Source of the DNA: Draconibacterium orientale
GTDB lineage: Bacteria; Bacteroidota; Bacteroidia; Bacteroidales; JAADGE01
Length of the DNA stretch: 50,944 nt
Assembly (NCBI GenBank): GCA_020721645.1
Contig: DYMH01000005.1
Coordinates: 1-50,944, forward strand
Reading direction: 5' to 3'
In this document: positions 1-50,944 of the stretch, in pieces
Layout of the letters: every line of letters begins with the position of its first letter
Position numbering within the stretch: position 1 is the first letter of the stretch
Notes under the pieces: generated by a model
What the model was told of the DNA's origin: nothing
Seen by the model: the letters and a program-made list of their open reading frames with translations, nothing else
Databases searched by the model: none
Position numbers and translations under genes: made by a program

Positions 1-165
1 TTACAATAAGATACAAATTTTACAAACTATATAGGTAATAATCGGGATAAGCATTATATTTATTTAGTGAAATTTTCACCCGAAATCCTAAATATGAAAA
101 AAAATATCAAATTGATTTTTTTTATCATAAATTTTTAGTATATTCGAGATTATATATTAAAAAAA

Positions 166-840
166 ATGAAAGAAATCTTTGAATCGTCATTTTCCGGTAT
201 CAACTTGATTCCCACCATACTGTTGGTTTTAGTTATTTTGTATTGGATAACCGTTTTTCTTGGACTTTTAGATACAAGCTCACTTGATGTCGATATTGAT
301 TCGCACGCACATCTCGATTTCGATAACGATAACGATTTCGATACTGACTCGCACCTACAAGGACCAGAAGGCATTGCCGGAGGGCCGAATTTCATTGTAA
401 AAACCCTCCTGTTTTTCAATATCGGAAAAATTCCGTTCATGATACTGTTCAGTTTCATTGCTTTGCCGCTTTGGGTGATTTCACTTCTGATAAATCATAT
501 TTTACACAACAATTCAATCATAGTTTCAATGCTTTTTCTATTACCGGAAATTGTTGTAAGTATGATGATTGCAAAAATTATTACAATACCATTGGTTTCA
601 GTATTTCAAAAAATGGATGTCGAAACCGGCCAATTTGAAGATTTTACCGGAAAAACCGCCGTCGTTAAAATAGCTGTCGATAAAGATCGAGACGGACAAG
701 TTGAACTCACTCGCAACAACTCCAACGTTTTGCTCATTGCCCGCTCTGTAAATGAAACCATAAACGCAGGAGAACACGTTTTAATTATCGAATACAACAA
801 AGAAGAAAAATATTACACTGTCGAACCCTTCAAAATCTAA
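166..840 (+). CDS. NfeD-like membrane protein (YqiJ-type), partner of flotillin
   Basis: N-terminal multi-TM segment, acidic D/N-rich linker and C-terminal OB-fold-like soluble domain (TGKTAVVKIAVDKDRDGQVEL...). Its stop lies 4 bp from the flotillin start. The NfeD-SPFH pairing is a well-established operon pattern. Confidence 0.65.
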   Translation: MKEIFESSFSGINLIPTILLVLVILYWITVFLGLLDTSSLDVDIDSHAHLDFDNDNDFDTDSHLQGPEGIAGGPNFIVKTLLFFNIGKIPFMILFSFIALPLWVISLLINHILHNNSIIVSMLFLLPEIVVSMMIAKIITIPLVSVFQKMDVETGQFEDFTGKTAVVKIAVDKDRDGQVELTRNNSNVLLIARSVNETINAGEHVLIIEYNKEEKYYTVEPFKI

Positions 841-844
841 AACC

Positions 845-3283
845 ATGATTGGAACACTTTTATTTATCGGAAACATTTTAAGCATTGCAGCTATTATTGT
901 CGCAGTCTTTCTGTTAGGTTTCATTGCTTTAATTGTAAAATGGTACAAAAAACCAATTCACGGCAAAGCATTAGTCAGAACCGGACAAGGCGGAACAAAA
1001 ATTACTTTTGAAAAAGGATTTTTTGTTATTCCTGTTCTGCACCGATTGGAAATTATGGACATCACCCTAAAGAACATGACCATTTCTCGTCTCGGAGTCG
1101 ATGGCTTAATTTGCAAAGATAATATTCGTGCCGATATCAAAGTCGCTTTCTTTGTGCGTGTCAATAACACATTGGAAGATGCTAAAAATGTGGCTTTTGC
1201 AATAGGATGCGAACGCGCTTCGGCAAAAGAAACTCTCGAAGGACTTTTTGAATCCAAATTTTCGGAAGCTTTGAAAACCGTCGGAAAACGATTCGATTTC
1301 GCCGATTTATACAACCAACGCGACGAATTTAAAAAAGAAATCCTCACACTTCTGGGCAGAAATCTTAACGGATATTTGCTCGACGATTGTGCAATTGATT
1401 ATCTGGAACAAACACCTCTCGAATCGATGAAAGAACGCAATATTTTGGATGCCGAAGGGATAAAAAAGATCATCGAACTCACATCGACACAACAAATTAA
1501 AGCAAATTTTATTGAGAATGAAAAACAAAAAACAATAAAAAAACAAGATGTTGAAGCACGCGAAATAATTCTCACTTACGAACGTCAATTAGCCGAAAAA
1601 GAAGAAACACAAAAACGTGAAATCGCCAATATCAAAGACAAAGAAAAAGCATTGACAATAAAAGTAACTGAAGAACAACGCGAAATCAGCGAAAAATCAA
1701 GAATATCAGCCCAAGAAGCAATCGAAATCGCACAACAAAACAAAGAACGACAGGTGATTGTTGCCACTTGGAACAAAGACAAAACCGACAAAGAAGAACT
1801 GGAAAAGACTGAAAAAGCGAAGATGCTACAAGTAACGGAACGCGAAAAAGTGATTTCTCTCGCTCAAATTGAAAAAGATAAGGCAATTGAAATCGAAAAA
1901 GCAAAAATTCAGGAAATTATCCGCGACCGAGTCAAAGTTCAAAAAGACGTGGTGATTGAAGAACAAAAAATAAAAGACACCGAAGAATTTGCCACTGCCG
2001 ACCGCGAAAAACGAGTTGCAATTACAAATGCCGAAATGATAGCCGAACAAGCACTCGTTAAACAAATAAAAAACGCCGAAGCAAATAGAAAGGCGACTGA
2101 AATTGACGGAGAAGCCTCCAGAATTGCCGCCGAATACAAAGCAAAACAAAAAATCATAGAAGCCGAAGCTGCATTTTCGGCATCGGGCAAAGAAGCTGAC
2201 GCTATAAAAGTTCTTGCAGAAGCCGAAGCCGCCAAAGAATCGGCACAAGGAAAATCTGAAGCACAAGTGATCGAAGCAAAGGCAATTGCTAATTTAAAAG
2301 ACGGCGAAACAAATGCCAAAATTATTGAAATGGAAGCAATAGCCGAAGCCAAAGGAATTGAAGCAAAAGCAATTGCAAAATCGAAAGAAATCACACTTGT
2401 TACAACAGCCGAAGCAGAAGCTCATTTACAAACCGGTCAAGCAGAAGCAAAAGTTATTGAAACAAAAGGATTTGCCGAAGCCGAAGCTCTCAACAAAAAA
2501 GGCGAAGCCGAAGCTAATATTCTGAAACAAAGAGGATTGTCCGAAGCTCATATTATCAATGTAAAAGCTGAAGCAAACGAAAAACAAGGTTTAGCCGAAG
2601 CAAAAGTAATACAAGAAAAACTGCTCGCCGAAGCAAAAGGTATCGACGAAAAAGCCGTTGCTATGAAAAAACTCGAAGGCATGGGCAAAGAACACGAAGA
2701 ATTTAAACTGAAACTGCAAAAAGATAAGGACGTTGAATTGGCTCAAATCAATATCTGGAAAGACATTGCAGATGCTCAGGCAACCGTAATTTCAGAAGCT
2801 TTGAAATCTGCAAAAATCGACATTGTGGGCGGCGAAACAATGTTCTTCGATAAAATTATCGGCTCAATTACACGAGGAAAAAGCTTGGATAATTTAGTCG
2901 GAAATTCGGAAGTCCTCACTTCGGTAAAAGACCGATTTCTGCCCAATAAAAAAAATGAAAATAGCATTTCACAAAACGAAAAAATATCAACAAAAAGAAT
3001 TGAAACACCAAAAATTGAAGAAAAAAATAATTCTGAATTTTTAGATGATCAAGATGATTTGGACGAAAAACTCAGTAAAACCGAGCAGAAAATCAAAAAT
3101 ATCATCGACCAATACAAATTTCTAATAGACGGCGTTACCGATATGACAATAATTGATGTGCTTGAAACCTTGATTTCTAAATTACCCGATGTGGACACTC
3201 GTAACATTGTTAAAGGATTGATTCATAAAGCAAAAAATGCAGGAATCGGCGATTTATTAGTTAAAAGTTTGGGAATAAAATGA
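845..3283 (+). CDS. Flotillin-like SPFH/band-7 protein (YqiK family), 812 aa with long Ala/Glu-rich coiled-coil tail
   Basis: N-terminal TM helix followed by an SPFH domain (PVLHRLEIMDITLKNMTISRLGVDGLICKDNIRADIKVAFFVRV). Extended EA-repeat coiled coil typical of flotillins. Cotranscribed with the NfeD-like gene. Confidence 0.85.
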   Translation: MIGTLLFIGNILSIAAIIVAVFLLGFIALIVKWYKKPIHGKALVRTGQGGTKITFEKGFFVIPVLHRLEIMDITLKNMTISRLGVDGLICKDNIRADIKVAFFVRVNNTLEDAKNVAFAIGCERASAKETLEGLFESKFSEALKTVGKRFDFADLYNQRDEFKKEILTLLGRNLNGYLLDDCAIDYLEQTPLESMKERNILDAEGIKKIIELTSTQQIKANFIENEKQKTIKKQDVEAREIILTYERQLAEKEETQKREIANIKDKEKALTIKVTEEQREISEKSRISAQEAIEIAQQNKERQVIVATWNKDKTDKEELEKTEKAKMLQVTEREKVISLAQIEKDKAIEIEKAKIQEIIRDRVKVQKDVVIEEQKIKDTEEFATADREKRVAITNAEMIAEQALVKQIKNAEANRKATEIDGEASRIAAEYKAKQKIIEAEAAFSASGKEADAIKVLAEAEAAKESAQGKSEAQVIEAKAIANLKDGETNAKIIEMEAIAEAKGIEAKAIAKSKEITLVTTAEAEAHLQTGQAEAKVIETKGFAEAEALNKKGEAEANILKQRGLSEAHIINVKAEANEKQGLAEAKVIQEKLLAEAKGIDEKAVAMKKLEGMGKEHEEFKLKLQKDKDVELAQINIWKDIADAQATVISEALKSAKIDIVGGETMFFDKIIGSITRGKSLDNLVGNSEVLTSVKDRFLPNKKNENSISQNEKISTKRIETPKIEEKNNSEFLDDQDDLDEKLSKTEQKIKNIIDQYKFLIDGVTDMTIIDVLETLISKLPDVDTRNIVKGLIHKAKNAGIGDLLVKSLGIK

Positions 3284-3292
3284 TTTTTTTTT

Positions 3293-3330
3293 GCGAGAAA
3301 CATATAAATCAGTTTCTCGCATTTTTTTTA
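3293..3330 (+). terminator. Intrinsic terminator after the flotillin gene
   Basis: Hairpin gcgagaaac-N10-gtttctcgc followed by an 8-nt T-run. Confidence 0.6.
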
Positions 3331-3376
3331 TTCTTTACAAATCATTTATAAATTCCAATTTTAAAGCATCACTAAA

Positions 3377-6300
3377 ATGCCTGAAAATACGGAAACAGTT
3401 ACTTCCGAAAATAACACAAAAATCGAACTCGAAGCCGGAACCTACGAAATTATTCGTAAGCGTTTGGATAAATACGGCAACGAGCTAAGCGACAAATTTA
3501 GTTTGCTCAACAACGAACGCCGAAAAGTTTTCGGCTCTGCCGATGCTGCACTCATTGCAACCGAACGAATCATCACCGAAAACAACTGCATTCCGTCCGA
3601 TATGCAACAAGTGGGCAATATGTTCATTTTCGCTTACAATGTTTCGGTTCGCAAAAAAGAAATTGCCGCAGATGATGTTTTTAGTATCTATTCCTACCAA
3701 AATCACACATTTAAAAAAGAACCGCTCGATTTAATTTCCGATACAAGTTTTTTAACAGATTTTGCCGATTTATACAAATATCGCGAAAGCACACGATTTG
3801 TTAAATTTTCAGTTATCGGAATACATTTGTTCATGCTCTTTCGCACCGGAAGCGGTGATACCGACATCAAAGCCTTCAAATGGATAATCGACGGCAATCG
3901 ACTTCGATATGTTGATAACCGAAGCGACCACGAATTTCGTTTCCCCGCACAACACGAATTTTCGTGGACCAAAGCCACACGCGAAATGCACATCACGGGA
4001 AAGCACCCGCATGTTTCAATCGAAAACATTCTTTTTGTGGAAACAGTCGGAGGCGATTTAACAATTAAAGCCGAAAACAATACCGAAACCGGCAGCGGCG
4101 TATATGCCGAACCTGTTGAAAATGCCGACCAAACGCTCGACGATGCCGAATTTTTCTATTCCGTTCTCGGAAATATTATCATTCTAAAAATTCGTCCGTT
4201 CAAAGAAATAGATTACCGCTACATTGTTTACAGCTCCAAAACGAAAAGTGCCGTTCGTATTGATGCAATCAAAGACGCTTGCGTTTTATTGCCCGACAAT
4301 CAGGGAATTATTTTCTCGAACGGATATTATTTGCAAACCGGCGATTTTAAGTTTTTTGAAAATAATTTAAAAAACCTTGTTTTTGAAAAACGAATCGACT
4401 CGCCCAACGGCGAAGACTATATTTACACGTTTTACGAGCGAAACACCCGCTCTTATGTCTTGTTGAAATATAATTTGATAGAACAAAAACTCGACACCCC
4501 GATTATTTGCAACGGATTTTCGATTTTCGAGAACGGAGAAATGTGCAATTTTCGCAGCGACGGCGAGGCAAAGAAACACCATGTAGTTCAAATTTGGCGT
4601 ACAACGTTTTACAGTGCCGATTACGACACGGTTGTCGATAAAACATCGTATCTTTTTAAAATCGGAAACAAAGAACTCGTTAAAGGAATTGCCGAATGTC
4701 GCGAGGTGATTACTTTGCTTGCCAAAGACGATTCTTACACCAATTTGTATATCGAATTGGTACGAAAAACCTCGCAAATTCTCGACAATTATTATTGGAT
4801 TTCGCGAACGGAAACTTTTGAACTCAATATTTCGATTTCGGCAGTGAAAGAAGCCGCCGCTTCGGCAATAGATGAATACGAAAAGGTTGCTAAAATCAAA
4901 AAAAACACCTTACTGCAAACACAAAAAATTACCGGCGAAGCCGACAAACTGTTTGCGGAAATCAAGAACAAAAGTCTTCAAAATATCGAAGATTTTGTTC
5001 AATTGCTTTCACGATTGCGAATTATCAGAGGCGAATTAATTTCTTTAATACAATTAAGATATATCAATATTGAATCGGTTGAAAAATACGAAAAATCTGC
5101 CGCCGATTACAACAACCTGCTTTCGGAATCGTGCGTGGCTTTTTTGCTCGAAGAAACCGCCCTGAATCCGTACAAAGAAAAAGTAAATTTGATTCGAGAA
5201 AATACCGAAAAAATATCAAAAGTTACCGATGCCGATGATCTTGAAAAAGAAATCGGAAAAGTATCTTCGGAACTCGAAATGTTGATAGAAATTGTCAGCA
5301 ATCTGAAAATAAAAGATGCCGTTCAAACAGCCAAAATTATCGACACAATTTCGTCTATATATTCCAATTTCAACAAGATAAAAGCCGATTTGAAACGCAA
5401 AAGAGATGAGCTTTTTTTGCTTGAAGGAAAAGCCGAATTTTCATCGCAAATCAAACTCATTGGGCAAGCCGTTGTAAATTATCTTGATTTGTGTGATGCT
5501 CCCGAAAAAACCGATGAATATCTCACCAAACTGTTGGTTCAAATCGAAGAATTGGAAGGAAAATTTACCGAATTCGACGAATTTGTGAACGAAATAGGCA
5601 TCAAACGCGAAGAAATTCTCGATGCCTTTGAACAACGAAAAATTCAACTCACCGAAAAACGCAGCAAACGCACCGACACCCTCAAACAATCTGCCGAACG
5701 CATTCTTAAAGCCGTTTCCGGACGATTGGCAAAACTCGGATCCGAATCGGAAATCAACGGATATTTTGCTTCGGATATCATGGTAGATAAGGTTCGCGAC
5801 ATCGTTAAAGAATTGTTCGAACTGGGCGACAATGTGAAAGCCGATGATATCCAAAGCAAGTTGAAAACCGCCAAAGAAGATGCTTTTCGGCAGTTGCGCG
5901 ACAAAGTCGATTTATTTGTCGAAGGTGAAGATGTCATTAAATTCGGTCGTCATAATTTCACGGTAAATAAGCAACCGCTGGCATTGACTATGGTCAATCG
6001 CGGCGAAGATATGTTTATTCATCTTTCCGGAACCGGATTTTACGAACGTGTAGAAAACGAAGAATTTTATCAATTGCACGAATTTTGGGCTCAAAATATC
6101 ATTTCGGAAAACGACACCGTCTATCGCTCCGAATATTTGGCATATAAATTTTTAAACGAACAAATAGAAAATAACGAGTCTAAAATCGACGAACTTTTCA
6201 AAGCCGAAGACGCGAAACTTGCCGAAATGCTGCAAAATTTCATGTCGGTTCGTTATTCCGAAGGATACGAAAAGGGCGTTCACGACAGCGATGCTTTGGT

Positions 6301-8266
6301 AATTCTAAAATCATTAATCGAAATTCGTAAAAATGCCGATTTACTTCGATACTCTTCAAAGTCGAGAGCCGCCGCCGAATTATGGTTCAAAGAATTTGCA
6401 CCCAAAGAACAAAAAGAACTTTTGCATGCCCGCCTTCAAGGGATTGGTGCAATTTTAGAATCATTTCCCGGAAGCAATAACTTTAATGACATAAAAAAAC
6501 AGATTGAAAATCAGATTCTTGATTTCACAGTAAAAACAAATATTTTTTCCGGTGATATTGCCGAAGAAGCCGCAGAATATCTGTTTGCCGAATTAACAAG
6601 ATCCGATGTTTTTGTTTTAAACAGCATCGCTTCAAAATTATACACCGATTTCAACGATTTTCTGAAAATCAACTCAAAAACAACATCTTTTAAAACATCA
6701 ACCGACAAACTTAAATCAAATCCGGAAGCCCGATATTTATTGATTAGAGAATGGATAAAAGCCTTCGCCTCCATATCCGACGACAAATCGGTTTTATCAT
6801 ATATCGATGAAGTTGCCGTTACTGTTTTCACAAAATCCTTTGAATCAAAACGCTGTTTAGATGTTACATTGCAAGTGGATTTGGTCGGATTGGAAGGAAA
6901 TCACTCATTAATATCTGATAAAAAATATCATCTGAATTTCAACGAATTTATGCGTCGTTTGAAATATTTCGACACTCAAAAAGTAGTCGGATACAAGAAA
7001 TACACCGAACTTAAAAAACAACTCACCGAAAGTTTTGAAAACGAATTGCGATTGAACGAATTTAAACCTCGCGTAATGAGTTCTTTTGTGCGCAATCGTT
7101 TGATTGATAAAGTATATTTGCCGCTTATCGGAACCAATTTGGCAAAACAAATAGGTACGGCAGGCGAACAAAAGCGAACGGATTTGATGGGTATGTTGTT
7201 GCTGATTTCGCCGCCGGGTTACGGAAAAACTACTTTGATGGAATACATCGCCAATCGGCTCGGAATTATTTTCATTAAAATCAACGGTCCGGCTTTGGGG
7301 CACAGCGTTACTTCGGTCGATCCGCAGGAAGCTCCGAACGCCACCGCGCGCGAGGAATTGATGAAATTGAATTTGGCATTCGAAATCGGCGATAATGTAA
7401 TGATTTATGTTGATGATATTCAACATTGTCATCCCGAATTTTTGCAAAAATTCATCTCTTTGGCAGATGCTCAACGCAAGATAGAAGGAGTTTACAAAGG
7501 TCGAACGAAAACCTACGATTTCAGAGGGAAAAAAGTGTGTATCATCATGGCGGGAAATCCATATACCGAAAGCGGCGATGTGTTCAAAATTCCGGATATG
7601 CTCGCAAACCGTGCCGACATCTATAATTTGGGTGATATTTTGGGCGACAGTCGTGAAGAGTTTTTGATGAGTTATATCGAAAACAGCCTTACATCGAACA
7701 CTGTTTTGAATCAATTGAGCGGAAAAAGCCGAAACGATGTTTACACTTTGATTGATATTGCACAAAACGGACAAAAAGAAGGCATTCAGTATGAAGCAAA
7801 TCACAGCTCGGAAGAAATTAAAGAATACTTGTCGGTTTTAGAGAAACTGCTGAAAATTCGCGAAATTGTCAATACCGTCAACCAACAATACATCTATTCT
7901 GCGGGGCAAGCCGAAGCATACCGAATCGAACCGCCCTTTAAACTTCAAGGCTCGTATCGCGACATGAACAAATTGTCGGAAAAAGTAATGCCTATTTTGA
8001 ACGATGCCGAATTGGAAACACTGATTCTGTCGCACTACGAAAACGAATCGCAAACGCTCACCTCCGGAGCCGAAGCCAATTTATTGAAATTCAAAAAAAT
8101 GACCAAGCGAATCACCGCCGAAGAAGACCAACGGTTTTCGGAAATTATTGCGATATATCAGAAAAACAAACAAACGGATTCCGGAAGCCCAATTGCCTTG
8201 ATTTCCAAGCAAATGGGAGCAATATCACAGGGTTTGGACGGAATTGTTGATGCATTGAAAAAATAA
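3377..8266 (+). CDS. Giant (1629 aa) coiled-coil protein with C-terminal MoxR/AAA_5-type P-loop ATPase domain; N-terminal about 1200 aa of unknown function
   Basis: Uninterrupted 4.9-kb ORF. Walker A LLLISPPGYGKTTL, Walker B IYVDDIQ and an AAA_5/MoxR-like sensor region VCIIMAGNPYTESGDVFKIPDMLANRADIY. Beta-rich N-terminal domain and long predicted coiled coils in the middle. Confidence 0.8.
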   Translation: MPENTETVTSENNTKIELEAGTYEIIRKRLDKYGNELSDKFSLLNNERRKVFGSADAALIATERIITENNCIPSDMQQVGNMFIFAYNVSVRKKEIAADDVFSIYSYQNHTFKKEPLDLISDTSFLTDFADLYKYRESTRFVKFSVIGIHLFMLFRTGSGDTDIKAFKWIIDGNRLRYVDNRSDHEFRFPAQHEFSWTKATREMHITGKHPHVSIENILFVETVGGDLTIKAENNTETGSGVYAEPVENADQTLDDAEFFYSVLGNIIILKIRPFKEIDYRYIVYSSKTKSAVRIDAIKDACVLLPDNQGIIFSNGYYLQTGDFKFFENNLKNLVFEKRIDSPNGEDYIYTFYERNTRSYVLLKYNLIEQKLDTPIICNGFSIFENGEMCNFRSDGEAKKHHVVQIWRTTFYSADYDTVVDKTSYLFKIGNKELVKGIAECREVITLLAKDDSYTNLYIELVRKTSQILDNYYWISRTETFELNISISAVKEAAASAIDEYEKVAKIKKNTLLQTQKITGEADKLFAEIKNKSLQNIEDFVQLLSRLRIIRGELISLIQLRYINIESVEKYEKSAADYNNLLSESCVAFLLEETALNPYKEKVNLIRENTEKISKVTDADDLEKEIGKVSSELEMLIEIVSNLKIKDAVQTAKIIDTISSIYSNFNKIKADLKRKRDELFLLEGKAEFSSQIKLIGQAVVNYLDLCDAPEKTDEYLTKLLVQIEELEGKFTEFDEFVNEIGIKREEILDAFEQRKIQLTEKRSKRTDTLKQSAERILKAVSGRLAKLGSESEINGYFASDIMVDKVRDIVKELFELGDNVKADDIQSKLKTAKEDAFRQLRDKVDLFVEGEDVIKFGRHNFTVNKQPLALTMVNRGEDMFIHLSGTGFYERVENEEFYQLHEFWAQNIISENDTVYRSEYLAYKFLNEQIENNESKIDELFKAEDAKLAEMLQNFMSVRYSEGYEKGVHDSDALVILKSLIEIRKNADLLRYSSKSRAAAELWFKEFAPKEQKELLHARLQGIGAILESFPGSNNFNDIKKQIENQILDFTVKTNIFSGDIAEEAAEYLFAELTRSDVFVLNSIASKLYTDFNDFLKINSKTTSFKTSTDKLKSNPEARYLLIREWIKAFASISDDKSVLSYIDEVAVTVFTKSFESKRCLDVTLQVDLVGLEGNHSLISDKKYHLNFNEFMRRLKYFDTQKVVGYKKYTELKKQLTESFENELRLNEFKPRVMSSFVRNRLIDKVYLPLIGTNLAKQIGTAGEQKRTDLMGMLLLISPPGYGKTTLMEYIANRLGIIFIKINGPALGHSVTSVDPQEAPNATAREELMKLNLAFEIGDNVMIYVDDIQHCHPEFLQKFISLADAQRKIEGVYKGRTKTYDFRGKKVCIIMAGNPYTESGDVFKIPDMLANRADIYNLGDILGDSREEFLMSYIENSLTSNTVLNQLSGKSRNDVYTLIDIAQNGQKEGIQYEANHSSEEIKEYLSVLEKLLKIREIVNTVNQQYIYSAGQAEAYRIEPPFKLQGSYRDMNKLSEKVMPILNDAELETLILSHYENESQTLTSGAEANLLKFKKMTKRITAEEDQRFSEIIAIYQKNKQTDSGSPIALISKQMGAISQGLDGIVDALKK

Positions 8267-8349
8267 TCTGAAAACATAGATTATGAAATCTTTCTCGCAT
8301 TGGGTTTTGTATATTTTATAAATTTAAAAAACATAAAACTTGTTTAGCA

Positions 8350-8544
8350 ATGAAAAAACTTATTTTCCTTTTCTTCGCCGCCTCAATGTTAGCTTGTGGA
8401 AATTCGCCCTGCGAAAAGAAAACCTGCAAAGATTTTAAAACACAAAAAGAGGCACAGAAAACCTATGAGTCTGATAAAGATTGTTACAAAAATCTCGACC
8501 GCGATAACGATGGCAGTGCCTGCGAAGATTTACCGAAGGAATAA
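8350..8544 (+). CDS. Small secreted lipoprotein with Excalibur-type Ca-binding motif
   Basis: Signal peptide ending in a lipobox-like LAC and a DRDNDGSACE (DxDxDGxxCE) motif. Followed by an intrinsic terminator. Confidence 0.6.
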   Translation: MKKLIFLFFAASMLACGNSPCEKKTCKDFKTQKEAQKTYESDKDCYKNLDRDNDGSACEDLPKE

Positions 8545-8548
8545 TTAA

Positions 8549-8574
8549 AGTCGGCAAAAATGCCGATTTTTTTA
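8549..8574 (+). terminator. Intrinsic terminator
   Basis: tcggca-aaaa-tgccga hairpin followed by a 7-nt T-run. Confidence 0.6.
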
Positions 8575-8812
8575 AGTGTCAATTTTTATTTTAATAATTC
8601 TGCTCAGTTATCTTTTAATTGTTACCCGGAATTATTAGGACGGATATTTGAGTAATTGGCAAATAATTATGATAACCTGAAAATTTGGCGACATTTGAAA
8701 TTTGTATATGCTGAGCACGGTCATAAATTATGTTTTACGATTTGTTTAACTATTTGATATTAAAAGCAATCAGCATAACAGCACATCAAAAAATCAACCA
8801 ATAAAAGTATAA

Positions 8813-8955
8813 TATTGTTAATGCTTATCCGCAAAGTCCCCTTAAAAAATTTCATTTATAAAACAGTAATTTTTTATACCGCTAATATGTTTATTGAATG
8901 TATGTTGCAAACTCTCCCTTAACAAAGGGGACCGGGGGTATTTTTATTCAACTTA
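8813..8955. repeat. About 145-bp intergenic repeat element, family 1, copy A. An inverted copy lies at 41641-41794.
   Basis: Near-identical over most of its length to the reverse complement of 41641-41794 (taatgcttatccgcaaagtcccc ... tgtatgttgcaaactc[t/c]ccctt..aagggg ... gggggtatttttattcaa). Contains an internal imperfect hairpin (ctcccttaacaaagggga). Confidence 0.7.
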
Positions 8956-9171
8956 TTAATGTCGGAAGTTTCGCAGTTTGTATATACGAGTCCGGTCTAA
9001 AAAGTATAAAGTTTGAAAGTGAAAAGTGCAAAATCGTTCATAATCAGTAATTTATGTAAAGATGTAAATTTGACTTAAAGTCCTTATTTTCAGTATTATA
9101 ACTTTATAAACTTTCTTCTTTATGACTTTTTAAACTGAACTCATTAATCGTTTTCCAAATTTGAACAATAA

Positions 9172-9207
9172 TAAAAAAAGTCGGCATTTCGCCGACTTTT
9201 TTTTTAT
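9172..9207. terminator. Bidirectional intrinsic terminator downstream of the EF-G paralog
   Basis: A-run, agtcggc-atttc-gccgact hairpin, then a 9-nt T-run. Confidence 0.65.
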
Positions 9208-9218
9208 TCAATTATCAA

Positions 9219-11375
9219 TTACTCTTCTCCCAATTCAGCTTCATGTTCTTTAATTAATTTTTCCTGAATATCGGTCGGCACCTGAGCATATTCGGCAAAA
9301 GCCATCTCGTATGTCGCACGTCCGCCGGTCAAAGAGCTCAGTGTCGTTGAATATTTGTTGAGTTCAGCCAAAGGAATTCGAGCTTTTATCACTTCAAAAC
9401 CTTTAATACTGCTCATTCCCATAATAATTGCACGTCTTCCCTGCAAATCACTCATCACATCTCCCATACGATCTCCCGGAACCATCACATCAACATCGTA
9501 AACAGGTTCCAATAATTTAGGCGAAGCTTTTTTAAAGGCTTCCGAAAAAGCTTTTGCGCCCGCCAATTTAAACGAAATTTCGTTGGAATCAACATCGTGC
9601 ATTTTTCCAAAATAAACACTTACACGAATATCACGGGCATAAGAACCTGTTAATGGACCAAATTCCATTTTCTCATTGATTCCTTTAATAATTGCCGGCA
9701 TGTAGCTGGCATCAATAACGCCACCGACAATACAATTATAAAAAATAAATTTTCCGCCCCACGGTAATTCAAATTCTTTGGTATCTCGAACCGAAACTAC
9801 ATATTCTTGATTGTTAATTTTAAACACTTTGGGTGCCGGTTTGTCATCGGCATAAGGCTCTATTATTAAATGAACTTCACCAAACTGTCCGGCACCGCCC
9901 GATTGTTTTTTATGGCGATAATCGGCTTGTGAAGGTTTGGTAATGGTTTCGCGGTACGGAATTTTCGGGGCAATAAATTCAGCGGCAATTTTAAATTCAT
10001 GGTCCAAGTACCATTTCAAAGTATTCAGGTGGTGTTCGCCCTGTCCGTGGATAATGAGTTGTTTTAATTCTTTTGAATATTCGAGTATCCATGTCGGGTC
10101 TTCATCATGCAATTTATGCAAAATTTCACCCAGTTTTTCATCATCGGCTTCGCTAACAGCTTTTATGGCTGTTCTGTATTTTGGGTTTGGAAATTCAAGA
10201 GGAGGAAATTTGAACTCTGTACCTTTTTCGCATAAAGTATGTTGAGCTTTTACCGTTTTTAATTTAATGGTAGCACCAATGTCGCCAGCCACAAGTTTTT
10301 CAACTTTGGTTCGTATTTTCCCATTCACTGCAAAAAGTTGAGACAGTCGCTCTTTGGCTTCTTTATTCATGTTGATTAAATCATCGCCTTCGGCTATTTC
10401 GCCCGACATGACTTTAAAGAACAAGATTTCGCCCAAATGTTGTTCAATGGTATTTTTAAAAATATAAACAGATTTTTTCCCCTTTGAATCGCATTTTACA
10501 TTTTTCCCGTCAGCTGTAACAGCTTCCGGCATCAAATCGGGCGATGGAACTGTGTTTGCAAGAAAATCGAGCAAGCGGCGTGTCCCGAAATTACTTCGGG
10601 CTGCTGTGCAGAAAATCGGAAACATTCCGCCGGTAATCAATCCTTTGGTAATGCCTTTTCGCATTTCTTCCTCAGTCAAGCTGCCTTTTTCAAAGAAAAT
10701 CTCCATTAAATTTTCATCATTTTCTGCAGCCGACTCGATCAACGCATTATGCAATTCAGTGGCTCGTTCTTTTTCCGATTCCGGTATGTCTGTTATCTTT
10801 GGTTCGGCTCCCGCTTTATCCCATGTGTACATTTTCATGGTTATCACATCGATGATTGAATTAAACCCAATTCCTTGATTAACAGGAAATTGAATGATTG
10901 CTATTTTATTGCTTAAGCGTTCTTTGATTTCGTCAACGGTCTTTTCAAAATTTGTCTTTTCGTGGTCCAAATGATTCACAACCATGATAACAGGAACATG
11001 ATGTTTTTCTGTCAAACGCCATGCCGATTCTGTTCCCACTTCAATACCATTTTGTGCATTTAGAACCAATACCGCAGCATCACTGACACGTAATCCCGAA
11101 ACAACGCCTCCCACAAAATCACCGGCACCGGGCGTATCTATTATATTTATTTTTTTATCAGCCCACAATGTGTGCAAAACTGTCGATGATATCGAACCAC
11201 CTTGTTCCTGTTCAATCACCCTGTAATCGGATACTGTGGTTTTCAAAGCTATATCGCCGATTCGGCTTATCAGTCCGCCTTCAAAAATCATGGCTTCAGC
11301 CAATGTCGTTTTGCCGGAACCTGCATTTCCTATAAAAGATAAATTCCTAATTTCATTCGTTTGATAGACTTTCAT
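9219..11375 (-). CDS. EF-G-like translational GTPase paralog (718 aa) with degenerate switch II
   Basis: Full five-domain EF-G architecture. G1 GNAGSGKTT. G3 is DTPGAGDF instead of the canonical DTPGHVDF. G4 is NHLD instead of NKxD. Divergent from rpsL. Confidence 0.8.
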   Translation of the reverse strand: MKVYQTNEIRNLSFIGNAGSGKTTLAEAMIFEGGLISRIGDIALKTTVSDYRVIEQEQGGSISSTVLHTLWADKKINIIDTPGAGDFVGGVVSGLRVSDAAVLVLNAQNGIEVGTESAWRLTEKHHVPVIMVVNHLDHEKTNFEKTVDEIKERLSNKIAIIQFPVNQGIGFNSIIDVITMKMYTWDKAGAEPKITDIPESEKERATELHNALIESAAENDENLMEIFFEKGSLTEEEMRKGITKGLITGGMFPIFCTAARSNFGTRRLLDFLANTVPSPDLMPEAVTADGKNVKCDSKGKKSVYIFKNTIEQHLGEILFFKVMSGEIAEGDDLINMNKEAKERLSQLFAVNGKIRTKVEKLVAGDIGATIKLKTVKAQHTLCEKGTEFKFPPLEFPNPKYRTAIKAVSEADDEKLGEILHKLHDEDPTWILEYSKELKQLIIHGQGEHHLNTLKWYLDHEFKIAAEFIAPKIPYRETITKPSQADYRHKKQSGGAGQFGEVHLIIEPYADDKPAPKVFKINNQEYVVSVRDTKEFELPWGGKFIFYNCIVGGVIDASYMPAIIKGINEKMEFGPLTGSYARDIRVSVYFGKMHDVDSNEISFKLAGAKAFSEAFKKASPKLLEPVYDVDVMVPGDRMGDVMSDLQGRRAIIMGMSSIKGFEVIKARIPLAELNKYSTTLSSLTGGRATYEMAFAEYAQVPTDIQEKLIKEHEAELGEE

Positions 11376-11841
11376 TTTGATTGTTAATTAAATTGGATTT
11401 TAGTATTTAAGGCTGTAAAATTTCTCTTTTTTGTCTGATATTTTTCGACGGACTGCAAATTTAAAAAAAAATAATTAAGATTTATATCGGGAATTAATAA
11501 AATGTTAAGAAATTAATATGTTGTAAAACAGTAATTTATATCCTGTTTTTACGAGCATACTTAATGCAAGATAATTATTTGTTCCGAATTTCAAACATTT
11601 AATTAAATATTTACAACAAGAGAAAATAAATTTTTTTTAATTGATTTTTTAACAGACTTTTGCAACTCTTAAAAAAACAAAAAATCATATTATATATAAG
11701 GTGTATTTTCATGTTTGAGATACTTTACATTTAAAGTCGAAACAAGTAAGAAAATGCAGGATATTACGGAGTGATTTTATATTTAATTGAATATCAATAG
11801 TATGTATTGATTTTAAATAAAAACTAAAAATAAAATCAAAA

Positions 11842-11882
11842 ACTATTGCTCAAAAAGAAATATATTCTACCTTTGCAAACCG
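11842..11882 (+). promoter_or_regulatory. Candidate Bacteroidetes-type promoter for the rpsL operon
   Basis: TAccTTTG at 11868-11875 matches the Bacteroides -7 consensus TAnnTTTG about 35 nt upstream of the rpsL ATG, in an AT-rich region. The -33 TTTG is only weakly matched. Confidence 0.3.
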
Positions 11883-11910
11883 AATTTAATAAATATATTT
11901 TACGACAGAT

Positions 11911-12324
11911 ATGCCTACAATTCAACAATTAGTCAGAAAGGGACGCAAGAAAATTGAGAGTAAAAGCAAGTCGCCTGCGTTGGCTTCAAGCCCGCAACGA
12001 CGCGGTGTTTGTGTGAGAGTTTACACAACAACTCCCAAGAAACCGAACTCTGCCATGAGAAAAGTTGCTCGGGTTCGATTAACTAACGGAAAAGAAGTCA
12101 ATGCTTACATTCCCGGCGAAGGACATAACCTTCAGGAACACTCCATTGTGTTGGTCCGCGGAGGCAGAGTGAAAGACTTACCCGGAGTTCGCTATCACCT
12201 TGTCAGAGGAACATTAGATTCTCAGGGTGTGGACGGCAGAAAACAAAGACGTTCAAAATACGGCACAAAACGCCCAAAGAAAACAGACCCAAAGAAAACA
12301 GACCCCAAAAGCAAAAAAAAGTAA
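11911..12324 (+). CDS. rpsL: 30S ribosomal protein S12
   Basis: [12 protein letters not shown]...[17 protein letters not shown], with an extra Lys-rich C-terminal tail ([15 protein letters not shown]). Confidence 0.95.
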
Positions 12325-12332
12325 GATAAGTC

Positions 12333-12809
12333 ATGAGAAAATCGAAACCCAAAAAGAGGATTCTTTTGCCGGATCCAAAATTTAATGACACTTTAGTTAC
12401 CCGTTTTGTCAATGATATGATGATTAGCGGTAAGAAAAATTTATCATTGAAAATTTTTTATGATGCTCTACAACTTGTAGAGAACAGAACAAAAAACGCC
12501 GAAAAATCTCCTCTCGAAATTTGGAAAAAAGCCTTAGAAAATATCACACCACAAGTCGAAGTTAAAAGTCGTCGTGTCGGGGGTGCAACATTTCAGGTGC
12601 CGATGGAAGTTCGTGCAGACCGTAAAGTTTCTATCAGCATAAAAAACATGATATTGTACGCCAGAAAACGAGGCGGAAAAGCAATGTCCGACAAATTGGC
12701 TGCCGAAATTGTTGCTGCATATAACGAAGAAGGCGGCGCATTCAAAAAGAAAGAAGATACTCACAGAATGGCAGATGCCAATAAAGCATTCGCACATTTC
12801 CGATTCTAA
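12333..12809 (+). CDS. rpsG: 30S ribosomal protein S7
   Basis: Conserved S7 sequence. Position between rpsL and fusA. Confidence 0.95.
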
Positions 12810-12829
12810 AAAAAAGGATTCCATAATTC

Positions 12830-14944
12830 ATGGCAACACCGCTACAACATACGAGAAACATTGGCATAATGGCACATATCGACGCCGGTAAAACGACGAC
12901 GACTGAGCGTATCTTGTATTATACCGGTATTACCCATAAACTTGGCGAAGTACACGATGGTGCTGCCACCATGGATTGGATGATTCAAGAACAAGAACGA
13001 GGCATTACCATTACTTCTGCAGCAACGACAACCTATTGGAAATTCAAAGATATTGATTATAAAATTAACATCATTGACACTCCGGGACACGTCGATTTTA
13101 CCGTTGAAGTAGAGCGTTCGCTCAGAGTTCTCGATGGAGCTGTTGCAATTTTTTGTGCCGTCGGCGGTGTTGAACCTCAATCGGAAACCGTTTGGCGACA
13201 AGCCGACAAATACAATGTACCTCGCATTGCATTCGTGAACAAAATGGACCGTACCGGAGCCGATTTTTTTAAAGTTCTGACTCAAATTGAAAAAAGGTTA
13301 GGGAGCAATCCAATACCAATGCAAATACCAATCGGAGCAGAAGATAATTTTACGGGAGTTATCGACCTTATCGAAAGAAAAGCAGTTGTTTGGAAAGAAG
13401 ATGATACTTTGGGTGTCAATTACGAAATACAACAGATACCGGAAGATTATAAAGAATTAGCAGAAGAATGGCGCGAAAAATTGGTCGAAGCTGTTATCGA
13501 AACCGATGATGATTTATTACACCGTTTTTTCGAAAACAGAGACAACATCACCGTTGAAGAATTTATGTCGGCAGCTCGAAAATGCGTCATTACAAGAAAA
13601 ATTGTTCCCGTATTTTGCGGAGCAGCTTTCAAAAATAAAGGCATTCAGCGTTTGCTCGATGCAATTACGCAACTTCTCCCATCGCCCTTAGATATTGAGG
13701 CTGCAAAAGGGACAGAACCGCATACCGAAAAAGAAATATTAAGACACCCCAATGCCGATGAACCTTTTGCTGCATTAGCTTTTAAAATAGCAACCGATAA
13801 ATTTGTCGGACGTTTGGCTTATTTACGAGTTTATTCGGGCGTTCTCAAAGCAGGTTCTTACGTTTTCAATCCCCGTACAAAAAAGAAAGAAAGAATTTCA
13901 CATCTCTACCAAATGCACGCCAACAAGCAAATTTCGATAGAAGAAATTTCAGCAGGTGATATTTGCGGTGCTGTTGGTTTTAAAGATATACGCACAGGTG
14001 ATACACTGTGTGCCGAAAATAAACAAATTGTTCTGGAATCCATGACATTTCCCGAGCCGGTCATCGGAATTTCAGTGGAACCTAAAACTCAAAACGATAT
14101 TGATAAATTAAGCATCGCTTTATCAAAACTCTCCGAAGAAGACCCAACATTTGTTGTAAAAGTTGATGATGAAACAGGGCAAACCATTATCTCAGGAATG
14201 GGCGAATTGCACTTAGAAATATTAGTAGACCGACTGAAACGCGAGTTCAATGTTGAATGTAACCAAGGAAAACCACAAGTTACATACAAAGAGTCCATAA
14301 CAAGTGTAGTAGAATACCGAGAATTATTCAAAAAACAATCAGGAGGGAAAGGTAAATTTGCTGATATAACTGTCAGAGTTTCACCCTGCGACACTCAAAT
14401 CAAAGGTCTTCAATTTATTGATGCAACAAAAGGCGGCGTAATTCCAAAAGAATATATCCCTGCAATAAAAAAAGGCTTTGAACAAGCCATGAAAAACGGA
14501 CCTGTGGCAGGTTTTCAAATGGACAGTTTAAAAGTAGAATTACTCGATGGAACATTTCACCCTGTTGATTCAGATTCTTTATCATTCGAAATTGCAGCAA
14601 AATTAGCTTTTAAAAATGCAAGCATACAAGCGGGAGCTGTTCTGTTAGAACCGATTATGAATCTTGAAGTTATTACAGCCGATGAATATGTTGGCGATGT
14701 AATATCCGACCTCAACAGACGACGCAGCCACATTGGAGGAACCGAAGAAAGAGGAGGAGCGCAAGTTGTTAAAGCCAAAGTCCCATTAGCCGAACAATTC
14801 GGATACGTAACTGTTCTCAGGTCCATTACATCAGGACGCGGTTCGGCTACGATGGAGTTTTCACATTTTCAACAAGTTACTGAAAATATATCCAAAAGTA
14901 TTATTGAAAAAATTAAAGGAAAATTTACATTTATAAACATATAA
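12830..14944 (+). CDS. fusA: Elongation factor G
   Basis: [15 protein letters not shown] and DTPGHVDF motifs, 704 aa, in the canonical str-operon position. Confidence 0.95.
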
Positions 14945-14957
14945 TCAGCAATACACA

Positions 14958-15263
14958 ATGAGCCAAAAGATTCGAATAAAATTGAAATCCTACGATCACA
15001 ATTTGGTTGATAATTCAGCCGAAAAGATCGTTAAGACTGTTAAAGCTACCGGCGCTGTTGTCAGTGGACCAATACCTTTGCCAACGCACAAAAGAATTTT
15101 TACAGTGCTTCGATCGACATTCGTAAATAAAAAATCAAGAGAGCAATTTCAGTTGTCCTCCTTCAAACGTCTGATAGATATTTACAGCACCACCCCCCAA
15201 ACTATTGATGCTTTGATGAAATTAGAATTGCCAAGCGGCGTAGAAGTAGAAATAAAAGTTTGA
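14958..15263 (+). CDS. rpsJ: 30S ribosomal protein S10
   Basis: S10 sequence ([18 protein letters not shown]...). Confidence 0.95.
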
Positions 15264-15299
15264 TAGATATAATAAGTTAATAAATTAATTTAAGGTAAA

Positions 15300-15917
15300 A
15301 TGGCCGGAATTATAGGAAAAAAAATCGGAATGACATCCGTTTTCAGTGCCGAGGGGAAAAATATCCCATGCACTGTTTTGGAAGCCGGACCTTGTGTCGT
15401 TACGCAGGTAAAGACAATCGAAAAGGATGGTTACAAATCTTTTCAAATCGCATTTGACGATAAAAAAGATAAACAAAGTAACAAACCCGAAAAAGGTCAT
15501 TTCAAAAAAGCAAACACTACGCCCAAACGTAAAGTTGCTGAATTTCATGATTATGATAAAGATTTGAATTTGGGTGAAGTCGTTACATTGGATTTATTCA
15601 GCGAAGTTAAATTCGTTGATGTTACCGGAATTTCAAAAGGTAAAGGTTTTCAGGGTGTTGTCAAAAGACACGGATTCAGCGGAGTCGGTGGTCAAACACA
15701 CGGACAGGACAATCGACTCAGAGCACCAGGTTCGGTCGGAGCATCTTCATATCCTTCGAGAGTATTCAAAGGAATGCGCATGGCAGGCAGAATGGGTAAC
15801 GACAATGTGAAAATTCTGAATTTAGAAGTAATAAAATTAATTCCTGAACAAAACCTTATGATAGTCAAAGGTTCGGTTCCGGGATCGAAAGGTTCATACT
15901 TAATAATTGAAAGATAA
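15300..15917 (+). CDS. rplC: 50S ribosomal protein L3
   Basis: [15 protein letters not shown]... L3 signature. Confidence 0.95.
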
Positions 15918-16555
15918 TGGAATTAGCAGTATATAATATCGCCGGGAAAGATACCGGTAAGAAAGTACAATTGAATGATGCTATTTTCGCAATAGAACCG
16001 AACGATCATGCAATTTACTTAGATGTGAAACAACATCTTGCAAATAAACGCCAAGGAACTCATTCATCGAAAGAGAAAAGCCAATTAAGCGGAAGTACAC
16101 GAAAATTGAAAAAGCAGAAAGGTACCGGTACTGCACGTGCGGGAAGTATCAAATCTCCATTGATGAGAGGTGGAGCACGCGTTTTTGGACCAACACCGCG
16201 AGATTACAGCTTTAAACTCAATAAAAAGGTAAAACAATTGGCACGTAAATCGGCTTTGGCTTATAAAGTTCAAAACAATCAAGTAATAATTGTCGAAGAC
16301 TTTAATTTTGAGGCACCTAAGACTAAGGAATTTATCGCATTGAAAAATAATTTAAAAATATACGATAAAAAAGCACTTTTAGTTTTATCAAATCAAAATA
16401 AAAACATATATTTGTCAGCCCGAAATTTAGAACGCACATTAGTATCAACAGCCTCAGATCTAACTACTTACGATATAGTTAATTCAACAGCTTTATTACT
16501 TTCGGAGAGTTCACTCGGAGTTTTAGAACAATTATTTTCAACGAACAACGCATAA
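15917..16555 (+). CDS. rplD: 50S ribosomal protein L4
   Basis: L4 family. Overlapping stop/start with rplC. Confidence 0.9.
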
Positions 16556-16563
16556 ACACTGAC

Positions 16564-16854
16564 ATGAGTATAATTATTAAACCCATAATCACTGAAAAAG
16601 TAACAGCTCAAAGTGAAAAACTGAATCGATTTGGATTTGTAGTAGCACGCAATGCAAATAAAATTCAAATTAAAAAAGCTGTTGAAGAACTCTACAATGT
16701 TACCGTTGAAGATGTGAATACACTGCGTTACGGAAGCAAAACTAAAAATCGTTCCACTAAATCAGGCGTCATCAAAGGACGAACATCTGCATTTAAAAAA
16801 GCGATGGTAACCATAGCAGCAGGCGAAACTATTGATTTTTACAGCAATATCTAA
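16564..16854 (+). CDS. rplW: 50S ribosomal protein L23
   Basis: L23 family. Synteny. Confidence 0.9.
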   Translation: MSIIIKPIITEKVTAQSEKLNRFGFVVARNANKIQIKKAVEELYNVTVEDVNTLRYGSKTKNRSTKSGVIKGRTSAFKKAMVTIAAGETIDFYSNI

Positions 16855-16860
16855 AGAAAA

Positions 16861-17697
16861 ATGGCAGTAACTAAGATAAAACCCACAACACCGGGACAAA
16901 GAAAGAAAGTTGTCAGTAATTTTGAAGAGATTACAACAGCACAACCTCTAAAATCCCTCGTTTCCGGAATAAAAAGAACCGGCGGTCGAAATAATACGGG
17001 TAAAATGACCATGCGATATATTGGCGGAGGTCATAAAAGAAAATACCGACAAATCGATTTTTTAAGAGAAAAAGACGGTATCCCTGCAAAAGTAATTACA
17101 ATTGAGTACGACCCAAACAGAACAGCTCGTATTGCGTTAGTTGTTTATGCCGATGGAGAAAAAAGATATATCATTGCACCTAATGGATTAACTGTAGAGC
17201 AAGAAATAATGTCCGGAAAGAATGTTGCCCCGGAAATTGGAAATACACTTTTTTTATCGGATATTCCTTTAGGGACAGTAATACATAACATTGAACTAAG
17301 ACCCGGACAGGGTGGTATCATATCACGAAGTGCCGGAGCGTATGCACAACTAACTTCGCGAGAAGGAAAATATGCAGTTGTTAAACTCCCATCGGGCGAA
17401 ATCCGAAAGGTACTCGTAACATGCAAAGCAACAGTCGGTTCTGTATCAAATTCTGACCACGCATTAGAGAAACTTGGAAAAGCAGGACGCTCGCGATGGA
17501 TGGGAATACGTCCAAGAGTACGTGGTGTTGCAATGAATCCGGTCGATCACCCAATGGGTGGTGGTGAAGGTAAAGCTTCCGGCGGGCACCCGAGATCAAG
17601 AAAAGGTCTAATAGCAAAAGGCTTGAAAACAAGAGCGAAGAAAAACGACTCAAACAAGTATATACTCGAACGCAGAAAGTCTAAAAAACGCAAATAA
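16861..17697 (+). CDS. rplB: 50S ribosomal protein L2
   Basis: L2 signature ([21 protein letters not shown]). Confidence 0.95.
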
Positions 17698-17706
17698 TAA
17701 ACAAGT

Positions 17707-17970
17707 ATGAGCAGATCGTTAAAAAAAGGTCCTTTTATAGACTTTAAACTCGAAAAAAAAGTTTTAGAACTGAACAAATCCGGAAAAAAAACGGTGATAA
17801 AAACATGGGCTCGACGCTCAATGATTTCTCCCGATTTCGTTGGACATACAGTTGCAGTACATAATGGGAATAAATTTATTCCGGTTTATGTAACTGAAAA
17901 TATGGTAGGACATAAATTTGGTGAATTTTCGCCCACGCGAACTTACAGAGGACACAACAAAAAAGCTTAA
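17707..17970 (+). CDS. rpsS: 30S ribosomal protein S19
   Basis: [12 protein letters not shown]... S19 signature. Confidence 0.95.
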
Positions 17971-17975
17971 AAGTA

Positions 17976-18377
17976 ATGGGAGCAAGAAAACGCAACAGAG
18001 CTAATCGTATAAAAGAAGAAAAAAAAATGGTCAATGTCGCAGAATTAAATAATTGCCCGACATCACCACGCAAAATGCGACTAATCGCAGATATGATTCG
18101 CGGACAAAAAGTTAATAAAGCATTGGGAATGTTAAAATTTAACCCCAAAGAAGCCTCTGCAAGAGTAGAAAAGCTCTTACTCTCGGCAATTGCAAATTGG
18201 CAGACGAAAAATGAAGGAAAAAGACTCGAAGACAGCGATGTTTTTGTAAAAGAGATTTTCGTTGATTCAGGACGTATTCTAAAAAGACTGCGACCGGCGC
18301 CGCAAGGACGTGCACACAGAATCAGAAAAAGATCAAATCATGTAACCATTGTTTTAGACAGTAAAGAAATCAAATAA
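17976..18377 (+). CDS. rplV: 50S ribosomal protein L22 (start may instead be the internal Met at 18027)
   Basis: L22 family ([21 protein letters not shown]). Confidence 0.9.
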
Positions 18378-19082
18378 ATGGGACAAAAAACAAATCCGAT
18401 AAGCAATCGATTGGGAATCATCAGAGGATGGGATTCAAACTGGTACGGAGGCAACAAGTATGCCTCGAAAATCGTTGAAGATGAGAAAATTCGTAAATAT
18501 TTAAGCGCGCGTTTAGCCAAAGCAAGTATTTCCAGAATCATCATTGAAAGAACTTTAAAATTGATTACGGTTACCGTAACCACTGCACGTCCCGGTATTA
18601 TTATCGGAAAAGGCGGACAGGAAGTTGATAAATTAAAAGAAGAATTGCACAAAATTACGGATAAAGACGTTCAAATCAATATCTTTGAAATTAAACGTCC
18701 CGAATTAGATGCAATGATTGTTGCTCAAAACGTAGCCCGACAAATTGAAGGTAAAATCGCATACCGTCGTGCTGCAAGAATGGCAATCGCTTCAACCATG
18801 AGAATTGGTGCTCAGGGCATTAAAATAATGGTTTCCGGACGATTAAACGGTGCTGAAATGGCTCGTTCCGAAATGTTAAAAGAAGGTCGAACTCCTTTGC
18901 ATACATTACGTGCAGACATTGATTATCACAGCACGGGAGCTCTTACAAAAGTAGGTCTGATTGGAGTAAAAGTTTGGATATGTAAAGGTGAAGTTTACGG
19001 AAAAAGAGAATTAGCTCCGAATCTGGAAAACAAAACCCAAAAACCAAAAACGGGCTTCAAAAAACGAAATAAAAGAAGATAA
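18378..19082 (+). CDS. rpsC: 30S ribosomal protein S3
   Basis: S3 family with KH domain and a basic C-terminal tail. Confidence 0.95.
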
Positions 19083-19114
19083 AACTTCTGATTAATCTGT
19101 AAAAAATACTTGAA

Positions 19115-19546
19115 ATGTTACAACCCAAAAAAACAAAATTCAGAAAGCAACAAAAGGGTAAAATGAAAGGAAACGCTAAACGCGGAAGCGAATTAGCATT
19201 CGGTTCATTTGGTATCAAAACGATGGAGCAAGCATGGATTACCGGGCGTCAAATTGAAGCTGCTCGACAAGCTGTAACTCGTTTTATGAAAAGAGAAGGT
19301 CAAATTTGGATTCGAATATTCCCCGATAAACCGATTACAAAAAAACCTGCGGAAGTACGTATGGGAAAAGGGAAAGGAGCACCGGAAATGTTTGTTGCCA
19401 GAGTTACTCCCGGACGCATTATGTTTGAAGCAGAGGGCGTACCATACGCTGTTGCAAAAGAAGCATTAAGACTGGCAGCACAAAAATTACCGGTTAAAAC
19501 TAAATTTATTGTCAGAAGAGATTATAACGAAACAACAGAAGCATAA
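19115..19546 (+). CDS. rplP: 50S ribosomal protein L16
   Basis: L16 family. Confidence 0.95.
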
Positions 19547-19746
19547 TGAAAAATTCTGAAATTAAAGATTTGGGTACACAAGAGATTCTTGACAGATTGA
19601 AAGAAGAAGCGACACATTTAGCAAAACAAAGATTGAACCATGCAGTGTCGCAACTTGATAATCCCCATAAAATTACTGAAACAAAACGGTTTATTGCAAG
19701 AATGAAAACCGAACTCAGAAAAAGAGAAATAGGCGCAAAAGAATAA
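19546..19746 (+). CDS. rpmC: 50S ribosomal protein L29
   Basis: L29 family. ATGA overlap with rplP. Confidence 0.9.
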
Positions 19747-19757
19747 ATTGTCGAAAA

Positions 19758-20015
19758 ATGGAAAAACGAAATCTTAGAAAAGAAAAAATAGGAATTGTTG
19801 TCAGCAATAAAATGCAAAAATCAATAACAGTTTCTGTTCACAGAAAATTGAAACATGCCATTTATGGAAAGTTCATCGTAATGAGCAAAAAATACATTGC
19901 ACACGACGAAGAAAATACCTGCAACATCGGCGATACCGTCAAAATTATGGAAACGCGTCCTCTGAGCAAGAAAAAAACTTGGAGATTAGTAGAAATTATT
20001 GAAAGAGCGAAGTAA
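19758..20015 (+). CDS. rpsQ: 30S ribosomal protein S17
   Basis: S17 family. Confidence 0.9.
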
Positions 20016-20017
20016 TC

Positions 20018-20383
20018 ATGATACAACAAGAAAGCAGATTAATAGTTGCCGATAACAGCGGAGCAAAAGAAGTTCTTTGCATACGCGTTCTCGGAGGAAC
20101 CGGTAAAAAATACGCATCAATTGGAGACACTATCGTTGTTGCTGTAAAAAGTGCCATCGCATCGGGAGATGTAAAAAAAGGTTCGGTAGCCAAAGGTGTC
20201 GTTGTCAGAACTAAAAAAGAAATACGTCGTCAAGATGGGTCTTACATTCGTTTTGATGATAATGCGGTTGTTCTTTTAAGTGCGACAGGCGAAATGAAAG
20301 GAACTCGTATTTTTGGTCCCGTAGCACGAGAGTTACGAAAAACTCACATGAAAATTGTGTCTTTGGCACCTGAAGTTCTGTAA
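20018..20383 (+). CDS. rplN: 50S ribosomal protein L14
   Basis: [17 protein letters not shown]... L14 signature. Confidence 0.95.
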
Positions 20384-20403
20384 ATAGATAATAAAATAAT
20401 ACA

Positions 20404-20733
20404 ATGCAAAAAAAATTACATATCAAAAAAGGCGACGTGGTTATCGTGAACGCCGGAGATGATAAAGGAAAAAAAGGCAGAGTTCTCGAAGTTATTGTTA
20501 ATAAAATGAGAGCTGTTGTAGAAGGCGTTAATATCATGTCGAAACATACTCGCCCCAATGCAAAGCAAACACAAGGCGGTATTGTAAAGAAAGAAGCCCC
20601 CGTTCATATTTCTAATCTGATGGTTGTATGCCCTGAAACAGACAAGGCGACACGAATCGGTAGAAAACTCAATGAAAAGGGAAAATCTGTAAGATATTCA
20701 AAAAAGTCAACGAATAAACAGGAGATTAAGTAA
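20404..20733 (+). CDS. rplX: 50S ribosomal protein L24
   Basis: KOW motif ([19 protein letters not shown]). Confidence 0.9.
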
Positions 20734-21290
20734 TGGAATACACACCTTCACTCAAAAAGAAATACAAAGAAGAAATTGTTCCCTCTTTACAAAAAGAATT
20801 CGGGTATAAAAGTGTCATGCAGGTGCCGGTTTTAGAAAAAATTGTCTTAAACCAAGGTGTCGGTAAAGCTGTCGCTGACAAAAAATTATTGGAAAGTGCA
20901 GAAAAGCAACTTACAACTATTGCGGGACAAAAAGCTGTTAAAACGCTTTCGAAAAAGGATATTTCTAATTTTAAATTGCGAAAAAAAGTAGCAATCGGTG
21001 TAAGAGTTACACTTCGTAAAAATCAAATGTATGAGTTTCTTGAACGTTTAATTTCAGTATCAATTCCCCGAATAAGAGATTTTAGAGGAATACCTGCAAA
21101 ATTCGATGGATTTGGAAATTACACATTAGGAGTTGAGGAGCAAATTATTTTTCCTGAAATTGATATGGATCAAATTGACCATATTCTGGGTTTAAATATT
21201 TCCTTCGTAACTACTGCAAAAACAGATGAAGAAGGATATGCTTTATTACGTGAATTTGGATTACCTTTTCAAACAAAAAATAAGAAATAA
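20733..21290 (+). CDS. rplE: 50S ribosomal protein L5
   Basis: L5 family. Confidence 0.95.
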
Positions 21291-21293
21291 GTA

Positions 21294-21563
21294 ATGGCTA
21301 AAGAATCAATGAAAGCTCGCGAAGTTAAGCGACAAAAACTGGTTGAAAAATATGCTGAAAAGAAAGCACAAATGAAAAAAGACGGAGATTTCATCGGTTT
21401 GCAAAAGCTTCCGAAGAACGCATCAAAAATTCGTCTGCATAACCGATGTCAGCTTACAGGCAGACCAAGAGGTTTTATCAGACAATTCGGAATCAGTAGA
21501 ATTTCTTTCAGAGAAATGGCTTCGATTGGTTTAATACCCGGAGTAAAAAAAGCAAGTTGGTAA
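21294..21563 (+). CDS. rpsN: 30S ribosomal protein S14 (long form, ends in W)
   Basis: S14 family, 89 aa. Confidence 0.9.
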
Positions 21564-21583
21564 AATTTAATATATAAAAAAAG

Positions 21584-21979
21584 ATGACAGATCCGGTAGC
21601 AGATTTTTTGACCAGAATCCGAAATGCTGTACAAGCAAAACACAGAATTGTTGAGATTCCGGCGTCAAATCTTAAAAAAGAAATCACGAAGATTTTATTC
21701 GATAAAGGCTATATTTTAAGCTATAAATTTGAAGAGTTCGGACCGCAAGGCTTAATAAAAATAGCTTTGAAATATCACCCGAAAACAAAAGTTCCTGCAA
21801 TTCGGAAACTTCAAAGAATAAGTAAGCCGGGGCTCCGAAAATATAAAGGAGCTACCGAATTACCCCGAGTGTTAAATGGTTTAGGTATCGCTGTATTATC
21901 TACATCAAAAGGACTCTTAACAGATAAAGAAGCCAAGAAGATGAATGTCGGCGGTGAAGTATTGTGTTACGTATATTAA
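21584..21979 (+). CDS. rpsH: 30S ribosomal protein S8
   Basis: [15 protein letters not shown]... S8 signature. Confidence 0.95.
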
Positions 21980-21989
21980 AAGATTAAAA

Positions 21990-22613
21990 ATGTCAGGAAC
22001 AGAAAATTTACCGGTTACAACACCGGCGACCAAGGAGCATTTTGAAAGCCACAAAGTGTCAAGAATTGGAAAATTACCGATTAATATACCGGAAGGCGTT
22101 ACTTTGAATGTTTCAGAATCAAACATGGTTACTGTAAAAGGGAAACTGGGTGAACTGTATCAGCAAATAGACCCTGAAATGAAAATTTCGGTAAAAGGCA
22201 ATATTCTTGAAGTGCAAAGCCCAACTGAAGATAAGCACCATAGAACAAAACATGGTTTATCAAGGGCACTCATTAATAACATGGTTGTAGGTGTTTCGCA
22301 GGGTTTTGAGTTAAAAATGGAGCTTGTCGGTGTCGGTTATCGTGCAGCAGCAGTAGGACAACAACTTGAAATATATGTTGGTTATTCTCATGCGATTGTC
22401 CTGGAAATGCCGAATGAAGTAAAAGTTGAAGCTGTTACCGAAAAACGACAGAATTCGATTATTACACTGAAATCAGCCGATAAACAATTAGTTGGGCAAA
22501 TAGCCGCAAAAATAAGAAGTTTCCGCAAACCTGAACCCTATAAAGGAAAAGGGATTAAATTTGTCGGCGAAGTTCTCCGAAGAAAATCAGGAAAAGCAGC
22601 AGGAGCTAAGTAG
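21990..22613 (+). CDS. rplF: 50S ribosomal protein L6. Start chosen at the first Met after the rpsH stop; the track ORF starts earlier and overlaps rpsH.
   Basis: SRIGKLPINIPEGV L6 signature, with an about-20-aa N-terminal extension relative to typical L6. Confidence 0.85.
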   Translation: MSGTENLPVTTPATKEHFESHKVSRIGKLPINIPEGVTLNVSESNMVTVKGKLGELYQQIDPEMKISVKGNILEVQSPTEDKHHRTKHGLSRALINNMVVGVSQGFELKMELVGVGYRAAAVGQQLEIYVGYSHAIVLEMPNEVKVEAVTEKRQNSIITLKSADKQLVGQIAAKIRSFRKPEPYKGKGIKFVGEVLRRKSGKAAGAK

Positions 22614-22644
22614 AACAAGAATCAATCATTAAAAATAAAGAATC

Positions 22645-23001
22645 ATGGCTTTGACAAAGCGAGAAAGCAGATTGAGAATTAAAATGCGTATCCGAAAAAA
22701 AATTTCAGGAACGACAGATATTCCAAGATTATCTGTTTTTAGAAGTAATAAAAACTTCTACGCACAAATTATCGACGATATATCAGGAAAAACCTTAGTA
22801 TCTGCTTCATCAAAATCAAAAGATTTTGCCGAAACGAAAATAAAAAAAATTGAGCAAGCCGAAAAAATAGGCGAATTAATTGCTCAAAAAGCCGTACAAA
22901 ACGGTATTTTAGAAGTAAAATTTGACCGAAATGGTTATTTATATCACGGAAGAGTCAAATCTTTTGCAGAATCTGCACGAAAAGCAGGCTTAAAACTTTA
23001 A
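22645..23001 (+). CDS. rplR: 50S ribosomal protein L18
   Basis: L18 family. Confidence 0.9.
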
Positions 23002-23007
23002 AAGAAT

Positions 23008-23523
23008 ATGGCAACAAGCATCAGAAAAGTAAAAACCACCGATTTAGAATTGAAAGACCGTTTAGTAGCCGTTAATCGTGTTACCAAAGTTACAAAAGGA
23101 GGAAGAACATTCAGTTTTTCTGCAATTGTGGTTGTCGGTGATGAAAACGGTATCGTAGGTTACGGATTAGGCAAAGCCAGTGAAGTATCAGCTGCAATAC
23201 AAAAAGGGATTGAAGACGCTAAGAAAAATTTAATCAAAGTTCCCTTACATAAAGGAACCATTCCACACGAACAAACAGCTAAGTTTGGCGGAGCTGATGT
23301 TTTTTTAAAACCTGCATCACACGGGACAGGCGTTAAAGCCGGAGGTGCTATGCGTGCTGTTTTAGAAAGTGTAGGTATAACTGATGTTTTAGCAAAATCA
23401 AAAGGCTCGTCAAACCCTCACAATCTCGTAAAAGCAACATTAGCGGCGTTAATGTTAATGCGTGATGCTGTTATGGTTTCACAAGACAGAGGTGTATCAA
23501 TAGACAAAGTTTTTAACGGTTAG
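23008..23523 (+). CDS. rpsE: 30S ribosomal protein S5
   Basis: S5 family ([21 protein letters not shown]). Confidence 0.95.
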
Positions 23524-23534
23524 AAAACACAGAA

Positions 23535-23717
23535 ATGGCTAAAATTAAAATCACACTCAGGAAAAGTATTATCGGAAGTACAGAACGCCAAAAACGGACT
23601 GTTACGGCACTTGGATTAAGAAAGGTAAATTCTTCGGCAATTGTTGAAGAAACACCGCAAATACACGGAATGATTTGCAAAGTGGATCATTTAGTTTCTA
23701 AGGAAATCATAAAATAA
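23535..23717 (+). CDS. rpmD: 50S ribosomal protein L30
   Basis: L30 family, 60 aa. Confidence 0.9.
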   Translation: MAKIKITLRKSIIGSTERQKRTVTALGLRKVNSSAIVEETPQIHGMICKVDHLVSKEIIK

Positions 23718-23743
23718 ATCCCGAAAGGAATAAAGACACAGCA

Positions 23744-24190
23744 ATGGATTTAAGTAATTTAACACCGGCGGTTGGATCAACCAAAAACAGAAAAAGAATA
23801 GGGAGAGGTCCCGGCTCGGGAAGAGGCGGAACGTCAACGCGTGGGCACAAAGGTGCAAAATCAAGATCGGGATATTCACGAAAGATTGGTTTTGAAGGCG
23901 GACAAATGCCTATGCAACGACGCTTACCAAAATTCGGCTTTACAAATATAAACAGAAAAGATTATAAAGCTGTTAATGTCAGTGAACTTGAAGTATTAGC
24001 CCAAAAAATTGGGATTAATATTATTGATGTCGATGTTTTAAAACAAGCAGGCATCGTATCAAAAAATGACTTAGTAAAAATACTAGGCAACGGAACAATC
24101 AGTGCTAAAATAGAAGTAAAAGCTCATGCTTTTTCCAAAACGGCAATCGAAATGATTGAAAAAGCCGGAGGAAAAGCGATAAAATTATAA
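23744..24190 (+). CDS. rplO: 50S ribosomal protein L15
   Basis: L15 family, Gly/Arg-rich N-terminus. Confidence 0.9.
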   Translation: MDLSNLTPAVGSTKNRKRIGRGPGSGRGGTSTRGHKGAKSRSGYSRKIGFEGGQMPMQRRLPKFGFTNINRKDYKAVNVSELEVLAQKIGINIIDVDVLKQAGIVSKNDLVKILGNGTISAKIEVKAHAFSKTAIEMIEKAGGKAIKL

Positions 24191-24194
24191 TTCG

Positions 24195-25532
24195 ATGAGA
24201 GGCTTGTTCGAAACTTTAAAAAATATTTACAGAATTGAGGATTTGCGAAACAGAATTATCGCAACACTCGGATTGATTCTAATTTATCGTCTGGGAGCTC
24301 ATATCGTAATTCCGGGAGTTGATCCCCAACAGTTGCAGGGTTTGCAAAAACAAACAGCAGATGGAATACTCGGATTGTTGAATATGTTTTCCGGTGGTGC
24401 ATTTGCAAATGCTTCTGTATTTGCCTTAGGGATAATGCCTTATATTTCTGCATCGATTGTAATCCAGTTGATGGGCATGGCAGTACCGTATTTTCAACGT
24501 TTGCAAAAAGAAGGTGAAAGCGGAAGAAATAAAATAAATCAAATAACTCGATATCTTACAGTTGCAATTACCGCAGCACAAGCCCCGGGTTATATTGCAA
24601 ATTTGGAGGCACAATTACCTGCATCTGCATTTGCAATGCAAGGCGGAATATTTTGGTTTTCTTCTATCCTTATCTTAGTAACAGGTACAATGTTTGTGAT
24701 GTGGTTGGGAGAGAAAATCACCGATAAAGGGATTGGTAACGGTATTTCAATGATTATCATGATTGGAATCATCGCTCGTTTACCCTTCGCTTTATTTGCC
24801 GAATTGACATCAAATCTCGATGCTCAAGGTGGAGGTCTCGTTGTCTTTTTGGTAGAGATGGTCTTTTTATTCCTCGTATTTGTAGCAACAATTGCCTTAG
24901 TGCAAGCAGTACGAAGAATCCCTGTTCAATATGCCAAAAGAATTGTTGGAAATAAACAATATGGTGGGGTAAGGCAATATATCCCTCTTAAAATTAATGC
25001 CGCAGGTGTAATGCCCATTATTTTTGCACAAGCATTAATGTTTTTCCCTATGCTGTTAGCCGGTTTCAATACCGATGCAACAACAGGAATTGCCGCAGCA
25101 TTCGCAGATATTACAGGGTTTTGGTATAATTTCACTTTCGGAGTGCTTATCGTTATCTTCACTTATTTTTATACTGCCATTACTGTGAATCCGACTCAAA
25201 TGGCTGAGGATATGAAGAAAAACGGTGGTTTTATTCCCGGAATTAAACCCGGACGAAAAACAGTCGAGTTTCTCGACTCTGTGATGTCTCGAATTACACT
25301 TCCGGGTTCAATATTTTTAGCATTAGTTGCCATTATGCCGGCTTTTGCAATGATTTCAGGAATTAACAATCAGTTTGCACAATTTTACGGCGGAACTTCA
25401 CTCTTAATTTTAGTAGGAGTCGTTTTAGATACGCTGCAACAAATAGAAAGCCATTTACTCATGCGTCATTATGATGGTTTGATGAAAACAGGACGCATTA
25501 AAGGACGAACAGGAGCAACAGCTTCAGTATAA
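24195..25532 (+). CDS. secY: Preprotein translocase subunit SecY
   Basis: 445 aa, 10 predicted TM helices, conserved SecY N-terminus. Confidence 0.95.
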
Positions 25533-25534
25533 TT

Positions 25535-25753
25535 ATGGGAAAACAAGCATCAATAGAACAAGACGGCACAATTTCGGAGGCACTTTCGAATGCAATGTTC
25601 AGAGTTGAACTCGAAAATGGTCATGTTATCACAGCACATATTTCAGGTAAAATGAGATTGCATTTTATTCGAATAATACCGGGTGATAAAGTACGTGTCG
25701 AAATGTCGCCTTACGATTTAAGCAAAGGAAGAATAACATTCAGATATAAATAA
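25535..25753 (+). CDS. infA: Translation initiation factor IF-1
   Basis: S1-like IF-1, 72 aa. Follows secY directly, with no adk or map gene between them. Confidence 0.9.
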
Positions 25754-25763
25754 AACTATACCA

Positions 25764-25880
25764 ATGAGAGTCAGAACATCTATTAAAAAACGAAGTGCCG
25801 ACTGTAAAATAGTCAAGCGTAAAGGTCGATTATACGTAATCAACAAAAAAAATCCTAAATTTAAACAACGACAAGGTTAA
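25764..25880 (+). CDS. rpmJ: 50S ribosomal protein L36 (38 aa; absent from the ORF track because it is under 60 aa)
   Basis: Manual translation gives [38 protein letters not shown], a zinc-ribbon L36, between infA and rpsM. Confidence 0.85.
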
Positions 25881-25900
25881 GAAACAGTAAAATTTATAAT

Positions 25901-26278
25901 ATGGCACGTATTGCAGGGGTTGATATACCGGATAAAAAACGAGGTGAAATTTCTTTGACATATATCTTTGGTATCGGAAGAAGTTCGGCACGGAAAATTT
26001 TAGACAAAGCCGGAGTTGATTTAAACAAAAAAGTTCTCGATTGGACAGATGAAGAAGTTGCTAATATCAGAAACGTCATCGGTCTGGAATACAAAATCGA
26101 AGGAGAACTCCGTTCGGAAGTGCAATTAAATATCAAACGATTAATGGATATTGGTTGTTATCGGGGAATTCGACATCGTGTTGGTTTGCCGGTTCGAGGA
26201 CAAAGAACAAAAAATAATACTCGTACCCGAAAAGGAAAACGAAAAACTATTGCTAACAAGAAAAAAGCCACAAAATAG
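25901..26278 (+). CDS. rpsM: 30S ribosomal protein S13
   Basis: [10 protein letters not shown]... S13 signature. Confidence 0.95.
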
Positions 26279-26293
26279 TAAATACGAATAAAC

Positions 26294-26689
26294 ATGGCAA
26301 AAAAGAAAAAAACGAAAGTTTCCAAGAAAAGAGTCGTTAAAGTAGATGCAATCGGACAGGCATATATACATTCGTCGTTCAACAACATCATTATTTCATT
26401 GACTAACAATACAGGACAAGTAATTAGTTGGGCATCTGCCGGAAAAATGGGTTTCAAAGGCTCAAAAAAAAACACACCTTACGCAGCCCAAACGGCAGCA
26501 GCAGAATGTGCTAAATCAGCTTTCGACTTAGGACTTCGTAAAGTTAAAGTGTTTGTAAAAGGACCGGGTAATGGTCGTGAATCGGCAATACGCTCACTGC
26601 ATACTTCCGGAATTGAAGTAATGGAAATTACCGACGTAACTCCTTTACCGCATAATGGTTGCAGACCGCCCAAACGAAGAAGAGTATAG
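26294..26689 (+). CDS. rpsK: 30S ribosomal protein S11
   Basis: S11 family. Confidence 0.95.
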
Positions 26690-26715
26690 TTTGTAATATT
26701 AATAAGTTTATATAA

Positions 26716-27321
26716 ATGGCAAGGTACATAGGACCAAAAACAAGAATTGCAAGAAAATTCGGTGAACCAATTTTTGGTTCAGACAAAAATTTCGAAAAAC
26801 GCAATTACCCACCCGGACAACACGGCTTGGATAAAAAAAGAAAAAAAGTTTCGGAATACGGAACCCAACTCTTGGAAAAACAAAAAGCGAAATATACTTA
26901 CGGATTGTTAGAAAAACAATTTGCAAATACATTCCACAAGGCAACTCGAATTAAAGGGATTACAGGCGTTGTTTTATTACAACTCTTAGAATCTCGCTTA
27001 GACAATGTAGTTTATCGTTTGGGAATTGCTCCCACGCGGGCTGCTGCACGTCAATTGGTTTCTCACCGACACATCACCGTCAACGGAAAGGTTGTAAACA
27101 TTCCTTCATATTTGATGTCAGCAGGAGAACTTGTCGGAGTGCGTCAAAAATCTGCTTCCTTAGAAGTTATTACTGAATCCCTATCACATGGGAGAAAGAA
27201 ATTACCTTGGTTGGAGTGGGACAAAGAGCAAATGCTCGGAAAATATGTTTCCAGACCGGAAAGAGAAGATATACACGAAAATATCAAAGAACAATTGATT
27301 GTAGAATTATATTCTAAATAA
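26716..27321 (+). CDS. rpsD: 30S ribosomal protein S4
   Basis: [16 protein letters not shown]... S4 signature. Confidence 0.95.
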
Positions 27322-27339
27322 AATATAAGATTTTTATTT

Positions 27340-28332
27340 ATGGCAATTTTAGCTTTCCAAAAACCGGATAAGGTTTATATGGTTGAATCAAATAATTTCT
27401 TCGGAAAATTTGAATTTCGACCCTTAGAACCGGGATACGGGATAACAATAGGCAATGCTTTACGGAGAATACTTTTATCTTCCTTAGAGGGATTTGCCAT
27501 AACTTCTGTAAAAATCGAAGGTGTAGAACATGAATTTTCTACTGTAGCCGGTGTTATTGAAGACGTAACCCAAATCATTTTGAATCTGAAAAAGATTCGA
27601 TTCAAAAGAATTGTTGATGAAACAGAATTCGAAAAAGTTACTATCAATATTTCGGGTAAAGAAGTTTTTAAAGCCGAAGACCTCGATAATTTCATGAACG
27701 GATTTAAAGTCCTGAATCCCGACTTAAAAATTTGCAGCATGGAACCAAAAGTTAAATTCCAAATGGTTTTAACAATTGGTAAAGGAAGAGGATACGTCCC
27801 GGCAGAAGAATTAAAAAATATCCCAAGTGAGTTTGGTGTTATACCCATCGATGCTATTTACACTCCCATCAAAAATGTAAAGTACAGCATAGAAAACGTT
27901 CGAGTAGAACAAAAAACCGATTACGAAAAATTAATTTTCGATATACAAACCGATGGCTCCATCAACCCCAAAGACGCTCTGAAAGAAGCTGCAAAAATCC
28001 TTATTCATCATTTCATGTTGTTTTCCGATGAAAAAATAACTCTGGATAACGACGAAAAACATGAAAACGAAGAATTTGATGAAGAAATTTTGCACATGAG
28101 GCAATTGCTAAAAACAAAATTGGTCGATATGGATTTATCCGTAAGAGCTTTAAATTGTTTAAAAGCGGCTGATGTAGAAACACTTGGTGAACTTGTTATT
28201 TATAACAAAAATGACTTGTTAAAATTCAGAAATTTCGGAAAAAAATCATTATCAGAACTCGATGTACTCTTGGATACTATGAATTTGAGCTTTGGTATGG
28301 ACGTAGTAAAATATAAATTAGACAAGGATTAA
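27340..28332 (+). CDS. rpoA: DNA-directed RNA polymerase subunit alpha
   Basis: 330 aa. NTD dimerisation domain and an alpha-CTD. Confidence 0.95.
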
Positions 28333-28343
28333 GAGATAATACA

Positions 28344-28850
28344 ATGAGACACGGAAATAAAATAAACCATTTAGGCAGAAAAAGCGCTCACCGAAAAGCA
28401 ATGTTGGCAAACATGGCAATCTCACTGATTGAGCATAAAAGAATAGCAACAACTCTTGCAAAAGCAAAAGCTTTACGTACTTATGTTGAACCTTTGATTA
28501 CAAAATCAAAAGACGACAGTACACATTCACGACGTATGGTTTTTAGCTATATTCAAAGCAAAGAGGCTGTAACAGAGCTGTTTAGAGACATTGCTGCGAA
28601 AGTTGCAAATCGACCCGGAGGTTATACTCGAATATTAAAAACAGGATTTCGTATGGGCGACAATGCTGAAATGTGCATCATAGAACTTGTTGATTTTAAC
28701 GAAACGTATTCGGTAAGCAAAACCGCTAAGGCTGCAAATGCAAAAACAACACGACGCGGCGGAAGAAAGAAAAAATCGACAGAAAACGACACCGTTAAAC
28801 ATACAGAAACATCGAAAACAAAAGAAACAAATTCTGAAGAAACGAAATAA
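28344..28850 (+). CDS. rplQ: 50S ribosomal protein L17 with Lys/Thr-rich C-terminal extension
   Basis: L17 family core, about 125 aa, plus an about-45-aa low-complexity tail. Confidence 0.9.
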
Positions 28851-28863
28851 AAGGAATCACTTT

Positions 28864-28898
28864 AAAAAAAAAGAAGGCATTTGCCTTCTTTTTTTTTG
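28864..28898 (+). terminator. Intrinsic terminator ending the ribosomal-protein super-operon
   Basis: A-run, gaaggca-tt-tgccttc hairpin, then a 9-nt T-run. Confidence 0.8.
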
Positions 28899-29112
28899 TT
28901 CTTAAAGTAATACCATTACGTAAACGATTTAAAATTTTGAATTTTTTTATACTTGTTGTTTTTATGGCTGCCTTCGCAAAAGATTAAAAAATTTATTCCG
29001 CAATTTTATTCTACTTGACATATTTAAAACAGACAAAATAAATTTATTACAGAGGTTTTGTGTTATTCCTATTTTTTTCTCAAATATACTTAATATGATT
29101 TCAGTTTTGAGA

Positions 29113-29180
29113 ATCCACAGAGTCTCACAGAGAATAAAAACCGCTTTGCGGTTTTTAGAACTCAGTGTCCTCTGTGTGTC
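29113..29180. other. Extended palindrome/hairpin with perfect core aaaaaccgc-ttt-gcggttttt, in the intergenic region upstream of nfnA
   Basis: Perfect 9-bp stem with a 3-nt loop, flanked by imperfect inverted arms (ccacagag ... ctctgtgtg). Could act as a bidirectional terminator or a protein-binding site. Confidence 0.4.
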
Positions 29181-29617
29181 CTCCAACAGTTTATATTACA
29201 TCGTGTTACAAAATTTCTCTGTGTTAATATAAATCTATTAAAATATAATTAAGTCCGGTATAAAAAGCTCAAATTTTGGAATCAGACACGCAAAACGGTT
29301 ATCTAATTAACTGTTTTATAACATTTTGATGACAATAAATTTTGCATATATAACCGCTATCCGACTTTTTAAACTGAACACATAATTAAAATACGAAATT
29401 GATTGTTTGCAGTAAAATTTCTTTTTAAACACTCTATTTCTCAACTGTCGGAAAATCTATAAATTCGTTCAAATCCCCTTATTTTAATATTTTTAAGAAA
29501 AAAATCTGCTTTAAAATAGGGTTTTTGAATATTTTTTTGCGTTCAATCGAAAATTGTCTCATTTTATTCAATAAAATAATAAATTTGCACTTATTCAAAT
29601 AAAAAAAATAATATACA

Positions 29618-30451
29618 ATGAATAAAATCATAAGCAAAGAAAATTTATCCGAAAAAGTTACAAAACTCGTTATAGATGCACCGGAAATTGCACAAACACG
29701 TAAACCAGGACACTTTGTAATTGTTCGTGTCGAAAATAACGGCGAACGAATTCCGTTAACCATCGCCGATTCAGACACGCACAACGGAACAATAACTCTT
29801 ATTATTCAGGAAGTTGGCGTTACTTCTGCGAAACTTATTGCATTAAATCAAGGCGATTCGGTCTTAGACATTGTCGGTCCTCTTGGGAAAGCCACAAACA
29901 TTCATAAAATAGGAACTGTTCTCTGTGCCGGGGGAGGTGTCGGAATTGCACCACTTTTTCCAATCGTCAAAGGCTACAAAGAAGCAGGCAATAGGGTTAT
30001 CACCGTGTTAGCCGCACGAAACAAAGACCTCTTGATTCTTGAAAACGAAATCAGACACTATTCCGATGAAGTTATTATTATGACCGATGACGGCAGCTAT
30101 GGTCAAAAAGGACTGGTAACCGTTGGTTTAGAACTTGTTATGCAACGAGAACCCGTTGCCGAAGCCATTGTTATCGGTCCGGCAATTATGATGAAATTTG
30201 CTGCATTAACGACAAAAAAATATAATGTACCCACTCAGGCTAGTTTAAACACAATTATGGTCGATGGTACCGGAATGTGCGGAGCTTGTCGGGTTACAGT
30301 CGGCGGCGAAACAAAATTTGTTTGCGTTGATGGTCCGGAATTTGATGCTAATTTGGTTGATTTCGACCAAATGCTCCAGCGCCTGAGTGCATATAAAGAT
30401 GACGAAACAGTGCATTTTCACGAATATCAAACTTGTAAAACCCACAAATAA
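29618..30451 (+). CDS. nfnA: NfnA/SudB-like FAD + [2Fe-2S] ferredoxin-NADP reductase-type subunit
   Basis: PyrK/FNR-like fold. C-terminal Cys cluster (GTGMCGACRV...CVDGPEF). Immediately upstream of a GltD-like gene. Confidence 0.7.
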   Translation: MNKIISKENLSEKVTKLVIDAPEIAQTRKPGHFVIVRVENNGERIPLTIADSDTHNGTITLIIQEVGVTSAKLIALNQGDSVLDIVGPLGKATNIHKIGTVLCAGGGVGIAPLFPIVKGYKEAGNRVITVLAARNKDLLILENEIRHYSDEVIIMTDDGSYGQKGLVTVGLELVMQREPVAEAIVIGPAIMMKFAALTTKKYNVPTQASLNTIMVDGTGMCGACRVTVGGETKFVCVDGPEFDANLVDFDQMLQRLSAYKDDETVHFHEYQTCKTHK

Positions 30452-30681
30452 TTGCAGAAACGATTCTGCTCATCTTATCTTTTCCGGATAAAGATTTTCT
30501 GTTATTTTTATTTTCGTAGATTATCCGGCAGTTCGGCACAATTTATCATTGACTTATATACTATACGCAATTAATAGATGCACTTTATAAATATACAATC
30601 ACCTCATTTTCAGCTTTTTTTCAAAATACTAACTACTATTTACTAACTACTTTTATTATAATTTATATAAATATCAATAAA

Positions 30682-32169
30682 ATGAAAGATTTAGAATACT
30701 ATAAAATTGAAAGAGCCCAACAATGGCGGGAAGAATTACGAAAAAATCTGAAAGCCAAAGACAGAACTTCGCTCGACCGCTGTCAAATGGTAGAGCAAGA
30801 CCCAATGCAACGAAATACAAACTTTTCAGAAGTCAATCTGGGAATCAGCGAAGAAATAGCTTACAACGAATCCCGCAGATGTCTCGATTGTGCCGATCCA
30901 ACTTGTATCGATGGTTGCCCTGTGAATATCAACATTCCAAAATTTATTAAAAAAATAGAACTCAAAGATTTTCTCGGAGCTGCTGCCATACTGAAAGAAA
31001 CAAACACTTTACCGGCTGTTTGCGGACGAGTTTGCCCACAAGAAAAACAATGCGAAAATAGTTGTTTTTATACTGTAAAACTTGCAAAACCGCCCGTTGC
31101 AATTGGCTTTCTCGAAAGATTTGCTGCGGATTATGAACGAAACAGCGGGAAAATTTCTATCCCCGAAGTCTCAAAAAGTAACCGATTGAAAGTTGCATCT
31201 GTCGGTTCGGGACCTGCCGGATTGGCTTGGGCTGCCGACATGGCACGCATCGGCTACGATGTTACTGTTTTTGAAGCTCTTCACGAAATTGGAGGCGTTT
31301 TAAAGTATGGAATCCCTGAATTTCGTTTACCTAACGAAATTATTGATTTTGAAATTGAAAATCTTAAGAAAATGGGCGTTAAATTCCGTCCAAATTTTAT
31401 TGTCGGTAAAACAAAACATTTCGATGATTTGCGCAATGAAGGCTTTAAAGCTTTTTTTGTGGGAAGCGGAGCCGGTTTACCCAATTTTATGAATATTCCC
31501 GGCGAAAACAGCATTAATATTTTATCATCGAACGAATACCTTACCCGCATTAATTTGATGGGTGCAATACGAAATGTAAATTCGGACACGCCTGCACCCA
31601 ATGGGAAAGTTGTTGCCGTTATCGGAGGCGGCAATACAGCTATGGATTCCGTACGCACAGCAAAGCGTCTGGGAGCCGAAAGGGCAATTATTGTTTACAG
31701 ACGTTCCCGCGAGGAAATGCCCGCTCGTATCGAAGAAGTGCATCATGCGATTGAAGAAGGGATTGAATTTTTAAATTTGCACAATCCTATTGAATACATT
31801 GCCGATGAAAAGGGTTTTGTAAAAAAAATGATTCTACAAAAAATGGAACTCGGCGAACCGGATTCTTCAGGGCGAAGAAAACCTGTTCCTATTCAAGGTG
31901 TAACGGAAACGATTGATGTTGATGTGGTGGTGGTTGCCGTGGGTGTTTCGCCAAATCCTTTGGTGCCTTCCGTGCTCGAAAACCTCGAAGTAACCAAATG
32001 GGGAACTATTGTGGTGAACGAGAATATGCAATCATCAATCGAAGATGTTTTTGCCGGCGGCGATATTGTTCGAGGCGGAGCAACCGTTATTTTAGCAATG
32101 GGCGATGGGCGAAAAGCTGCCGAAGGGATGAATAAATACATACAAGAAAAATTTGCAGAAAAAAAATAG
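30682..32169 (+). CDS. nfnB: NfnB/SudA-like subunit, homologous to the glutamate synthase small chain GltD (2x[4Fe-4S] + FAD + NAD(P)H)
   Basis: Two Cys clusters near the N-terminus (CLDCADPTCIDGCP, CGRVCPQEKQCE). Tandem dinucleotide-binding GxGxxG motifs (VGSGPAGLAWA, VIGGGNTAMD). Confidence 0.75.
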   Translation: MKDLEYYKIERAQQWREELRKNLKAKDRTSLDRCQMVEQDPMQRNTNFSEVNLGISEEIAYNESRRCLDCADPTCIDGCPVNINIPKFIKKIELKDFLGAAAILKETNTLPAVCGRVCPQEKQCENSCFYTVKLAKPPVAIGFLERFAADYERNSGKISIPEVSKSNRLKVASVGSGPAGLAWAADMARIGYDVTVFEALHEIGGVLKYGIPEFRLPNEIIDFEIENLKKMGVKFRPNFIVGKTKHFDDLRNEGFKAFFVGSGAGLPNFMNIPGENSINILSSNEYLTRINLMGAIRNVNSDTPAPNGKVVAVIGGGNTAMDSVRTAKRLGAERAIIVYRRSREEMPARIEEVHHAIEEGIEFLNLHNPIEYIADEKGFVKKMILQKMELGEPDSSGRRKPVPIQGVTETIDVDVVVVAVGVSPNPLVPSVLENLEVTKWGTIVVNENMQSSIEDVFAGGDIVRGGATVILAMGDGRKAAEGMNKYIQEKFAEKK

Positions 32170-32257
32170 TAAATATCAAGCAACCATAAACACAAAGCTC
32201 CATAAAATAGCATAATTTACGCTCTGAGAAATATCCATCATACCAACAAAACAAACG

Positions 32258-33748
32258 ATGTCGAAACTAACTCAAAGAAAATCTGTTGAATTACTCCTCG
32301 AAGAAAGCCGCGAAACAAACACCGGCATGAAACGAACTTTGACCGCATGGGCTCTTATTGCCCTTGGTATCGGAGCAATTATCGGTGCTGGATTATTTGT
32401 AAGAACAGCTGCTGCGGCTGCCAATAATGCCGGTCCGGCAGTAACTTTGGGATTTGTAGTCGCCGGAATTGGGTGTGCACTTGCAGGTTTGAGCTATGCC
32501 GAACTCTCCTCCATGATACCCATTTCGGGCAGTGCCTACACATATTCGTATGCAACCATGGGTGAATTGGTTGCATGGATAATCGGTTGGGATTTGGTTT
32601 TGGAATATGCACTCGGAGCCGCCACGGTGAGTATTGCATGGAGCGAATATCTCAATAAATTGCTCGAATATATCGGAATGCGTATCCCCTTTGCTTGGAG
32701 CCATTCGCCTTTTGAGACCTTTACCGATGCCTCGGGAGTCGTCTCTCACGGCATTATGAACATACCCGCTTTTATTATTGTTGCCGCATTAAGTTTATTG
32801 CTGATAAAAGGCTCTCGTGAATCATCGATGGTTAATTCAATCATCGTTATCACAAAAATAGCCATCGTTATTCTGTTTATAGTTATTGGCTGGTCGTTTA
32901 TTAATCCGGCAAACCATACACCATTCATTCCGGCACCTCAAATTTATACCGATACACAGGGAATACCTCATAATTATGGCGGAATCTTGGGCGTTTTGGG
33001 GGCTGCCGGAGTTGTATTTTTTGCATTTATCGGTTTCGATGCCGTTTCTACAGCCGCTCAGGAAACAAAAAATCCAAAGAAAGCCATGCCTATTGGCATT
33101 CTCGGTTCTTTGGCGATATGTACGATATTGTACATTCTATTTGCTTATGTTCTCACAGGTGTTGCCACAGTCGATGATTTTCGCCATGCAGGAAAAGAGG
33201 CTTCGGTGGTTTATGCCATTCAAACTTACATGACGGGGTTCGATTGGCTGGCAAAATTGGTAACCGTTGCGATACTTGCCGGATTTTCATCGGTAATATT
33301 AGTGATGCTCTACGGGCAATCCCGTGTATTTTATTCCATGAGCCGTGATGGTTTGGTGCCTAAAATTTTTTCAGATTTACATCATAAATTCCGAACACCC
33401 TATAAATCGAATATTTTGTTTATGATATTTGTTGGAGTGTTTGCGTCTTTTGTTCCCGGTGATATTGTGGGTGATATGACAAGTATCGGTACCCTGTTTG
33501 CATTTATCTTGGTGTCGGTGGGTGTTATTATCATGAGGAAAACACACCCGAATATTCCCCGTCAATTTAAAACACCTTTTGTTCCGGTGGTTCCGATATT
33601 GGGAATAATAACCTGCGGTGCCTTGATATACGGTTTGGGGTGGGCAAATTGGAGCCGTTTGCTGGTTTGGTTGGCAATCGGATTGTTTATCTATTTTGCA
33701 TACAGCATCAAAAAAAGCAAATTAAGAGACGAAAATCAAGAAAAATAG
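32258..33748 (+). CDS. APC-superfamily amino-acid permease
   Basis: About 12 TM helices and an N-terminal motif typical of the CAT/YhdG family (ALIALGIGAIIGAGLF). Confidence 0.8.
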   Translation: MSKLTQRKSVELLLEESRETNTGMKRTLTAWALIALGIGAIIGAGLFVRTAAAAANNAGPAVTLGFVVAGIGCALAGLSYAELSSMIPISGSAYTYSYATMGELVAWIIGWDLVLEYALGAATVSIAWSEYLNKLLEYIGMRIPFAWSHSPFETFTDASGVVSHGIMNIPAFIIVAALSLLLIKGSRESSMVNSIIVITKIAIVILFIVIGWSFINPANHTPFIPAPQIYTDTQGIPHNYGGILGVLGAAGVVFFAFIGFDAVSTAAQETKNPKKAMPIGILGSLAICTILYILFAYVLTGVATVDDFRHAGKEASVVYAIQTYMTGFDWLAKLVTVAILAGFSSVILVMLYGQSRVFYSMSRDGLVPKIFSDLHHKFRTPYKSNILFMIFVGVFASFVPGDIVGDMTSIGTLFAFILVSVGVIIMRKTHPNIPRQFKTPFVPVVPILGIITCGALIYGLGWANWSRLLVWLAIGLFIYFAYSIKKSKLRDENQEK

Positions 33749-33763
33749 TTTTCGAAATTTACA

Positions 33764-36700
33764 TTAGACGAATCTTAAACCAACAACCGTTATATCATCG
33801 CGTTGTTCTTCGCTTATTTGAAAGTCGGACAATGCTTTTTCGATTCCGTTGAGTTGCTCTTTCATCGGGAGTTCGGCGTGTTTATTTATTAATTCTGTAA
33901 ATTTATCGAAACCGAATTTTTCGCGTTCTTTGTTGTTTTGGTCGGCAAATCCGTCGCTGCTAAGGTAGAGAATATCGTTTTGGGCAGCTTCAAATTCTAA
34001 ATCCGAAAAAACAAGCTCTTTGTTTCGTGACAGAAATCCGCCGATATGTTTTCGACTGCCTTTGAGTCGTTCTAATGTTTTTGTTTCCGATTTATAGTAT
34101 AATAAACTGATTTTTGCTCCCGAAAAGACAATTTTATACAAATTTTCGGTATTTTTCTCGATTCTGCAAAGAGCAATATCCATTCCATCGTTATTATCGC
34201 CGGTTTCTTGATTGAGCGATAACCGAACACCTTGGTCGAGGGCTACCAAAATTTGCGAGGGTTGATAAATGTGTTCGTCTTTCACAATTTCGTTTAGTAA
34301 CCTACTGCCTATCAGCGACATAAATGCACCGGGGACACCATGCCCCGTGCAATCGACTGTGGCAAAAAACAGATATTCTTTCCCTTTTTCATACTCCGAT
34401 TTAAAAAACCAATAGAAATCGCCTGAAACGATATTTCGGGGTTTGTACAAAATAAAATTCTCGAAATAGGAATCGAGTTGTTTTTTTTGTGGAAGTATCG
34501 ACTGTTGAATGGTTTTAGCATATTTTATACTGCCCATTATCAGTTCGTTCTGCATTCGGACTGTTTCGTTTTGTTCGCCGAGTTGAACAATAATTTCAGC
34601 TAGAGCATCAGACTGGCTTTGTATTTCTTCTTTTTGCACTTCAAGTTCTTCATTTTTTTGTTCTATTTCTTGGGTACGTTCTTTTACCAATTGTTCAAGA
34701 TGTATTTTTTGTGCTTTGATTCGGTTTATCCTGCTTTTCAGAAACGAATAGATTAAACCCACCACACCTACGAACACCAAGATACGAAACCACCATTCTG
34801 CCCAAAAAGGAGGCTTTACGATAATATCAATTTCTGTCCCCAGTAAATTCCATACCCCATCACTGTTCGAGCCTTTCACCTTAAAAATATAATGACCTGG
34901 GTCGAGATTGGTGTAAGTCGCCGTTCTGTTTTTTGCATCGGTATAAATCCAATCCTTGTTGAACCCCTCCAATTTATAAGCGTATTTGTTGTTTTCGGGT
35001 ACGCTGAAATGAAGAGCCGAAAATTCAAAAGAAATAACTTTATCGTTAAAATTGAGTATAATTTTTTTTGTTTCTGTGATACTTTGTTTTAAAAGCGAAT
35101 TATAGCCAATTTTAATTGAGGTATTGAACATTTTGAAATCGGTTATCACAACCGGCGGAAAATATGCATTATCTTGGATATTTGCAGGATAAAACGCATT
35201 GAGACCGTTGATTCCTCCGAAAAACAGCTCGCCCGAAGACGATTTGCAGGCTGCTCCCCAAAAAAATTCGTTGCTTTGCAAGCCGTCACTTTCATCGTAG
35301 TTTGTAAATTTTTCGGTTTTGACTTCAAATTTCGACAAGCCTTTGTTGGTACTCAGCCACAAATTGCCGTTATTTTCATCGAAAACTGCATAAACCACAT
35401 TGTTCGACAAACCATTGCTTTGTGTATAGTGTTTGAAAATATGTTTATTATTTTGAATTTCAATTTTATTCAAGCCACTGCCGAATGTTCCTGCCCAAAT
35501 GACATTATTTTTGTCGATATACAGTGAAATGATGCGGTTGTCGTTCAAACTTGCCGAATCTTTTTCGTTGTGTGTAAACAATTTAGATTGATAATTTCCA
35601 TTATCGGTTTTATATATTTTGTGCAGTCCGCCCCACGAACCAACCCATATATTTCCTTGCCTGTCTTCTTGCATCGCCCCTTGAATATTTCCTTTCTCGG
35701 TGTTCGGAAAATTGATAATGTGCAAAAATGTGTTTGATTTTTTATCGAAAACATCAACACCGCCTGCTGTTCCAATCCAGATTTTGTGGTCGGAACTTTC
35801 AAATATTTTTTGTATCGTATTGCTGATGAGTCCCGAATTTGATTGTATTAAATGCTCAAATTGAACGATTTTTGTTTTATCGGTTTCCGAAAAAATTGCT
35901 TTCTGAATACCACCGTTCCAAGTTCCAATCCACAAAATGCCTTCACTGTCGCGAAGAATTGATGAAACGGTATTGTCGTAGAGTGTTTTTTCATCGTAAG
36001 GAATTTTTTGGTAGCGGTCTATTTTGTTGGTTTTTCGGTCGAATCGAACCAAACCGCCTTCCACATAGCCAATCCACACAATATCATTGCTTTCGGCAAA
36101 AACAGAACGAATTGTTTTATCAGGCAACGAGTTGTTGCTGAGTGAATTGCTGTATTTGTAGAGTTTAAATTTTTTCGATAAAATATCGAATTTATTCACA
36201 CCGCGTTCCCATGTGCCAATCCAAATAATTCCTGCCGCATCTTTGTACAGTGAAGCTATGTTGTTGTGACTTAGACTTTTTGTATCGAAACTGTTGTGCT
36301 GATAGGTGTAAAACGTTGTTGTTCTTGGGTCGAAAAGGCTTACGCCATCGCTGGTTCCAATCCACACAAATCCCTGAGAATCTTCCATTATTTTTAGTAC
36401 CACATTATTGCACAATCCGTTTGGTTGATTTGCATGATAGGCGTATTTTTTAAATGTTTGGGTTTTCGGTTCAAAAATGTTAAGTCCTTCGCGGCTTCCA
36501 ACCCAAATTTGCCCGCGACTGTCTTCATAAACACAGGGCAAAAAATCGTTCGATAAACTGTTATTATCTTTTGGGTTGTGTTTGAAATGTGTAAATTTTT
36601 CGCTACTCGGATCGAACATGTCTAATCCGCCATTTGTGGCTAACCACAACATTCCTTTTTTATCGATAACAATATCGTTTACTTCGTTTTGACACAAACT

Positions 36701-37243
36701 GTTTTCATTATTTCGGTTATGTTGATAGGATTTGAATGTTTTGTTTTTTTTATCGAATCTGTTCAGTCCTCCGCCTTCGGTTCCAATCCACAGAATGCCG
36801 TGTTTATCTTCGGCAATGCAGCGAATGCTATTGTTACTCAGGCTATTGATGCTGTTTGGCTCGTGGATAAAGCGGGAAAAAGTTTCGGAATTGCGATGAA
36901 ACAGATTTAAACCGTTGCCAAATGTACCTACAACCAATACCGAATCCTTGGTTTCATAAATCGCTTTGATGATGTTGCCCGAAATGGACAAACTGTCGTT
37001 TTTAGAGTTTTTATAGATTTTAAAATTATAACCGTCGAAACGGTTCAGCCCATCGTGCGTGCCGAGCCAAATAAATCCTTTGTGGTCCTGACAAATTGCA
37101 AATACGGAGCTTTGCGACAAGCCTTGTTCTATGGAAATATGTTCAAATTGAACATTAAAATCTTGTGCTTTTACATTTTGCCGGAACAAAAAAAAATGAA
37201 AAATAATGCTGATAAAAATTAAAAATTTCAATTTTTGGAACAT
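33764..37243 (-). CDS. Sensor phosphatase: signal peptide, periplasmic two-component-regulator beta-propeller repeats with Y_Y_Y domain, one TM helix, coiled coil, and a C-terminal PP2C/SpoIIE Ser phosphatase. Start chosen at the signal-peptide Met; the track ORF extends to 37333.
   Basis: More than 12 Reg_prop-like repeats (...WIGT..GL..FD...). Y_Y_Y motif GHYIFKVKGSNSDGVW. TM WWFRILVFVGVVGLIYSFL. PP2C motifs SGDFYWFF, DCTGHGVPGAFMS and SSDGFADQ. Confidence 0.85.
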   Translation of the reverse strand: MFQKLKFLIFISIIFHFFLFRQNVKAQDFNVQFEHISIEQGLSQSSVFAICQDHKGFIWLGTHDGLNRFDGYNFKIYKNSKNDSLSISGNIIKAIYETKDSVLVVGTFGNGLNLFHRNSETFSRFIHEPNSINSLSNNSIRCIAEDKHGILWIGTEGGGLNRFDKKNKTFKSYQHNRNNENSLCQNEVNDIVIDKKGMLWLATNGGLDMFDPSSEKFTHFKHNPKDNNSLSNDFLPCVYEDSRGQIWVGSREGLNIFEPKTQTFKKYAYHANQPNGLCNNVVLKIMEDSQGFVWIGTSDGVSLFDPRTTTFYTYQHNSFDTKSLSHNNIASLYKDAAGIIWIGTWERGVNKFDILSKKFKLYKYSNSLSNNSLPDKTIRSVFAESNDIVWIGYVEGGLVRFDRKTNKIDRYQKIPYDEKTLYDNTVSSILRDSEGILWIGTWNGGIQKAIFSETDKTKIVQFEHLIQSNSGLISNTIQKIFESSDHKIWIGTAGGVDVFDKKSNTFLHIINFPNTEKGNIQGAMQEDRQGNIWVGSWGGLHKIYKTDNGNYQSKLFTHNEKDSASLNDNRIISLYIDKNNVIWAGTFGSGLNKIEIQNNKHIFKHYTQSNGLSNNVVYAVFDENNGNLWLSTNKGLSKFEVKTEKFTNYDESDGLQSNEFFWGAACKSSSGELFFGGINGLNAFYPANIQDNAYFPPVVITDFKMFNTSIKIGYNSLLKQSITETKKIILNFNDKVISFEFSALHFSVPENNKYAYKLEGFNKDWIYTDAKNRTATYTNLDPGHYIFKVKGSNSDGVWNLLGTEIDIIVKPPFWAEWWFRILVFVGVVGLIYSFLKSRINRIKAQKIHLEQLVKERTQEIEQKNEELEVQKEEIQSQSDALAEIIVQLGEQNETVRMQNELIMGSIKYAKTIQQSILPQKKQLDSYFENFILYKPRNIVSGDFYWFFKSEYEKGKEYLFFATVDCTGHGVPGAFMSLIGSRLLNEIVKDEHIYQPSQILVALDQGVRLSLNQETGDNNDGMDIALCRIEKNTENLYKIVFSGAKISLLYYKSETKTLERLKGSRKHIGGFLSRNKELVFSDLEFEAAQNDILYLSSDGFADQNNKEREKFGFDKFTELINKHAELPMKEQLNGIEKALSDFQISEEQRDDITVVGLRFV

Positions 37244-37559
37244 AAGCTTCGTATTTGGATTTTTTAGAGTAATCGCAACCTGTTTGAACAGAGAGTAAAA
37301 TCCTTCGCAAACGTTTGAATTGTATCCTATCAAAAAAAAGATATTTACAAAGGGTTTATCGTAAATTTACTTTTATTTTTTAAAGATAAAAATTATCTTA
37401 ACAATAAATTAATATGTTTATTATGAAATGGTAATATTTTCAATTGAATCATGACGAATTCATATTTCTCGTGCAATTCAAAATATATATTTATTAAACA
37501 ATATTTATTTTTTTTGATACGATATTTTTGTGCAATTTTGTGATATAACTTAAAAGAAT

Positions 37560-38642
37560 ATGTTTGCATTTTACGAAAATTTTGAAAAAGAAAACATCAA
37601 GATTGCTTATTTTGGAAGATTTACCAATAATATAAGTACAATGTTGATAGAATTGCTTGAAAGCTATGAATTATCCGAAAATCAGCAGGGTAAATTTTCA
37701 AATGCAGTTTCTACATTTATTATCGATTCGTTTCGTAATGTTGATATACAATACAATCCTTGGGATTTTGAATCGGAAGATTTTATAAATCAAAAAGACT
37801 ATTTACAACTCAATATTCTCAAAGATCGTATTATGGTTTCTTCGGCTAATGTAATCGAAAAAAAATATGTACAACTTTTTGACGATGAAATTAATTATCT
37901 GAACCTGATGGACAGTGTGGAATCGAAACTTCAATATCACGGTGCTTTATCCAAAACACGAATATCGGCAGGTGCGAGTTTGGCGATGGTTGAAATGTTA
38001 AGAAAATCGAATCATACCTTACAAAAAATGTTTGTTCCGATAAATGAAAAATATTCTCGCATGTTTTTGAGTTTGGAGGTTTTTAACAATAGAAATTCAA
38101 TTGTGCGGGAAGGCGGAATTTTCGAAATTGAACGAAATTACAAATTGCTGACAGAGCGAAATACATTGATATTTTACAAAGGAGATTTTTCGACCGAATC
38201 CAATGCCAATTTGGTGGAACTGGTGCATGACAATTTGATTGACGGAAATTCAATGTCTTCGGGAAATATCAAAAATATGATTACTGTTATCGAAATCATT
38301 CAAAATGTTACAAAACACGGTAAGTCTGTCGATGGGCACAAACCCGGAATATTCACTCTTTTTGAAACAAACAAAGAACGTTTTCTCGAATGCAGTAATT
38401 ACATTGATTTGGAGCATTATGAAACATTTAAAAACTATATCGAAAAATTAAAATCGAGTAGCAACGAAGAAATTCAAAAATATTACAAAAAGAAACTGTA
38501 CAATACCGAAATCTCCGAACTTGGAAACAGCGGCATTGGTTTGCTCGAAATTGCAATGTTTACACGAAATAATTTTTCTTTCACATTTACAGAAACTTCC
38601 GAAAAGGAAATATTTTACACTCTAATAATTAAAACAGCCTAA
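37560..38642 (+). CDS. GHKL-type ATPase/kinase-like protein (SiaB/RsbW-like C-terminal domain) with an about-220-aa N-terminal domain of unknown function
   Basis: N-box EIIQNVTKHG and G2-box GNSGIGLLEI in the C-terminal third. Divergent from the PP2C sensor. Followed within 3 bp by a DUF1987-like gene. Confidence 0.55.
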   Translation: MFAFYENFEKENIKIAYFGRFTNNISTMLIELLESYELSENQQGKFSNAVSTFIIDSFRNVDIQYNPWDFESEDFINQKDYLQLNILKDRIMVSSANVIEKKYVQLFDDEINYLNLMDSVESKLQYHGALSKTRISAGASLAMVEMLRKSNHTLQKMFVPINEKYSRMFLSLEVFNNRNSIVREGGIFEIERNYKLLTERNTLIFYKGDFSTESNANLVELVHDNLIDGNSMSSGNIKNMITVIEIIQNVTKHGKSVDGHKPGIFTLFETNKERFLECSNYIDLEHYETFKNYIEKLKSSSNEEIQKYYKKKLYNTEISELGNSGIGLLEIAMFTRNNFSFTFTETSEKEIFYTLIIKTA

Positions 38643-38644
38643 AT

Positions 38645-39010
38645 ATGGACACCATAGTTATAAACAAAACACAAGAAACGCCATTAATAAAACTGAACGG
38701 AGATGAAGGTATTTTTTCGATTTCCGGCATATCATATCCCGAAAATGTTGTTGCATATTATAAACCCGTTTTTGATTATATCGAACTTTATAAAACGGCA
38801 CCAAAGCAGAAAACAATACTCGAATTTAATTGGATGTATTTCAACACCGGGACTTCAAAAGCTATTGTTAGAATGATATTTGCCTTAAAAGATGTGAGCC
38901 CGGAATTTGAAGTAAAATGGTTTTGCCAAGATGATGTTGATATTATGATTGAAAAAGGTCTCGAACTCAAAGAAATGCTTAATATTAACTTAACAATTGT
39001 TTACGTTTAA
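38645..39010 (+). CDS. DUF1987/SiaC-like small protein, a putative phospho-substrate of the adjacent kinase and phosphatase
   Basis: 121 aa. Size, secondary-structure pattern and genomic context (tight coupling to a GHKL kinase, adjacent to a PP2C) match the SiaC family. Assigned from memory of the family, not by search. Confidence 0.5.
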   Translation: MDTIVINKTQETPLIKLNGDEGIFSISGISYPENVVAYYKPVFDYIELYKTAPKQKTILEFNWMYFNTGTSKAIVRMIFALKDVSPEFEVKWFCQDDVDIMIEKGLELKEMLNINLTIVYV

Positions 39011-39198
39011 CATTTTAACGCCTTAATTTCGGATTGTTTCTTTAATTTACGGAACGATTCCCCAAAATGATATATCCACAAAAAATGGAGTAAAAATATG
39101 ATTTTGCTGAAAATCCTTTTGGGTGTTTTTTGATTAAAATATTCAGTATTTAAGTTGTTGATATATAGATGTATAATTAGAACAAATCGCTTTGTTTT

Positions 39199-40356
39199 AT
39201 GCCTTTTTTAAAACTAAAACCATTTTTTAGAGTATTTTTTTTCATTTTAAGTCTTGTTCTTGCGACAAGTCTTTTCGATGTACATGCCCAAGTGTCGGTG
39301 TATGTTATCTCACGATTCGACACAATCATTGTACCTGAATATCATTTTGAATTTAAAAAAAACGAGAAATATGTATTCGTGCAGATGAGTTTTGGAAGTT
39401 CGACAATTAAAAATTCAGAAGAGATTTTAAAATTAAAACAACAAACGATTAAGAAAATAAGCTTACTCTGTACAGATTATCCCAATCGCCTCATTTCGGA
39501 AGAACTCAACAAAAAACGATTGCTCGAGCTTTATTTAATTGCACCTCAACTTTTTAACAACAACACCGTCAAATGGGAAATCGTAAGGCAAACCGGTGCC
39601 GATTCCAAAAATTGCTATAATTTTCGGCATGGTTTTGTTATCACCTACGAATCGAACAGAACCTTATCCTACGGCGAAACTGCACGACAGTATTTTCGTC
39701 GGATTTTGACCCATAAAAGCCGATTGGAAGATTCCACTATAATTAAAGTTTTAGAACGCCACTCCGACTGGGATAATATGTTGATAGTGTGCGATATAAC
39801 TCAAAGTATGTCGCCCTTTATTGCCGAAATTTTATTGTGGTATAATTTGAATTTCGAGCAAAAGAAAAATCAAACTTTTGTATTTTTTAACGACGGAGAC
39901 AAACAAGCCGACTCGAAAAAACGTATCGGGCAAACCGGCGGAATTTATTACTGTAATAAACAAAATATCGATTCGATACTCAATACTGCCGTGCAAACCA
40001 TGGAAAAAGGCACCGGAGGCGATGGTCCCGAAAATGATGTCGAAGCCTTGCTTTTTGCCATGAACAAATTTCCCGAAAAACAAAATGTCGTTCTCATAGC
40101 CGATAATTTATCGACCATGCGAGATTACAGCCTAATCAAACAAATAAATAAACCCGTAAAAATAATCCTTTGCGGACTGACAGACCGAATCAATGCCGAA
40201 TACCTTGATATGGCTTATCAAACCGGCGGGGAGGTATATACAATAGAAAGCGACATTGTGGGTTTGATTAAATATAAAGAAGGCGAAATTGTTAGAATTG
40301 GACAACAAAATTATAAAATAATTAACGGGCGATTTATTTTGACAGAATCGCCATAA
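39199..40356 (+). CDS. Secreted protein with C-terminal vWA-like domain
   Basis: Signal peptide. MIDAS-like DITQSMS. Beta-strand hydrophobic runs (VVLIADN) consistent with a vWA fold. Confidence 0.45.
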   Translation: MPFLKLKPFFRVFFFILSLVLATSLFDVHAQVSVYVISRFDTIIVPEYHFEFKKNEKYVFVQMSFGSSTIKNSEEILKLKQQTIKKISLLCTDYPNRLISEELNKKRLLELYLIAPQLFNNNTVKWEIVRQTGADSKNCYNFRHGFVITYESNRTLSYGETARQYFRRILTHKSRLEDSTIIKVLERHSDWDNMLIVCDITQSMSPFIAEILLWYNLNFEQKKNQTFVFFNDGDKQADSKKRIGQTGGIYYCNKQNIDSILNTAVQTMEKGTGGDGPENDVEALLFAMNKFPEKQNVVLIADNLSTMRDYSLIKQINKPVKIILCGLTDRINAEYLDMAYQTGGEVYTIESDIVGLIKYKEGEIVRIGQQNYKIINGRFILTESP

Positions 40357-40514
40357 TATTTTTTTGAAAAAACTTATAAATATGACTCGCTCATTTATTT
40401 AAAATTTCAAAGAATATCAGATTTTCAAAGTCAATTATTTTTTGTAAAGAAATAATCTAATAATTTCGATAAAAATATTAATTTTGAAATTCAATTCACT
40501 AAAATAACAACAAC

Positions 40515-41126
40515 ATGAAAAAACTATTTCTTATTTTATCTGTATTCTTGATTGTCTATTCAGCCACTGCCCAAAAAATCGGCTTAAAAATTGGCTTAAA
40601 TATGGCAACTATCAAAAGCGATCAGCCTAATTTCGATGAATACAAAAAAAGTCTTATCGGCGTGAACGGCGGATTGGTATTAGAAAAAAAAGTTGTGCCT
40701 TATCTCTCACTTCAAGGCGAAGTCTTGTTTTCGCAGAAAGGATTTTATAGCAAAGAAGATGAAGGAAATTATGAGAAAACGATTGTCAATTATCTTGAAG
40801 TTCCGCTTTCGGTAAAAATAAAAGTTGGACCAACACCCTTGTTTTTCTTAGCAGGTCCGTATTTCGGCTATGCCATGAACGGAAAAATAAAATCGAAACA
40901 AACAGTTTTAGGCGTATCCACAGAAAGTGATGATGACATCAATTGGGACACATACAAAATGAAACGCTTCGATTTGGGAATCAATGCCGGTTTGGGAATG
41001 AAATTCGGTCCCATATTTATCGAAGGTCGTTATGGCTTAGGTTTAACAGATTTGAACGATGATTCCAACGAATCGTACTATTACAAAAACAGTGTTTTTG
41101 GCGTTTCGGTAGGTGTTATTTTCTAA
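40515..41126 (+). CDS. Small outer-membrane beta-barrel protein (OmpA-N/porin-like family)
   Basis: Signal peptide, alternating amphipathic beta-strands, C-terminal ...GVSVGVIF. Confidence 0.7.
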   Translation: MKKLFLILSVFLIVYSATAQKIGLKIGLNMATIKSDQPNFDEYKKSLIGVNGGLVLEKKVVPYLSLQGEVLFSQKGFYSKEDEGNYEKTIVNYLEVPLSVKIKVGPTPLFFLAGPYFGYAMNGKIKSKQTVLGVSTESDDDINWDTYKMKRFDLGINAGLGMKFGPIFIEGRYGLGLTDLNDDSNESYYYKNSVFGVSVGVIF

Positions 41127-41145
41127 TTTACGAACCAAAAATATA

Positions 41146-41182
41146 AAAATCCGCAAATCGAAAAGTTTGCGGATTTTTTTTG
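41146..41182 (+). terminator. Intrinsic terminator
   Basis: aaatccgcaaa-N8-tttgcggattt hairpin followed by a T-run. Confidence 0.7.
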
Positions 41183-41217
41183 TTAAAGTATCGTGCAAAA
41201 AATCCTATCTAAGGGAC

Positions 41218-41362
41218 TGTAACGAAATATGCTATTCATTTCGCTAAATCGTTCGGCTAAGGCTCTGCCTTAGTCGAATATTTTAAAAGAGGCTTGCCTC
41301 GAATAAATACAATCAAAACAAAGCGAATTTGTTTTTAAAAATATCCATGTTATTTCGTTACA
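41218..41362. repeat. MITE-like element, family 2, copy 1 (145 bp)
   Basis: 12-13-bp terminal inverted repeats (tgtaacgaaatat / atatttcgttaca). Central hairpin ttcggctaagg-ctctg-ccttagtcgaa. Near-identical inverted copy at 46916-47066. Confidence 0.75.
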
Positions 41363-41427
41363 AATCCTAAGAGTTTAAAAAATGAATAAAAATTATGGTG
41401 CTATTCCGAAATACTGTGATAATTTTT

Positions 41428-41566
41428 AACTATCGCCGGCTTTTAAGCCGGTGTCATACAAACTATTAGACGGCTTTAGCCACCAATTTTATAACATTAT
41501 AAAAAATGAAAGGCTAAAGCCAAATGACGTTTTTAATTTACACCGGCTTAAAAGCCGGCGATAGTG
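41428..41566. repeat. MITE-like palindromic element, family 3 (139 bp) with perfect 25-bp TIRs
   Basis: Left end ctatcgccggcttttaagccggtgt and right end acaccggcttaaaagccggcgatag are perfect reverse complements. Each arm is itself palindromic (ccggcttttaagccgg). An inner inverted pair ggctttagcc/ggctaaagcc is also present. Confidence 0.7.
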
Positions 41567-41640
41567 AATTTATTAATTTGTTAAATATCAATTATTTGTC
41601 ACAAAGATATTAATCACAATATTACGGAATAGCATATAAA

Positions 41641-41794
41641 TTGAATAAAAATCCCCCCAGCCCCCCCAGCCTCCCTTTGGTAAGGAGGAGTTTGCAACAT
41701 ACATTTAATTAACAAATTAGCTGTAATAAAAAACATTATTTTATCAATCTAAATTTTTAGGGGACTTTGCGGATAAGCATTATTTATTGTTATT
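41641..41794. repeat. Intergenic repeat element, family 1, copy B (inverted relative to 8813-8955)
   Basis: The reverse complement aligns to 8813-8955 along its length. It carries an extra ccccccagcccccccagcc expansion where copy A has accgggggta. Confidence 0.7.
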
Positions 41795-41949
41795 ACCTTA
41801 TCAACACCAACATATCAAAATACAAAAATGGTTTATGTTTTAAACTAAGAAACACATTAAAATAAAGACTCGAAACGAATTTTTGTTCAATAGATAAACA
41901 AAAAATTCGCCGAGTCTTTATTTTGATAAATTTTAAATCTATGTCATTT

Positions 41950-42085
41950 TGTAAAGAAATGTATTTGCTGTTCGGCTTAGGCTCTGCCTAAGTCGAAGTT
42001 ATTATGACAGGCTCTGTCTGTCTGTAGAAGCAAGGGAGAGCCTTGCAAAATAAGCCCGACTGGAACAGAGCCTCAGCCGAACACA
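41950..42085. repeat. Degenerate family-2-like element (left TIR-like end plus central hairpin with compensatory changes)
   Basis: tgtaaagaaatgta resembles the family-2 TIR. The hairpin ttcggcttagg-ctctg-cctaagtcgaa keeps base pairing through a double compensatory swap. A partial inverted copy (cagagcctcagccgaac) lies further right. Confidence 0.5.
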
Positions 42086-42109
42086 TGCTTAACTCAACGA
42101 CATTGAATA

Positions 42110-42577
42110 TTAAATTGTAAATCGATTGATATATTCCGAAAAATCTTTCAATTTTGGTCGATAATCGGTATCGAGCAGGGGCGAGGAAATTAAAAAATCT
42201 GCCGTAGAACGATTGCAGGCATTGGGCAAATTATAGAGAACTGCAATACGCAAAAGAGCTTTAACATCAACATCGTGAGGTTGTTGTGTCATCGGGTCCC
42301 AAAGAAAAATCATCAGGTCTATTTTTCCGTCGGCTATCATGGCACCCAGTTGTTGGTCTCCGCCTAGCGGTCCCGATTTCAGTTTGATGATGTTGTGTTT
42401 TATTGCTTCGCGGTCGTCGGCTTTTTGCAAAATGGCATCTTCAACCATTTTTCCGGTAGTTCCGGTGCAAACCAAACGATATTTAACCAAATTTTCCCAG
42501 TTCCACTCCACCCATTCCACCAAGTCTTTTTTTCGGGCATCGTGGGCTACCAGGGCTATTGTTTTCACTTTGTTCAT
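42110..42577 (-). CDS. mgsA: Methylglyoxal synthase
   Basis: IALVAHDARKKDLVEW... MgsA signature, 155 aa. Confidence 0.85.
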   Translation of the reverse strand: MNKVKTIALVAHDARKKDLVEWVEWNWENLVKYRLVCTGTTGKMVEDAILQKADDREAIKHNIIKLKSGPLGGDQQLGAMIADGKIDLMIFLWDPMTQQPHDVDVKALLRIAVLYNLPNACNRSTADFLISSPLLDTDYRPKLKDFSEYINRFTI

Positions 42578-42585
42578 TTGCTTTT

Positions 42586-43515
42586 TTATTTGTTTTCTTC
42601 TTTTTGAATCGCCCCGAAAATAATTCCGAATGGGTCGATAAATTTTTGAACTGCCTCAGCATTTTCAGAATCGCCGGCGGCAGCCGTTAAGCTGAGAACC
42701 GGAATTTTCGATTCGATGATAAGATTCTGTGCAAAAGCTCCAATATAATTGTCGCCTCTTTTTTCGTTATGAGTCATTAACAGAATACTGTCGGCTTGAA
42801 TTTCATAAGCATATTCCAAAACCACTTGGTACGGCGGTGTTTCCGTTTTGGGATATAATTTCGAGAAACATTCAATTTTATTTTCGACCAAAGTTTTCTG
42901 TGTTTCTTCCATTTTTTTGAATATTCTGCTTTTTTTGTGTTTAACTCCCGCAATCAAAGCCGAAACCAGATGGACGCTTGCATTATATTTTTTGGCTAAT
43001 GTTATAGCGTTTCGGATTTGAGTTGATGTTTCGCTGCTCAAATCCAAAGGCACGACAATTTTATTGAAAACGTGGCGATACGGATATTTCGTTACCAAAA
43101 CCGGGCAACTCGAATGGCTGATAATATGAGCCATATTTGAGCCTACCGAGCTGTTTTTTTCGCCGTTTTGGGTGTTGTCGCCGATAACAATAAATGCAGC
43201 ATTCAGTTCGAGAGCTTTGTTCTCGGTTTCTTCGTGCACCTTTCCGTGCACTACATGGGTTTTGCAGGGAATCCCTTTTTCTGTTTCAATTTTTTGTGCA
43301 AATTCCTTTAATTTATCTTCGGCAAAAGCCGATATTTTTTCAATATCCGACGATGAACGCATCATTTCACCGAAATAATCTAATTTGCGTATCACATATA
43401 AAAAATGAATTGTGCCCTGTGTTTCCTGTGCCAATTGAACAGCATATTCTGCCGCACGCATCGAAGATTCCTGAAAATCAACGGGGACCAAAATGTCTTT
43501 TAATTCCGGTTTCAT
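42586..43515 (-). CDS. Tandem universal stress protein (two UspA domains). Start trimmed to MKPELKDIL; the track ORF runs to 43602.
   Basis: Two Usp-like halves (ILVPVDFQESS..., IVVPLDLSSETS...) with ATP-binding-type G-rich motifs. Confidence 0.75.
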   Translation of the reverse strand: MKPELKDILVPVDFQESSMRAAEYAVQLAQETQGTIHFLYVIRKLDYFGEMMRSSSDIEKISAFAEDKLKEFAQKIETEKGIPCKTHVVHGKVHEETENKALELNAAFIVIGDNTQNGEKNSSVGSNMAHIISHSSCPVLVTKYPYRHVFNKIVVPLDLSSETSTQIRNAITLAKKYNASVHLVSALIAGVKHKKSRIFKKMEETQKTLVENKIECFSKLYPKTETPPYQVVLEYAYEIQADSILLMTHNEKRGDNYIGAFAQNLIIESKIPVLSLTAAAGDSENAEAVQKFIDPFGIIFGAIQKEENK

Positions 43516-43780
43516 ATTTTTTTTTTTAGTATCAAAAAAGTTCTTCAAATATTTTTTAAAGATATGAAACGTCCATGATTTTGGCAAATCAAAAAAGAGC
43601 ATGATGATATTAAGAAATCAAGCTAACGGAGCAAAGTCAATAGAATGTGGACTTCCATGTGGCAAAAATAAAATATAAACACATGAAATTTTTAAAGATT
43701 CTGTAAAATGATTTTTTCTTCTTTATGCTGATATTTTTACATGTTTATTTTCTATAGTGTTCGTTAAAAGTAAATTATAC

Positions 43781-43816
43781 TAAAAAAAAACGTCCGAAAA
43801 AATCGGACGTTTTTTC
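43781..43816. terminator. Bidirectional intrinsic terminator downstream of the C25 peptidase gene
   Basis: A-run, acgtccga-aaaaaa-tcggacgt hairpin, then a T-run. Confidence 0.7.
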
Positions 43817-43817
43817 T

Positions 43818-46163
43818 TTAAAGTTTAATCAATTGCTTTCTGTATGATTTGTCTCCGATTTTCAGTTTGAAAAAATAAATTCCGCCGTTCAACGATGATA
43901 AATCGATATTTTCGTTGTATCTGCCTGCCGGAAGTTCCGTGTCATTTATCATTTTTACTCTTCTGCCGAGAGCATCGAAAATTTCTGTTCTAACATGAGT
44001 ATTATTTTTTGTTTCGTAGGATAATGTTAGCAGATTATCAACAGGATTCGGGAAAATAGTGTAAGTGAATGCTTCCAAATTGTTCTCAATAGATGTTCCG
44101 GAAACAACTGTAAACTGATATTCGGTATTTAAAATGTTGTAACCGCTCACAATTAAAGTTGCACTTCCGGTTTGTACCAAATCATTGTCCAAATCAATCA
44201 AAACATTTCCGTCCAAATCTGTTACGGCTTCACCGATGAGAACGCCGTTTTGAAATACCGAGCACATATAATTAGAGGTATTCAGCCCGTTTATTTTTAC
44301 ATTCGCTGCAAAATCATCGTTAATGTTGAGTGTGCTGTTATAAGTCGCATTCACATTGTACGGATTGGCAATCCAAAGCGACAAAACCGGGTCGGCAAGT
44401 ACGTTGCAATCGTAGAAACACCAACGCATGGCACCTTCTTCCCACTGTCCGGGAGCTTCAACCCAAGGAGCAGTGTTTAATTTTGAAATGGCATGTGCTA
44501 AGCCGATATTTTCGATTTTTTGGTCGTACAAGGCATCAACAAATTCGCGTTGAATGTGTGCCGACGGTCCTTCGGTTTGACCTTCGTTAAACCAGCCGTA
44601 ACGTGAGTTCCCGATAAAACCGGCAAGAAAATTATCAATCTTCACCATTTCTTCACCTATGCAGTCATCATTGTCGAACGAGCCGCAAATACAGCCGTGT
44701 GTATAGACAAAAGTGTAATTATGCGTAGTTCCGTTTACCAAGTTGAAATTTTCATTGGTGATGTCCGAATTGCTCAAGCCCATAACGTAATCCCAATTTG
44801 CATGACCGCAATGATAAATAAACGGGTGTCCGGTGTTTATTTCGGTAATCAGTGTGCTTGGGGCGTAGTGGGACCAATTGCCGTCTCGTTCGTAAAGAGT
44901 TTCGTAAGGGTCGCTTGCCGGGATTCCTGTTGTGGTATATCCATTATCAGTATGGTTTCCGATAAGTAAATCCAAATAATCGGCACCCCAAGTTTCGGTG
45001 GCGCTGTGTAAAGACTCATCGACCAAAAGCGGATTGTTTAATTCGCCCAAAACCGGAGTTTGTTGATATTTCAAGGTTTTATTCAACATTTTATTCAATT
45101 CCGAAACACTTGAAAACGGCATTCTGCCCACTGCAATTTCGGGCAGCAAATCATCTTCATCGGCTTCGCCCCATAAATTGTCGCCATCATTGTTCCACGT
45201 TCCGTTTAAGGCTGAAAAGTAGTAATCGGAAGGGATATTATCATCTTCATAGATTGTTCCGCCCGAATTAACATGACCGTATAAACCCCGATACGGAACA
45301 ATTTCTACATCGCCTCCCAAAATCACAGATGAGATATTTTTAGTTTGATATTCCGAAATAATATAGTTTCTGAGCTTCTCGGCATTATCGGTTCCGCTGC
45401 TTTGGGCATAAATTTCCGGCATGCTTTTAACTTCTGATTTTAATCCTTTTTTTAGATAAAAATCGCTTAAAGACGAAAAGGAATTAACATAAGAACTTCC
45501 TGTAACAATCAGAATATCATATGTTTCGGTTTTTGAATCATTGACTTGATAGGTTTCGAGTAATTCCGAGTTTTGAACGAATTGTTCGAGTTTTTTGGTA
45601 ATAAAAGTTGATTTTTTTGCATTTCGACCAATTGCTTCGGATTTTGCATCGACAGAATATTCAATTTCGACAGTAATTTTTTTATAAAACGATGCTTTTT
45701 TATCTTTCGGATTGTAAACAAGGGGGGTAAAAGTTGATAAACAAATGGCATATCCATCGAGAAATTGAGTATCGAAATTGATTTCTTGTTTCGTTGGATA
45801 TTTTGTCGATTGCGAATAGGTTTGTCGATTCACAACAAACTCCGGCTTTCCGGTGTACGAAAGCGGACGGGTTGTTTGGCGAGGATATAAATTTATTTTG
45901 CCTTCGATTTCGGTCAGATTTTCGCCCCGAATAGATATTTTATCGGCTTTGGTTCCCTGAGGAAGCAACATTTTAACGGCAAAATACGGCAAAACCGGAT
46001 TCCCGACTTCGGCGGTTTGCAAACAATTGTCAAAGTCGATTATTTGATAGTTTCCCATTTGGGAAACCGAATATTTATCGAAAAAAAAGGTTTTTGATAT
46101 TTTTTGAGAAAAAGCAAATGTGCTCAAAAATAAAAATATCGAAGTAATAATAATTTTAGTCAT
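43818..46163 (-). CDS. Gingipain-like peptidase C25 family protein with type IX secretion C-terminal sorting domain. Start trimmed to the signal-peptide Met (MTKIIITSIFLFLSTFAFSQ).
   Basis: C25-like catalytic region (IYHCGHANWDY..., YTHGCICGSF). C-terminal about-80 aa matching the T9SS CTD pattern (...IFPNPVDNLLTLSYE...GIYFFKLKIGDKSYRKQLIKL). Confidence 0.75.
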   Translation of the reverse strand: MTKIIITSIFLFLSTFAFSQKISKTFFFDKYSVSQMGNYQIIDFDNCLQTAEVGNPVLPYFAVKMLLPQGTKADKISIRGENLTEIEGKINLYPRQTTRPLSYTGKPEFVVNRQTYSQSTKYPTKQEINFDTQFLDGYAICLSTFTPLVYNPKDKKASFYKKITVEIEYSVDAKSEAIGRNAKKSTFITKKLEQFVQNSELLETYQVNDSKTETYDILIVTGSSYVNSFSSLSDFYLKKGLKSEVKSMPEIYAQSSGTDNAEKLRNYIISEYQTKNISSVILGGDVEIVPYRGLYGHVNSGGTIYEDDNIPSDYYFSALNGTWNNDGDNLWGEADEDDLLPEIAVGRMPFSSVSELNKMLNKTLKYQQTPVLGELNNPLLVDESLHSATETWGADYLDLLIGNHTDNGYTTTGIPASDPYETLYERDGNWSHYAPSTLITEINTGHPFIYHCGHANWDYVMGLSNSDITNENFNLVNGTTHNYTFVYTHGCICGSFDNDDCIGEEMVKIDNFLAGFIGNSRYGWFNEGQTEGPSAHIQREFVDALYDQKIENIGLAHAISKLNTAPWVEAPGQWEEGAMRWCFYDCNVLADPVLSLWIANPYNVNATYNSTLNINDDFAANVKINGLNTSNYMCSVFQNGVLIGEAVTDLDGNVLIDLDNDLVQTGSATLIVSGYNILNTEYQFTVVSGTSIENNLEAFTYTIFPNPVDNLLTLSYETKNNTHVRTEIFDALGRRVKMINDTELPAGRYNENIDLSSLNGGIYFFKLKIGDKSYRKQLIKL

Positions 46164-46575
46164 AATATTTTTTTTAGTGGTTCGATAATATGTGAAAATA
46201 TGAAAATTAGAAAACAGGTAAAATGTTGAATTACAATAAATTAATAAATAATGCTTGTTTTTTATATTATTGATTATGTGATAAATATAGGTTTGTAACT
46301 TAGTAATTTTTAATTGGGTGAAAAGAAAAAAAGTCATGTTCTTTCTTTCTATACTTCGTTATATTTTTATATCTAACAGAATATTAGTAAATTACAGATA
46401 TTTTGTCTCGCAAAGACGCTAATTATTCAAGATCAACGTCTTTGCGTGCTTTGCAACTTAGCGAAAAAAAAAATGCCGAACTATTATGGTTCTTCGTCAT
46501 TTTATGTGGGTAAATTTTAAAGATAAGTATGTAATTATTTGAAATTATGGTGTTTAGAACTTATTTTTAAGAATA

Positions 46576-46714
46576 ACCTTAAATCCGCAAGTTCCGGCAG
46601 ATTTTCCAAGAATTATAAGAAAAAATCGAAATCTTTAAACACTTGAATAAGTGAAATCTGCCGGAAATTATTTGTTGAAATACAATAATATATAAAAACA
46701 CATGCGGATTTAAG
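46576..46714. repeat. 139-bp nested inverted-repeat (MITE-like) element
   Basis: Outer arms cttaaatccgcaag / catgcggatttaag. Inner arms ttccggcagattt / aaatctgccggaa (perfect 11-13 bp). Confidence 0.5.
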
Positions 46715-46915
46715 AAATAATATAAGATTTGATTATTTTATGGTACTTAACTAACAGACAATAAACATCTTATCTTTAAGGCATCTTCAATTTACGCACA
46801 CTTTTTGACGAAGAGCCTGATTTTCTTTAATTGGTAAATTTATTGCTGTGCTGACATCTTTTATATCAAATAGATAAACAATTGATAAAATGCAATATTA
46901 TTGTGCTTCGGATTT

Positions 46916-47066
46916 GTAACGAAATATCATGCTTATTTTAAAAACGGATTTGTTTTGATTGTATTTATTCGAGGCAAAGCCTCTTTTAAAATATTCGACT
47001 AAGGCAGAGCCTTAGCCGAACGATTCAGCAAAATCATTGCCAAATGAACAGTTTATTTCGTTGCAA
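46916..47066. repeat. MITE-like element, family 2, copy 2 (inverted orientation)
   Basis: Reverse complement nearly identical to 41218-41362, including the TIRs and the central hairpin. One 1-nt indel (gcaagcc vs gcaaagcc) and an about-18-nt insertion near one end. Confidence 0.75.
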
Positions 47067-47117
47067 TCACTTCGTATTTAAGCAAAGTAAAAATGATAAA
47101 AAAGTTGATTTGCAAAT

Positions 47118-47150
47118 ATACAAAAAGCACCGAAACTTCGATGCTTTTTT
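47118..47150. terminator. Bidirectional intrinsic terminator for the hydrogenase operon
   Basis: A-run, gcaccgaaa/cttcgatgc imperfect hairpin, then a 7-nt T-run. Confidence 0.55.
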
Positions 47151-47152
47151 TA

Positions 47153-47192
47153 ATTATCAATTATCAATTATCAATTATCAATTATCAATTAG
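47153..47192. repeat. Perfect heptanucleotide tandem repeat (aattatc)x5 plus a partial unit, in the hydA 3' UTR
   Basis: Direct reading. The units begin 2 bp after the terminator T-run and end at the hydA stop codon. Confidence 0.9.
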
Positions 47193-48976
47193 TACCGGTT
47201 TCGTTTTCGGTATTTTGTATGTAACAAGTGATGCGATTTTTCGCCGAGCGGGTTTCCAAGAAATTCTTCGTAAATCTGAGTAATTTCGGGGTTTTCGTGC
47301 GACATGCGGATTGGTTTTCCGGCATCTTCTTCGTAAATAGCTGCAATACGTTTCAAACGAATTTCGTTTGTTGTAGGAATCGGTTGTCCGCCGCCTCCGA
47401 TACAGCCGCCGGGGCAAGCCATGATTTCTATAAAATGATAGGGCGATTTTCCGGCAGCGATTTGGTCCATAATTGCACGTGCATTTGTTAATCCGTGGGC
47501 AATTGCGAAACGAGCTTCAACACCTTCCAAGAAACTGTATTCGGGCAAGCAATTTTCGAATTTAACGGTAGCTTCTTTCACACTTTCCATACCGCGAACG
47601 GGCAAAATGTTTAGGTCTTTGAACGGCACCGGGCGACCGGTGATTAGGAAATAAGCTGTTCTTAATGCAGCTTCCATAACACCGCCCGTAGCACCGAAAA
47701 TAACACCGGCACCTGTCGATTCACCCATGATGCTGTCAAAATTATCTTCGGGCAAATCCATAAAATTCAAACCGGATTGTTTAATCATGTGTCCCAATTC
47801 TCGGGTTGTCAGCCCGGCGTCAATATCTTGAAAACCGCTGTCTCGCATTTCGGGACGGTTTGCCTCAAATTTCTTTGCAGCACAAGGCATTCCTGCAACG
47901 CAAACAATTTTCGAAGGGTCGATTCCTTTCTTTTCGGCGAAATATGTTTTTGCCAAAGCACCAAACATTTGTTGCGGCGATTTACAGGTCGAGAGATGGT
48001 CTAAATGCTCCGGATACATGTGTTCAATAAATTTTACCCAGCCCGGTGAGCAAGATGTAATCATCGGAAGTGCAACTTTTTCTTTATCGACCAAAGCTTT
48101 TTTCAAGCGTGTCAATAATTCGGTTCCTTCTTCCATAATGGTTAAATCTGCCGTGAAATCGGTATCGAGAACGGCATCGAAGCCCATTTTTTTAAGAGCC
48201 GTTACCATTTGCCCCGTAACGCGTGTTCCGACAGGCAGTCCGAGGCTTTCGCCAAGTGCAACACGCACCGAAGGAGCTGTATTGACGACTACGTATTTGT
48301 CCGGATCATCGATTGCTTCCCAAATGTCGTCATAATATCTTCTTTCGGTCAATGCTCCTGTGGGGCAGTGTATGATACACTGTCCGCAGTTAGTACAAAC
48401 GATTTCGTTCATTGGTAAGTGCATAAACGTTGAGATTCTCATGTCTTTCCCTCGTTCGGTAACAGCCAATGCGTTCACATGTTGAATTTCGGCACAGGTT
48501 CGCACGCAACGTTGGCAACGAATACATTTGCTGTTGTCTTTTTCTACCGACCACGATGATTTATCCAAATCGGTGTCGCCTTTTTTCAAAACACTCAGGT
48601 AGATTTGATTATCTACATTATAGTCGGAAGATAGGGTTTGAAGCTCGCAATTTGTACTTCGATAGCAGGTTGTGCATTGAGTGTTGTGCTCCGAAACTAA
48701 AAGGGCGAGAATATCCTTTCGGGCTCTACGCACTTTGGGAGAAGATGTTAAAATTTTCATTCCCTTGTCGGCAGGTGTTGCACAAGAGGCAGTTAAAGTT
48801 TGTTTCCCGACTTGTTCCACAACGCAAACGCGACAGTTTCCGGCAACACATAAGTCTTCGTGATGACAAAGTGTCGGGATTTTGATGTTGATTTTTTTGG
48901 CGGCATCCAAGATAGAAGTTCCTTGTTCGACCGTTACGTCGATACCGTCGATATTTAAGGTGATATTATTTGCCAT
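47189..48976 (-). CDS. hydA: [FeFe]-hydrogenase catalytic subunit HydA (N-terminal 2Fe-2S and [4Fe-4S] domains plus H-cluster domain). Start trimmed to MANNITLNIDG.
   Basis: NuoG-like N-terminus (CHHEDLCVAGNCRVCVV), two ferredoxin-like CxxCxxCxxxCP motifs, and H-cluster motifs (TSCSPGW, MPCAAKK, EIMACPGGCIGGGGQP). Confidence 0.9.
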   Translation of the reverse strand: MANNITLNIDGIDVTVEQGTSILDAAKKINIKIPTLCHHEDLCVAGNCRVCVVEQVGKQTLTASCATPADKGMKILTSSPKVRRARKDILALLVSEHNTQCTTCYRSTNCELQTLSSDYNVDNQIYLSVLKKGDTDLDKSSWSVEKDNSKCIRCQRCVRTCAEIQHVNALAVTERGKDMRISTFMHLPMNEIVCTNCGQCIIHCPTGALTERRYYDDIWEAIDDPDKYVVVNTAPSVRVALGESLGLPVGTRVTGQMVTALKKMGFDAVLDTDFTADLTIMEEGTELLTRLKKALVDKEKVALPMITSCSPGWVKFIEHMYPEHLDHLSTCKSPQQMFGALAKTYFAEKKGIDPSKIVCVAGMPCAAKKFEANRPEMRDSGFQDIDAGLTTRELGHMIKQSGLNFMDLPEDNFDSIMGESTGAGVIFGATGGVMEAALRTAYFLITGRPVPFKDLNILPVRGMESVKEATVKFENCLPEYSFLEGVEARFAIAHGLTNARAIMDQIAAGKSPYHFIEIMACPGGCIGGGGQPIPTTNEIRLKRIAAIYEEDAGKPIRMSHENPEITQIYEEFLGNPLGEKSHHLLHTKYRKRNRY

Positions 48977-49089
48977 TTTATTAGTTTTTAGATATGAGAT
49001 TTGAGACACAAGACGCAAGATATGATTTCGGAAATTATTTAATTTTACAGTAATATTTCTAAAATCTAAAATCTTGATACTTTTGTCTG

Positions 49090-50253
49090 TTAATAAATCA
49101 TTTCTTCTCTGAAATTGTTCACAATAGAACTGAACGAATTCGTAACCGATTGACCTAAACCGCATTTCGATGTAATTCTCATTGTGTCGGCTAATTTGAG
49201 AAGTTGATTCAAATATTCGGGTGATTTTTTTCCTGTTTTCACGGCTTCAATTCCTTTGAGCAGTTGCTGGCAACCGATTCGACAAGGTGTGCATTGCCCG
49301 CATGATTCTTCGGCATAAAATTCCAAATAATTATGCAAAACGTTGTACATTGAACGCGTGCTGTTGAAAACCATTGTAGAGCTGCCCGTTGTATTTCCTT
49401 CGCCGATAACGGCAGATTTAAAATCTTTTCGCGGAATACAAAAACCTGCAACGCCTCCTACTTGTACTGCTTTTGTGTCGCCGTCGCCAAATTCCGCAAC
49501 AAAAGCTTCTAATGTCATACCCAATTCGAGTTCATGAACTCCTTCTTTTGGAGAATCGCCCGAAATGGAAAATAATTTTGAACCGTGTTGGTCGTCTGTG
49601 CCAAGCTTTCGATATTCATCGGCACCAATTCGACAAATCATATTGGCAGATGCGAAAGTTTCAACATTATTAACAACGGTTGGGTAGCCCAAATAGCCTT
49701 TTTGGATTGGAAATGGCGGCTTGTTCCTTGGCTCTCCGCGTTTGCCTTCCATTGATTCGATAAGTGCAGTTTCTTCGCCGCAAACATAAGCCCCGGCTCC
49801 CAAAAATATCGAAATATCGAAATTAAGTCCTATTTCTTTTGCATGTTGCTTGTATATATCCAACTCTTTTTCGAGTCCTTTTATCAAATATTTATACTCG
49901 CGACGCAAATAAATTACACCTTTTGTTGAGCCTGTAACCCAAGCACAAATTGCCATTCCGGAAATCACTTTACGCGGAACTTCGGTGAGTAATTTGCGGT
50001 CTTTGAATGTTCCGGGTTCGCCTTCATCGGCATTGCAAATTACGTATTTGATGTCGCCTTGTTGTTCTGCGGCAAATTTCCATTTTAATCCGGTCGGAAA
50101 ACCGGCACCGCCCCGTCCTCTGAGACCCGATTTCAAAATCTGGTCAATAACTTCGGCTTTATTATTTTTCTTATGATGTTCTTTTAAGACTTGATAAGGA
50201 GCCGTAGAGTATGGGCTGAATATAATATCTACTTTTTTTGCTTTATTTAACAT
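49090..50253 (-). CDS. hydB: NuoF-like NAD(P)H-binding FMN/[4Fe-4S] subunit of the hydrogenase (HydB/HndC-like). Start trimmed to the Met with a GGAGG RBS.
   Basis: GLRGRGGAGFPTGLKW FMN/NADH motif. C-terminal CGQCTPCR...C cluster. No extra ferredoxin domains. Confidence 0.85.
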   Translation of the reverse strand: MLNKAKKVDIIFSPYSTAPYQVLKEHHKKNNKAEVIDQILKSGLRGRGGAGFPTGLKWKFAAEQQGDIKYVICNADEGEPGTFKDRKLLTEVPRKVISGMAICAWVTGSTKGVIYLRREYKYLIKGLEKELDIYKQHAKEIGLNFDISIFLGAGAYVCGEETALIESMEGKRGEPRNKPPFPIQKGYLGYPTVVNNVETFASANMICRIGADEYRKLGTDDQHGSKLFSISGDSPKEGVHELELGMTLEAFVAEFGDGDTKAVQVGGVAGFCIPRKDFKSAVIGEGNTTGSSTMVFNSTRSMYNVLHNYLEFYAEESCGQCTPCRIGCQQLLKGIEAVKTGKKSPEYLNQLLKLADTMRITSKCGLGQSVTNSFSSIVNNFREEMIY

Positions 50254-50273
50254 GGTTTTTTCCTCCGAATTAA

Positions 50274-50744
50274 TTAGACTTTGTTTCTCAAAAGGTCGTT
50301 TAATATTTCGCGAACACTTGAAGGGGTTAATTTTGTGTAACACTCATCGTTGATAAGCATTGCAGGTCCTTCATCGCACAATCCCAAACAATTGGTTTCG
50401 AGCAATGAAAATCGTTTATTAGAAGAGTTTTCTCCTAATTTGATTTTCAGAACTTCTTCTGCGGTTTTAATGATTTCTTTTTTGCCCTTCATATCGCAAG
50501 TGATTGATTTACAAATGCGAATAACGTTTCGACCTCTTTCTTTGGTATCGAGGAATGAATAAAAAGAGGCGGTTCCGTAAACTTCGGCTGCCGAAATATC
50601 TAATTGGGCGGCAACTTCCAACATCGCTTCTTTGGTGAGAAAATGTTCTTTTTCGACAATGCCGTTCAAAATTGGAATCAAACTGTTGCGTTTGTTTCCA
50701 TGTTTGTCGAGCAATTCGTTGATTAATGCTTTAGTTTCTGTCAT
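50274..50744 (-). CDS. hydC: NuoE-like thioredoxin-fold [2Fe-2S] subunit of the hydrogenase (HydC/HndA-like)
   Basis: Conserved Cys pattern (C..C...C...C: ICKSITCDM..., CLGLCDEGP). Confidence 0.85.
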   Translation of the reverse strand: MTETKALINELLDKHGNKRNSLIPILNGIVEKEHFLTKEAMLEVAAQLDISAAEVYGTASFYSFLDTKERGRNVIRICKSITCDMKGKKEIIKTAEEVLKIKLGENSSNKRFSLLETNCLGLCDEGPAMLINDECYTKLTPSSVREILNDLLRNKV

Positions 50745-50944
50745 AAGTTTCTTAATTTATTTTGAATGTATGGTTTGATAGAACACGTTTGGGTTCTATC
50801 TTTTTTTGGTATCTCAAAACTAATCAACTTGAAAAGGTATACTAATGACTTTTATTAGAAGAAATAGTGATAAAAATCAGAAAAAATGTCTTATTTAGAG
50901 TCCGTCCATAAAGTCAACGTTTTTCGGGATTTTTATCCCGAAAG

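Follow-up and report, generated by a model that had tools for sequence, protein, structure and literature searches.

Genes and features of the locus

Three forward-strand open reading frames, with products of 224, 812, and 1,629 amino acids, were recovered within positions 166 to 8,266 of the window (the whole 50.9-kb stretch of DNA analyzed), which originates from a MAG of an anaerobic Bacteroidota. This agrees with an earlier note on the same DNA, which had read the region as an NfeD/flotillin pair followed by a 1,629-residue ATPase. The contig starts 165 bp upstream of gene 1. Downstream of gene 3, a gene for a 64-aa Excalibur-domain lipoprotein is followed by one for an EF-G paralogue; ribosomal-protein operons adjoin the triad, and no defence island is located there. 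As had also been stated earlier, no vWA partner adjoins the triad in the window, and Pfam scans of the neighbors tested identified no vWA domain.

Gene 1 (positions 166-840, forward strand; 224 aa from the open reading frame and its translation) is, as judged from profile comparisons, a YqiJ/YuaF-type short NfeD multi-pass membrane protein, its homology to YqiJ being visible at the profile level only. Its hydropathy indicated three or four hydrophobic segments (residues 17-35, 76-109, and 118-136), accompanied by an acidic DxDxD loop (residues 36-62) and, towards the C terminus, a soluble domain (approximately 150-224). The product matched no Pfam model even at E = 10, those of the NfeD family (PF01957 / DUF1449) included, and no NCBIfam model. 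A profile built from 52 orthologues aligned over the full length with E. coli YqiJ (hhalign probability 96.3%, E = 1.7e-9), and over the C-terminal domain with B. subtilis YuaF (PDB 2k14; E = 0.044). Both YqiJ and YuaF have been treated as NfeD homologues (Hinderhofer et al., 2009), and the Hymenobacter orthologue of gene 1 is annotated as a "DUF1449 family protein".

Gene 2 (positions 845-3283, forward strand; 812 aa from the open reading frame and its translation) is a YqiK-type flotillin of the SPFH2 type. Its product includes a single N-terminal transmembrane segment (residues 13-31), an SPFH domain (~40-225), a coiled-coil region (~225-640), and a C-terminal part composed of a conserved cap region and a low-complexity tail. 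The coiled coil contains 17% E, 16% A, and 15% K, consistent with the long EA-rich coiled coil noted earlier. The product had no Pfam match even at E = 10, and hence none to Band_7 (PF01145). Its SPFH membership is deduced from the profile match to E. coli YqiK (hhalign probability 100%, E = 1.9e-42, 389 columns) and from those orthologues that do match Band_7 (seven of 56, best E = 8.8e-15). A tblastn search against yqiK returned 27% identity (E = 5e-32), and relatives are labelled "flotillin family protein" or "YqiK" by NCBI and JGI. Since Pfam is blind to genes 1 and 2, their assignment needs profile-profile comparison; the description of the pair as a "textbook" NfeD/SPFH operon was correct in its identities but not in that word.

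The gap between genes 2 and 3 measures 93 nt (3284-3376), and it includes the terminator-like hairpin that had been reported there (3292-3329, forward strand). The hairpin consists of a perfect 10-bp stem, in which 3292-3301 pairs with 3312-3321, a 10-nt loop, and a T8 run at 3322-3329. The structure folds with an energy of -14.1 kcal/mol (z = -6.27), and none of 200 shuffles was equally stable; a consensus terminator scan skips it, as the loop limit of that scan is 8 nt. Among the first 22 orthologous intergenic regions checked, a comparable hairpin with a T-run was found in four, so the feature is not general, and 1 nt lies between the flotillin gene and the ATPase gene in a relative that is 69% identical. 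The hairpin is a possible attenuator, and its presence leaves co-transcription of genes 2 and 3 in this organism unproven.

Domain architecture of the giant ATPase

Gene 3 (positions 3377-8266, forward strand; 1,629 aa from the open reading frame and its translation) encodes a giant soluble ATPase of the DUF3686/DUF7902 family, which carries the NCBI label "DNA repair ATPase". More than 4,388 full-length homologues of 1,600-1,900 aa were found, and the N-terminal domain falls into 690 clusters at 50% identity. The protein, for which no transmembrane segment was predicted, is a cytoplasmic beta-propeller followed by about 700 helical residues and a MoxR-class AAA+ domain. The earlier note had considered the N-terminal ~1,200 residues unassignable; Pfam matches to DUF3686 (residues 36-473) and DUF7902 (595-678) overturn this.

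The N-terminal beta-propeller corresponds to the DUF3686 match (3482-4795, forward strand; E = 9.1e-172) and is preceded by a long single helix (residues 22-52). An AlphaFold2 model of the N-terminal region, with a mean pLDDT of 84, was all-beta over residues 58-408. Foldseek matched the propeller to clathrin heavy chain, IFT-A, nucleoporins, prolyl oligopeptidase, and WD40 proteins, at TM-scores of only 0.1-0.35. The helical middle region (4796-7093, forward strand), delineated from Pfam, the AlphaFold2 model, and multi-phylum alignments, comprises long helices at residues 425-846 that enclose DUF7902 (E = 1.7e-25), a small beta domain at 853-891, and a helical domain at 917-1152. The GVHDxDA motif at residues 967-973 was invariant in alignments spanning several phyla, and the profile of the middle region had no match below E = 0.09 among PDB sequences.

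The AAA+ alpha/beta core (7094-7636, forward strand) is of the MoxR/midasin/dynein type: among AAA modules, its predicted fold, at a pLDDT of about 84, most resembles those of MoxR, midasin, and dynein. All ATPase motifs quoted in the earlier note are present in the translation, with Walker A as PPGYGKTT (residues 1279-1286), Walker B as YVDDIQH (1344-1350), and the sensor-1 pattern as IIMAGNPYTES...PDMLANRADIY (1389-1416), in which N1394 is sensor 1 and R1412 a putative arginine finger. In the model, a beta-hairpin (model residues 188-201) lies between the Walker B and sensor-1 strands, while the helix-2 position holds a conserved loop and no hairpin. The AAA+ lid and a C-terminal helical extension complete the protein (7637-8263, forward strand); they contain an invariant EPPFKLQGSYRxMNK motif (~1518-1532), where R1528 is a putative sensor 2 by the GxSxR pattern of MoxR proteins.

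The canonical Walker B hhhhDE with its catalytic Glu is replaced in gene 3 by DD (residues 1346-1347). Neither D1346 nor D1347 varied in alignments of 23 and of 46 sequences, and both were at least 90% conserved in an alignment of 37 sequences that included Actinomycetota and Proteobacteria. Because Asp takes the place of the Walker B Glu, robust ATP hydrolysis is uncertain, and the invariant DD suggests that hydrolysis is slow and switch-like, unlike that of a fast unfoldase.

Conserved gene order and relation to known systems

Among the 62 loci with enough upstream sequence, a flotillin-like gene was directly upstream of the ATPase gene on the same strand in 59, an NfeD-like gene was detectable in 52, and the ATPase occurred without the flotillin/NfeD pair in three. 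The conserved pairing proposed in the earlier note was thereby upheld, as the homologues co-localize with these genes rather than never doing so. The order of YqiJ-like, flotillin-like, and ATPase genes was observed in Bacteroidota, Planctomycetota, Verrucomicrobiota, Desulfobacterota, Clostridia, Kiritimatiellota, and Fibrobacterota, as well as in Actinomycetota and Gammaproteobacteria. For example, the triad is found in Ilumatobacter, Streptomyces, Pseudoalteromonas, and Proteus, and on the plasmid pQBR103. Intergenic gaps in orthologous loci were often between -10 and 130 nt, and full-length identity between phyla was 45-57%. Across 80 loci, the NfeD-like and flotillin-like genes were the only conserved neighbors of the ATPase; neither a vWA/MIDAS partner nor a candidate client was conserved nearby.

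In about 20 Bacteroidota loci, a CesT/Tir-like gene (CesT_Tir_1, E = 8e-54) and PspA (PspA_IM30, E = 1e-36) were located just upstream of the triad, together with an HTH and S24 regulator, and the CesT/Tir-like and PspA genes were joined to the triad in some Proteobacteria too. The annotated order in Hymenobacter is a LexA-family regulator, Tir chaperone, PspA, DUF1449, a hypothetical protein, and a DNA repair ATPase. In other loci, polyamine-linked yjf-like genes flank the cassette, and small, apparently mobile genes sometimes lie between the flotillin and ATPase genes. In the 50.9-kb window, tblastn identified neither a PspA nor a CesT/Tir gene; a lost upstream dyad is possible given where the contig begins. 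The two closest long-contig relatives likewise have neither, so that the PspA link of this triad is drawn through homology to other lineages only.

The operon and an abbreviated form of it have already been described by comparative genomics (Ravi et al., mSystems 2024; PMC11237479), and the earlier label "uncharacterised" was an overstatement. The three architectures and the gene order in the window show no difference in kind from that operon: by sequence, gene 1 fits its 3TM YqiJ/YuaF-type protein and gene 2 its flotillin with transmembrane segment, band-7 domain, and coiled coil, while gene 3 fits its ATPase according to the AlphaFold2 models and the propeller and AAA+ matches. The full form has a CesT/Tir-PspA dyad upstream; the window is without it, as in the abbreviated form. 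The published account is purely computational and favors a chaperone-like function in putting together membrane-linked complexes. To it the present analysis adds the DUF3686/DUF7902 names, the MoxR-class fold, the invariant DD Walker B, the synteny in 59 of 62 loci, and the intergenic hairpin.

The P. aeruginosa bacABCDEF operon (PA3732-PA3727) encodes BacA, a DUF2170 CesT/Tir-like protein, BacB, which is PspA, BacC, a short NfeD, BacD, the flotillin PaFlo3, and BacE, an "ATPase involved in DNA repair" (PMC10948618, PMC13086221). These genes are co-transcribed, all products are increased in a bacA mutant, a sigma-54 site was proposed from the bacA promoter sequence, and bacA and bacB mutants are affected in biofilm, rhamnolipids, and virulence (PMC10948618, PMC13086221). 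Single or multiple deletions of paFlo flotillins in P. aeruginosa caused no pronounced phenotypic changes. The window triad appears to be equivalent to bacC-bacD-bacE, which share its order, with the BacE equivalence based on annotation and the authors' mapping to the operon of Ravi et al.; equivalents of bacA, bacB, and bacF are missing from the window.

The E. coli YqiJ-YqiK and B. subtilis YuaF-YuaG (FloT) operons encode homologues of both proteins, in the same order of two genes and with the same class of membrane topology, but have no third ATPase gene, the next features in E. coli being sib/ibs loci. The window flotillin is also longer (812 aa vs 553), and its divergence puts it beyond the reach of Pfam Band_7.

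As a rule, MoxR ATPases depend on a vWA/MIDAS partner. The best structural matches of the AAA+ core came from the MoxR-vWA chaperone systems CbbQ-CbbO, NorQ-NorD, and RavA-ViaA and from midasin, which share with gene 3 the NP sensor 1, the L..R arginine-finger pattern, and, as far as the model shows, the beta-hairpin before sensor 1. Gene 3 differs from them in having no vWA/MIDAS partner, in its Walker B DD rather than DE, in an AAA+ domain placed after about 1,240 residues of propeller and helices in one polypeptide, and in having an SPFH scaffold as its conserved partner.

Two further systems are similar by functional analogy only: HflK/C-FtsH, which combines an SPFH cage with an AAA+ machine, and ESCRT-III-Vps4, which combines an ESCRT-III-family polymer (cf. 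PspA) with an AAA+ remodeller. Both FtsH and Vps4 belong to the classical clade of AAA proteins, and FtsH also carries a protease domain and is anchored in the membrane, whereas the gene 3 ATPase is soluble, MoxR-class, and without a protease.

Proposed function and alternatives

The window triad very probably belongs to this operon type, as the short form, lacking PspA, of an envelope-stress operon that is conserved. The membrane-stress role raised in the earlier note is favored because PspA and CesT/Tir genes are joined to the cassette elsewhere, including about 20 Bacteroidota loci, and the triad probably serves in coping with membrane stress. The best explanation of the locus as a whole, at a probability of roughly 55%, is a short envelope-stress operon whose ATPase acts on the flotillin scaffold.

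SPFH/NfeD cages have been solved for QmcA-YbbJ and HflK/C. By comparison with these, the flotillin and its NfeD-like partner would form a membrane-anchored cage or microdomain at the cytoplasmic face, on which the giant ATPase would dock via its propeller or helical stalk and oligomerize via its AAA+ domain. Nucleotide binding and hydrolysis would then drive the assembly, remodelling, or dismantling of the flotillin scaffold where the membrane is under stress, in a role analogous to that of Vps4 on ESCRT-III or FtsH inside HflK/C. The hairpin and T-tract after the flotillin gene may lower expression of the ATPase relative to the scaffold. This remodelling mechanism stands at about even odds.

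PspA is the bacterial ESCRT-III homologue, and its polymers may also be a substrate of the ATPase where PspA is encoded. According to a 2025 review, no Vps4-like partner of PspA seems to exist in bacteria. The DUF3686 ATPase might be this missing bacterial Vps4/FtsH counterpart, a propeller-docked MoxR-class motor using ATP to open, move, or recycle flotillin during membrane repair, along with PspA assemblies where these are co-encoded; this is tentative and on balance doubtful. If true, an SPFH cage would for the first time be paired with a dedicated AAA+ engine that is non-proteolytic, and a MoxR-type ATPase would for the first time be able to dispense with a vWA adaptor.

Alternatively, the giant protein could be a client chaperone or scaffold, with an AAA+ ring that matures or inserts a client protein or cofactor inside a flotillin microdomain, as in CbbQO, NorQD, and RavA-ViaA, a propeller and stalk that form a coat-like tether, and nucleotide as an assembly switch. 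The closeness of the AAA+ core to the MoxR maturation factors CbbQ and NorQ, the slow hydrolysis suggested by the DD, and the role favored by Ravi et al. (PMC11237479) are consistent with this, and so are the Foldseek matches of propeller and helices to clathrin, IFT-A, and nucleoporins, although their low TM-scores reflect a generic propeller. However, the only genes conserved nearby encode the NfeD-like and flotillin-like proteins, with no client and no vWA/MIDAS adaptor among them, and this reading is considered unlikely.

An anti-phage system of the abortive-infection type, which would sense infection at the membrane, had been suggested in the earlier note and appears quite improbable. Defence systems often include large NTPases with repeat domains, one copy of the triad is on the megaplasmid pQBR103, and the apparently mobile genes within some cassettes point the same way. 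PA3728-PA3732 are upregulated in phage-infected P. aeruginosa, but phage induction is expected of a "phage shock" envelope response anyway. The scan against PADLOC-DB v2 returned nothing for genes 1 and 2 and only P-loop-level matches in the AAA core of gene 3, none of them significant (mad8, E = 3.5e-4; IetA, E = 1.5e-3). No homologue was found in 50,697 phage records, the PHROGs match covered a clamp-loader P-loop only, and the triad is devoid of effector domains, whether nuclease, protease, TIR, pore, or any other. The conservation of order and sequence across phyla is unlike patchy, fast-evolving defence genes, and the neighbors in the window are ribosomal operons.

That gene 3 is a DNA repair ATPase whose position beside the flotillin pair is functionally meaningless is barely credible. 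In favor are its NCBI name, the Pfam DUF3686 description "ATPase involved in DNA repair", and weak matches to RuvB at the P-loop level. Against it, the similarity to RuvB and p97 is confined to ~40 residues surrounding the P-loop, the fold search groups the core with MoxR, midasin, and dynein and not RuvB, Pfam, Foldseek, and a PDB profile search found no DNA-binding, nuclease, or helicase domain, and synteny with membrane proteins in so many phyla is not chance. A full-text literature search gave no DUF3686 paper, so the "DNA repair" name has no traceable experimental basis. Carried by thousands of database entries, the label is unsupported by sequence, structure, or genomic context, and it probably misleads annotation-based analyses.

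The outcome for the window itself is a modest one: a further example, from a MAG of an anaerobic Bacteroidota, of a module that comparative genomics had already described. The module is real and widely conserved in bacteria, its envelope-stress role being a computational prediction. It occurs in tractable organisms, including P. aeruginosa (bacE), Flavobacterium, Hymenobacter, Streptomyces, and Proteus, and the triad is a specific, testable candidate for the assembly and disassembly of bacterial flotillin cages and PspA/ESCRT-III polymers.

The NfeD-flotillin pair and the giant ATPase

The three-gene layout proposed in the earlier note was confirmed: genes 1, 2, and 3 are forward-strand open reading frames (ORFs) at 166-840, 845-3283, and 3377-8266, encoding 224, 812, and 1,629 amino acids and separated by gaps of 4 nt and 93 nt. 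Hydropathy analysis placed three or four membrane segments in the product of gene 1, a single N-terminal segment in that of gene 2, and none in that of gene 3. Within the longer gap, positions 3292-3301 pair perfectly with 3312-3321 to form a 10-bp hairpin with a 10-nt loop; eight T residues come next, and none of 200 shuffled sequences was as stable (-14.1 kcal/mol). This hairpin was overlooked by the promoter and terminator scan because of the loop limit of the scan, which returned counts no higher than in shuffled sequences. A hairpin and T-tract downstream of the flotillin gene recurred in four of the 22 orthologous gaps scored, which came from the first 22 loci only. No Rfam matches were found in the entire window.

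Genes 1 and 2 had been described as a textbook NfeD/SPFH pair. The NfeD-flotillin identity stood, but "textbook" did not, as neither protein matched any Pfam model even at E = 10; NCBIfam returned nothing useful, only a stray coiled-coil match to FloT. Because both collections were uninformative, profiles were constructed from the orthologues of genes 1 and 2 that adjoin gene 3 homologues. The flotillin-like profile aligned across 389 columns, the SPFH domain among them, to E. coli YqiK (hhalign probability 100%, E = 1.9e-42); yqiK was also found by plain tblastn (27% identity, E = 5e-32), and seven of the 56 gene 2 orthologues individually matched Pfam Band_7. Similarly, the alignment of the gene 1 profile with E. 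coli YqiJ spanned the entire profile (96.3%, E = 1.7e-9), and its C-terminal domain weakly matched B. subtilis YuaF (PDB 2k14, E = 0.044). Given these matches, and since YqiJ and YuaF are regarded as NfeD partners of the flotillin-like SPFH2 group (Hinderhofer et al., 2009), genes 1 and 2 are, as judged from sequence profiles, a divergent NfeD-flotillin pair of the YqiJ/YqiK type. The flotillin is indeed unusually long, with 812 amino acids versus about 711-723 in most relatives among the matches listed; residues 225-640, which are rich in E, A, and K, and a low-complexity tail at the C-terminus account for this length. The YqiJ-like protein includes a conserved acidic DxDxD loop within residues 36-62.

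The N-terminal 1,200 or so residues of gene 3, previously regarded as unassignable to any family, matched the Pfam families DUF3686 (residues 36-473, E = 9e-172) and DUF7902 (residues 595-678). More than 4,388 homologues were found, nearly all of them collinear, 1,600-1,900 amino acids long, and in many cases named "DNA repair ATPase"; the N-terminal domain alone gave 690 clusters at 50% identity. AlphaFold2 models computed from a 37-sequence alignment of several phyla had a mean pLDDT of about 84 and predicted residues 22-52 as a long helix and 58-408 as an all-beta domain. Long helices then occupy 425-846 in the models, and a small beta domain (853-891) and a helical domain (917-1152) precede the AAA+ alpha/beta core (about 1240-1420), beyond which a helical lid and extension reach the C-terminus. 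In Foldseek searches, the modeled all-beta domain resembled the propellers of the clathrin terminal domain, IFT-A, nucleoporins, prolyl oligopeptidase, and WD40 proteins at low TM-scores, and it is read as a generic propeller. A coat-protein identity for the N-terminal 1,200 residues was considered and rejected: the clathrin, IFT-A, and nucleoporin matches were significant, but with TM-scores of 0.1-0.35 they were taken as generic propeller-plus-helix similarity. For the middle region (residues 846-1235), no PDB match was found below E = 0.09. Its helical domain contains a GVHDxDA motif (residues 967-973, window 6275-6295) that is invariant or nearly so across phyla and is possibly a metal or ligand site.

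All ATPase motifs quoted in the earlier note were found, namely PPGYGKTT (residues 1279-1286), YVDDIQH (1344-1350), and IIMAGNPYTES...PDMLANRADIY (1389-1416). In a comparison with PDB sequences, the similarity of the AAA+ domain profile to p97 and RuvB was confined to some 40 residues at the P-loop, from which the AAA+ clade is not classifiable, so that a fold search was needed. The proposed MoxR/AAA_5 class holds with two departures. The Walker B motif is DD rather than DE (D1346-D1347, window 7412-7417), and the DD is retained in each of the three alignments examined, whose sequences come from several phyla, with Bacteroidota, Actinomycetota, and Proteobacteria among them; it is nearer to the DDIQ motif of the DnaA/DnaC type than to MoxR proteins. 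Additionally, no vWA partner was found in the conserved neighborhood of the gene 3 homologues.

Conservation of the gene order and described operons

A scan of one genome per species identified at least 584 loci with relatives of gene 3, where the best 80 were kept with up to 10 kb of flanking sequence each. At least 3.5 kb of upstream sequence was present in 62 loci, which were distributed among Bacteroidota, Planctomycetota, Verrucomicrobiota, Desulfobacterota, Clostridia, Kiritimatiellota, and Fibrobacterota. Among these 62, a flotillin-like gene was found directly upstream on the same strand in 59, and a YqiJ-like gene was detectable upstream of the flotillin gene in 52. This co-localization across phyla supports the main interpretation of the earlier note, a conserved system of an NfeD-flotillin pair and a giant MoxR-class ATPase. 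The triad also occurred in Ilumatobacter and Streptomyces of the Actinomycetota, in Pseudoalteromonas and Proteus, and on the P. fluorescens megaplasmid pQBR103. The gaps between the flotillin and ATPase genes were often between -10 and 130 nt (1 nt in a 69%-identical relative), and a clustering of all neighboring ORFs revealed the triad families as the only ones generally conserved. In three loci (L017, L023, and L034), the 7-10 kb upstream of the ATPase gene contained neither a flotillin nor a YqiJ-like gene; the upstream region of L023 contains several small ORFs of about 100-200 amino acids on both strands.

Small genes between the flotillin and ATPase genes were observed in several genomes, such as those at 9524-9946 in locus L007, 9344-9901 in L009, 9510-9929 in L041, and 9550-9924 in L071, with up to four small ORFs in L016 and L036. 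Judged by eye on their sequences alone, the inserts resemble DUF559 endonucleases and GxxExxY-type proteins. The junction appears either to tolerate insertions or to serve as a landing site.

A further layer was found in about 20 Bacteroidota loci, where a CesT_Tir_1/YbjN-like gene (E = 8e-54) and then a PspA/IM30 gene (E = 1e-36) lie directly upstream of the triad, preceded by a divergently transcribed regulator with HTH and S24 (LexA-like) domains. An annotated Hymenobacter plasmid record displays the same order of regulator, CesT/Tir, PspA, and triad, and in four loci DUF4178 and DUF350 genes and one for a membrane spermidine synthase lie downstream. In pQBR103 (L087; NC_009444.1, 85452-104248), the triad directly follows a PspA-yjfKLMC-like block, in the order PspA, rhomboid, DUF2491, DUF350, DUF1190, glutathionylspermidine synthase, YqiJ-like, SPFH, and DUF3686 ATPase, so plasmids can carry the module. 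On this plasmid, which is from P. fluorescens SBW25, the next gene after the ATPase belongs to the MvaT/MvaU family. PspA and CesT/Tir genes are absent from the window, a complete contig of 50,944 bp in which gene 1 begins only 165 bp from the contig end, and also from the two closest long-contig relatives.

An operon joining a CesT/Tir-PspA dyad with three other proteins has been described, together with more widespread abbreviated operons that lack the dyad and may cooperate with a PspA from another locus (Ravi et al., mSystems 2024, PMC11237479). The triad of the window has the same arrangement as the abbreviated operon and very probably belongs to this operon type. The P. aeruginosa bacABCDEF operon (PA3732-PA3727), mapped by its own authors onto the six-gene operon of Ravi et al., is co-transcribed, with a sigma-54 site proposed from the bacA promoter sequence. 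Its first four products are a DUF2170 CesT/Tir-like protein (BacA), PspA (BacB), a short NfeD (BacC), and the flotillin PaFlo3 (BacD); published annotations strongly indicate that BacE (PA3728) is equivalent to gene 3. All bac products increased 6- to 13-fold in a bacA mutant, and deletions of the paFlo flotillins, individual or multiple, gave no pronounced phenotypic changes. The triad is a new abbreviated-form member of this literature-predicted module, which has been partly studied as the bac operon. A full-text literature search for "DUF3686" returned no paper, nor did the literature yield any biochemical or structural study of the ATPase.

Other features of the window

The forward-strand gene at 8350-8544, 84 nt downstream of the ATPase gene, encodes a predicted lipoprotein of 64 amino acids that carries an Excalibur calcium-binding domain (Pfam E = 1.4e-6); a calcium theme common to this domain and the DxDxD loop of the YqiJ-like protein is possible. 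The following region of about 670 bp (8545-9218) includes no ORF of at least 80 amino acids and no Rfam match, and is flanked by terminator-like hairpins at 8551-8566 and 9173-9203 on the reverse strand. Next to it are a 718-amino-acid EF-G paralogue (9219-11375, reverse strand), rpsL (11911), rpsG (12333), and the canonical EF-G family gene fusA (12830-14944, forward strand), followed by the ribosomal S10/spc/alpha operons with secY (24195), rpsD (26716), and rpoA (27340). In a 1,189-amino-acid protein (33764-37333, reverse strand), Reg_prop beta-propeller repeats and a Y_Y_Y domain are joined to a SpoIIE/PP2C phosphatase domain at the C-terminus, where sensors of this family more often have a histidine kinase. 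Also on the reverse strand are a gingipain-like peptidase of family C25 that ends in a T9SS sorting domain (43818-46337) and an [FeFe]-hydrogenase large subunit beside a NuoF-like flavoprotein, a bifurcating-hydrogenase-like pair (47189-50343); the peptidase and hydrogenase point to an anaerobic Bacteroidota source.

Proposed mechanism and alternatives

The homologies of the three genes, their domain architecture, the cross-phylum synteny, and the recurrent joining to PspA and CesT/Tir were shown, and a mechanism is proposed from knowledge of the families. AAA+ rings remodel protein assemblies, SPFH proteins and their NfeD partners have been described as membrane-anchored cages (QmcA-YbbJ, HflK/C), and PspA is a membrane-repair polymer of the ESCRT-III family; a scaffold-remodelling mechanism, with a probability of about 0.5, is therefore proposed for the triad. 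The flotillin and the YqiJ-like protein would form a scaffold at the cytoplasmic side of the membrane, where the soluble giant protein would dock via its propeller or helical stalk and oligomerize through its AAA+ domain. Under envelope stress, nucleotide turnover would then drive the assembly, reshaping, or recycling of this scaffold and, in organisms where PspA is present, of PspA as well. The DD Walker B suggests a slow, switch-like hydrolysis, and the hairpin with its T-tract may cause less of the ATPase to be expressed than of a many-copy scaffold.

A role of the giant protein as a MoxR-style client chaperone or a tether would agree with the AAA+ fold and the Walker B motif, but it is unlikely, as neither a client nor a vWA adaptor is conserved. 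A defence or abortive-infection system, the latter raised in the earlier note, fared worse. Phage infection induces PA3728-PA3732 and one copy resides on a megaplasmid, which would suit such a function; however, no meaningful match was found in PADLOC, PHROGs, or a phage collection, an effector domain is absent, the conservation of the triad is broad and collinear, and its neighbors in the window are the str/S10/spc/alpha ribosomal operons, which together make defence quite improbable. The label of DNA repair ATPase, without support in domains, fold, or context, is very improbable as a description of gene 3. The triad ATPase is a credible candidate for the ATP-driven partner that is still missing for flotillin and PspA assemblies in bacteria.

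Follow-up and report, generated by a model that had tools for sequence, protein, structure and literature searches.

A protein that keeps the whole architecture of elongation factor G but lacks the histidine of switch II raises a simple question: does it still promote translocation, or does it occupy the ribosome for another purpose? In translational GTPases this histidine positions the hydrolytic water against the sarcin-ricin loop. The window analysed here, i.e. the whole stretch of 50,944 nucleotides, carries such a gene together with a canonical EF-G gene, and an earlier note on this DNA had proposed that its product could act as a regulator or in sequestration, and not as a translocase. 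We consider it very likely that the gene is fusA2 and encodes the Bacteroidota-type EF-G2, a second elongation factor specific to starvation and present in addition to the canonical EF-G1, whose gene lies beside it. This EF-G2 belongs, as an ordinary member, to a family that has been published, solved in structure and curated in a database, and in that sense is already known: the case for EF-G2 has been made experimentally for the orthologue of Bacteroides thetaiotaomicron and the family has been named by NCBI. The present host is an uncultured member of the Bacteroidota from metagenomes.

In the definition of Margus et al. (2011, PMC3150367), the EFG II subfamily consists of rapidly evolving second copies that always occur together with EFG I and have the G2 motif RGITI relaxed to xxxSx; a Bacteroidetes sub-subgroup is listed there. 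In B. thetaiotaomicron no gene is activated by BT4338 (Cur) more strongly than fusA2, which rises 238-fold on carbon limitation; the activation passes through a palindromic operator, and gut colonisation requires fusA2 (Townsend et al. 2020, PMC6989115). Cur controls fusA2 in the same way in B. fragilis, B. ovatus and B. vulgatus. As for the activity of the protein, papers citing Han et al. 2023 (EMBO J 42:e112372) state that EF-G2 “catalyzes translocation without GTP hydrolysis” (PMC12775393), enables “GTP-independent translation” (PMC10294740), is an “experimentally confirmed weak translocase” (PMC12172202) and, in a further paper citing the same work, acts in “slow translocation”.

Identity of the second EF-G

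The open reading frame at 9219–11375 (minus strand) begins with ATG and encodes 718 amino acids. We designate it fusA2 (EF-G2, the Bacteroidota alternative elongation factor G) from the reading frame itself, its Pfam domains, the profile NF058620 and the alignment to BT2167, the B. thetaiotaomicron EF-G2. Pfam recognises all five EF-G domains (GTP_EFTU, EF-G_D2/GTP_EFTU_D2, EFG_III, EFG_IV and EFG_C), in agreement with the full layout described in the earlier note. With NF058620 (“EFG2_Bacteroid, elongation factor G2”), a curated NCBIfam “exception” model dedicated to the EF-G2 of Bacteroidota, the protein scores 1192.4 bits for a cutoff of 1000, over residues 1–715 of the 717-position profile, whereas the canonical EF-G of the window reaches only 497.5 bits.

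Two other assignments were tried and rejected. Membership in the canonical EF-G family (TIGR00484) fails with 550.8 bits for a cutoff of 659.4, the protein having DTPGA and NHLD and not DTPGH and NKxD; with the model of the Thermus-type EF-G-like protein EF-G2 (NF009377) the score is 448.7 bits for a cutoff of 890.

The best match in the PDB is the EF-G2 of B. thetaiotaomicron (7uvp/8dmf, E = 1.8e-288), and the pairwise alignment to BT2167 extends over 718 amino acids with 58% identity, 76% similarity and zero gaps. The two proteins have in common their length of 718 residues, the five domains, an insertion in domain IV, conserved domain IV tip loops, a switch II without histidine, a G4 motif without lysine, a serine in G2 and a Gly-rich P-loop; in both genomes a canonical fusA is also present and a Cur-type palindrome lies upstream of fusA2.

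In PDB and UniProt the entries 7uvp/8dmf carry the name “Tetracycline resistance protein TetQ”, apparently a wrong annotation that the BT2167 product has inherited. Taken at its word, this label on the closest structures would make the protein a tetracycline ribosomal protection protein. The corresponding models (NF012153 and related ones) nevertheless reject it, with 255.7 bits for a cutoff of 775 (tet_protect) and 110.6 bits for a cutoff of 1425 (tet_protect_Q), and genuine TetM and TetO chains match at E about 1e-38 and along the G domain only; we regard the probability of such a function as negligible.

The partner of EF-G2 is found in the operon rpsL-rpsG-fusA (11911–14944, plus strand; rpsL 11911–12324, fusA 12830–14944), identified from its reading frames, from TIGR00484 and from the S12 and S7 Pfam labels, and divergent from fusA2. 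The product of fusA is a canonical EF-G1, with 1025.5 bits for a cutoff of 659 in TIGR00484 and with the motifs DTPGH and NKMD. It resembles EF-G2 by its domain architecture, by the domain IV tip loops and by 33% identity over the full length; it differs by NKMD in G4, by having no insertion in domain IV and by being a GTP-hydrolysing translocase.

Other duplicated EF-Gs divide elongation and recycling between the paralogues, so that the second copy might be thought a ribosome-recycling specialist acting with RRF, like EF-G2 of Borrelia or the mitochondrial EF-G2mt. However, these recyclers form the spdEFG and mtEFG subfamilies and do not belong to EFG II (PMC3150367), and the PDB chains of mitochondrial EF-G2/RRF2mt match with E of 1e-66 to 1e-69, much weaker than canonical EF-G. 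Besides, a canonical EF-G1, which normally does both jobs, is present, and in the literature on Bacteroides EF-G2 that we consulted for a recycling role none was found. This makes a recycling specialist extremely improbable in our view.

G motifs and their conservation

The G motifs of EF-G2 were read by direct translation, all on the minus strand. G1, the P-loop, is GNAGSGKT (residues 16–23; 11307–11330): its GxxxxGKT core is intact, as expected of the good P-loop noticed earlier, but it no longer shows the AHxDxGKT that marks translational GTPases. G3, or switch II, is DTPGA (residues 80–84; 11124–11138), where the codon of Ala84 (11124–11126) stands at the position of the catalytic histidine. 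G4 is NHLD (residues 134–137; 10965–10976), with the asparagine and the aspartate retained and the lysine changed to histidine. In G2 the threonine is replaced by Ser61. This change, the altered P-loop signature and an insertion of about 29 residues in domain IV are three deviations beyond those listed in the earlier note.

A BLASTP alignment with the canonical EF-G of the window (12830–14944, plus strand), which extends over the full length, is gapless across G1, G2, G3 and G4; it pairs DTPGA(84)GDF with DTPGH(87)VDF and NHLD(134–137) with NKMD. Ala84 thus lies opposite His87, and neither this alignment nor the direct translation reveals a shifted motif or a substitute histidine near switch II. 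The earlier reading of both motifs, namely a replaced switch II histidine and a non-canonical G4, is borne out, with the alanine placed at the catalytic position.

These substitutions were followed in two sets of relatives. The first is a MAFFT alignment of the 120 best homologues (61–100% identity, mostly from MAGs and isolates of Bacteroidales and Bacteroidia) with the protein and the EF-G1 of the window. Among the 121 family proteins, the column of the catalytic histidine contains Ala in 86, Leu in 16, Ser in 15, Met in 3 and Pro in 1, and never His; the column of the G4 lysine contains His in 62, Gln in 52 and a few rare residues in the rest, Lys being absent. In this family alignment the G2 threonine position is a serine, and the P-loop follows the pattern G[NS][AS]G[SL]GKT, with variants such as GNAGSGKTT, GNAGLGKTT, GSAGSGKTT and similar ones. 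The second set consists of 80 GTDB species representatives, drawn from Bacteroides, Parabacteroides, Tannerellaceae, Muribaculaceae, Paludibacteraceae, Prolixibacteraceae and others. There, the catalytic position is Ser (57 loci), Ala (17) or Met (6), again without a single His, and G4 is mostly NQLD (64) or NHLD (13), NHLN, NQVD and NKLD occurring once each. The G4 lysine is therefore missing from 200 of the 201 sequences of both sets, one locus retaining it.

Within this common pattern the lineages are not identical. Compared with the EF-G2 of B. thetaiotaomicron, the protein of the window has DTPGAGDF for DCPGSDDF in switch II, NHLD for NQLD in G4 and GGSIS for YGYSV in G2. The Ala/Gly form DTPGAGDF is confined, among the 121 family proteins, to the present lineage, and its handling of the nucleotide might be different from that of the Ser version of B. 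thetaiotaomicron.

The loss of several catalytic residues resembles the outcome of decay in a paralogue, and the earlier note had itself envisaged that the missing histidine could be a sequencing error, close homologues keeping it. On the contrary, the reading frame of 718 codons is intact, and the same protein is found, identical, in three independent assemblies (JGI 3300000228, NCBI GCA_022737625.1 and Logan SRR1560064), which argues against a sequencing error at the histidine position. The homologues also lack the histidine. In addition, the alignment with an orthologue at 58% identity is gapless, more than 580 GTDB species genomes encode relatives and the motifs elsewhere in the protein are strongly conserved. 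Decay or artefact can hardly be given any weight. The comparison instead supports the view that the loss of the catalytic histidine and of the G4 lysine is a conserved trait of a Bacteroidota clade. It extends this trait to an uncultured member of the Bacteroidota at 58% identity from the characterised protein, with a catalytic position that varies between Ala, Ser, Leu and Met and is never His.

The place of this clade within EFG II can be specified. Like the EFG II proteins at large, including EF-G2 of Thermus thermophilus (PDB 1wdt), the protein of the window is a fast-evolving second EF-G beside EFG I, has the G2 form xxxSx and a glycine as first residue of the P-loop, and conserves domain IV. 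EFG II in general retains NKxD (PMC3150367), whereas in the Bacteroidota subgroup the catalytic histidine and the G4 lysine are gone as well.

Domain IV and a proposed mode of action

The tip of domain IV reaches the decoding centre with two loops, KKQSGGAGQFGEVH and GKMHDVDSNEISF. Conservation of these loops in the family, where they take the form KKQSGGaGQFGEVH and GKMHpVDSNEISF, is 90% or higher. Domain IV also contains an EF-G2-specific insertion without counterpart in canonical EF-G (residues 511–541; 9753–9845, minus strand), DKPAPKVFKINNQEYVVSVRDTKEFELPWGG, opposite which EF-G1 lacks 22 and 6 residues in the BLASTP alignment and about 29 in the MAFFT alignment. This insertion is common to the family and collinear with that of B. 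thetaiotaomicron EF-G2; the sequence WGGKL within it is at least 90% conserved. Reportedly, the 2023 study of Han et al. found that protein synthesis and ribosome release depend on a 26-residue region specific to EF-G2, which also accounts for the absent GTPase activity; such a region fits the insertion at residues 511–541.

How would such a protein work? By orthology to BT2167, EF-G2 of the window should still bind a guanine nucleotide, because the GxxxxGKT of the P-loop, the serine of G2, the DxPG of switch II and the asparagine and aspartate of G4 are retained. It would dock on the ribosome as EF-G does, the conserved tip of domain IV entering the decoding centre, and would promote the translocation of mRNA and tRNA slowly, without GTP hydrolysis. 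The absence of hydrolysis is proposed because the catalytic histidine of switch II is absent, and the insertion in domain IV is said, again after Han et al. 2023, to contribute also to the hydrolysis-free action. The outcome would be a cheap and slow protein synthesis under scarcity of energy and carbon.

By analogy, the same properties are expected here: the lack of GTPase activity, the slow translocation and the induction on starvation are transferred from the orthologue, at 58% identity. The earlier expectation that GTP is not hydrolysed by the canonical mechanism gains support in this way, since the characterised B. thetaiotaomicron protein is reported, in the papers that refer to it, to be without GTPase activity. 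Two differences could nevertheless matter. The residue at the histidine position is Ala and not the Ser of B. thetaiotaomicron, and switch II reads DTPG and not DCPG, so that a residual or alternative hydrolysis is formally conceivable. Furthermore, the host is an uncultured member of the Bacteroidota, known from the environment or as a MAG, and is not a gut Bacteroides, so that the ecological role may differ.

The other half of the earlier proposal, a factor that binds the ribosome without translocating, and sequesters or hibernates it or blocks the access of EF-G1 as a regulator and not an elongation factor, does not fare as well. It is true that the catalytic histidine is gone and several G motifs are changed, that an EF-G without GTPase activity might in theory get stuck on ribosomes, and that the expression of the orthologue goes up as translation slows (PMC6989115). 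The orthologue is however reported, where the citing papers describe it, to support slow translocation and protein synthesis (PMC12775393, PMC12172202, PMC10294740), and the loops that reach the decoding centre are conserved to at least 90%, which a mere sequestration would not require. We thus hold a sequestering factor to be very improbable, and prefer a slow translocase. The interest of the EF-G2 family lies there: it shows that translocation is possible without GTP hydrolysis, and provides gut Bacteroides with a low-cost mode of translation needed for colonisation.

Placement beside rpsL-rpsG-fusA

The position of fusA2 head-to-head with the main ribosomal protein operon had been pointed out earlier, and holds for the window: fusA2 and rpsL diverge from a spacer of 535 bp. 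It does not hold as a general feature. The B. thetaiotaomicron genes are unlinked and far apart (BT2167 for fusA2, BT2729 for fusA). Only two of the GTDB loci, 80 in all, have an S12 gene inside the 4-kb flank of fusA2, at about 3.4–3.9 kb, and the head-to-head placement is absent from the other 78. We also looked up the neighbours of fusA2 in three close relatives, of which two have a readable upstream region, the contig of the third (P0003) being too short on this side to judge the arrangement. The P0005 lineage (67% identity) displays the same back-to-back arrangement, with a spacer of 243 bp (L086/L087), while in the P0009 lineage (68% identity) the neighbours are unrelated. The back-to-back placement of fusA2 and the str operon is thus genuine and is seen again in a minority of lineages, an observation which is added by our analysis; it does not characterise the family, and any regulatory meaning would be conjectural.

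A bidirectional control region, common to fusA2 and rpsL-rpsG-fusA here and, at the least, in the related P0005 lineage (L086/L087), can be imagined, where one starvation-responsive regulator in the 535-bp spacer would turn EF-G2 on and the str operon, with EF-G1, off together. If true, the swap from EF-G1 to EF-G2 would be hard-wired by a shared control region. In B. thetaiotaomicron, with its unlinked loci, the fusA mRNA falls 10-fold on carbon limitation (PMC6989115), and this fall is Cur-independent. We take a common control to be very improbable.

Candidate regulatory sites and transcript ends

A palindrome resembling the operators of Cur/BT4338 occupies positions 11517–11532 of the spacer, and reads ACTGTTTTACAACATA in gene orientation. 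Compared with the consensus TATGTTnTAnAACATA of the literature (PMC6989115) it has 2 mismatches, as many as we count in the validated B. thetaiotaomicron operator on the sequence given in the same paper. Its core TGTT-N4-AACA is intact (11519–11530), 155 nt upstream of the fusA2 ATG. The palindrome is the sole match with at most 2 mismatches in the 50.9 kb, for 0.43 expected in the whole window, that is about 0.005 when scaled to the 535-bp spacer.

The same core is widespread upstream of fusA2 in the Bacteroidales, a further addition of this work: it occurs between -220 and -70 in 66 of the 80 related loci, for a background of 0.006 per 150 nt. Its position there is mostly about -116 to -129, the site of the window, at -155, being a little more distant from the start codon. 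Upstream of fusA2 in the closest relatives that we examined (L084–L087) the strict core was not found, and for this reason the control of fusA2 by Cur in the present host is plausible but unproven. We infer from the sequence match that Cur may bind at 11517–11532.

Downstream of this palindrome, TAAATTTG (11456–11463, minus strand) is a candidate -7 promoter element, by its match to TAnnTTTG, the consensus of the -7 element of Bacteroidota promoters as known from Bacteroides. It precedes the ATG by 88 nt and follows the start of the operator core by 67 nt. A sigma-70 promoter scan yielded 20 candidates for 14.4 expected and is uninformative, as could be expected for Bacteroidota promoters. Rfam (at gathering thresholds) and ARAGORN gave no matches over the whole window, so no leader RNA or tRNA lies near fusA2, and PADLOC gave no convincing match on the upstream three-gene cluster.

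The expression of fusA2 would probably proceed from its own promoter, switched on by a Cur (BT4338)-like regulator at the palindrome, and end at an intrinsic terminator situated at 9173–9203 (minus strand). This strong terminator, a stem of 14 bp with 5 G-C pairs followed by a T run, begins 16 nt past the stop codon, so that the gene looks monocistronic.

Upstream sequence and gene order of fusA2

The Cur-type core TGTT-N4-AACA was found 96–214 nt upstream of fusA2 in 66 of the 80 Bacteroidales species loci (L001–L080, from GTDB species representatives), with 85 matches in total within these 66 loci. The distances from fusA2 cluster at -116 and -129, two peaks that probably correspond, in our reading, to two copies of the core 13 nt apart in many loci. 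Since the core lies upstream of the gene in so many species, the control of fusA2 by Cur (BT4338, its regulator in B. thetaiotaomicron) would seem to reach well past the four Bacteroides species tested experimentally.

The arrangement of fusA2 back-to-back with rpsL-rpsG-fusA is also found in a second lineage, P0005 (loci L086 and L087), whose EF-G2 is 67% identical to that of the window and which is annotated as a 'Chlorobi bacterium' MAG. There the fusA2-rpsL spacer (L086 4524-4765; L087 4759-5000), the counterpart of window 11376-11910, is only 243 bp long, and the strict Cur-type core is absent from it in both loci. A LptF/LptG gene follows fusA2 in P0005 and in another lineage, P0009, which is not the case in the window.

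PDB entries 7uvp and 8dmf, the structures of B. theta EF-G2, carry 'Tetracycline resistance protein TetQ' as their deposited molecule name. The label seems to have been inherited in error, because the EF-G2 family falls below the cutoff of every Tet protection model; it could mislead automated annotation.

Other genes of the window

On the other side of fusA2, a large gene (3377-8266, +) encodes a 1629-aa protein in which DUF3686 (matched at 572 bits; 'ATPase involved in DNA repair') and DUF7902 are accompanied by an AAA domain at the C-terminus; in the JGI contig copy the gene is split into two overlapping called ORFs of 974 and 673 aa. Two co-oriented upstream ORFs, of 224 aa (166-840, +) and 812 aa (845-3283, +), gave no match in Pfam. 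These three genes may form an uncharacterised ATPase system, for which the sole PADLOC match was mad8, marginal (E = 3.5e-4) and on the AAA part of the 1629-aa protein. In the ~950 bp that separate the large gene from fusA2 (8267-9218), only small ORFs of 35, 50 and 64 aa are called on homologous contigs, the last with a weak Excalibur match, and the Rfam and tRNA searches of this interval found no match.

Further along, a 1189-aa protein (33764-37333, -) combines Reg_prop beta-propeller repeats and a Y_Y_Y domain with a SpoIIE (PP2C phosphatase) domain at its C-terminus. Its gene is transcribed divergently from one for a DUF6272 protein (37560-38642, +), and together the two may constitute a signalling module of the partner-switching type. 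The Bacteroidota origin of the window is supported by a gingipain-like peptidase C25 protein (43818-46337, -) that carries a propeptide as well as a T9SS sorting domain (Por_Secre_tail). The large subunit of an [FeFe]-hydrogenase (47189-49165, -), whose Fe-S domains are NuoG-like, suggests an anaerobe.

Follow-up and report, generated by a model that had tools for sequence, protein, structure and literature searches.

A SiaABC-like gene module in Bacteroidota combining a periplasmic-sensor phosphatase, a tandem SiaB kinase, and SiaC

SiaABC of Pseudomonas is a biofilm switch. In the P. aeruginosa prototype, SiaB, which dimerizes, phosphorylates SiaC on Thr68 and SiaA dephosphorylates the same residue (PMC7647112, PMC7278518), while the output is bound by SiaC and not by SiaB (PMC7278518). 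SiaC is structurally STAS-like, a property that it shares with the substrates of the Bacillus partner-switching modules (PMC7647112, PMC8457831). In Campylobacterota, modules comprising a PP2C phosphatase with a periplasmic sensor, a STAS kinase, and a STAS protein have been predicted (PMC9239204). Here, we analyzed a 50,944-nt stretch of DNA (the window) from a Bacteroidota bacterium of a sulfidic cave. All five ORFs described in the initial annotation, which had proposed a phosphatase/kinase/substrate triad analogous to SiaA/SiaB/SiaC, are present in the window, and homology, adjacency, and natural fusions support this proposal. Based on sequence matches, the predicted kinase structure, gene linkage, and fusions, i.e., on computational evidence, we consider it reasonably likely that the module functions as a SiaABC-type Ser/Thr phospho-switch whose phosphatase is under periplasmic control.

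The sensor phosphatase gene is located on the minus strand (33764..37243), divergently from the genes for the tandem SiaB kinase and SiaC. From the ATG at 37243, identified in the sequence, it encodes 1,159 aa rather than the 1,160 aa annotated initially, and the JGI gene call gives the same 1,159 aa. The translation begins with a putative signal peptide or anchor (residues 1-26, MFQKLKFLIFISIIFHFFLFRQNVKA; 37166..37243), followed by a periplasmic sensor of Reg_prop β-propellers and Y_Y_Y (residues 34-814; 34802..37144), a transmembrane helix read from the sequence (residues 817-835, WWFRILVFVGVVGLIYSFL; 34739..34795), a charged helical, coiled-coil-like linker also read from the sequence (residues 836-913, KSRINRIKAQKIHLEQLVKERTQEIEQKNEELEVQKEEIQ...; 34505..34738), and a PP2C/SpoIIE Ser/Thr phosphatase domain (residues 956-1158; 33770..34378). 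In agreement with the architecture proposed initially, the Pfam matches to Reg_prop (3e-63, 11 stretches), Y_Y_Y (2.3e-19; 34814-35008), and SpoIIE (1.1e-19) all exceed the gathering cut-offs. The sensor matches the periplasmic domains of Bacteroides hybrid two-component systems (HTCS) over their full length (4A2L, 6e-129; 3V9F, 2e-93), and the earlier assignment to the HTCS type thus holds. In HTCS, the β-propeller/Y_Y_Y domain binds oligosaccharides, and the typical HTCS is flanked by SusC/D polysaccharide-utilization genes. Because no SusC/D genes flank the sensor phosphatase gene, a glycan ligand is suggested here by analogy only.

The C-terminal part of the phosphatase is SiaA-like. Its closest relative among solved structures is the PP2C domain of SiaA (PDB 6K4E, 9e-33), and the NCBIfam SiaA model covers the C-terminal 272 aa (4.9e-55, below the equivalog cut-off). 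The motifs GDFY, VDCTGHGVPGA, SSDGF, and RDDIT align to the metal-site residues of SiaA as given in PMC7647112, and the metal-site motifs GDF, DCxGHG, DG, and DD are all conserved.

The 121-aa protein (38645..39010, plus strand) is a member of the SiaC/DUF1987 family (Pfam, 8.6e-27), as proposed initially. Its gene starts 2 nt past the kinase stop codon, and not 3 bp downstream as had been noted. The protein aligns to P. aeruginosa SiaC (PDB 6K4F/6KKO, 4.4e-7) with Thr68, the residue phosphorylated experimentally in P. aeruginosa (PMC7647112), in register (codon 38846-38848, plus strand). Among the homologues gathered from the examined loci, this position is Ser or Thr in 74/74.

The 360-aa kinase, also encoded on the plus strand, matches Pfam DUF6272 in two stretches (1.1e-30) and NCBIfam SiaB_fam_kinase with 126 bits against a cut-off of 85, the best stretch being residues 194-357. 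The GHKL motifs reported by the initial annotation are present; they are not confined to the C-terminal third, however, but fill the C-terminal half (residues 184-360; 38109..38642, including the stop codon). Similarly, the N-terminal ~220 aa that had been left unexplained have a counterpart in the family: residues 1-183 (37560..38108) match the family N-half profile at 2e-38 and the C-half profile at 1e-16. These profiles identify the N-terminal part as a diverged second copy of the SiaB-like GHKL domain that arose by duplication. Structure prediction gave a GHKL fold (pLDDT 85 and pTM 0.86 for the whole protein; pLDDT minima at residues 61-80 and 131-140), for which the best structural match is P. 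aeruginosa SiaB (6KKO_A, TM 0.80), followed by SpoIIAB, UsfX, and RsbW. Because the scores of SiaA, SiaB, and SiaC are all under the NCBIfam equivalog cut-offs, we regard the three window proteins as family members and not as orthologues.

The two halves of the kinase differ in motif state. In the C-terminal half, a motif census found E245, Q248, N249, H253, G325, and G327 intact. In the N-terminal half, the family consensus motifs ExxQN and K-GGAGLG are replaced by DSFRN and AGASLA, with a 1-residue insertion and a 2-residue deletion; five of the seven ATP-site motif sites are changed, the worst state among 335 tandem SiaB sequences. Identity to relatives is 33-39% for the N-half versus 45-46% for the C-half, supporting that the N-half diverged faster, while the N-halves of those relatives are conserved at least about as well as their own C-halves. 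This degeneration could mark a kinase near loss in a decaying, nonfunctional module. We consider this extremely improbable, as none of the three ORFs is disrupted, the motifs of the C-half, Thr68 of SiaC, and the catalytic motifs of the PP2C domain are preserved, a fold is still predicted for the N-half, and the identical protein was recovered in several independent metagenome assemblies. The N-half of the window protein has lost its nucleotide-site motifs, and its remaining role is most likely confined to that of a structural pseudo-dimer partner or a docking surface.

Two observations suggest that the C-terminal half is the SiaC kinase. First, it is nearer to P. aeruginosa SiaB, which reaches 99.5 bits with the C-half profile and 69.8 bits with the N-half profile; likewise, the tandem SiaB family profile matches 6KKO_A (5e-21) via its C-terminal half. 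Second, its integrity tracks the presence of SiaC: C-half motifs are degenerate in 7 of ~12 loci without an adjacent SiaC versus 4 of ~62 loci with SiaC (Fisher p = 4e-4 in a first-pass 2x2 table; the association ignores kinship and stems from about four independent lineages). On the other hand, the N-half is the more strictly conserved half in the wider family, with motifs intact in 317/335 sequences. The main kinase activity could accordingly lie in the N-half, and the window protein might then phosphorylate weakly or not at all.

The tandem SiaB family, unstudied so far, is widespread in Bacteroidota, with at least 447 genomic loci. Among 84 nonredundant Bacteroidota loci used for linkage counts, 62 (about three quarters) encode SiaC immediately after tandem SiaB and on the same strand, and two further loci gain SiaC through a missed ORF and a fusion, respectively. 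PP2C phosphatases with swappable sensors (TPR, PAS, GAF, Reg_prop/Y_Y_Y) are encoded within five genes of tandem SiaB in 49/84 loci, often in two to three copies. The Reg_prop/Y_Y_Y-PP2C type adjoins tandem SiaB-SiaC in seven other loci; in one locus, a single ORF encodes Reg_prop/Y_Y_Y-SpoIIE-tandem SiaB, and siaC starts 4 nt later. Fusions of SiaB2 to SiaC are also present in the family. Because the arrangement recurs in many genomes, it is not a chance juxtaposition, and Reg_prop/Y_Y_Y phosphatase, tandem SiaB, and SiaC are a recurrent Bacteroidota theme and not a one-off. Both the retained adjacency of the genes and their natural fusions support a joint function of the three proteins. The phosphatase could still be a mere neighbor that acts on another (STAS-type) substrate, with SiaB-SiaC being served by a different PP2C or by none, given that Bacteroidota carry SiaA-like PP2Cs with diverse sensors in great numbers (>6,700 matches versus about 700 tandem-SiaB clusters counted at E≤1e-30) and that 35/84 loci have no PP2C within five genes. 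The adjacency in the 49 loci, the recurrence of the same sensor type, the physical fusion, and the proximity of the PP2C domain to SiaA make this very unlikely.

Neither a diguanylate cyclase nor any other conserved output gene is found with the module in the 84 loci, no neighboring genes are conserved with it beyond housekeeping synteny, and the window contains no GGDEF motif in any frame, in line with the lack of a diguanylate cyclase output noted in the initial annotation. That annotation had left open whether two genes downstream of siaC on the same strand are the regulated output or unrelated. They encode a secreted 385-aa protein, whose resemblance to VWA_4 is weak (Pfam, 5.7e-4; 19.9 bits, under the cut-off of 27), and a 203-aa protein that is a small outer membrane (OM) β-barrel as described (OMP_b-brl_2, 1.5e-24). 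Cotranscription with, or control by, siaB-siaC would fit the lack of a terminator-like site between siaC and the 385-aa gene, the strong terminator-like site after the OM protein gene (41145-41178), and the absence of the promoter motif TAnnTTTG from the plus strand of the 188 bp that separate siaC from the 385-aa gene. However, TAnnTTTG occurs at chance frequency across the window, including a match at 37523-37530 in the divergent intergenic region, and its absence tells little. That region (37244..37559; 316 bp, AT-rich) presumably contains the promoters of both transcription units and has a direct repeat, TTyTyGTGCAATT, at 37466-37478 and 37525-37537. Moreover, homologues of the two downstream genes were found only in four near-identical copies of the window's own contig and at none of the other ~80 loci, and a phospho-switch acting on proteins requires no operon-linked structural genes. 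An output role is thus quite improbable; lacking conservation beside the module, the two genes are probably unrelated to it.

Alternatively, the kinase itself could hold the effector, as in a classical partner switch. Tandem SiaB, as a covalent analogue of the SpoIIAB/RsbW/SiaB homodimer, would sequester a sigma factor or another regulator, mainly via its N-half, and SiaC, having no other partner, would upon dephosphorylation by the sensor phosphatase bind the kinase and release the target. The structural matches after SiaB are anti-sigma kinases, conservation within the family is highest in the N-half, and no output gene is linked to SiaC; furthermore, some tandem SiaB genes lack an adjacent SiaC or PP2C gene and yet keep an intact N-half, which argues for a SiaC-independent role of this half. 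Nevertheless, we consider this reading fairly unlikely. To our knowledge, Bacteroidota lack the sigmaF/sigmaB-type sigma factors bound by GHKL anti-sigma factors. The window encodes no sigma factor, and the only sigma factor gene that recurs near the family's loci codes for the housekeeping RpoD; it occurs there in a single clade, on the opposite strand. The degenerate nucleotide site in the window N-half implies that any such role is altered or lost here, and in P. aeruginosa it is SiaC that binds the output (PMC7278518).

For the SiaABC-type switch that we favor, we infer the following scheme, including the ligand class, the direction of regulation, the half of the kinase that phosphorylates SiaC, and the output. 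The β-propeller/Y_Y_Y domain would sense an extracytoplasmic ligand, and the signal would pass through the transmembrane helix and the coiled-coil linker to change the activity of the cytoplasmic PP2C, which would strip phosphate off Thr68 of SiaC. The C-terminal GHKL domain of tandem SiaB would rephosphorylate Thr68. The phosphorylation state of SiaC would set its binding to a downstream partner, and the target bound by unphosphorylated SiaC in this partner-switching step would, in Bacteroidota, be a protein other than a diguanylate cyclase, encoded elsewhere.

The module resembles four described systems in part. Like the Campylobacterota modules (PMC9239204), it is predicted to set the phosphorylation of a small protein by a periplasmic-sensor PP2C and a GHKL Ser/Thr kinase; in contrast, the regulatory targets predicted for those modules are c-di-GMP enzymes, and the Campylobacterota modules use true STAS proteins and have neither a propeller/Y_Y_Y sensor nor a tandem kinase. 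With Bacillus RsbU/RsbV/RsbW and SpoIIE/SpoIIAA/SpoIIAB, it shares a PP2C phosphatase, a GHKL Ser/Thr kinase whose fold matches SpoIIAB and RsbW (also UsfX), and a small phospho-substrate, but the substrate is DUF1987 and not Pfam STAS, the kinase is DUF6272/SiaB and not HATPase_c_2, and no cognate sigma factor is linked in the window. As in Bacteroides HTCS (e.g., BT4663; PDB 4A2L/4A2M, 3V9F, and 3OTT), two Reg_prop propellers and Y_Y_Y, homologous over the full length, precede a transmembrane helix; however, a coiled coil and PP2C take the place of the cytoplasmic HisKA-HATPase-REC-AraC, and SusC/SusD genes are absent near the sensor. The likeness to P. aeruginosa SiaABCD (PA0172-PA0169) comprises a membrane-anchored PP2C with 6K4E as closest solved relative, a SiaB-family GHKL-like kinase, a phosphoprotein of the DUF1987/SiaC family whose acceptor Thr68 is in register, and adjacent kinase and substrate genes. 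Unlike in P. aeruginosa, where the SiaA gene is first in the operon, the phosphatase gene is divergent; all three proteins are under the equivalog cut-offs, and the SiaA model extends over no more than the C-terminal 272 residues of the propeller-bearing phosphatase. Compared to Pseudomonas SiaABC, the module is distinguished by the lack of SiaD or any other cyclic-di-GMP enzyme, a doubled kinase with a degenerate N-terminal copy, and a carbohydrate-type outer sensor.

The sensor phosphatase gene lies on the minus strand and, based on ORF calling and domain matches, extends from an ATG at 37243 to 33764. The longest ORF begins at a TTG at 37333; because the JGI gene call uses the ATG at 37243 and the resulting N-terminus resembles a signal peptide, we chose this ATG as the start, giving a protein of 1159 aa rather than the 1160 aa of the initial annotation. 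Using Pfam, we identified 11 Reg_prop repeats (3e-63), a Y_Y_Y domain (2.3e-19), and a SpoIIE/PP2C domain (1.1e-19), and residues 34-814 match full length the crystal structures of sensors from B. thetaiotaomicron hybrid two-component systems (HTCS; 4A2L, 6e-129; 3V9F, 2e-93), in agreement with the HTCS-type periplasmic sensor first proposed. By sequence inspection, residues 817-835 form a hydrophobic transmembrane helix and residues 836-913 a charged helical linker that precedes the phosphatase domain. Pfam detected no HisKA, HATPase_c, receiver, or AraC-type DNA-binding domain in the polypeptide, the cytoplasmic part of which consists of a coiled coil and the SpoIIE/PP2C domain; the proposed substitution of these elements for the usual HTCS output domains was thus borne out. 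The nearest solved structure to the PP2C domain is that of Pseudomonas aeruginosa SiaA-PP2C (6K4E, 9e-33), and its GDF, DCxGHG, DG, and DD motifs are in register with the metal-site residues of SiaA as listed in PMC7647112. The NCBIfam SiaA model NF038263 covers only the C-terminal 272 aa (187 bits versus a cut-off of 700), and the sensor part is unrelated to SiaA.

The 121-aa protein encoded at 38645-39010 on the plus strand matches the SiaC/DUF1987 family (PF09345), scoring 8.6e-27 and 93.6 bits (cut-off, 24.5). It aligns with P. aeruginosa SiaC (6K4F/6KKO) without gaps, and its Thr68 therefore coincides with the experimentally phosphorylated Thr68 of that protein. All 74 homologues that we collected from related loci carry Ser or Thr here, which supports the earlier claim of a DUF1987/SiaC-like protein with a phosphorylatable residue. 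Because the score against the NCBIfam equivalog phos_prot_SiaC is below the cut-off (59 versus 150), we do not regard the protein as a SiaC orthologue. The siaC gene starts 2 nt past the kinase stop codon, and the close adjacency originally described holds, with a spacing of 2 nt instead of 3 bp.

The 360-aa kinase encoded at 37560-38642 on the plus strand matches DUF6272 in two stretches (Pfam) and the NCBIfam SiaB family protein kinase model NF038262 (126 versus a cut-off of 85) at residues 4-174 and 194-357, while the SiaB equivalog NF038264 scores 46.8 against a cut-off of 225. The N-half of the protein (residues 1-183, followed by the C-half at 184-360) scores 2e-38 against the family N-half profile and 1e-16 against the family C-half profile. 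Based on these two-stretch matches and profile scores, the N-terminal part is a second SiaB-like domain; it accounts for the unexplained N-terminal domain of about 220 aa in the initial annotation. Profiles were needed to reveal this duplication, as a BLASTP comparison of the two halves was not significant (E = 0.1). Similarly, phmmer with the single 360-aa sequence found no SiaB match in the PDB, and only the family profile reached SiaB. An AlphaFold model built from a 102-sequence alignment (pLDDT 85.1, pTM 0.86) has SiaB in the SiaB-SiaC complex as its top PDB fold matches (6KKO_A/B, target TM 0.80-0.81), followed by SpoIIAB (1TIL/1TID/1L0O), UsfX (8IH8), and RsbW (6M36) at target TM 0.59-0.69 (Foldseek, probability 1.0). 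The predicted structure, with a TM of 0.80 to 6KKO_A, is consistent with the GHKL kinase recognized initially. The initial interpretation thus passed both checks by which it could have been refuted, namely, the DUF1987 match with a conserved Ser/Thr and the GHKL fold of the kinase.

The window kinase aligns over its full length with 102 and with 335 family members. A word-indexed search for tandem SiaB proteins (~360-370 aa) yielded few relatives, a profile search yielded 232 at E≤1e-5, and an exhaustive search yielded 4175 clusters (50% identity) at E≤1e-3, including 691 at E≤1e-30. Species-representative genomes contain at least 447 tandem-SiaB loci, of which nearly all among those listed are from Bacteroidota, including the cultured Cesiribacter andamanensis AMV16 and Nafulsella turpanensis ZLM-10 (loci L038 and L039). 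The Bacteroidota tandem SiaB is, therefore, a family and not a one-off. We next predicted the ORFs of 84 non-redundant loci, using profiles seeded with the window proteins to label them. In 62 of the 84 loci, the next gene downstream, on the same strand, encodes SiaC, and this number rises by two when an ORF missed at first in L038 and a gene fusion in L086 are included. A PP2C protein is encoded within five genes in 49/84 loci, often in two or three copies.

We scanned 65 PP2C proteins, i.e., the window phosphatase and homologues neighboring the module, for domains. SpoIIE was detected in 52, TPR in ~27, PAS in ~14, and Reg_prop together with Y_Y_Y in 8, counting the window protein; GAF-PP2C proteins are present in the closest relatives. 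In many loci (L030, L035, L028, L040, L048, L054, L083, and others), two or three different sensor-PP2C genes lie in a row beside one tandem SiaB-SiaC pair, as in L030 with a 1225-aa propeller type and PP2C types of 598 and 533 aa. These multi-PP2C loci suggest that several inputs converge on one substrate.

Natural fusions tie the phosphatase, tandem SiaB, and SiaC together. In the locus L094 (GCA_016763665.1, JAESTI010000304.1, 1-4507), a single ORF, truncated by the end of the contig, encodes Reg_prop/Y_Y_Y-SpoIIE-tandem SiaB, and SiaC begins 4 nt after it; two genes thus suffice here for the whole triad of the window. Moreover, several proteins of 500-512 aa are tandem SiaB-SiaC fusions. 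Six loci (L041, L044, L059, L064, L075, and L082) have two SiaC paralogs after the tandem SiaB. We compared the paralogs across five of these (L041, L044, L059, L075, and L082), and in four related loci they form two orthologous groups with 65-77% identity within and ~35-43% between groups, which opens the possibility of one SiaC substrate per kinase half.

Among 335 distinct tandem SiaBs, 317 have the N-half motifs ExxQN and K-GGAGLG intact at all 7 scored sites. The window N-half is the most deviant of the 335, with changes at 5/7 sites (D56, R59, A137, S140, and A142); in addition, one residue is inserted behind the N-box, and two are missing ahead of the G-box. It has 33-39% identity to its nearest full-length relatives, compared to 45-46% for the C-half, and in the relatives themselves, conservation of the N-half is at least roughly equal to that of the C-half. 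Because the identical protein is present in several independent assemblies, this degeneracy is not an assembly error. In the window C-half, the motifs are intact (E245, Q248, N249, H253, G325, and G327), and E245 is in register with Glu61, which is predicted to be catalytic in P. aeruginosa SiaB. For the latter protein, the C-half profile gives 99.5 bits and the N-half profile 69.8. C-half motifs are lost in 7 of ~12 loci without an adjacent SiaC, mostly by non-conservative changes at G325, Q248, or E245, and in 4 of ~62 loci with an adjacent SiaC, where the changes are conservative; the N-half is degenerate in none of the SiaC-less loci. The association of C-half loss with SiaC absence (Fisher p = 4e-4, calculated from a first-pass table with counts since corrected) is suggestive and not proof because the seven deviant loci fall in only about four lineages. 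Overall, two indirect lines from sequence comparison suggest that the C-half may be the half acting on SiaC.

If the module works like its homologue, the biochemically characterized SiaABC switch (PMC7647112, PMC7278518, PMC8457831), the C-terminal kinase domain of the tandem SiaB would phosphorylate SiaC on Thr68, the sensor-controlled PP2C would remove this phosphate, and unphosphorylated SiaC would engage a partner. The tandem SiaB may then correspond to the reported P. aeruginosa SiaB dimer, with both domains joined covalently. As the main rival, we consider a classical partner switch with the target held by the tandem kinase itself; this arrangement would explain the strong conservation of the N-half elsewhere in the family as well as the existence of SiaC-less tandem SiaBs.

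The Bacteroidota are a phylum largely without c-di-GMP signaling. Early Bacteroidetes genomes encode no diguanylate cyclases according to a 2005 census (PMC1183210). A search for G[GAS][DE]EF across all frames of the window (50.9 kb) found no match, in line with the initial annotation, and a motif search of ORFs in the 84 loci revealed no genuine diguanylate cyclase near the module. The sole two matches among the ORFs of all loci, GADEF in a 169-aa ORF and GGEEF in a protein that is OMP-like by inspection, are not cyclases. The output of the Bacteroidota module is not c-di-GMP synthesis. No sigma factor domain was detected in the scanned window ORFs, and a sigma factor may be encoded outside the window; across the 84 loci, no sigma factor is consistently linked, except for housekeeping RpoD synteny in one clade. 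A wider reading, which we consider rather unlikely, is that the tandem SiaB is a two-function hub, in which the C-half is the SiaC kinase and the strictly conserved N-half, likewise nucleotide-dependent, would act on a different target by phosphorylation or sequestration, and in which TPR, PAS, GAF, and propeller phosphatases converge via SiaC on a c-di-GMP-independent output; the two functions would then be naturally separated in the window protein as an "N-half-dead" variant.

Downstream of siaB-siaC on the same strand, 39199-41126 encodes a 385-aa VWA-like protein and a 203-aa OMP_b-brl_2 barrel, which the initial annotation listed as either regulated output or unrelated. Homologues of both were found solely in near-identical copies of the window contig. 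As they are not conserved with the module, we rejected them as its output and consider it unlikely that they belong to the system. The VWA assignment rests on a sub-threshold Pfam match and a DxTxS...T...D pattern recognized by eye, and an AlphaFold model made without an alignment was unusable (pLDDT 43.5). We found no terminator between siaC and these genes; a strong bidirectional terminator-like hairpin with a 14-bp stem and T-runs on both sides lies just past the barrel gene at 41145-41178 and is the sole convincing terminator within 37200-41500. Between the divergent phosphatase and kinase genes, the intergenic DNA contains a direct repeat, TTCTCGTGCAATT at 37466-37478 and TTTTTGTGCAATT at 37525-37537 (59 nt spacing). 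Its two copies may serve as a regulator site or may match by chance, given the AT-rich sequence. Scans for sigma-70 promoters (26 found versus 19.8 expected) and for the Bacteroidetes TAnnTTTG motif (79 versus 68 ± 9) were at chance level and uninformative. There is no SusC/D in the window and no PUL near the sensor, and PADLOC matched no module protein to a defense system.

Recurrent neighbors of the module (DapF, RpoD, an HtrA-type protease, and SDR and Zn-dependent dehydrogenases) are housekeeping by sequence inspection and were rejected as partners, representing lineage synteny. In the window, the methylglyoxal synthase gene mgsA (42110-42577, minus strand) is found 3 kb downstream of siaB-siaC; in loci L078 (9205-9675) and L081 (9227-9691), mgsA is located directly after a SiaC-less tandem siaB, and an MBL-fold hydrolase gene (glyoxalase-II-like by eye) takes its place in loci L043, L080, and L092. 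With three loci each, too few to interpret, these adjacencies are probably synteny.

The remaining window genes include ribosomal protein operons and genes for EF-G, SecY, NfnAB-like proteins, an amino acid permease, mgsA, a tandem Usp protein, a T9SS C25 peptidase, and an [FeFe]-hydrogenase. Of two EF-G paralogs (9219-11375, minus strand, and 12830-14944, plus strand), one follows ribosomal protein S7 in the str operon, and the second, more diverged, lies just upstream on the opposite strand. Three co-directional genes at 166-8266 (plus strand) form an uncharacterized large ATPase cluster. The first two encode proteins of 224 and 812 aa without Pfam matches; the product of the third, 1629 aa long, matches DUF3686 ("ATPase involved in DNA repair," 9e-172) and DUF7902 and also contains an AAA domain. 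PADLOC gave only a faint match to mad8 (3.5e-4). The contig derives from metagenome samples JGI 3300000233 and 3300000228 (TB_FS06_10, TB_PC08_66), which we take to be from the Frasassi sulfidic cave.

To our knowledge, SiaABC has been studied solely as a diguanylate cyclase controller in Pseudomonas. The components are not new, since databases already name them (NCBI "SiaB family protein kinase" and Pfam "SiaC family"), and the logic of the module is that of a known system. The searchable literature contains no mention of DUF6272 or of Reg_prop/Y_Y_Y combined with PP2C, and no description of a tandem SiaB kinase, a SiaA-like phosphatase with an HTCS-type sensor, a cyclase that is systematically absent, or several sensor phosphatases converging in a modular manner on a single SiaB-SiaC pair. 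Our data support that the kinase/phosphatase/substrate core of SiaABC is widespread in Bacteroidota without an attached cyclase, where it pairs with a duplicated kinase and interchangeable phosphatase sensors, including the propeller/Y_Y_Y type. In Bacteroides, the propeller/Y_Y_Y domain is a glycan sensor, and in work on BT4663 an HTCS sensor domain of the Reg_prop/Y_Y_Y type reportedly binds oligosaccharides. The module represents a possible route from extracellular carbohydrate-type signals to Ser/Thr phosphorylation instead of a His-Asp phosphorelay and raises the testable question of which target SiaC or the tandem kinase controls in Bacteroidota.

Compared to RsbW/SpoIIAB, the window kinase has the predicted fold of the GHKL anti-sigma kinases, whereas a cognate sigma factor was not found among the window ORFs. 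The phosphatase shares its Reg_prop propellers, Y_Y_Y domain, and subsequent transmembrane helix with HTCS, but not the HisKA, HATPase_c, receiver, and AraC domains. Its PP2C domain is closest to SiaA-PP2C and keeps the catalytic motifs, the SiaA model matches only its C-terminal 272 aa, and its sensor part is unrelated to SiaA. While P. aeruginosa SiaB is a single-domain (~180 aa) dimerizing kinase, the window kinase carries two SiaB domains in tandem within its 360 aa, and SiaD, the co-transcribed diguanylate cyclase activated by unphosphorylated SiaC, has no counterpart in the window. The DUF1987 protein resembles SiaC in having Thr at the position of Thr68. Finally, although its N-domain lacks intact ExxQN and GGAGLG motifs, the window kinase resembles the Bacteroidota tandem-SiaB family in its length of ~360 aa, its two SiaB-like domains, and the location of siaC 2 nt downstream.

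Follow-up and report, generated by a model that had tools for sequence, protein, structure and literature searches.

Repeats between two convergent genes of Draconibacterium orientale as a likely cluster of non-autonomous elements of the Y1-transposase type

The window analyzed here, a stretch of 50,944 nucleotides from Draconibacterium orientale (contig DYMH01000005.1), comprises a 983-bp spacer (41127–42109) between two convergent genes. The features of the spacer and its flanks, followed by their relatives from other parts of the window, are the following:

40515–41126, strand +: OMP_b-brl gene, left flank of the spacer
41145–41178, both strands: bidirectional hairpin resembling an intrinsic terminator, stem of 13–14 bp, T-runs on both strands
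41208–41372, strand +: element A1, 165 nt, terminal inverted repeats of 12/13 nt, one REP unit
41249–41299, strand +: REP unit in A1 (nhmmer, 79-copy profile, E = 9e-14)
41399–41634, no strand: B-long, 236-nt palindrome (fold z = -13.9)
41426–41568, no strand: B core, inverted doublet of a two-hairpin unit (fold z = -11.8)
41636–41782, strand +: element C1, non-palindromic repeat, inverted copy of 8819–8956
41856–41927, no strand: fifth hairpin, 72 nt, outer stem of 14 bp, A/T runs alongside
41969–42083, no strand: element A3, 115-nt REPIN-like inverted doublet of REP units
41968–42021, strand +: left REP unit of A3, intact (nhmmer E = 5.6e-15)
42035–42083, strand -: right REP unit of A3, degenerate (nhmmer E = 0.0049)
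42110–42577, strand -: mgsA, right flank of the spacer
8707–8811, strand +: module D, a further short repeat, 79% identical to 1165–1261 of contig L015
8819–8956, strand -: element C2, partner of C1, in the convergent spacer 8267–9218
46906–47065, strand -: element A2, second full copy of A
46970–47023, strand -: REP unit in A2 (nhmmer E = 3.2e-15)

The repeats of the spacer are real and far beyond chance: searches with three core motifs returned 2–3 matches each, compared to none in 100 shuffles. The first-pass annotation of this DNA described the spacer as an ORF-free nest of at least four MITE-like palindromes of about 140 bp. In agreement with that description, none of its ORFs exceeds 51 aa or is conserved; the sizes, however, are 165, 236, 147, 72 and 115 nt, C is not a palindrome, and the hairpin at 41856–41927 (17-nt arms, 94% complementary, fold z = -6.5) had been overlooked. 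The latter, terminator-like by eye and absent from the report of the terminator scan, is probably an old bidirectional terminator. In the hairpin at 41145–41178, which lies directly 3' of the OMP beta-barrel gene and is separate from the repeats, the terminator scan identified both the GC-rich stem and the T-run of an intrinsic terminator. The search for tRNA and tmRNA genes found none, the promoter scan revealed no excess over shuffles, and scans of viral contigs with the REP and C patterns gave no matches.

A two-hairpin unit of about 55 nt is common to A1, A2 and A3 (family 2). A1 is 89% identical to A2 and 91% identical to the copy in contig L015, and it is bounded by terminal inverted repeats, TGTAACGAAATA, exact at 41218–41229 (+) and 41351–41362 (-), a motif that with one mismatch allowed has 7 matches in comparison to a shuffle mean of 0.56 (largest 3). 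Its central 12-bp hairpin maps to 41252–41278 and its DNA-fold z is -4.8, so both the inverted repeats and the hairpin reported earlier for this element hold. The REP unit of A1 consists of hairpin 1, TTCGGCTAAGGC-TCT-GCCTTAGTCGAA, a TAT-rich spacer, and hairpin 2, GAGGC-TT-GCCTC. A1 and A2 carry a single unit each; A3, which starts 26 nt past the stop codon of mgsA and is found in other strains at 96–98% identity, has 47-nt arms (77% complementary, fold z = -8.0). A3 had been regarded as a degenerate copy of A1, with which it indeed has GTTCGGCTWAGGCTCTGCCTWAGTCGAA in common, including an A-T to T-A pair flip, but the similarity covers only the unit of ~50 nt, and A3 is an inverted REP doublet, REPIN-like, rather than a decayed A1. 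The 79-copy profile identified three strong REP units and a weak one in the 51-kb window, all of them intergenic.

An exact-pattern scan identified 78 copies of the family-2 unit at 64 loci in 39 other Bacteroidota genome assemblies, with up to 8 exact copies per fragmented MAG. Among the 79 copies (the 39 assemblies plus the window), the positions left free in the pattern (G at -1, the T's of the spacer, and most of hairpin 2) are at least 90% conserved, and the consensus layout comprises a foot with G as its last base, the 12-bp hairpin TTCGGCTNAGGC-NNN-GCCTN'AGTCGAA, TATAT, and a 5–8-bp hairpin CAGGC..GCCTG. The pattern itself fixed 11 of the 13 stem-1 pairs, which carry no information, while the one free pair of this stem is UA in 30 copies, GC in 16, AU in 13, CG in 5, UG in 3, and unpaired in 12. 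The pairs of stem 2 covary too; the covariation score of the family is 0.149 versus 0.077 for shuffled data (reached in 0 of 500) and 0.023–0.063 for slid controls. The compensatory change noticed in this stem by the first-pass annotation is thus confirmed by the covariance analysis and extends across the 79 copies. The same 27-nt hairpin, with 22 fixed bases, occurs in 39 species-level assemblies, which is probably a broader span than is usual for REPs.

The family-2 unit is a REP, because a RAYT is flanked by convergent units within ~100 nt at 10 of the 12 loci where its gene is full-length. The ORF between the convergent units scores 99–104 bits with NCBIfam NF047646 (REP-associated tyrosine transposase, cut-off 80), matches Pfam Y1_Tnp, and exhibits the motifs NH[IM]H, YIH[ENQK]NP and Y.YSSA. 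Its best, weak profile match in the PDB is E. coli TnpA-REP (4ER8), and a single-sequence search of the PDB returned no matches. Family-2 units are found in both orientations with respect to the neighboring genes, in tandem arrays, and as inverted doublets, those of loci L018, L030, L043, L045 and L075 being similar to A3; the L018 doublet was rejected as an ortholog of the mgsA locus because its context is different. The association with the RAYT gene also led us to abandon two other interpretations, namely integron attC sites, considered for the GTTCGGC...GCCGAAC ends, and a CRISPR, considered for the tandem array of L063, the identical spacers of which indicate tandem duplication. A literature search with the literal sequences of the repeats retrieved only chance primer matches, and a keyword search for RAYTs in Bacteroidales genera gave nothing useful.

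In the accessible part of Quentin et al. 2018 (PMC6006769), RAYT subclass 2.6 (Bertels group 5) is described as mostly from Bacteroidetes, with atypical secondary structures that have copies elsewhere in the genome, and with REPs that exhibit a GCTG/GCTA/CCCC foot, a TCT/TGT loop, and a 9–10-bp stem in which G.T wobbles occur. The Bacteroidetes hosts, the length of ~180–190 aa, and the NH[LIV]H, YIH[QN]NP and SS-tail motifs given there agree with our RAYT. Family 2 lacks the conserved 5' GTAG (or CGTC) foot of canonical REPs and has instead cccNG (GCTG in the case of A3), of which the final G alone reaches 90% conservation; this atypical foot fits the REPs of subclass 2.6, a match by motifs and REP design rather than by phylogeny. 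As far as that part of the source goes, there are also differences: the exact family-2 sequence is absent from the published table of REPs, the tryptophan motif is WT here and not WQ, and the subclass description mentions neither a second hairpin nor a TATAT spacer.

Element B belongs to a different family. The core arms (41426–41454 and 41540–41568; 29 nt, 97% complementary and exact over a core of 23 nt) each form a hairpin by themselves, as previously noted, but they are part of the 236-nt palindrome, whose outer arms (41399–41420 and 41613–41634) comprise 22 nt and are 91% complementary. The unit consists of the foot ACTAT, hairpin 1, CGCCGGCTTTTAAGCCGGTG, at 41434–41453 and 41541–41560, and hairpin 2, GGCTTTAGCC, at 41472–41481 and 41512–41521. 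A second copy of B in an unrelated genomic context (L082) exhibits 79% identity over 146 nt to 41375–41518 of the window, including the left outer arm, and the right outer arm of B-long aligns weakly. In soil metagenome contigs, relatives of the B unit flank a 150-aa IS200-like Y1 transposase (69–70 bits on NF033573, cut-off 55), with convergent units in L077, L091 and L092/94/95 and a unit on the 5' side in L096; L084 contains a gene-less doublet, and solo units are present in L077, L091 and L092. Sixteen B-type units can be aligned, with a conserved foot, 99% pairing in hairpin 1, and two covarying pairs; their consensus is TCAYTAA (foot), C[AG]CCGGC..GCCGGTG (hairpin 1), and a second hairpin, which reads GCCGTTTNAACGGC in the transposase-linked units versus GGCTTTAGCC in B of the window. 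The transposase-linked units come from GC-rich organisms unrelated to the host.

The B-linked enzyme resembles transposases of the IS200/IS605 family, and B resembles the PATE miniatures, in the ~150-aa Y1 protein, the hairpins at the ends, the existence of gene-less miniatures, and the absence of long terminal inverted repeats and of target duplication. Unlike in IS200/IS605, the units around the transposase are inverted rather than on the same strand, and in the homologs of 80–90% identity examined, the gene occupies one syntenic position, with a Hexapep gene on one side, a GerE response regulator on the other, and convergent multi-hairpin units around it; it is apparently single-copy, a behavior resembling that of RAYTs. 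Its signature is DHVH ... YIxxQxEHH, the Y-motif being that of subclass 1.2; the accessible part of PMC6006769 reports subclass 1.2 as devoid of REPs and of IS200-type ends, and the clade of the B-linked protein has at least 7968 homologs at E <= 1e-10. These data raise the possibility, which we put forward tentatively, that the B unit represents an unrecognized REP-RAYT-like system with this clade as its partner. In combination with the REP that accompanies the Bacteroidales RAYT and has two hairpins (the 27-nt hairpin of 39 assemblies), it would mean that the distribution and conservation of Y1 hairpin repeats outside Proteobacteria go far beyond what is catalogued. If so, gene-less B doublets may have spread as far as the AT-rich Bacteroidales, and the B-type units would suggest that a large clade of Y1 transposases thought to lack REPs does have them.

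Most likely, the whole island is a BIME-like cluster of non-autonomous repeats of the Y1-transposase type between convergent genes. It would be a mosaic of short elements accumulated there, in which HUH single-strand (Y1) tyrosine transposases would use families 2 and B as DNA substrates: A3 would be a gene-less inverted doublet (REPIN) of the RAYT-flanking unit, A1 and A2 a single REP unit inside a 165-nt shell with short inverted repeats at its bounds, and B a gene-less inverted doublet of a second, different unit. By analogy to E. coli TnpA-REP and IS608, the hairpins might be extruded where the DNA is single-stranded at the replication fork, and a Y1 enzyme encoded elsewhere in the genome would bind the hairpin and cut at its foot; single units or doublets would thereby be moved or copied with no target duplication, and insertions would persist at harmless positions 3' of convergent genes. 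The REP/REPIN design needs neither terminal inverted repeats nor target-site duplication. Points against this reading are the absence of a RAYT or other Y1 transposase from the window, the presence of only three strong REP units and a weak one in its 51 kb, and the difference in hairpin 2 between B and the transposase-linked units. A comparison of filled and empty sites also gave no clean pair: a candidate empty site of A2 in strains L001 and L003 was rejected, as window positions 46140–47098 are replaced there by a 2.6-kb segment with an 826-aa T9SS protein. The island shares with the REP/REPIN-RAYT systems (REP-BIME with TnpA-REP in E. coli, REPINs in Pseudomonas fluorescens) the short extragenic imperfect palindromes, the inverted doublets that fold into long hairpins, the clustering in convergent-gene spacers, and, for family 2 in other genomes, the single Y1 (HUH) gene between two inverted units. 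It departs from them in the foot, which has no GTAG, in the 12-bp stem, after which a second hairpin is obligatory, and in the host phylum, Bacteroidota. The interleaving of unrelated short repeats in long spacers is known from E. coli BIMEs and from the dRS3/Correia mosaics of Neisseria (PMC3733652), in which the repeat families themselves are different.

Could A1 and A2, and perhaps B-long, be classical MITEs instead, i.e. deletion derivatives of a DDE-type IS, moved by cut-and-paste via their terminal inverted repeats with a 5-bp duplication? We consider it unlikely, even though about 100 nt of A1 and A2, including the 12-nt terminal inverted repeats, lie outside what the REP model explains. 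The REP unit would then be a passenger or a later insertion, and REPs inserted inside longer palindromes have been reported in other bacteria (PMC3733652). The 12/13-nt repeats of A1 and the outer arms of B-long qualify as terminal inverted repeats, the three A copies, of 160–170 nt, are ~90% identical in unrelated contexts, and direct repeats are found 4 nt outside the inverted repeats in A1 (CTAAG...CTAAG) and A2 (CGAAG...CGAAG); no target-site duplication was seen around B, A3 or C. Against the MITE reading, A1 and A2 agree in four of their five flanking letters, so that only the match at one variable position speaks for a duplication (chance ~1 in 16), and the L015 copy has no flanking direct repeat. 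Moreover, neither the window nor the loci retrieved contained an IS with the ends of A, and conservation across species is confined to the RAYT-linked unit. The elements do share with bacterial MITEs (Correia, ERIC, RUP, BOX-type) the size of ~115–240 nt, the AT-rich, non-coding sequence, the intergenic dispersal, the terminal inverted repeats and the hairpin folding, but they differ in having no confirmed target-site duplication, no partner IS seen, and a conserved core that is a Y1-transposase hairpin. The first-pass annotation correctly held that the window encodes no transposase (tblastn and the Pfam families of the neighboring genes revealed neither a RAYT nor any other Y1 transposase); the cognate IS with matching terminal inverted repeats that it anticipated gave way to HUH/Y1 transposases, which the conserved cores flank convergently elsewhere.

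It is much less probable that the units, instead of being mobile DNA, are RNA elements selected by the host, for example as 3'-end stabilizers, as terminators, or as a small structured RNA. Such a role would accommodate the covariation with G.U-type wobbles on one strand only, the proximity of A3 to the mgsA stop codon, the conservation across many genera, and the terminator scan, in which hairpin 1 of the A3 REP appears terminator-like on the + strand. However, hairpins of single-stranded DNA yield the same covariation, and conservation of the units is accounted for by their tight physical linkage to the transposase gene. The units occur in both orientations, in inverted doublets and in tandem arrays, the L015 copy of A lies between two divergent ORFs, and neither hairpin is followed by a regular T-run. 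Rfam gave no match for the whole window at the gathering score, and for 41000–42250, with the limit relaxed to E = 10, nothing beyond hairpin (miRNA-type) matches at chance level. An origin of the island by local duplication, or by an assembly error that collapsed or wrongly joined the sequence at a palindrome, is hardly credible: only the window spans B completely, L011 stops 22 nt past the B core, inside B-long, and the remaining contigs begin within B or to its right, but the halves of the island are reproduced at 96–100% identity in up to ten independent assemblies, and the families are present in unrelated loci and genomes.

The earlier view of the repeats as dispersed rather than locally duplicated is supported by the three contexts of family 2 in the host lineage (41.2 kb, 46.9 kb and contig L015), the 39 other assemblies, the B copy in L082, and the two copies of C in the window; their description as non-coding and non-autonomous is supported as well. 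The assembly breaks inside the island in ten independent assemblies, and every MAG contig examined ends there; as the units break short-read assemblies, their recognition should aid MAG finishing and annotation. As a likely cluster of Y1-transposase-type repeats, the island represents an ordinary kind of bacterial selfish DNA that has been little described in Bacteroidota, where the literature consulted refers to such elements only as 'atypical secondary structures'. It leaves the general picture of REP/REPIN biology unchanged and provides a testable Bacteroidota REP consensus (foot, 12-bp hairpin, TATAT, second hairpin) paired with its RAYT.

Element C is a two-copy repeat that forms no long hairpin and is unrelated to families 2 and B. 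C1 is indeed an inverted copy of the element at 8.8 kb (78% identity to C2 over 148 nt) with a C-rich expansion, a tandem tract (CCCCCCAGC)x2.6 at 41653–41675, as stated in the first-pass annotation, but the long hairpin attributed to it is not supported by the folding analysis (z = +1.3 / +0.1). No conserved small ORF was found in C. Module D, adjacent to C2, has its match in L015 right beside the A copy of that contig, and its positions 8733–8807 are 73% identical to 46825–46890 of the window, adjoining A2. Unusually long spacers with interleaved repeats are observed at three places in the window: 8267–9218, 41127–42109 and 46338–47188.

The 983-bp spacer at 41127–42109 (hereafter the island) lies between convergent genes and, as the first-pass annotation had stated, holds no credible ORF. 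The four elements listed in that annotation are all present, far above chance expectation, together with a fifth hairpin that it lacked:

41126, plus strand, end of the OMP beta-barrel gene, left neighbour of the island
41208–41372, A1, terminal inverted repeats 12/13 nt, central hairpin 12 bp, DNA-fold z = -4.8
41426–41568, B core, arms of 29 nt, 97% complementary, DNA-fold z = -11.8
41636–41782, C1, inverted match to 8819–8956 (78% identity), unfolded, z = +1.3 / +0.1
41856–41927, fifth hairpin, 72 nt, DNA-fold z = -6.5
41969–42083, A3, palindrome of 115 nt, DNA-fold z = -8.0
42110, minus strand, stop codon of mgsA, right neighbour of the island

The window is AT-rich and of Bacteroidales type; its genes include an Fe-hydrogenase, T9SS cargo genes and a cluster for ribosomal proteins. 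Contigs of MAG GCA_974325965.1 match it at 100% identity, as do contigs of two public metagenome datasets (Logan SRR407177/SRR407178, JGI 3300000233), and further strains, GCA_020720605.1 among them, are 98–99% identical to it. Two more unusually long spacers (8267–9218 and 46338–47188) have repeat modules in common with the island, and these modules are absent from every other spacer of the window; like the island, 8267–9218 lies 3' of convergent genes. The long spacers are mosaics of reshuffled modules. The ability to fold into long hairpins, formerly ascribed to all elements, does not extend to C, and the C-rich expansion of C1 is present but turns out to be a 9-nt tandem repeat, (CCCCCCAGC)x2.6, at 41653–41675. 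This segment carries an 18-nt indel among strains, by which the adjoining CCTCC..GGAGG hairpin is absent from 98% identical strains (contigs L001/L010), with 100% identical flanks. The fifth hairpin looks by eye like a bidirectional terminator, although the terminator scan did not report 41856–41927.

Family 2, to which A1 and A3 belong, is a REP family with a RAYT (REP-associated tyrosine transposase) partner in other genomes. A1 is 89% identical over 135 nt to A2 (46906–47065) and 91% identical to a third copy in L015, a MAG sequence from the same cave system, and the three lie in three different contexts; the stretch common to A3 and A1/A2 is only about 50 nt. A scan of GTDB (one genome per species) with the pattern TTCGGCTNAGGCNNNGCCTNAGTCGAA retrieved 64 loci from 39 assemblies; the labels are almost always Bacteroidales or Bacteroidota, with one contig each labelled Saprospiraceae and Ignavibacterium. 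Beyond the search pattern, the loci share a G preceding the stem, a spacer resembling TATAT and a second hairpin, CAGGC-n-GCCTG, hence the family is real, with a unit of about 55–65 nt. The compensatory change previously noted in the stem holds and extends across copies: the one stem-1 position pair left free to vary can base-pair in 67 of 79 copies, and four Watson-Crick types occur there; covariation is also seen in stem 2, and the unit scores 0.149 for covariation vs 0.077 in shuffles (0/500 reach 0.149) and 0.023–0.063 in slid controls, in a test where 11 of the 13 stem-1 pairs are fixed by the search pattern. An RNA-level function of the hairpin units is unlikely; their conservation is explicable without an RNA role, and no Rfam match was found at the gathering score for the window, nor anything above chance-level (miRNA-type) hairpin matches at E up to 10 for 41000–42250.

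The REP partner was identified at the REP locus in 12 species as an ORF of ~190 aa, which matches the NCBIfam model NF047646, REP-associated tyrosine transposase (99–104 bits, cut-off 80), as well as Pfam Y1_Tnp, and which is flanked within about 100 nt by convergent REP units in 10 of the 12. These proteins show 64–93% identity to the L034 protein and exhibit the motifs NH[IM]H, YIH[ENQK]NP and Y.YSSA; in a PDB profile search they match E. coli TnpA-REP best (4ER8, E = 0.0055). All this is consistent with RAYT subclass 2.6 (Bertels group 5), which is described as mainly from Bacteroidetes, with atypical secondary structures and further copies in the genome, and whose REPs have a GCTG/GCTA/CCCC foot, a 9–10 bp stem with wobbles and a TCT/TGT loop (Quentin et al. 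2018, PMC6006769, Table S1); the family 2 unit is alike in design, while its sequence is absent from that table. The family provides a well-defined Bacteroidota REP consensus of unusually wide conservation. One of the 12 genes (L040, 1201–1722) has an in-frame stop codon and is therefore a possible pseudogene, still flanked by convergent REP units.

A3 is a REPIN-like (inverted) doublet, with an intact left unit opposite a degenerate right one; similar doublets occur in L018, L030, L043, L045 and L075. Since A3 is 96–98% identical in all strains examined and its right arm has decayed, it suggests an old, vertically inherited insertion. A1 and A2 each contain a single REP unit within a 165-nt shell that ends in short terminal inverted repeats, and the REP model leaves this shell unaccounted for. 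That the shell is a MITE, as its terminal inverted repeats and the 5-nt direct repeats flanking A1 (CTAAG) and A2 (CGAAG) would suggest, seems unlikely: the L015 copy has no direct repeats, and four of the five letters are common to A1 and A2, so that the duplication rests on one variable position only. Elsewhere, REP units form head-to-tail tandem arrays (L063 1037–1196, L019 2011–2109; period 63–72 nt), for which a CRISPR-like reading was rejected, as the inter-unit sequence is identical and the arrays are tandem duplications. At L019 3379 and L025 6708, in two different species-level MAGs, the site of a REP unit appears to be orthologous, the 60 nt on its left being nearly identical, which suggests that single insertions persist vertically for long.

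Element B, formerly described as a 139-bp element, is a genuine palindrome, but its core is enclosed in a larger one of 236 nt (41399–41634, z = -13.9). The latter is the true B element, because a 79% identical copy in an unrelated AT-rich context (L082) covers the left outer arm and, in a weaker match, the right one. L082 is one of 10 loci retrieved from metagenomes with 20 nt of the B hairpin (exact match). Four GC-rich contigs (L076, L077, L083, L084) share one layout: a TCATTAA foot, a hairpin C[AG]CCGGC..GCCGGTG, about 22 nt, and a second hairpin GCCGTTTNAACGGC. In L077 a 150-aa ORF lies between two convergent B-type units, and the same arrangement recurs in the independently fetched homologues L091 and L092/94/95 and, on the 5' side, in L096. 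Among 16 aligned units the foot is conserved and pairing in hairpin 1 reaches 99%, two of its pairs covarying. The protein matches NF033573, IS200/IS605 transposase (69–70 bits, cut-off 55), and exhibits DHVH and YIxxQxEHH, the signature of subclass 1.2, which is reported to be low-copy and to lack both REPs and IS200-type ends (PMC6006769); REP-like units on such a clade are a lead. The family comprises at least 7968 proteins at E <= 1e-10. As the gene stays syntenic in 80–90% identical homologues, with a Hexapep gene on one side and a GerE response regulator on the other, it resembles a domesticated RAYT more than a jumping IS.

In the window, B has the order foot, hairpin 1, hairpin 2, centre, hairpin 2', hairpin 1', foot, with about 30 nt in place of the gene. 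Judged by this layout, B is probably a gene-less doublet of units flanking a second Y1 transposase; the weak points of this link are that its hairpin 2 (GGCTTTAGCC) is unlike that of the transposase-linked units and that the latter belong to unrelated organisms. A second branch of the transposase family (L084 1663–1770 / 2260–2353; L086–L090), which shares about 40% identity with the L077 protein, has inverted three-hairpin units on its flanks whose sequences are entirely different (GCGCCAAAGGCGC, CCTGGGGCAACGCCCCAGG, AGCGCTGAAAGCGC); L084 also holds a B-type gene-less doublet, 190 nt upstream.

Both unit families are thus physically linked to Y1 transposase genes in other genomes, keep their structure by compensatory change, and are found in several contexts without a gene, singly or as doublets. 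By analogy with E. coli TnpA-REP and IS608, single-stranded DNA would fold into the hairpins, a Y1 enzyme acting in trans would recognise hairpin and foot, cleave and rejoin, and units or doublets would then spread without target duplication. A tblastn search revealed no Y1/RAYT gene within the window. The initial view, that these are non-autonomous repeats of mobile type which are dispersed and whose stem is maintained, was right in spirit, though the elements were partly mis-described; instead of the anticipated cognate IS with matching TIRs, the machinery is probably of HUH/Y1 (RAYT) type, with units flanking Y1 genes elsewhere.

Ten independent assemblies stop within the island:

41450, 41501, 41521, 41559, 41590, ends in B
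41690, 41790, ends in C
41947, 41965, 41973, ends in the left unit of A3

These ends point indirectly to multicopy repeats. An assembly artefact is very unlikely, each half of the island having been recovered independently in other assemblies, with the caveat that B is spanned by the window alone. In MAG contig L011 (10694–10855) the A1 copy is 3 nt shorter than 41208–41372 and 97.6% identical to it, the rest of the 11-kb contig being 99.96% identical, which reflects either real repeat microheterogeneity or an assembly error at the repeat.

Module D, a non-palindromic repeat of ~100 nt (8707–8811, 46825–46890, L015 1165–1261; 73–79% identity), adjoins C2, the partner of C1, in one spacer and the right end of an A element in two others. 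In place of window 46140–47098, the 98% identical strains L001 (3810–6435) and L003 have 2.6 kb in which a Por_Secre_tail (T9SS cargo) gene of 826 aa is encoded; the 958 bp of the window are non-coding and contain A2, module D and another palindrome. This segment of a repeat-rich spacer is strain-variable. A nested palindrome of ~137 nt at 46578–46714 (arms 46578–46592 / 46700–46714, 93%; 46589–46604 / 46654–46669, 94%) shows no sequence relationship to A, B or C. A perfect (AATTATC)x5.7 heptamer array at 47152–47191 extends over the stop codon (47189–47191) of the minus-strand gene 47189–49165 into the 3' spacer, a shorter caattatcaatta tract (9205–9218) lies directly 3' of the minus-strand gene ending at 9219, and similar tracts (ccaattaa/ccaatcaa) come after REP units in L041 and L046.
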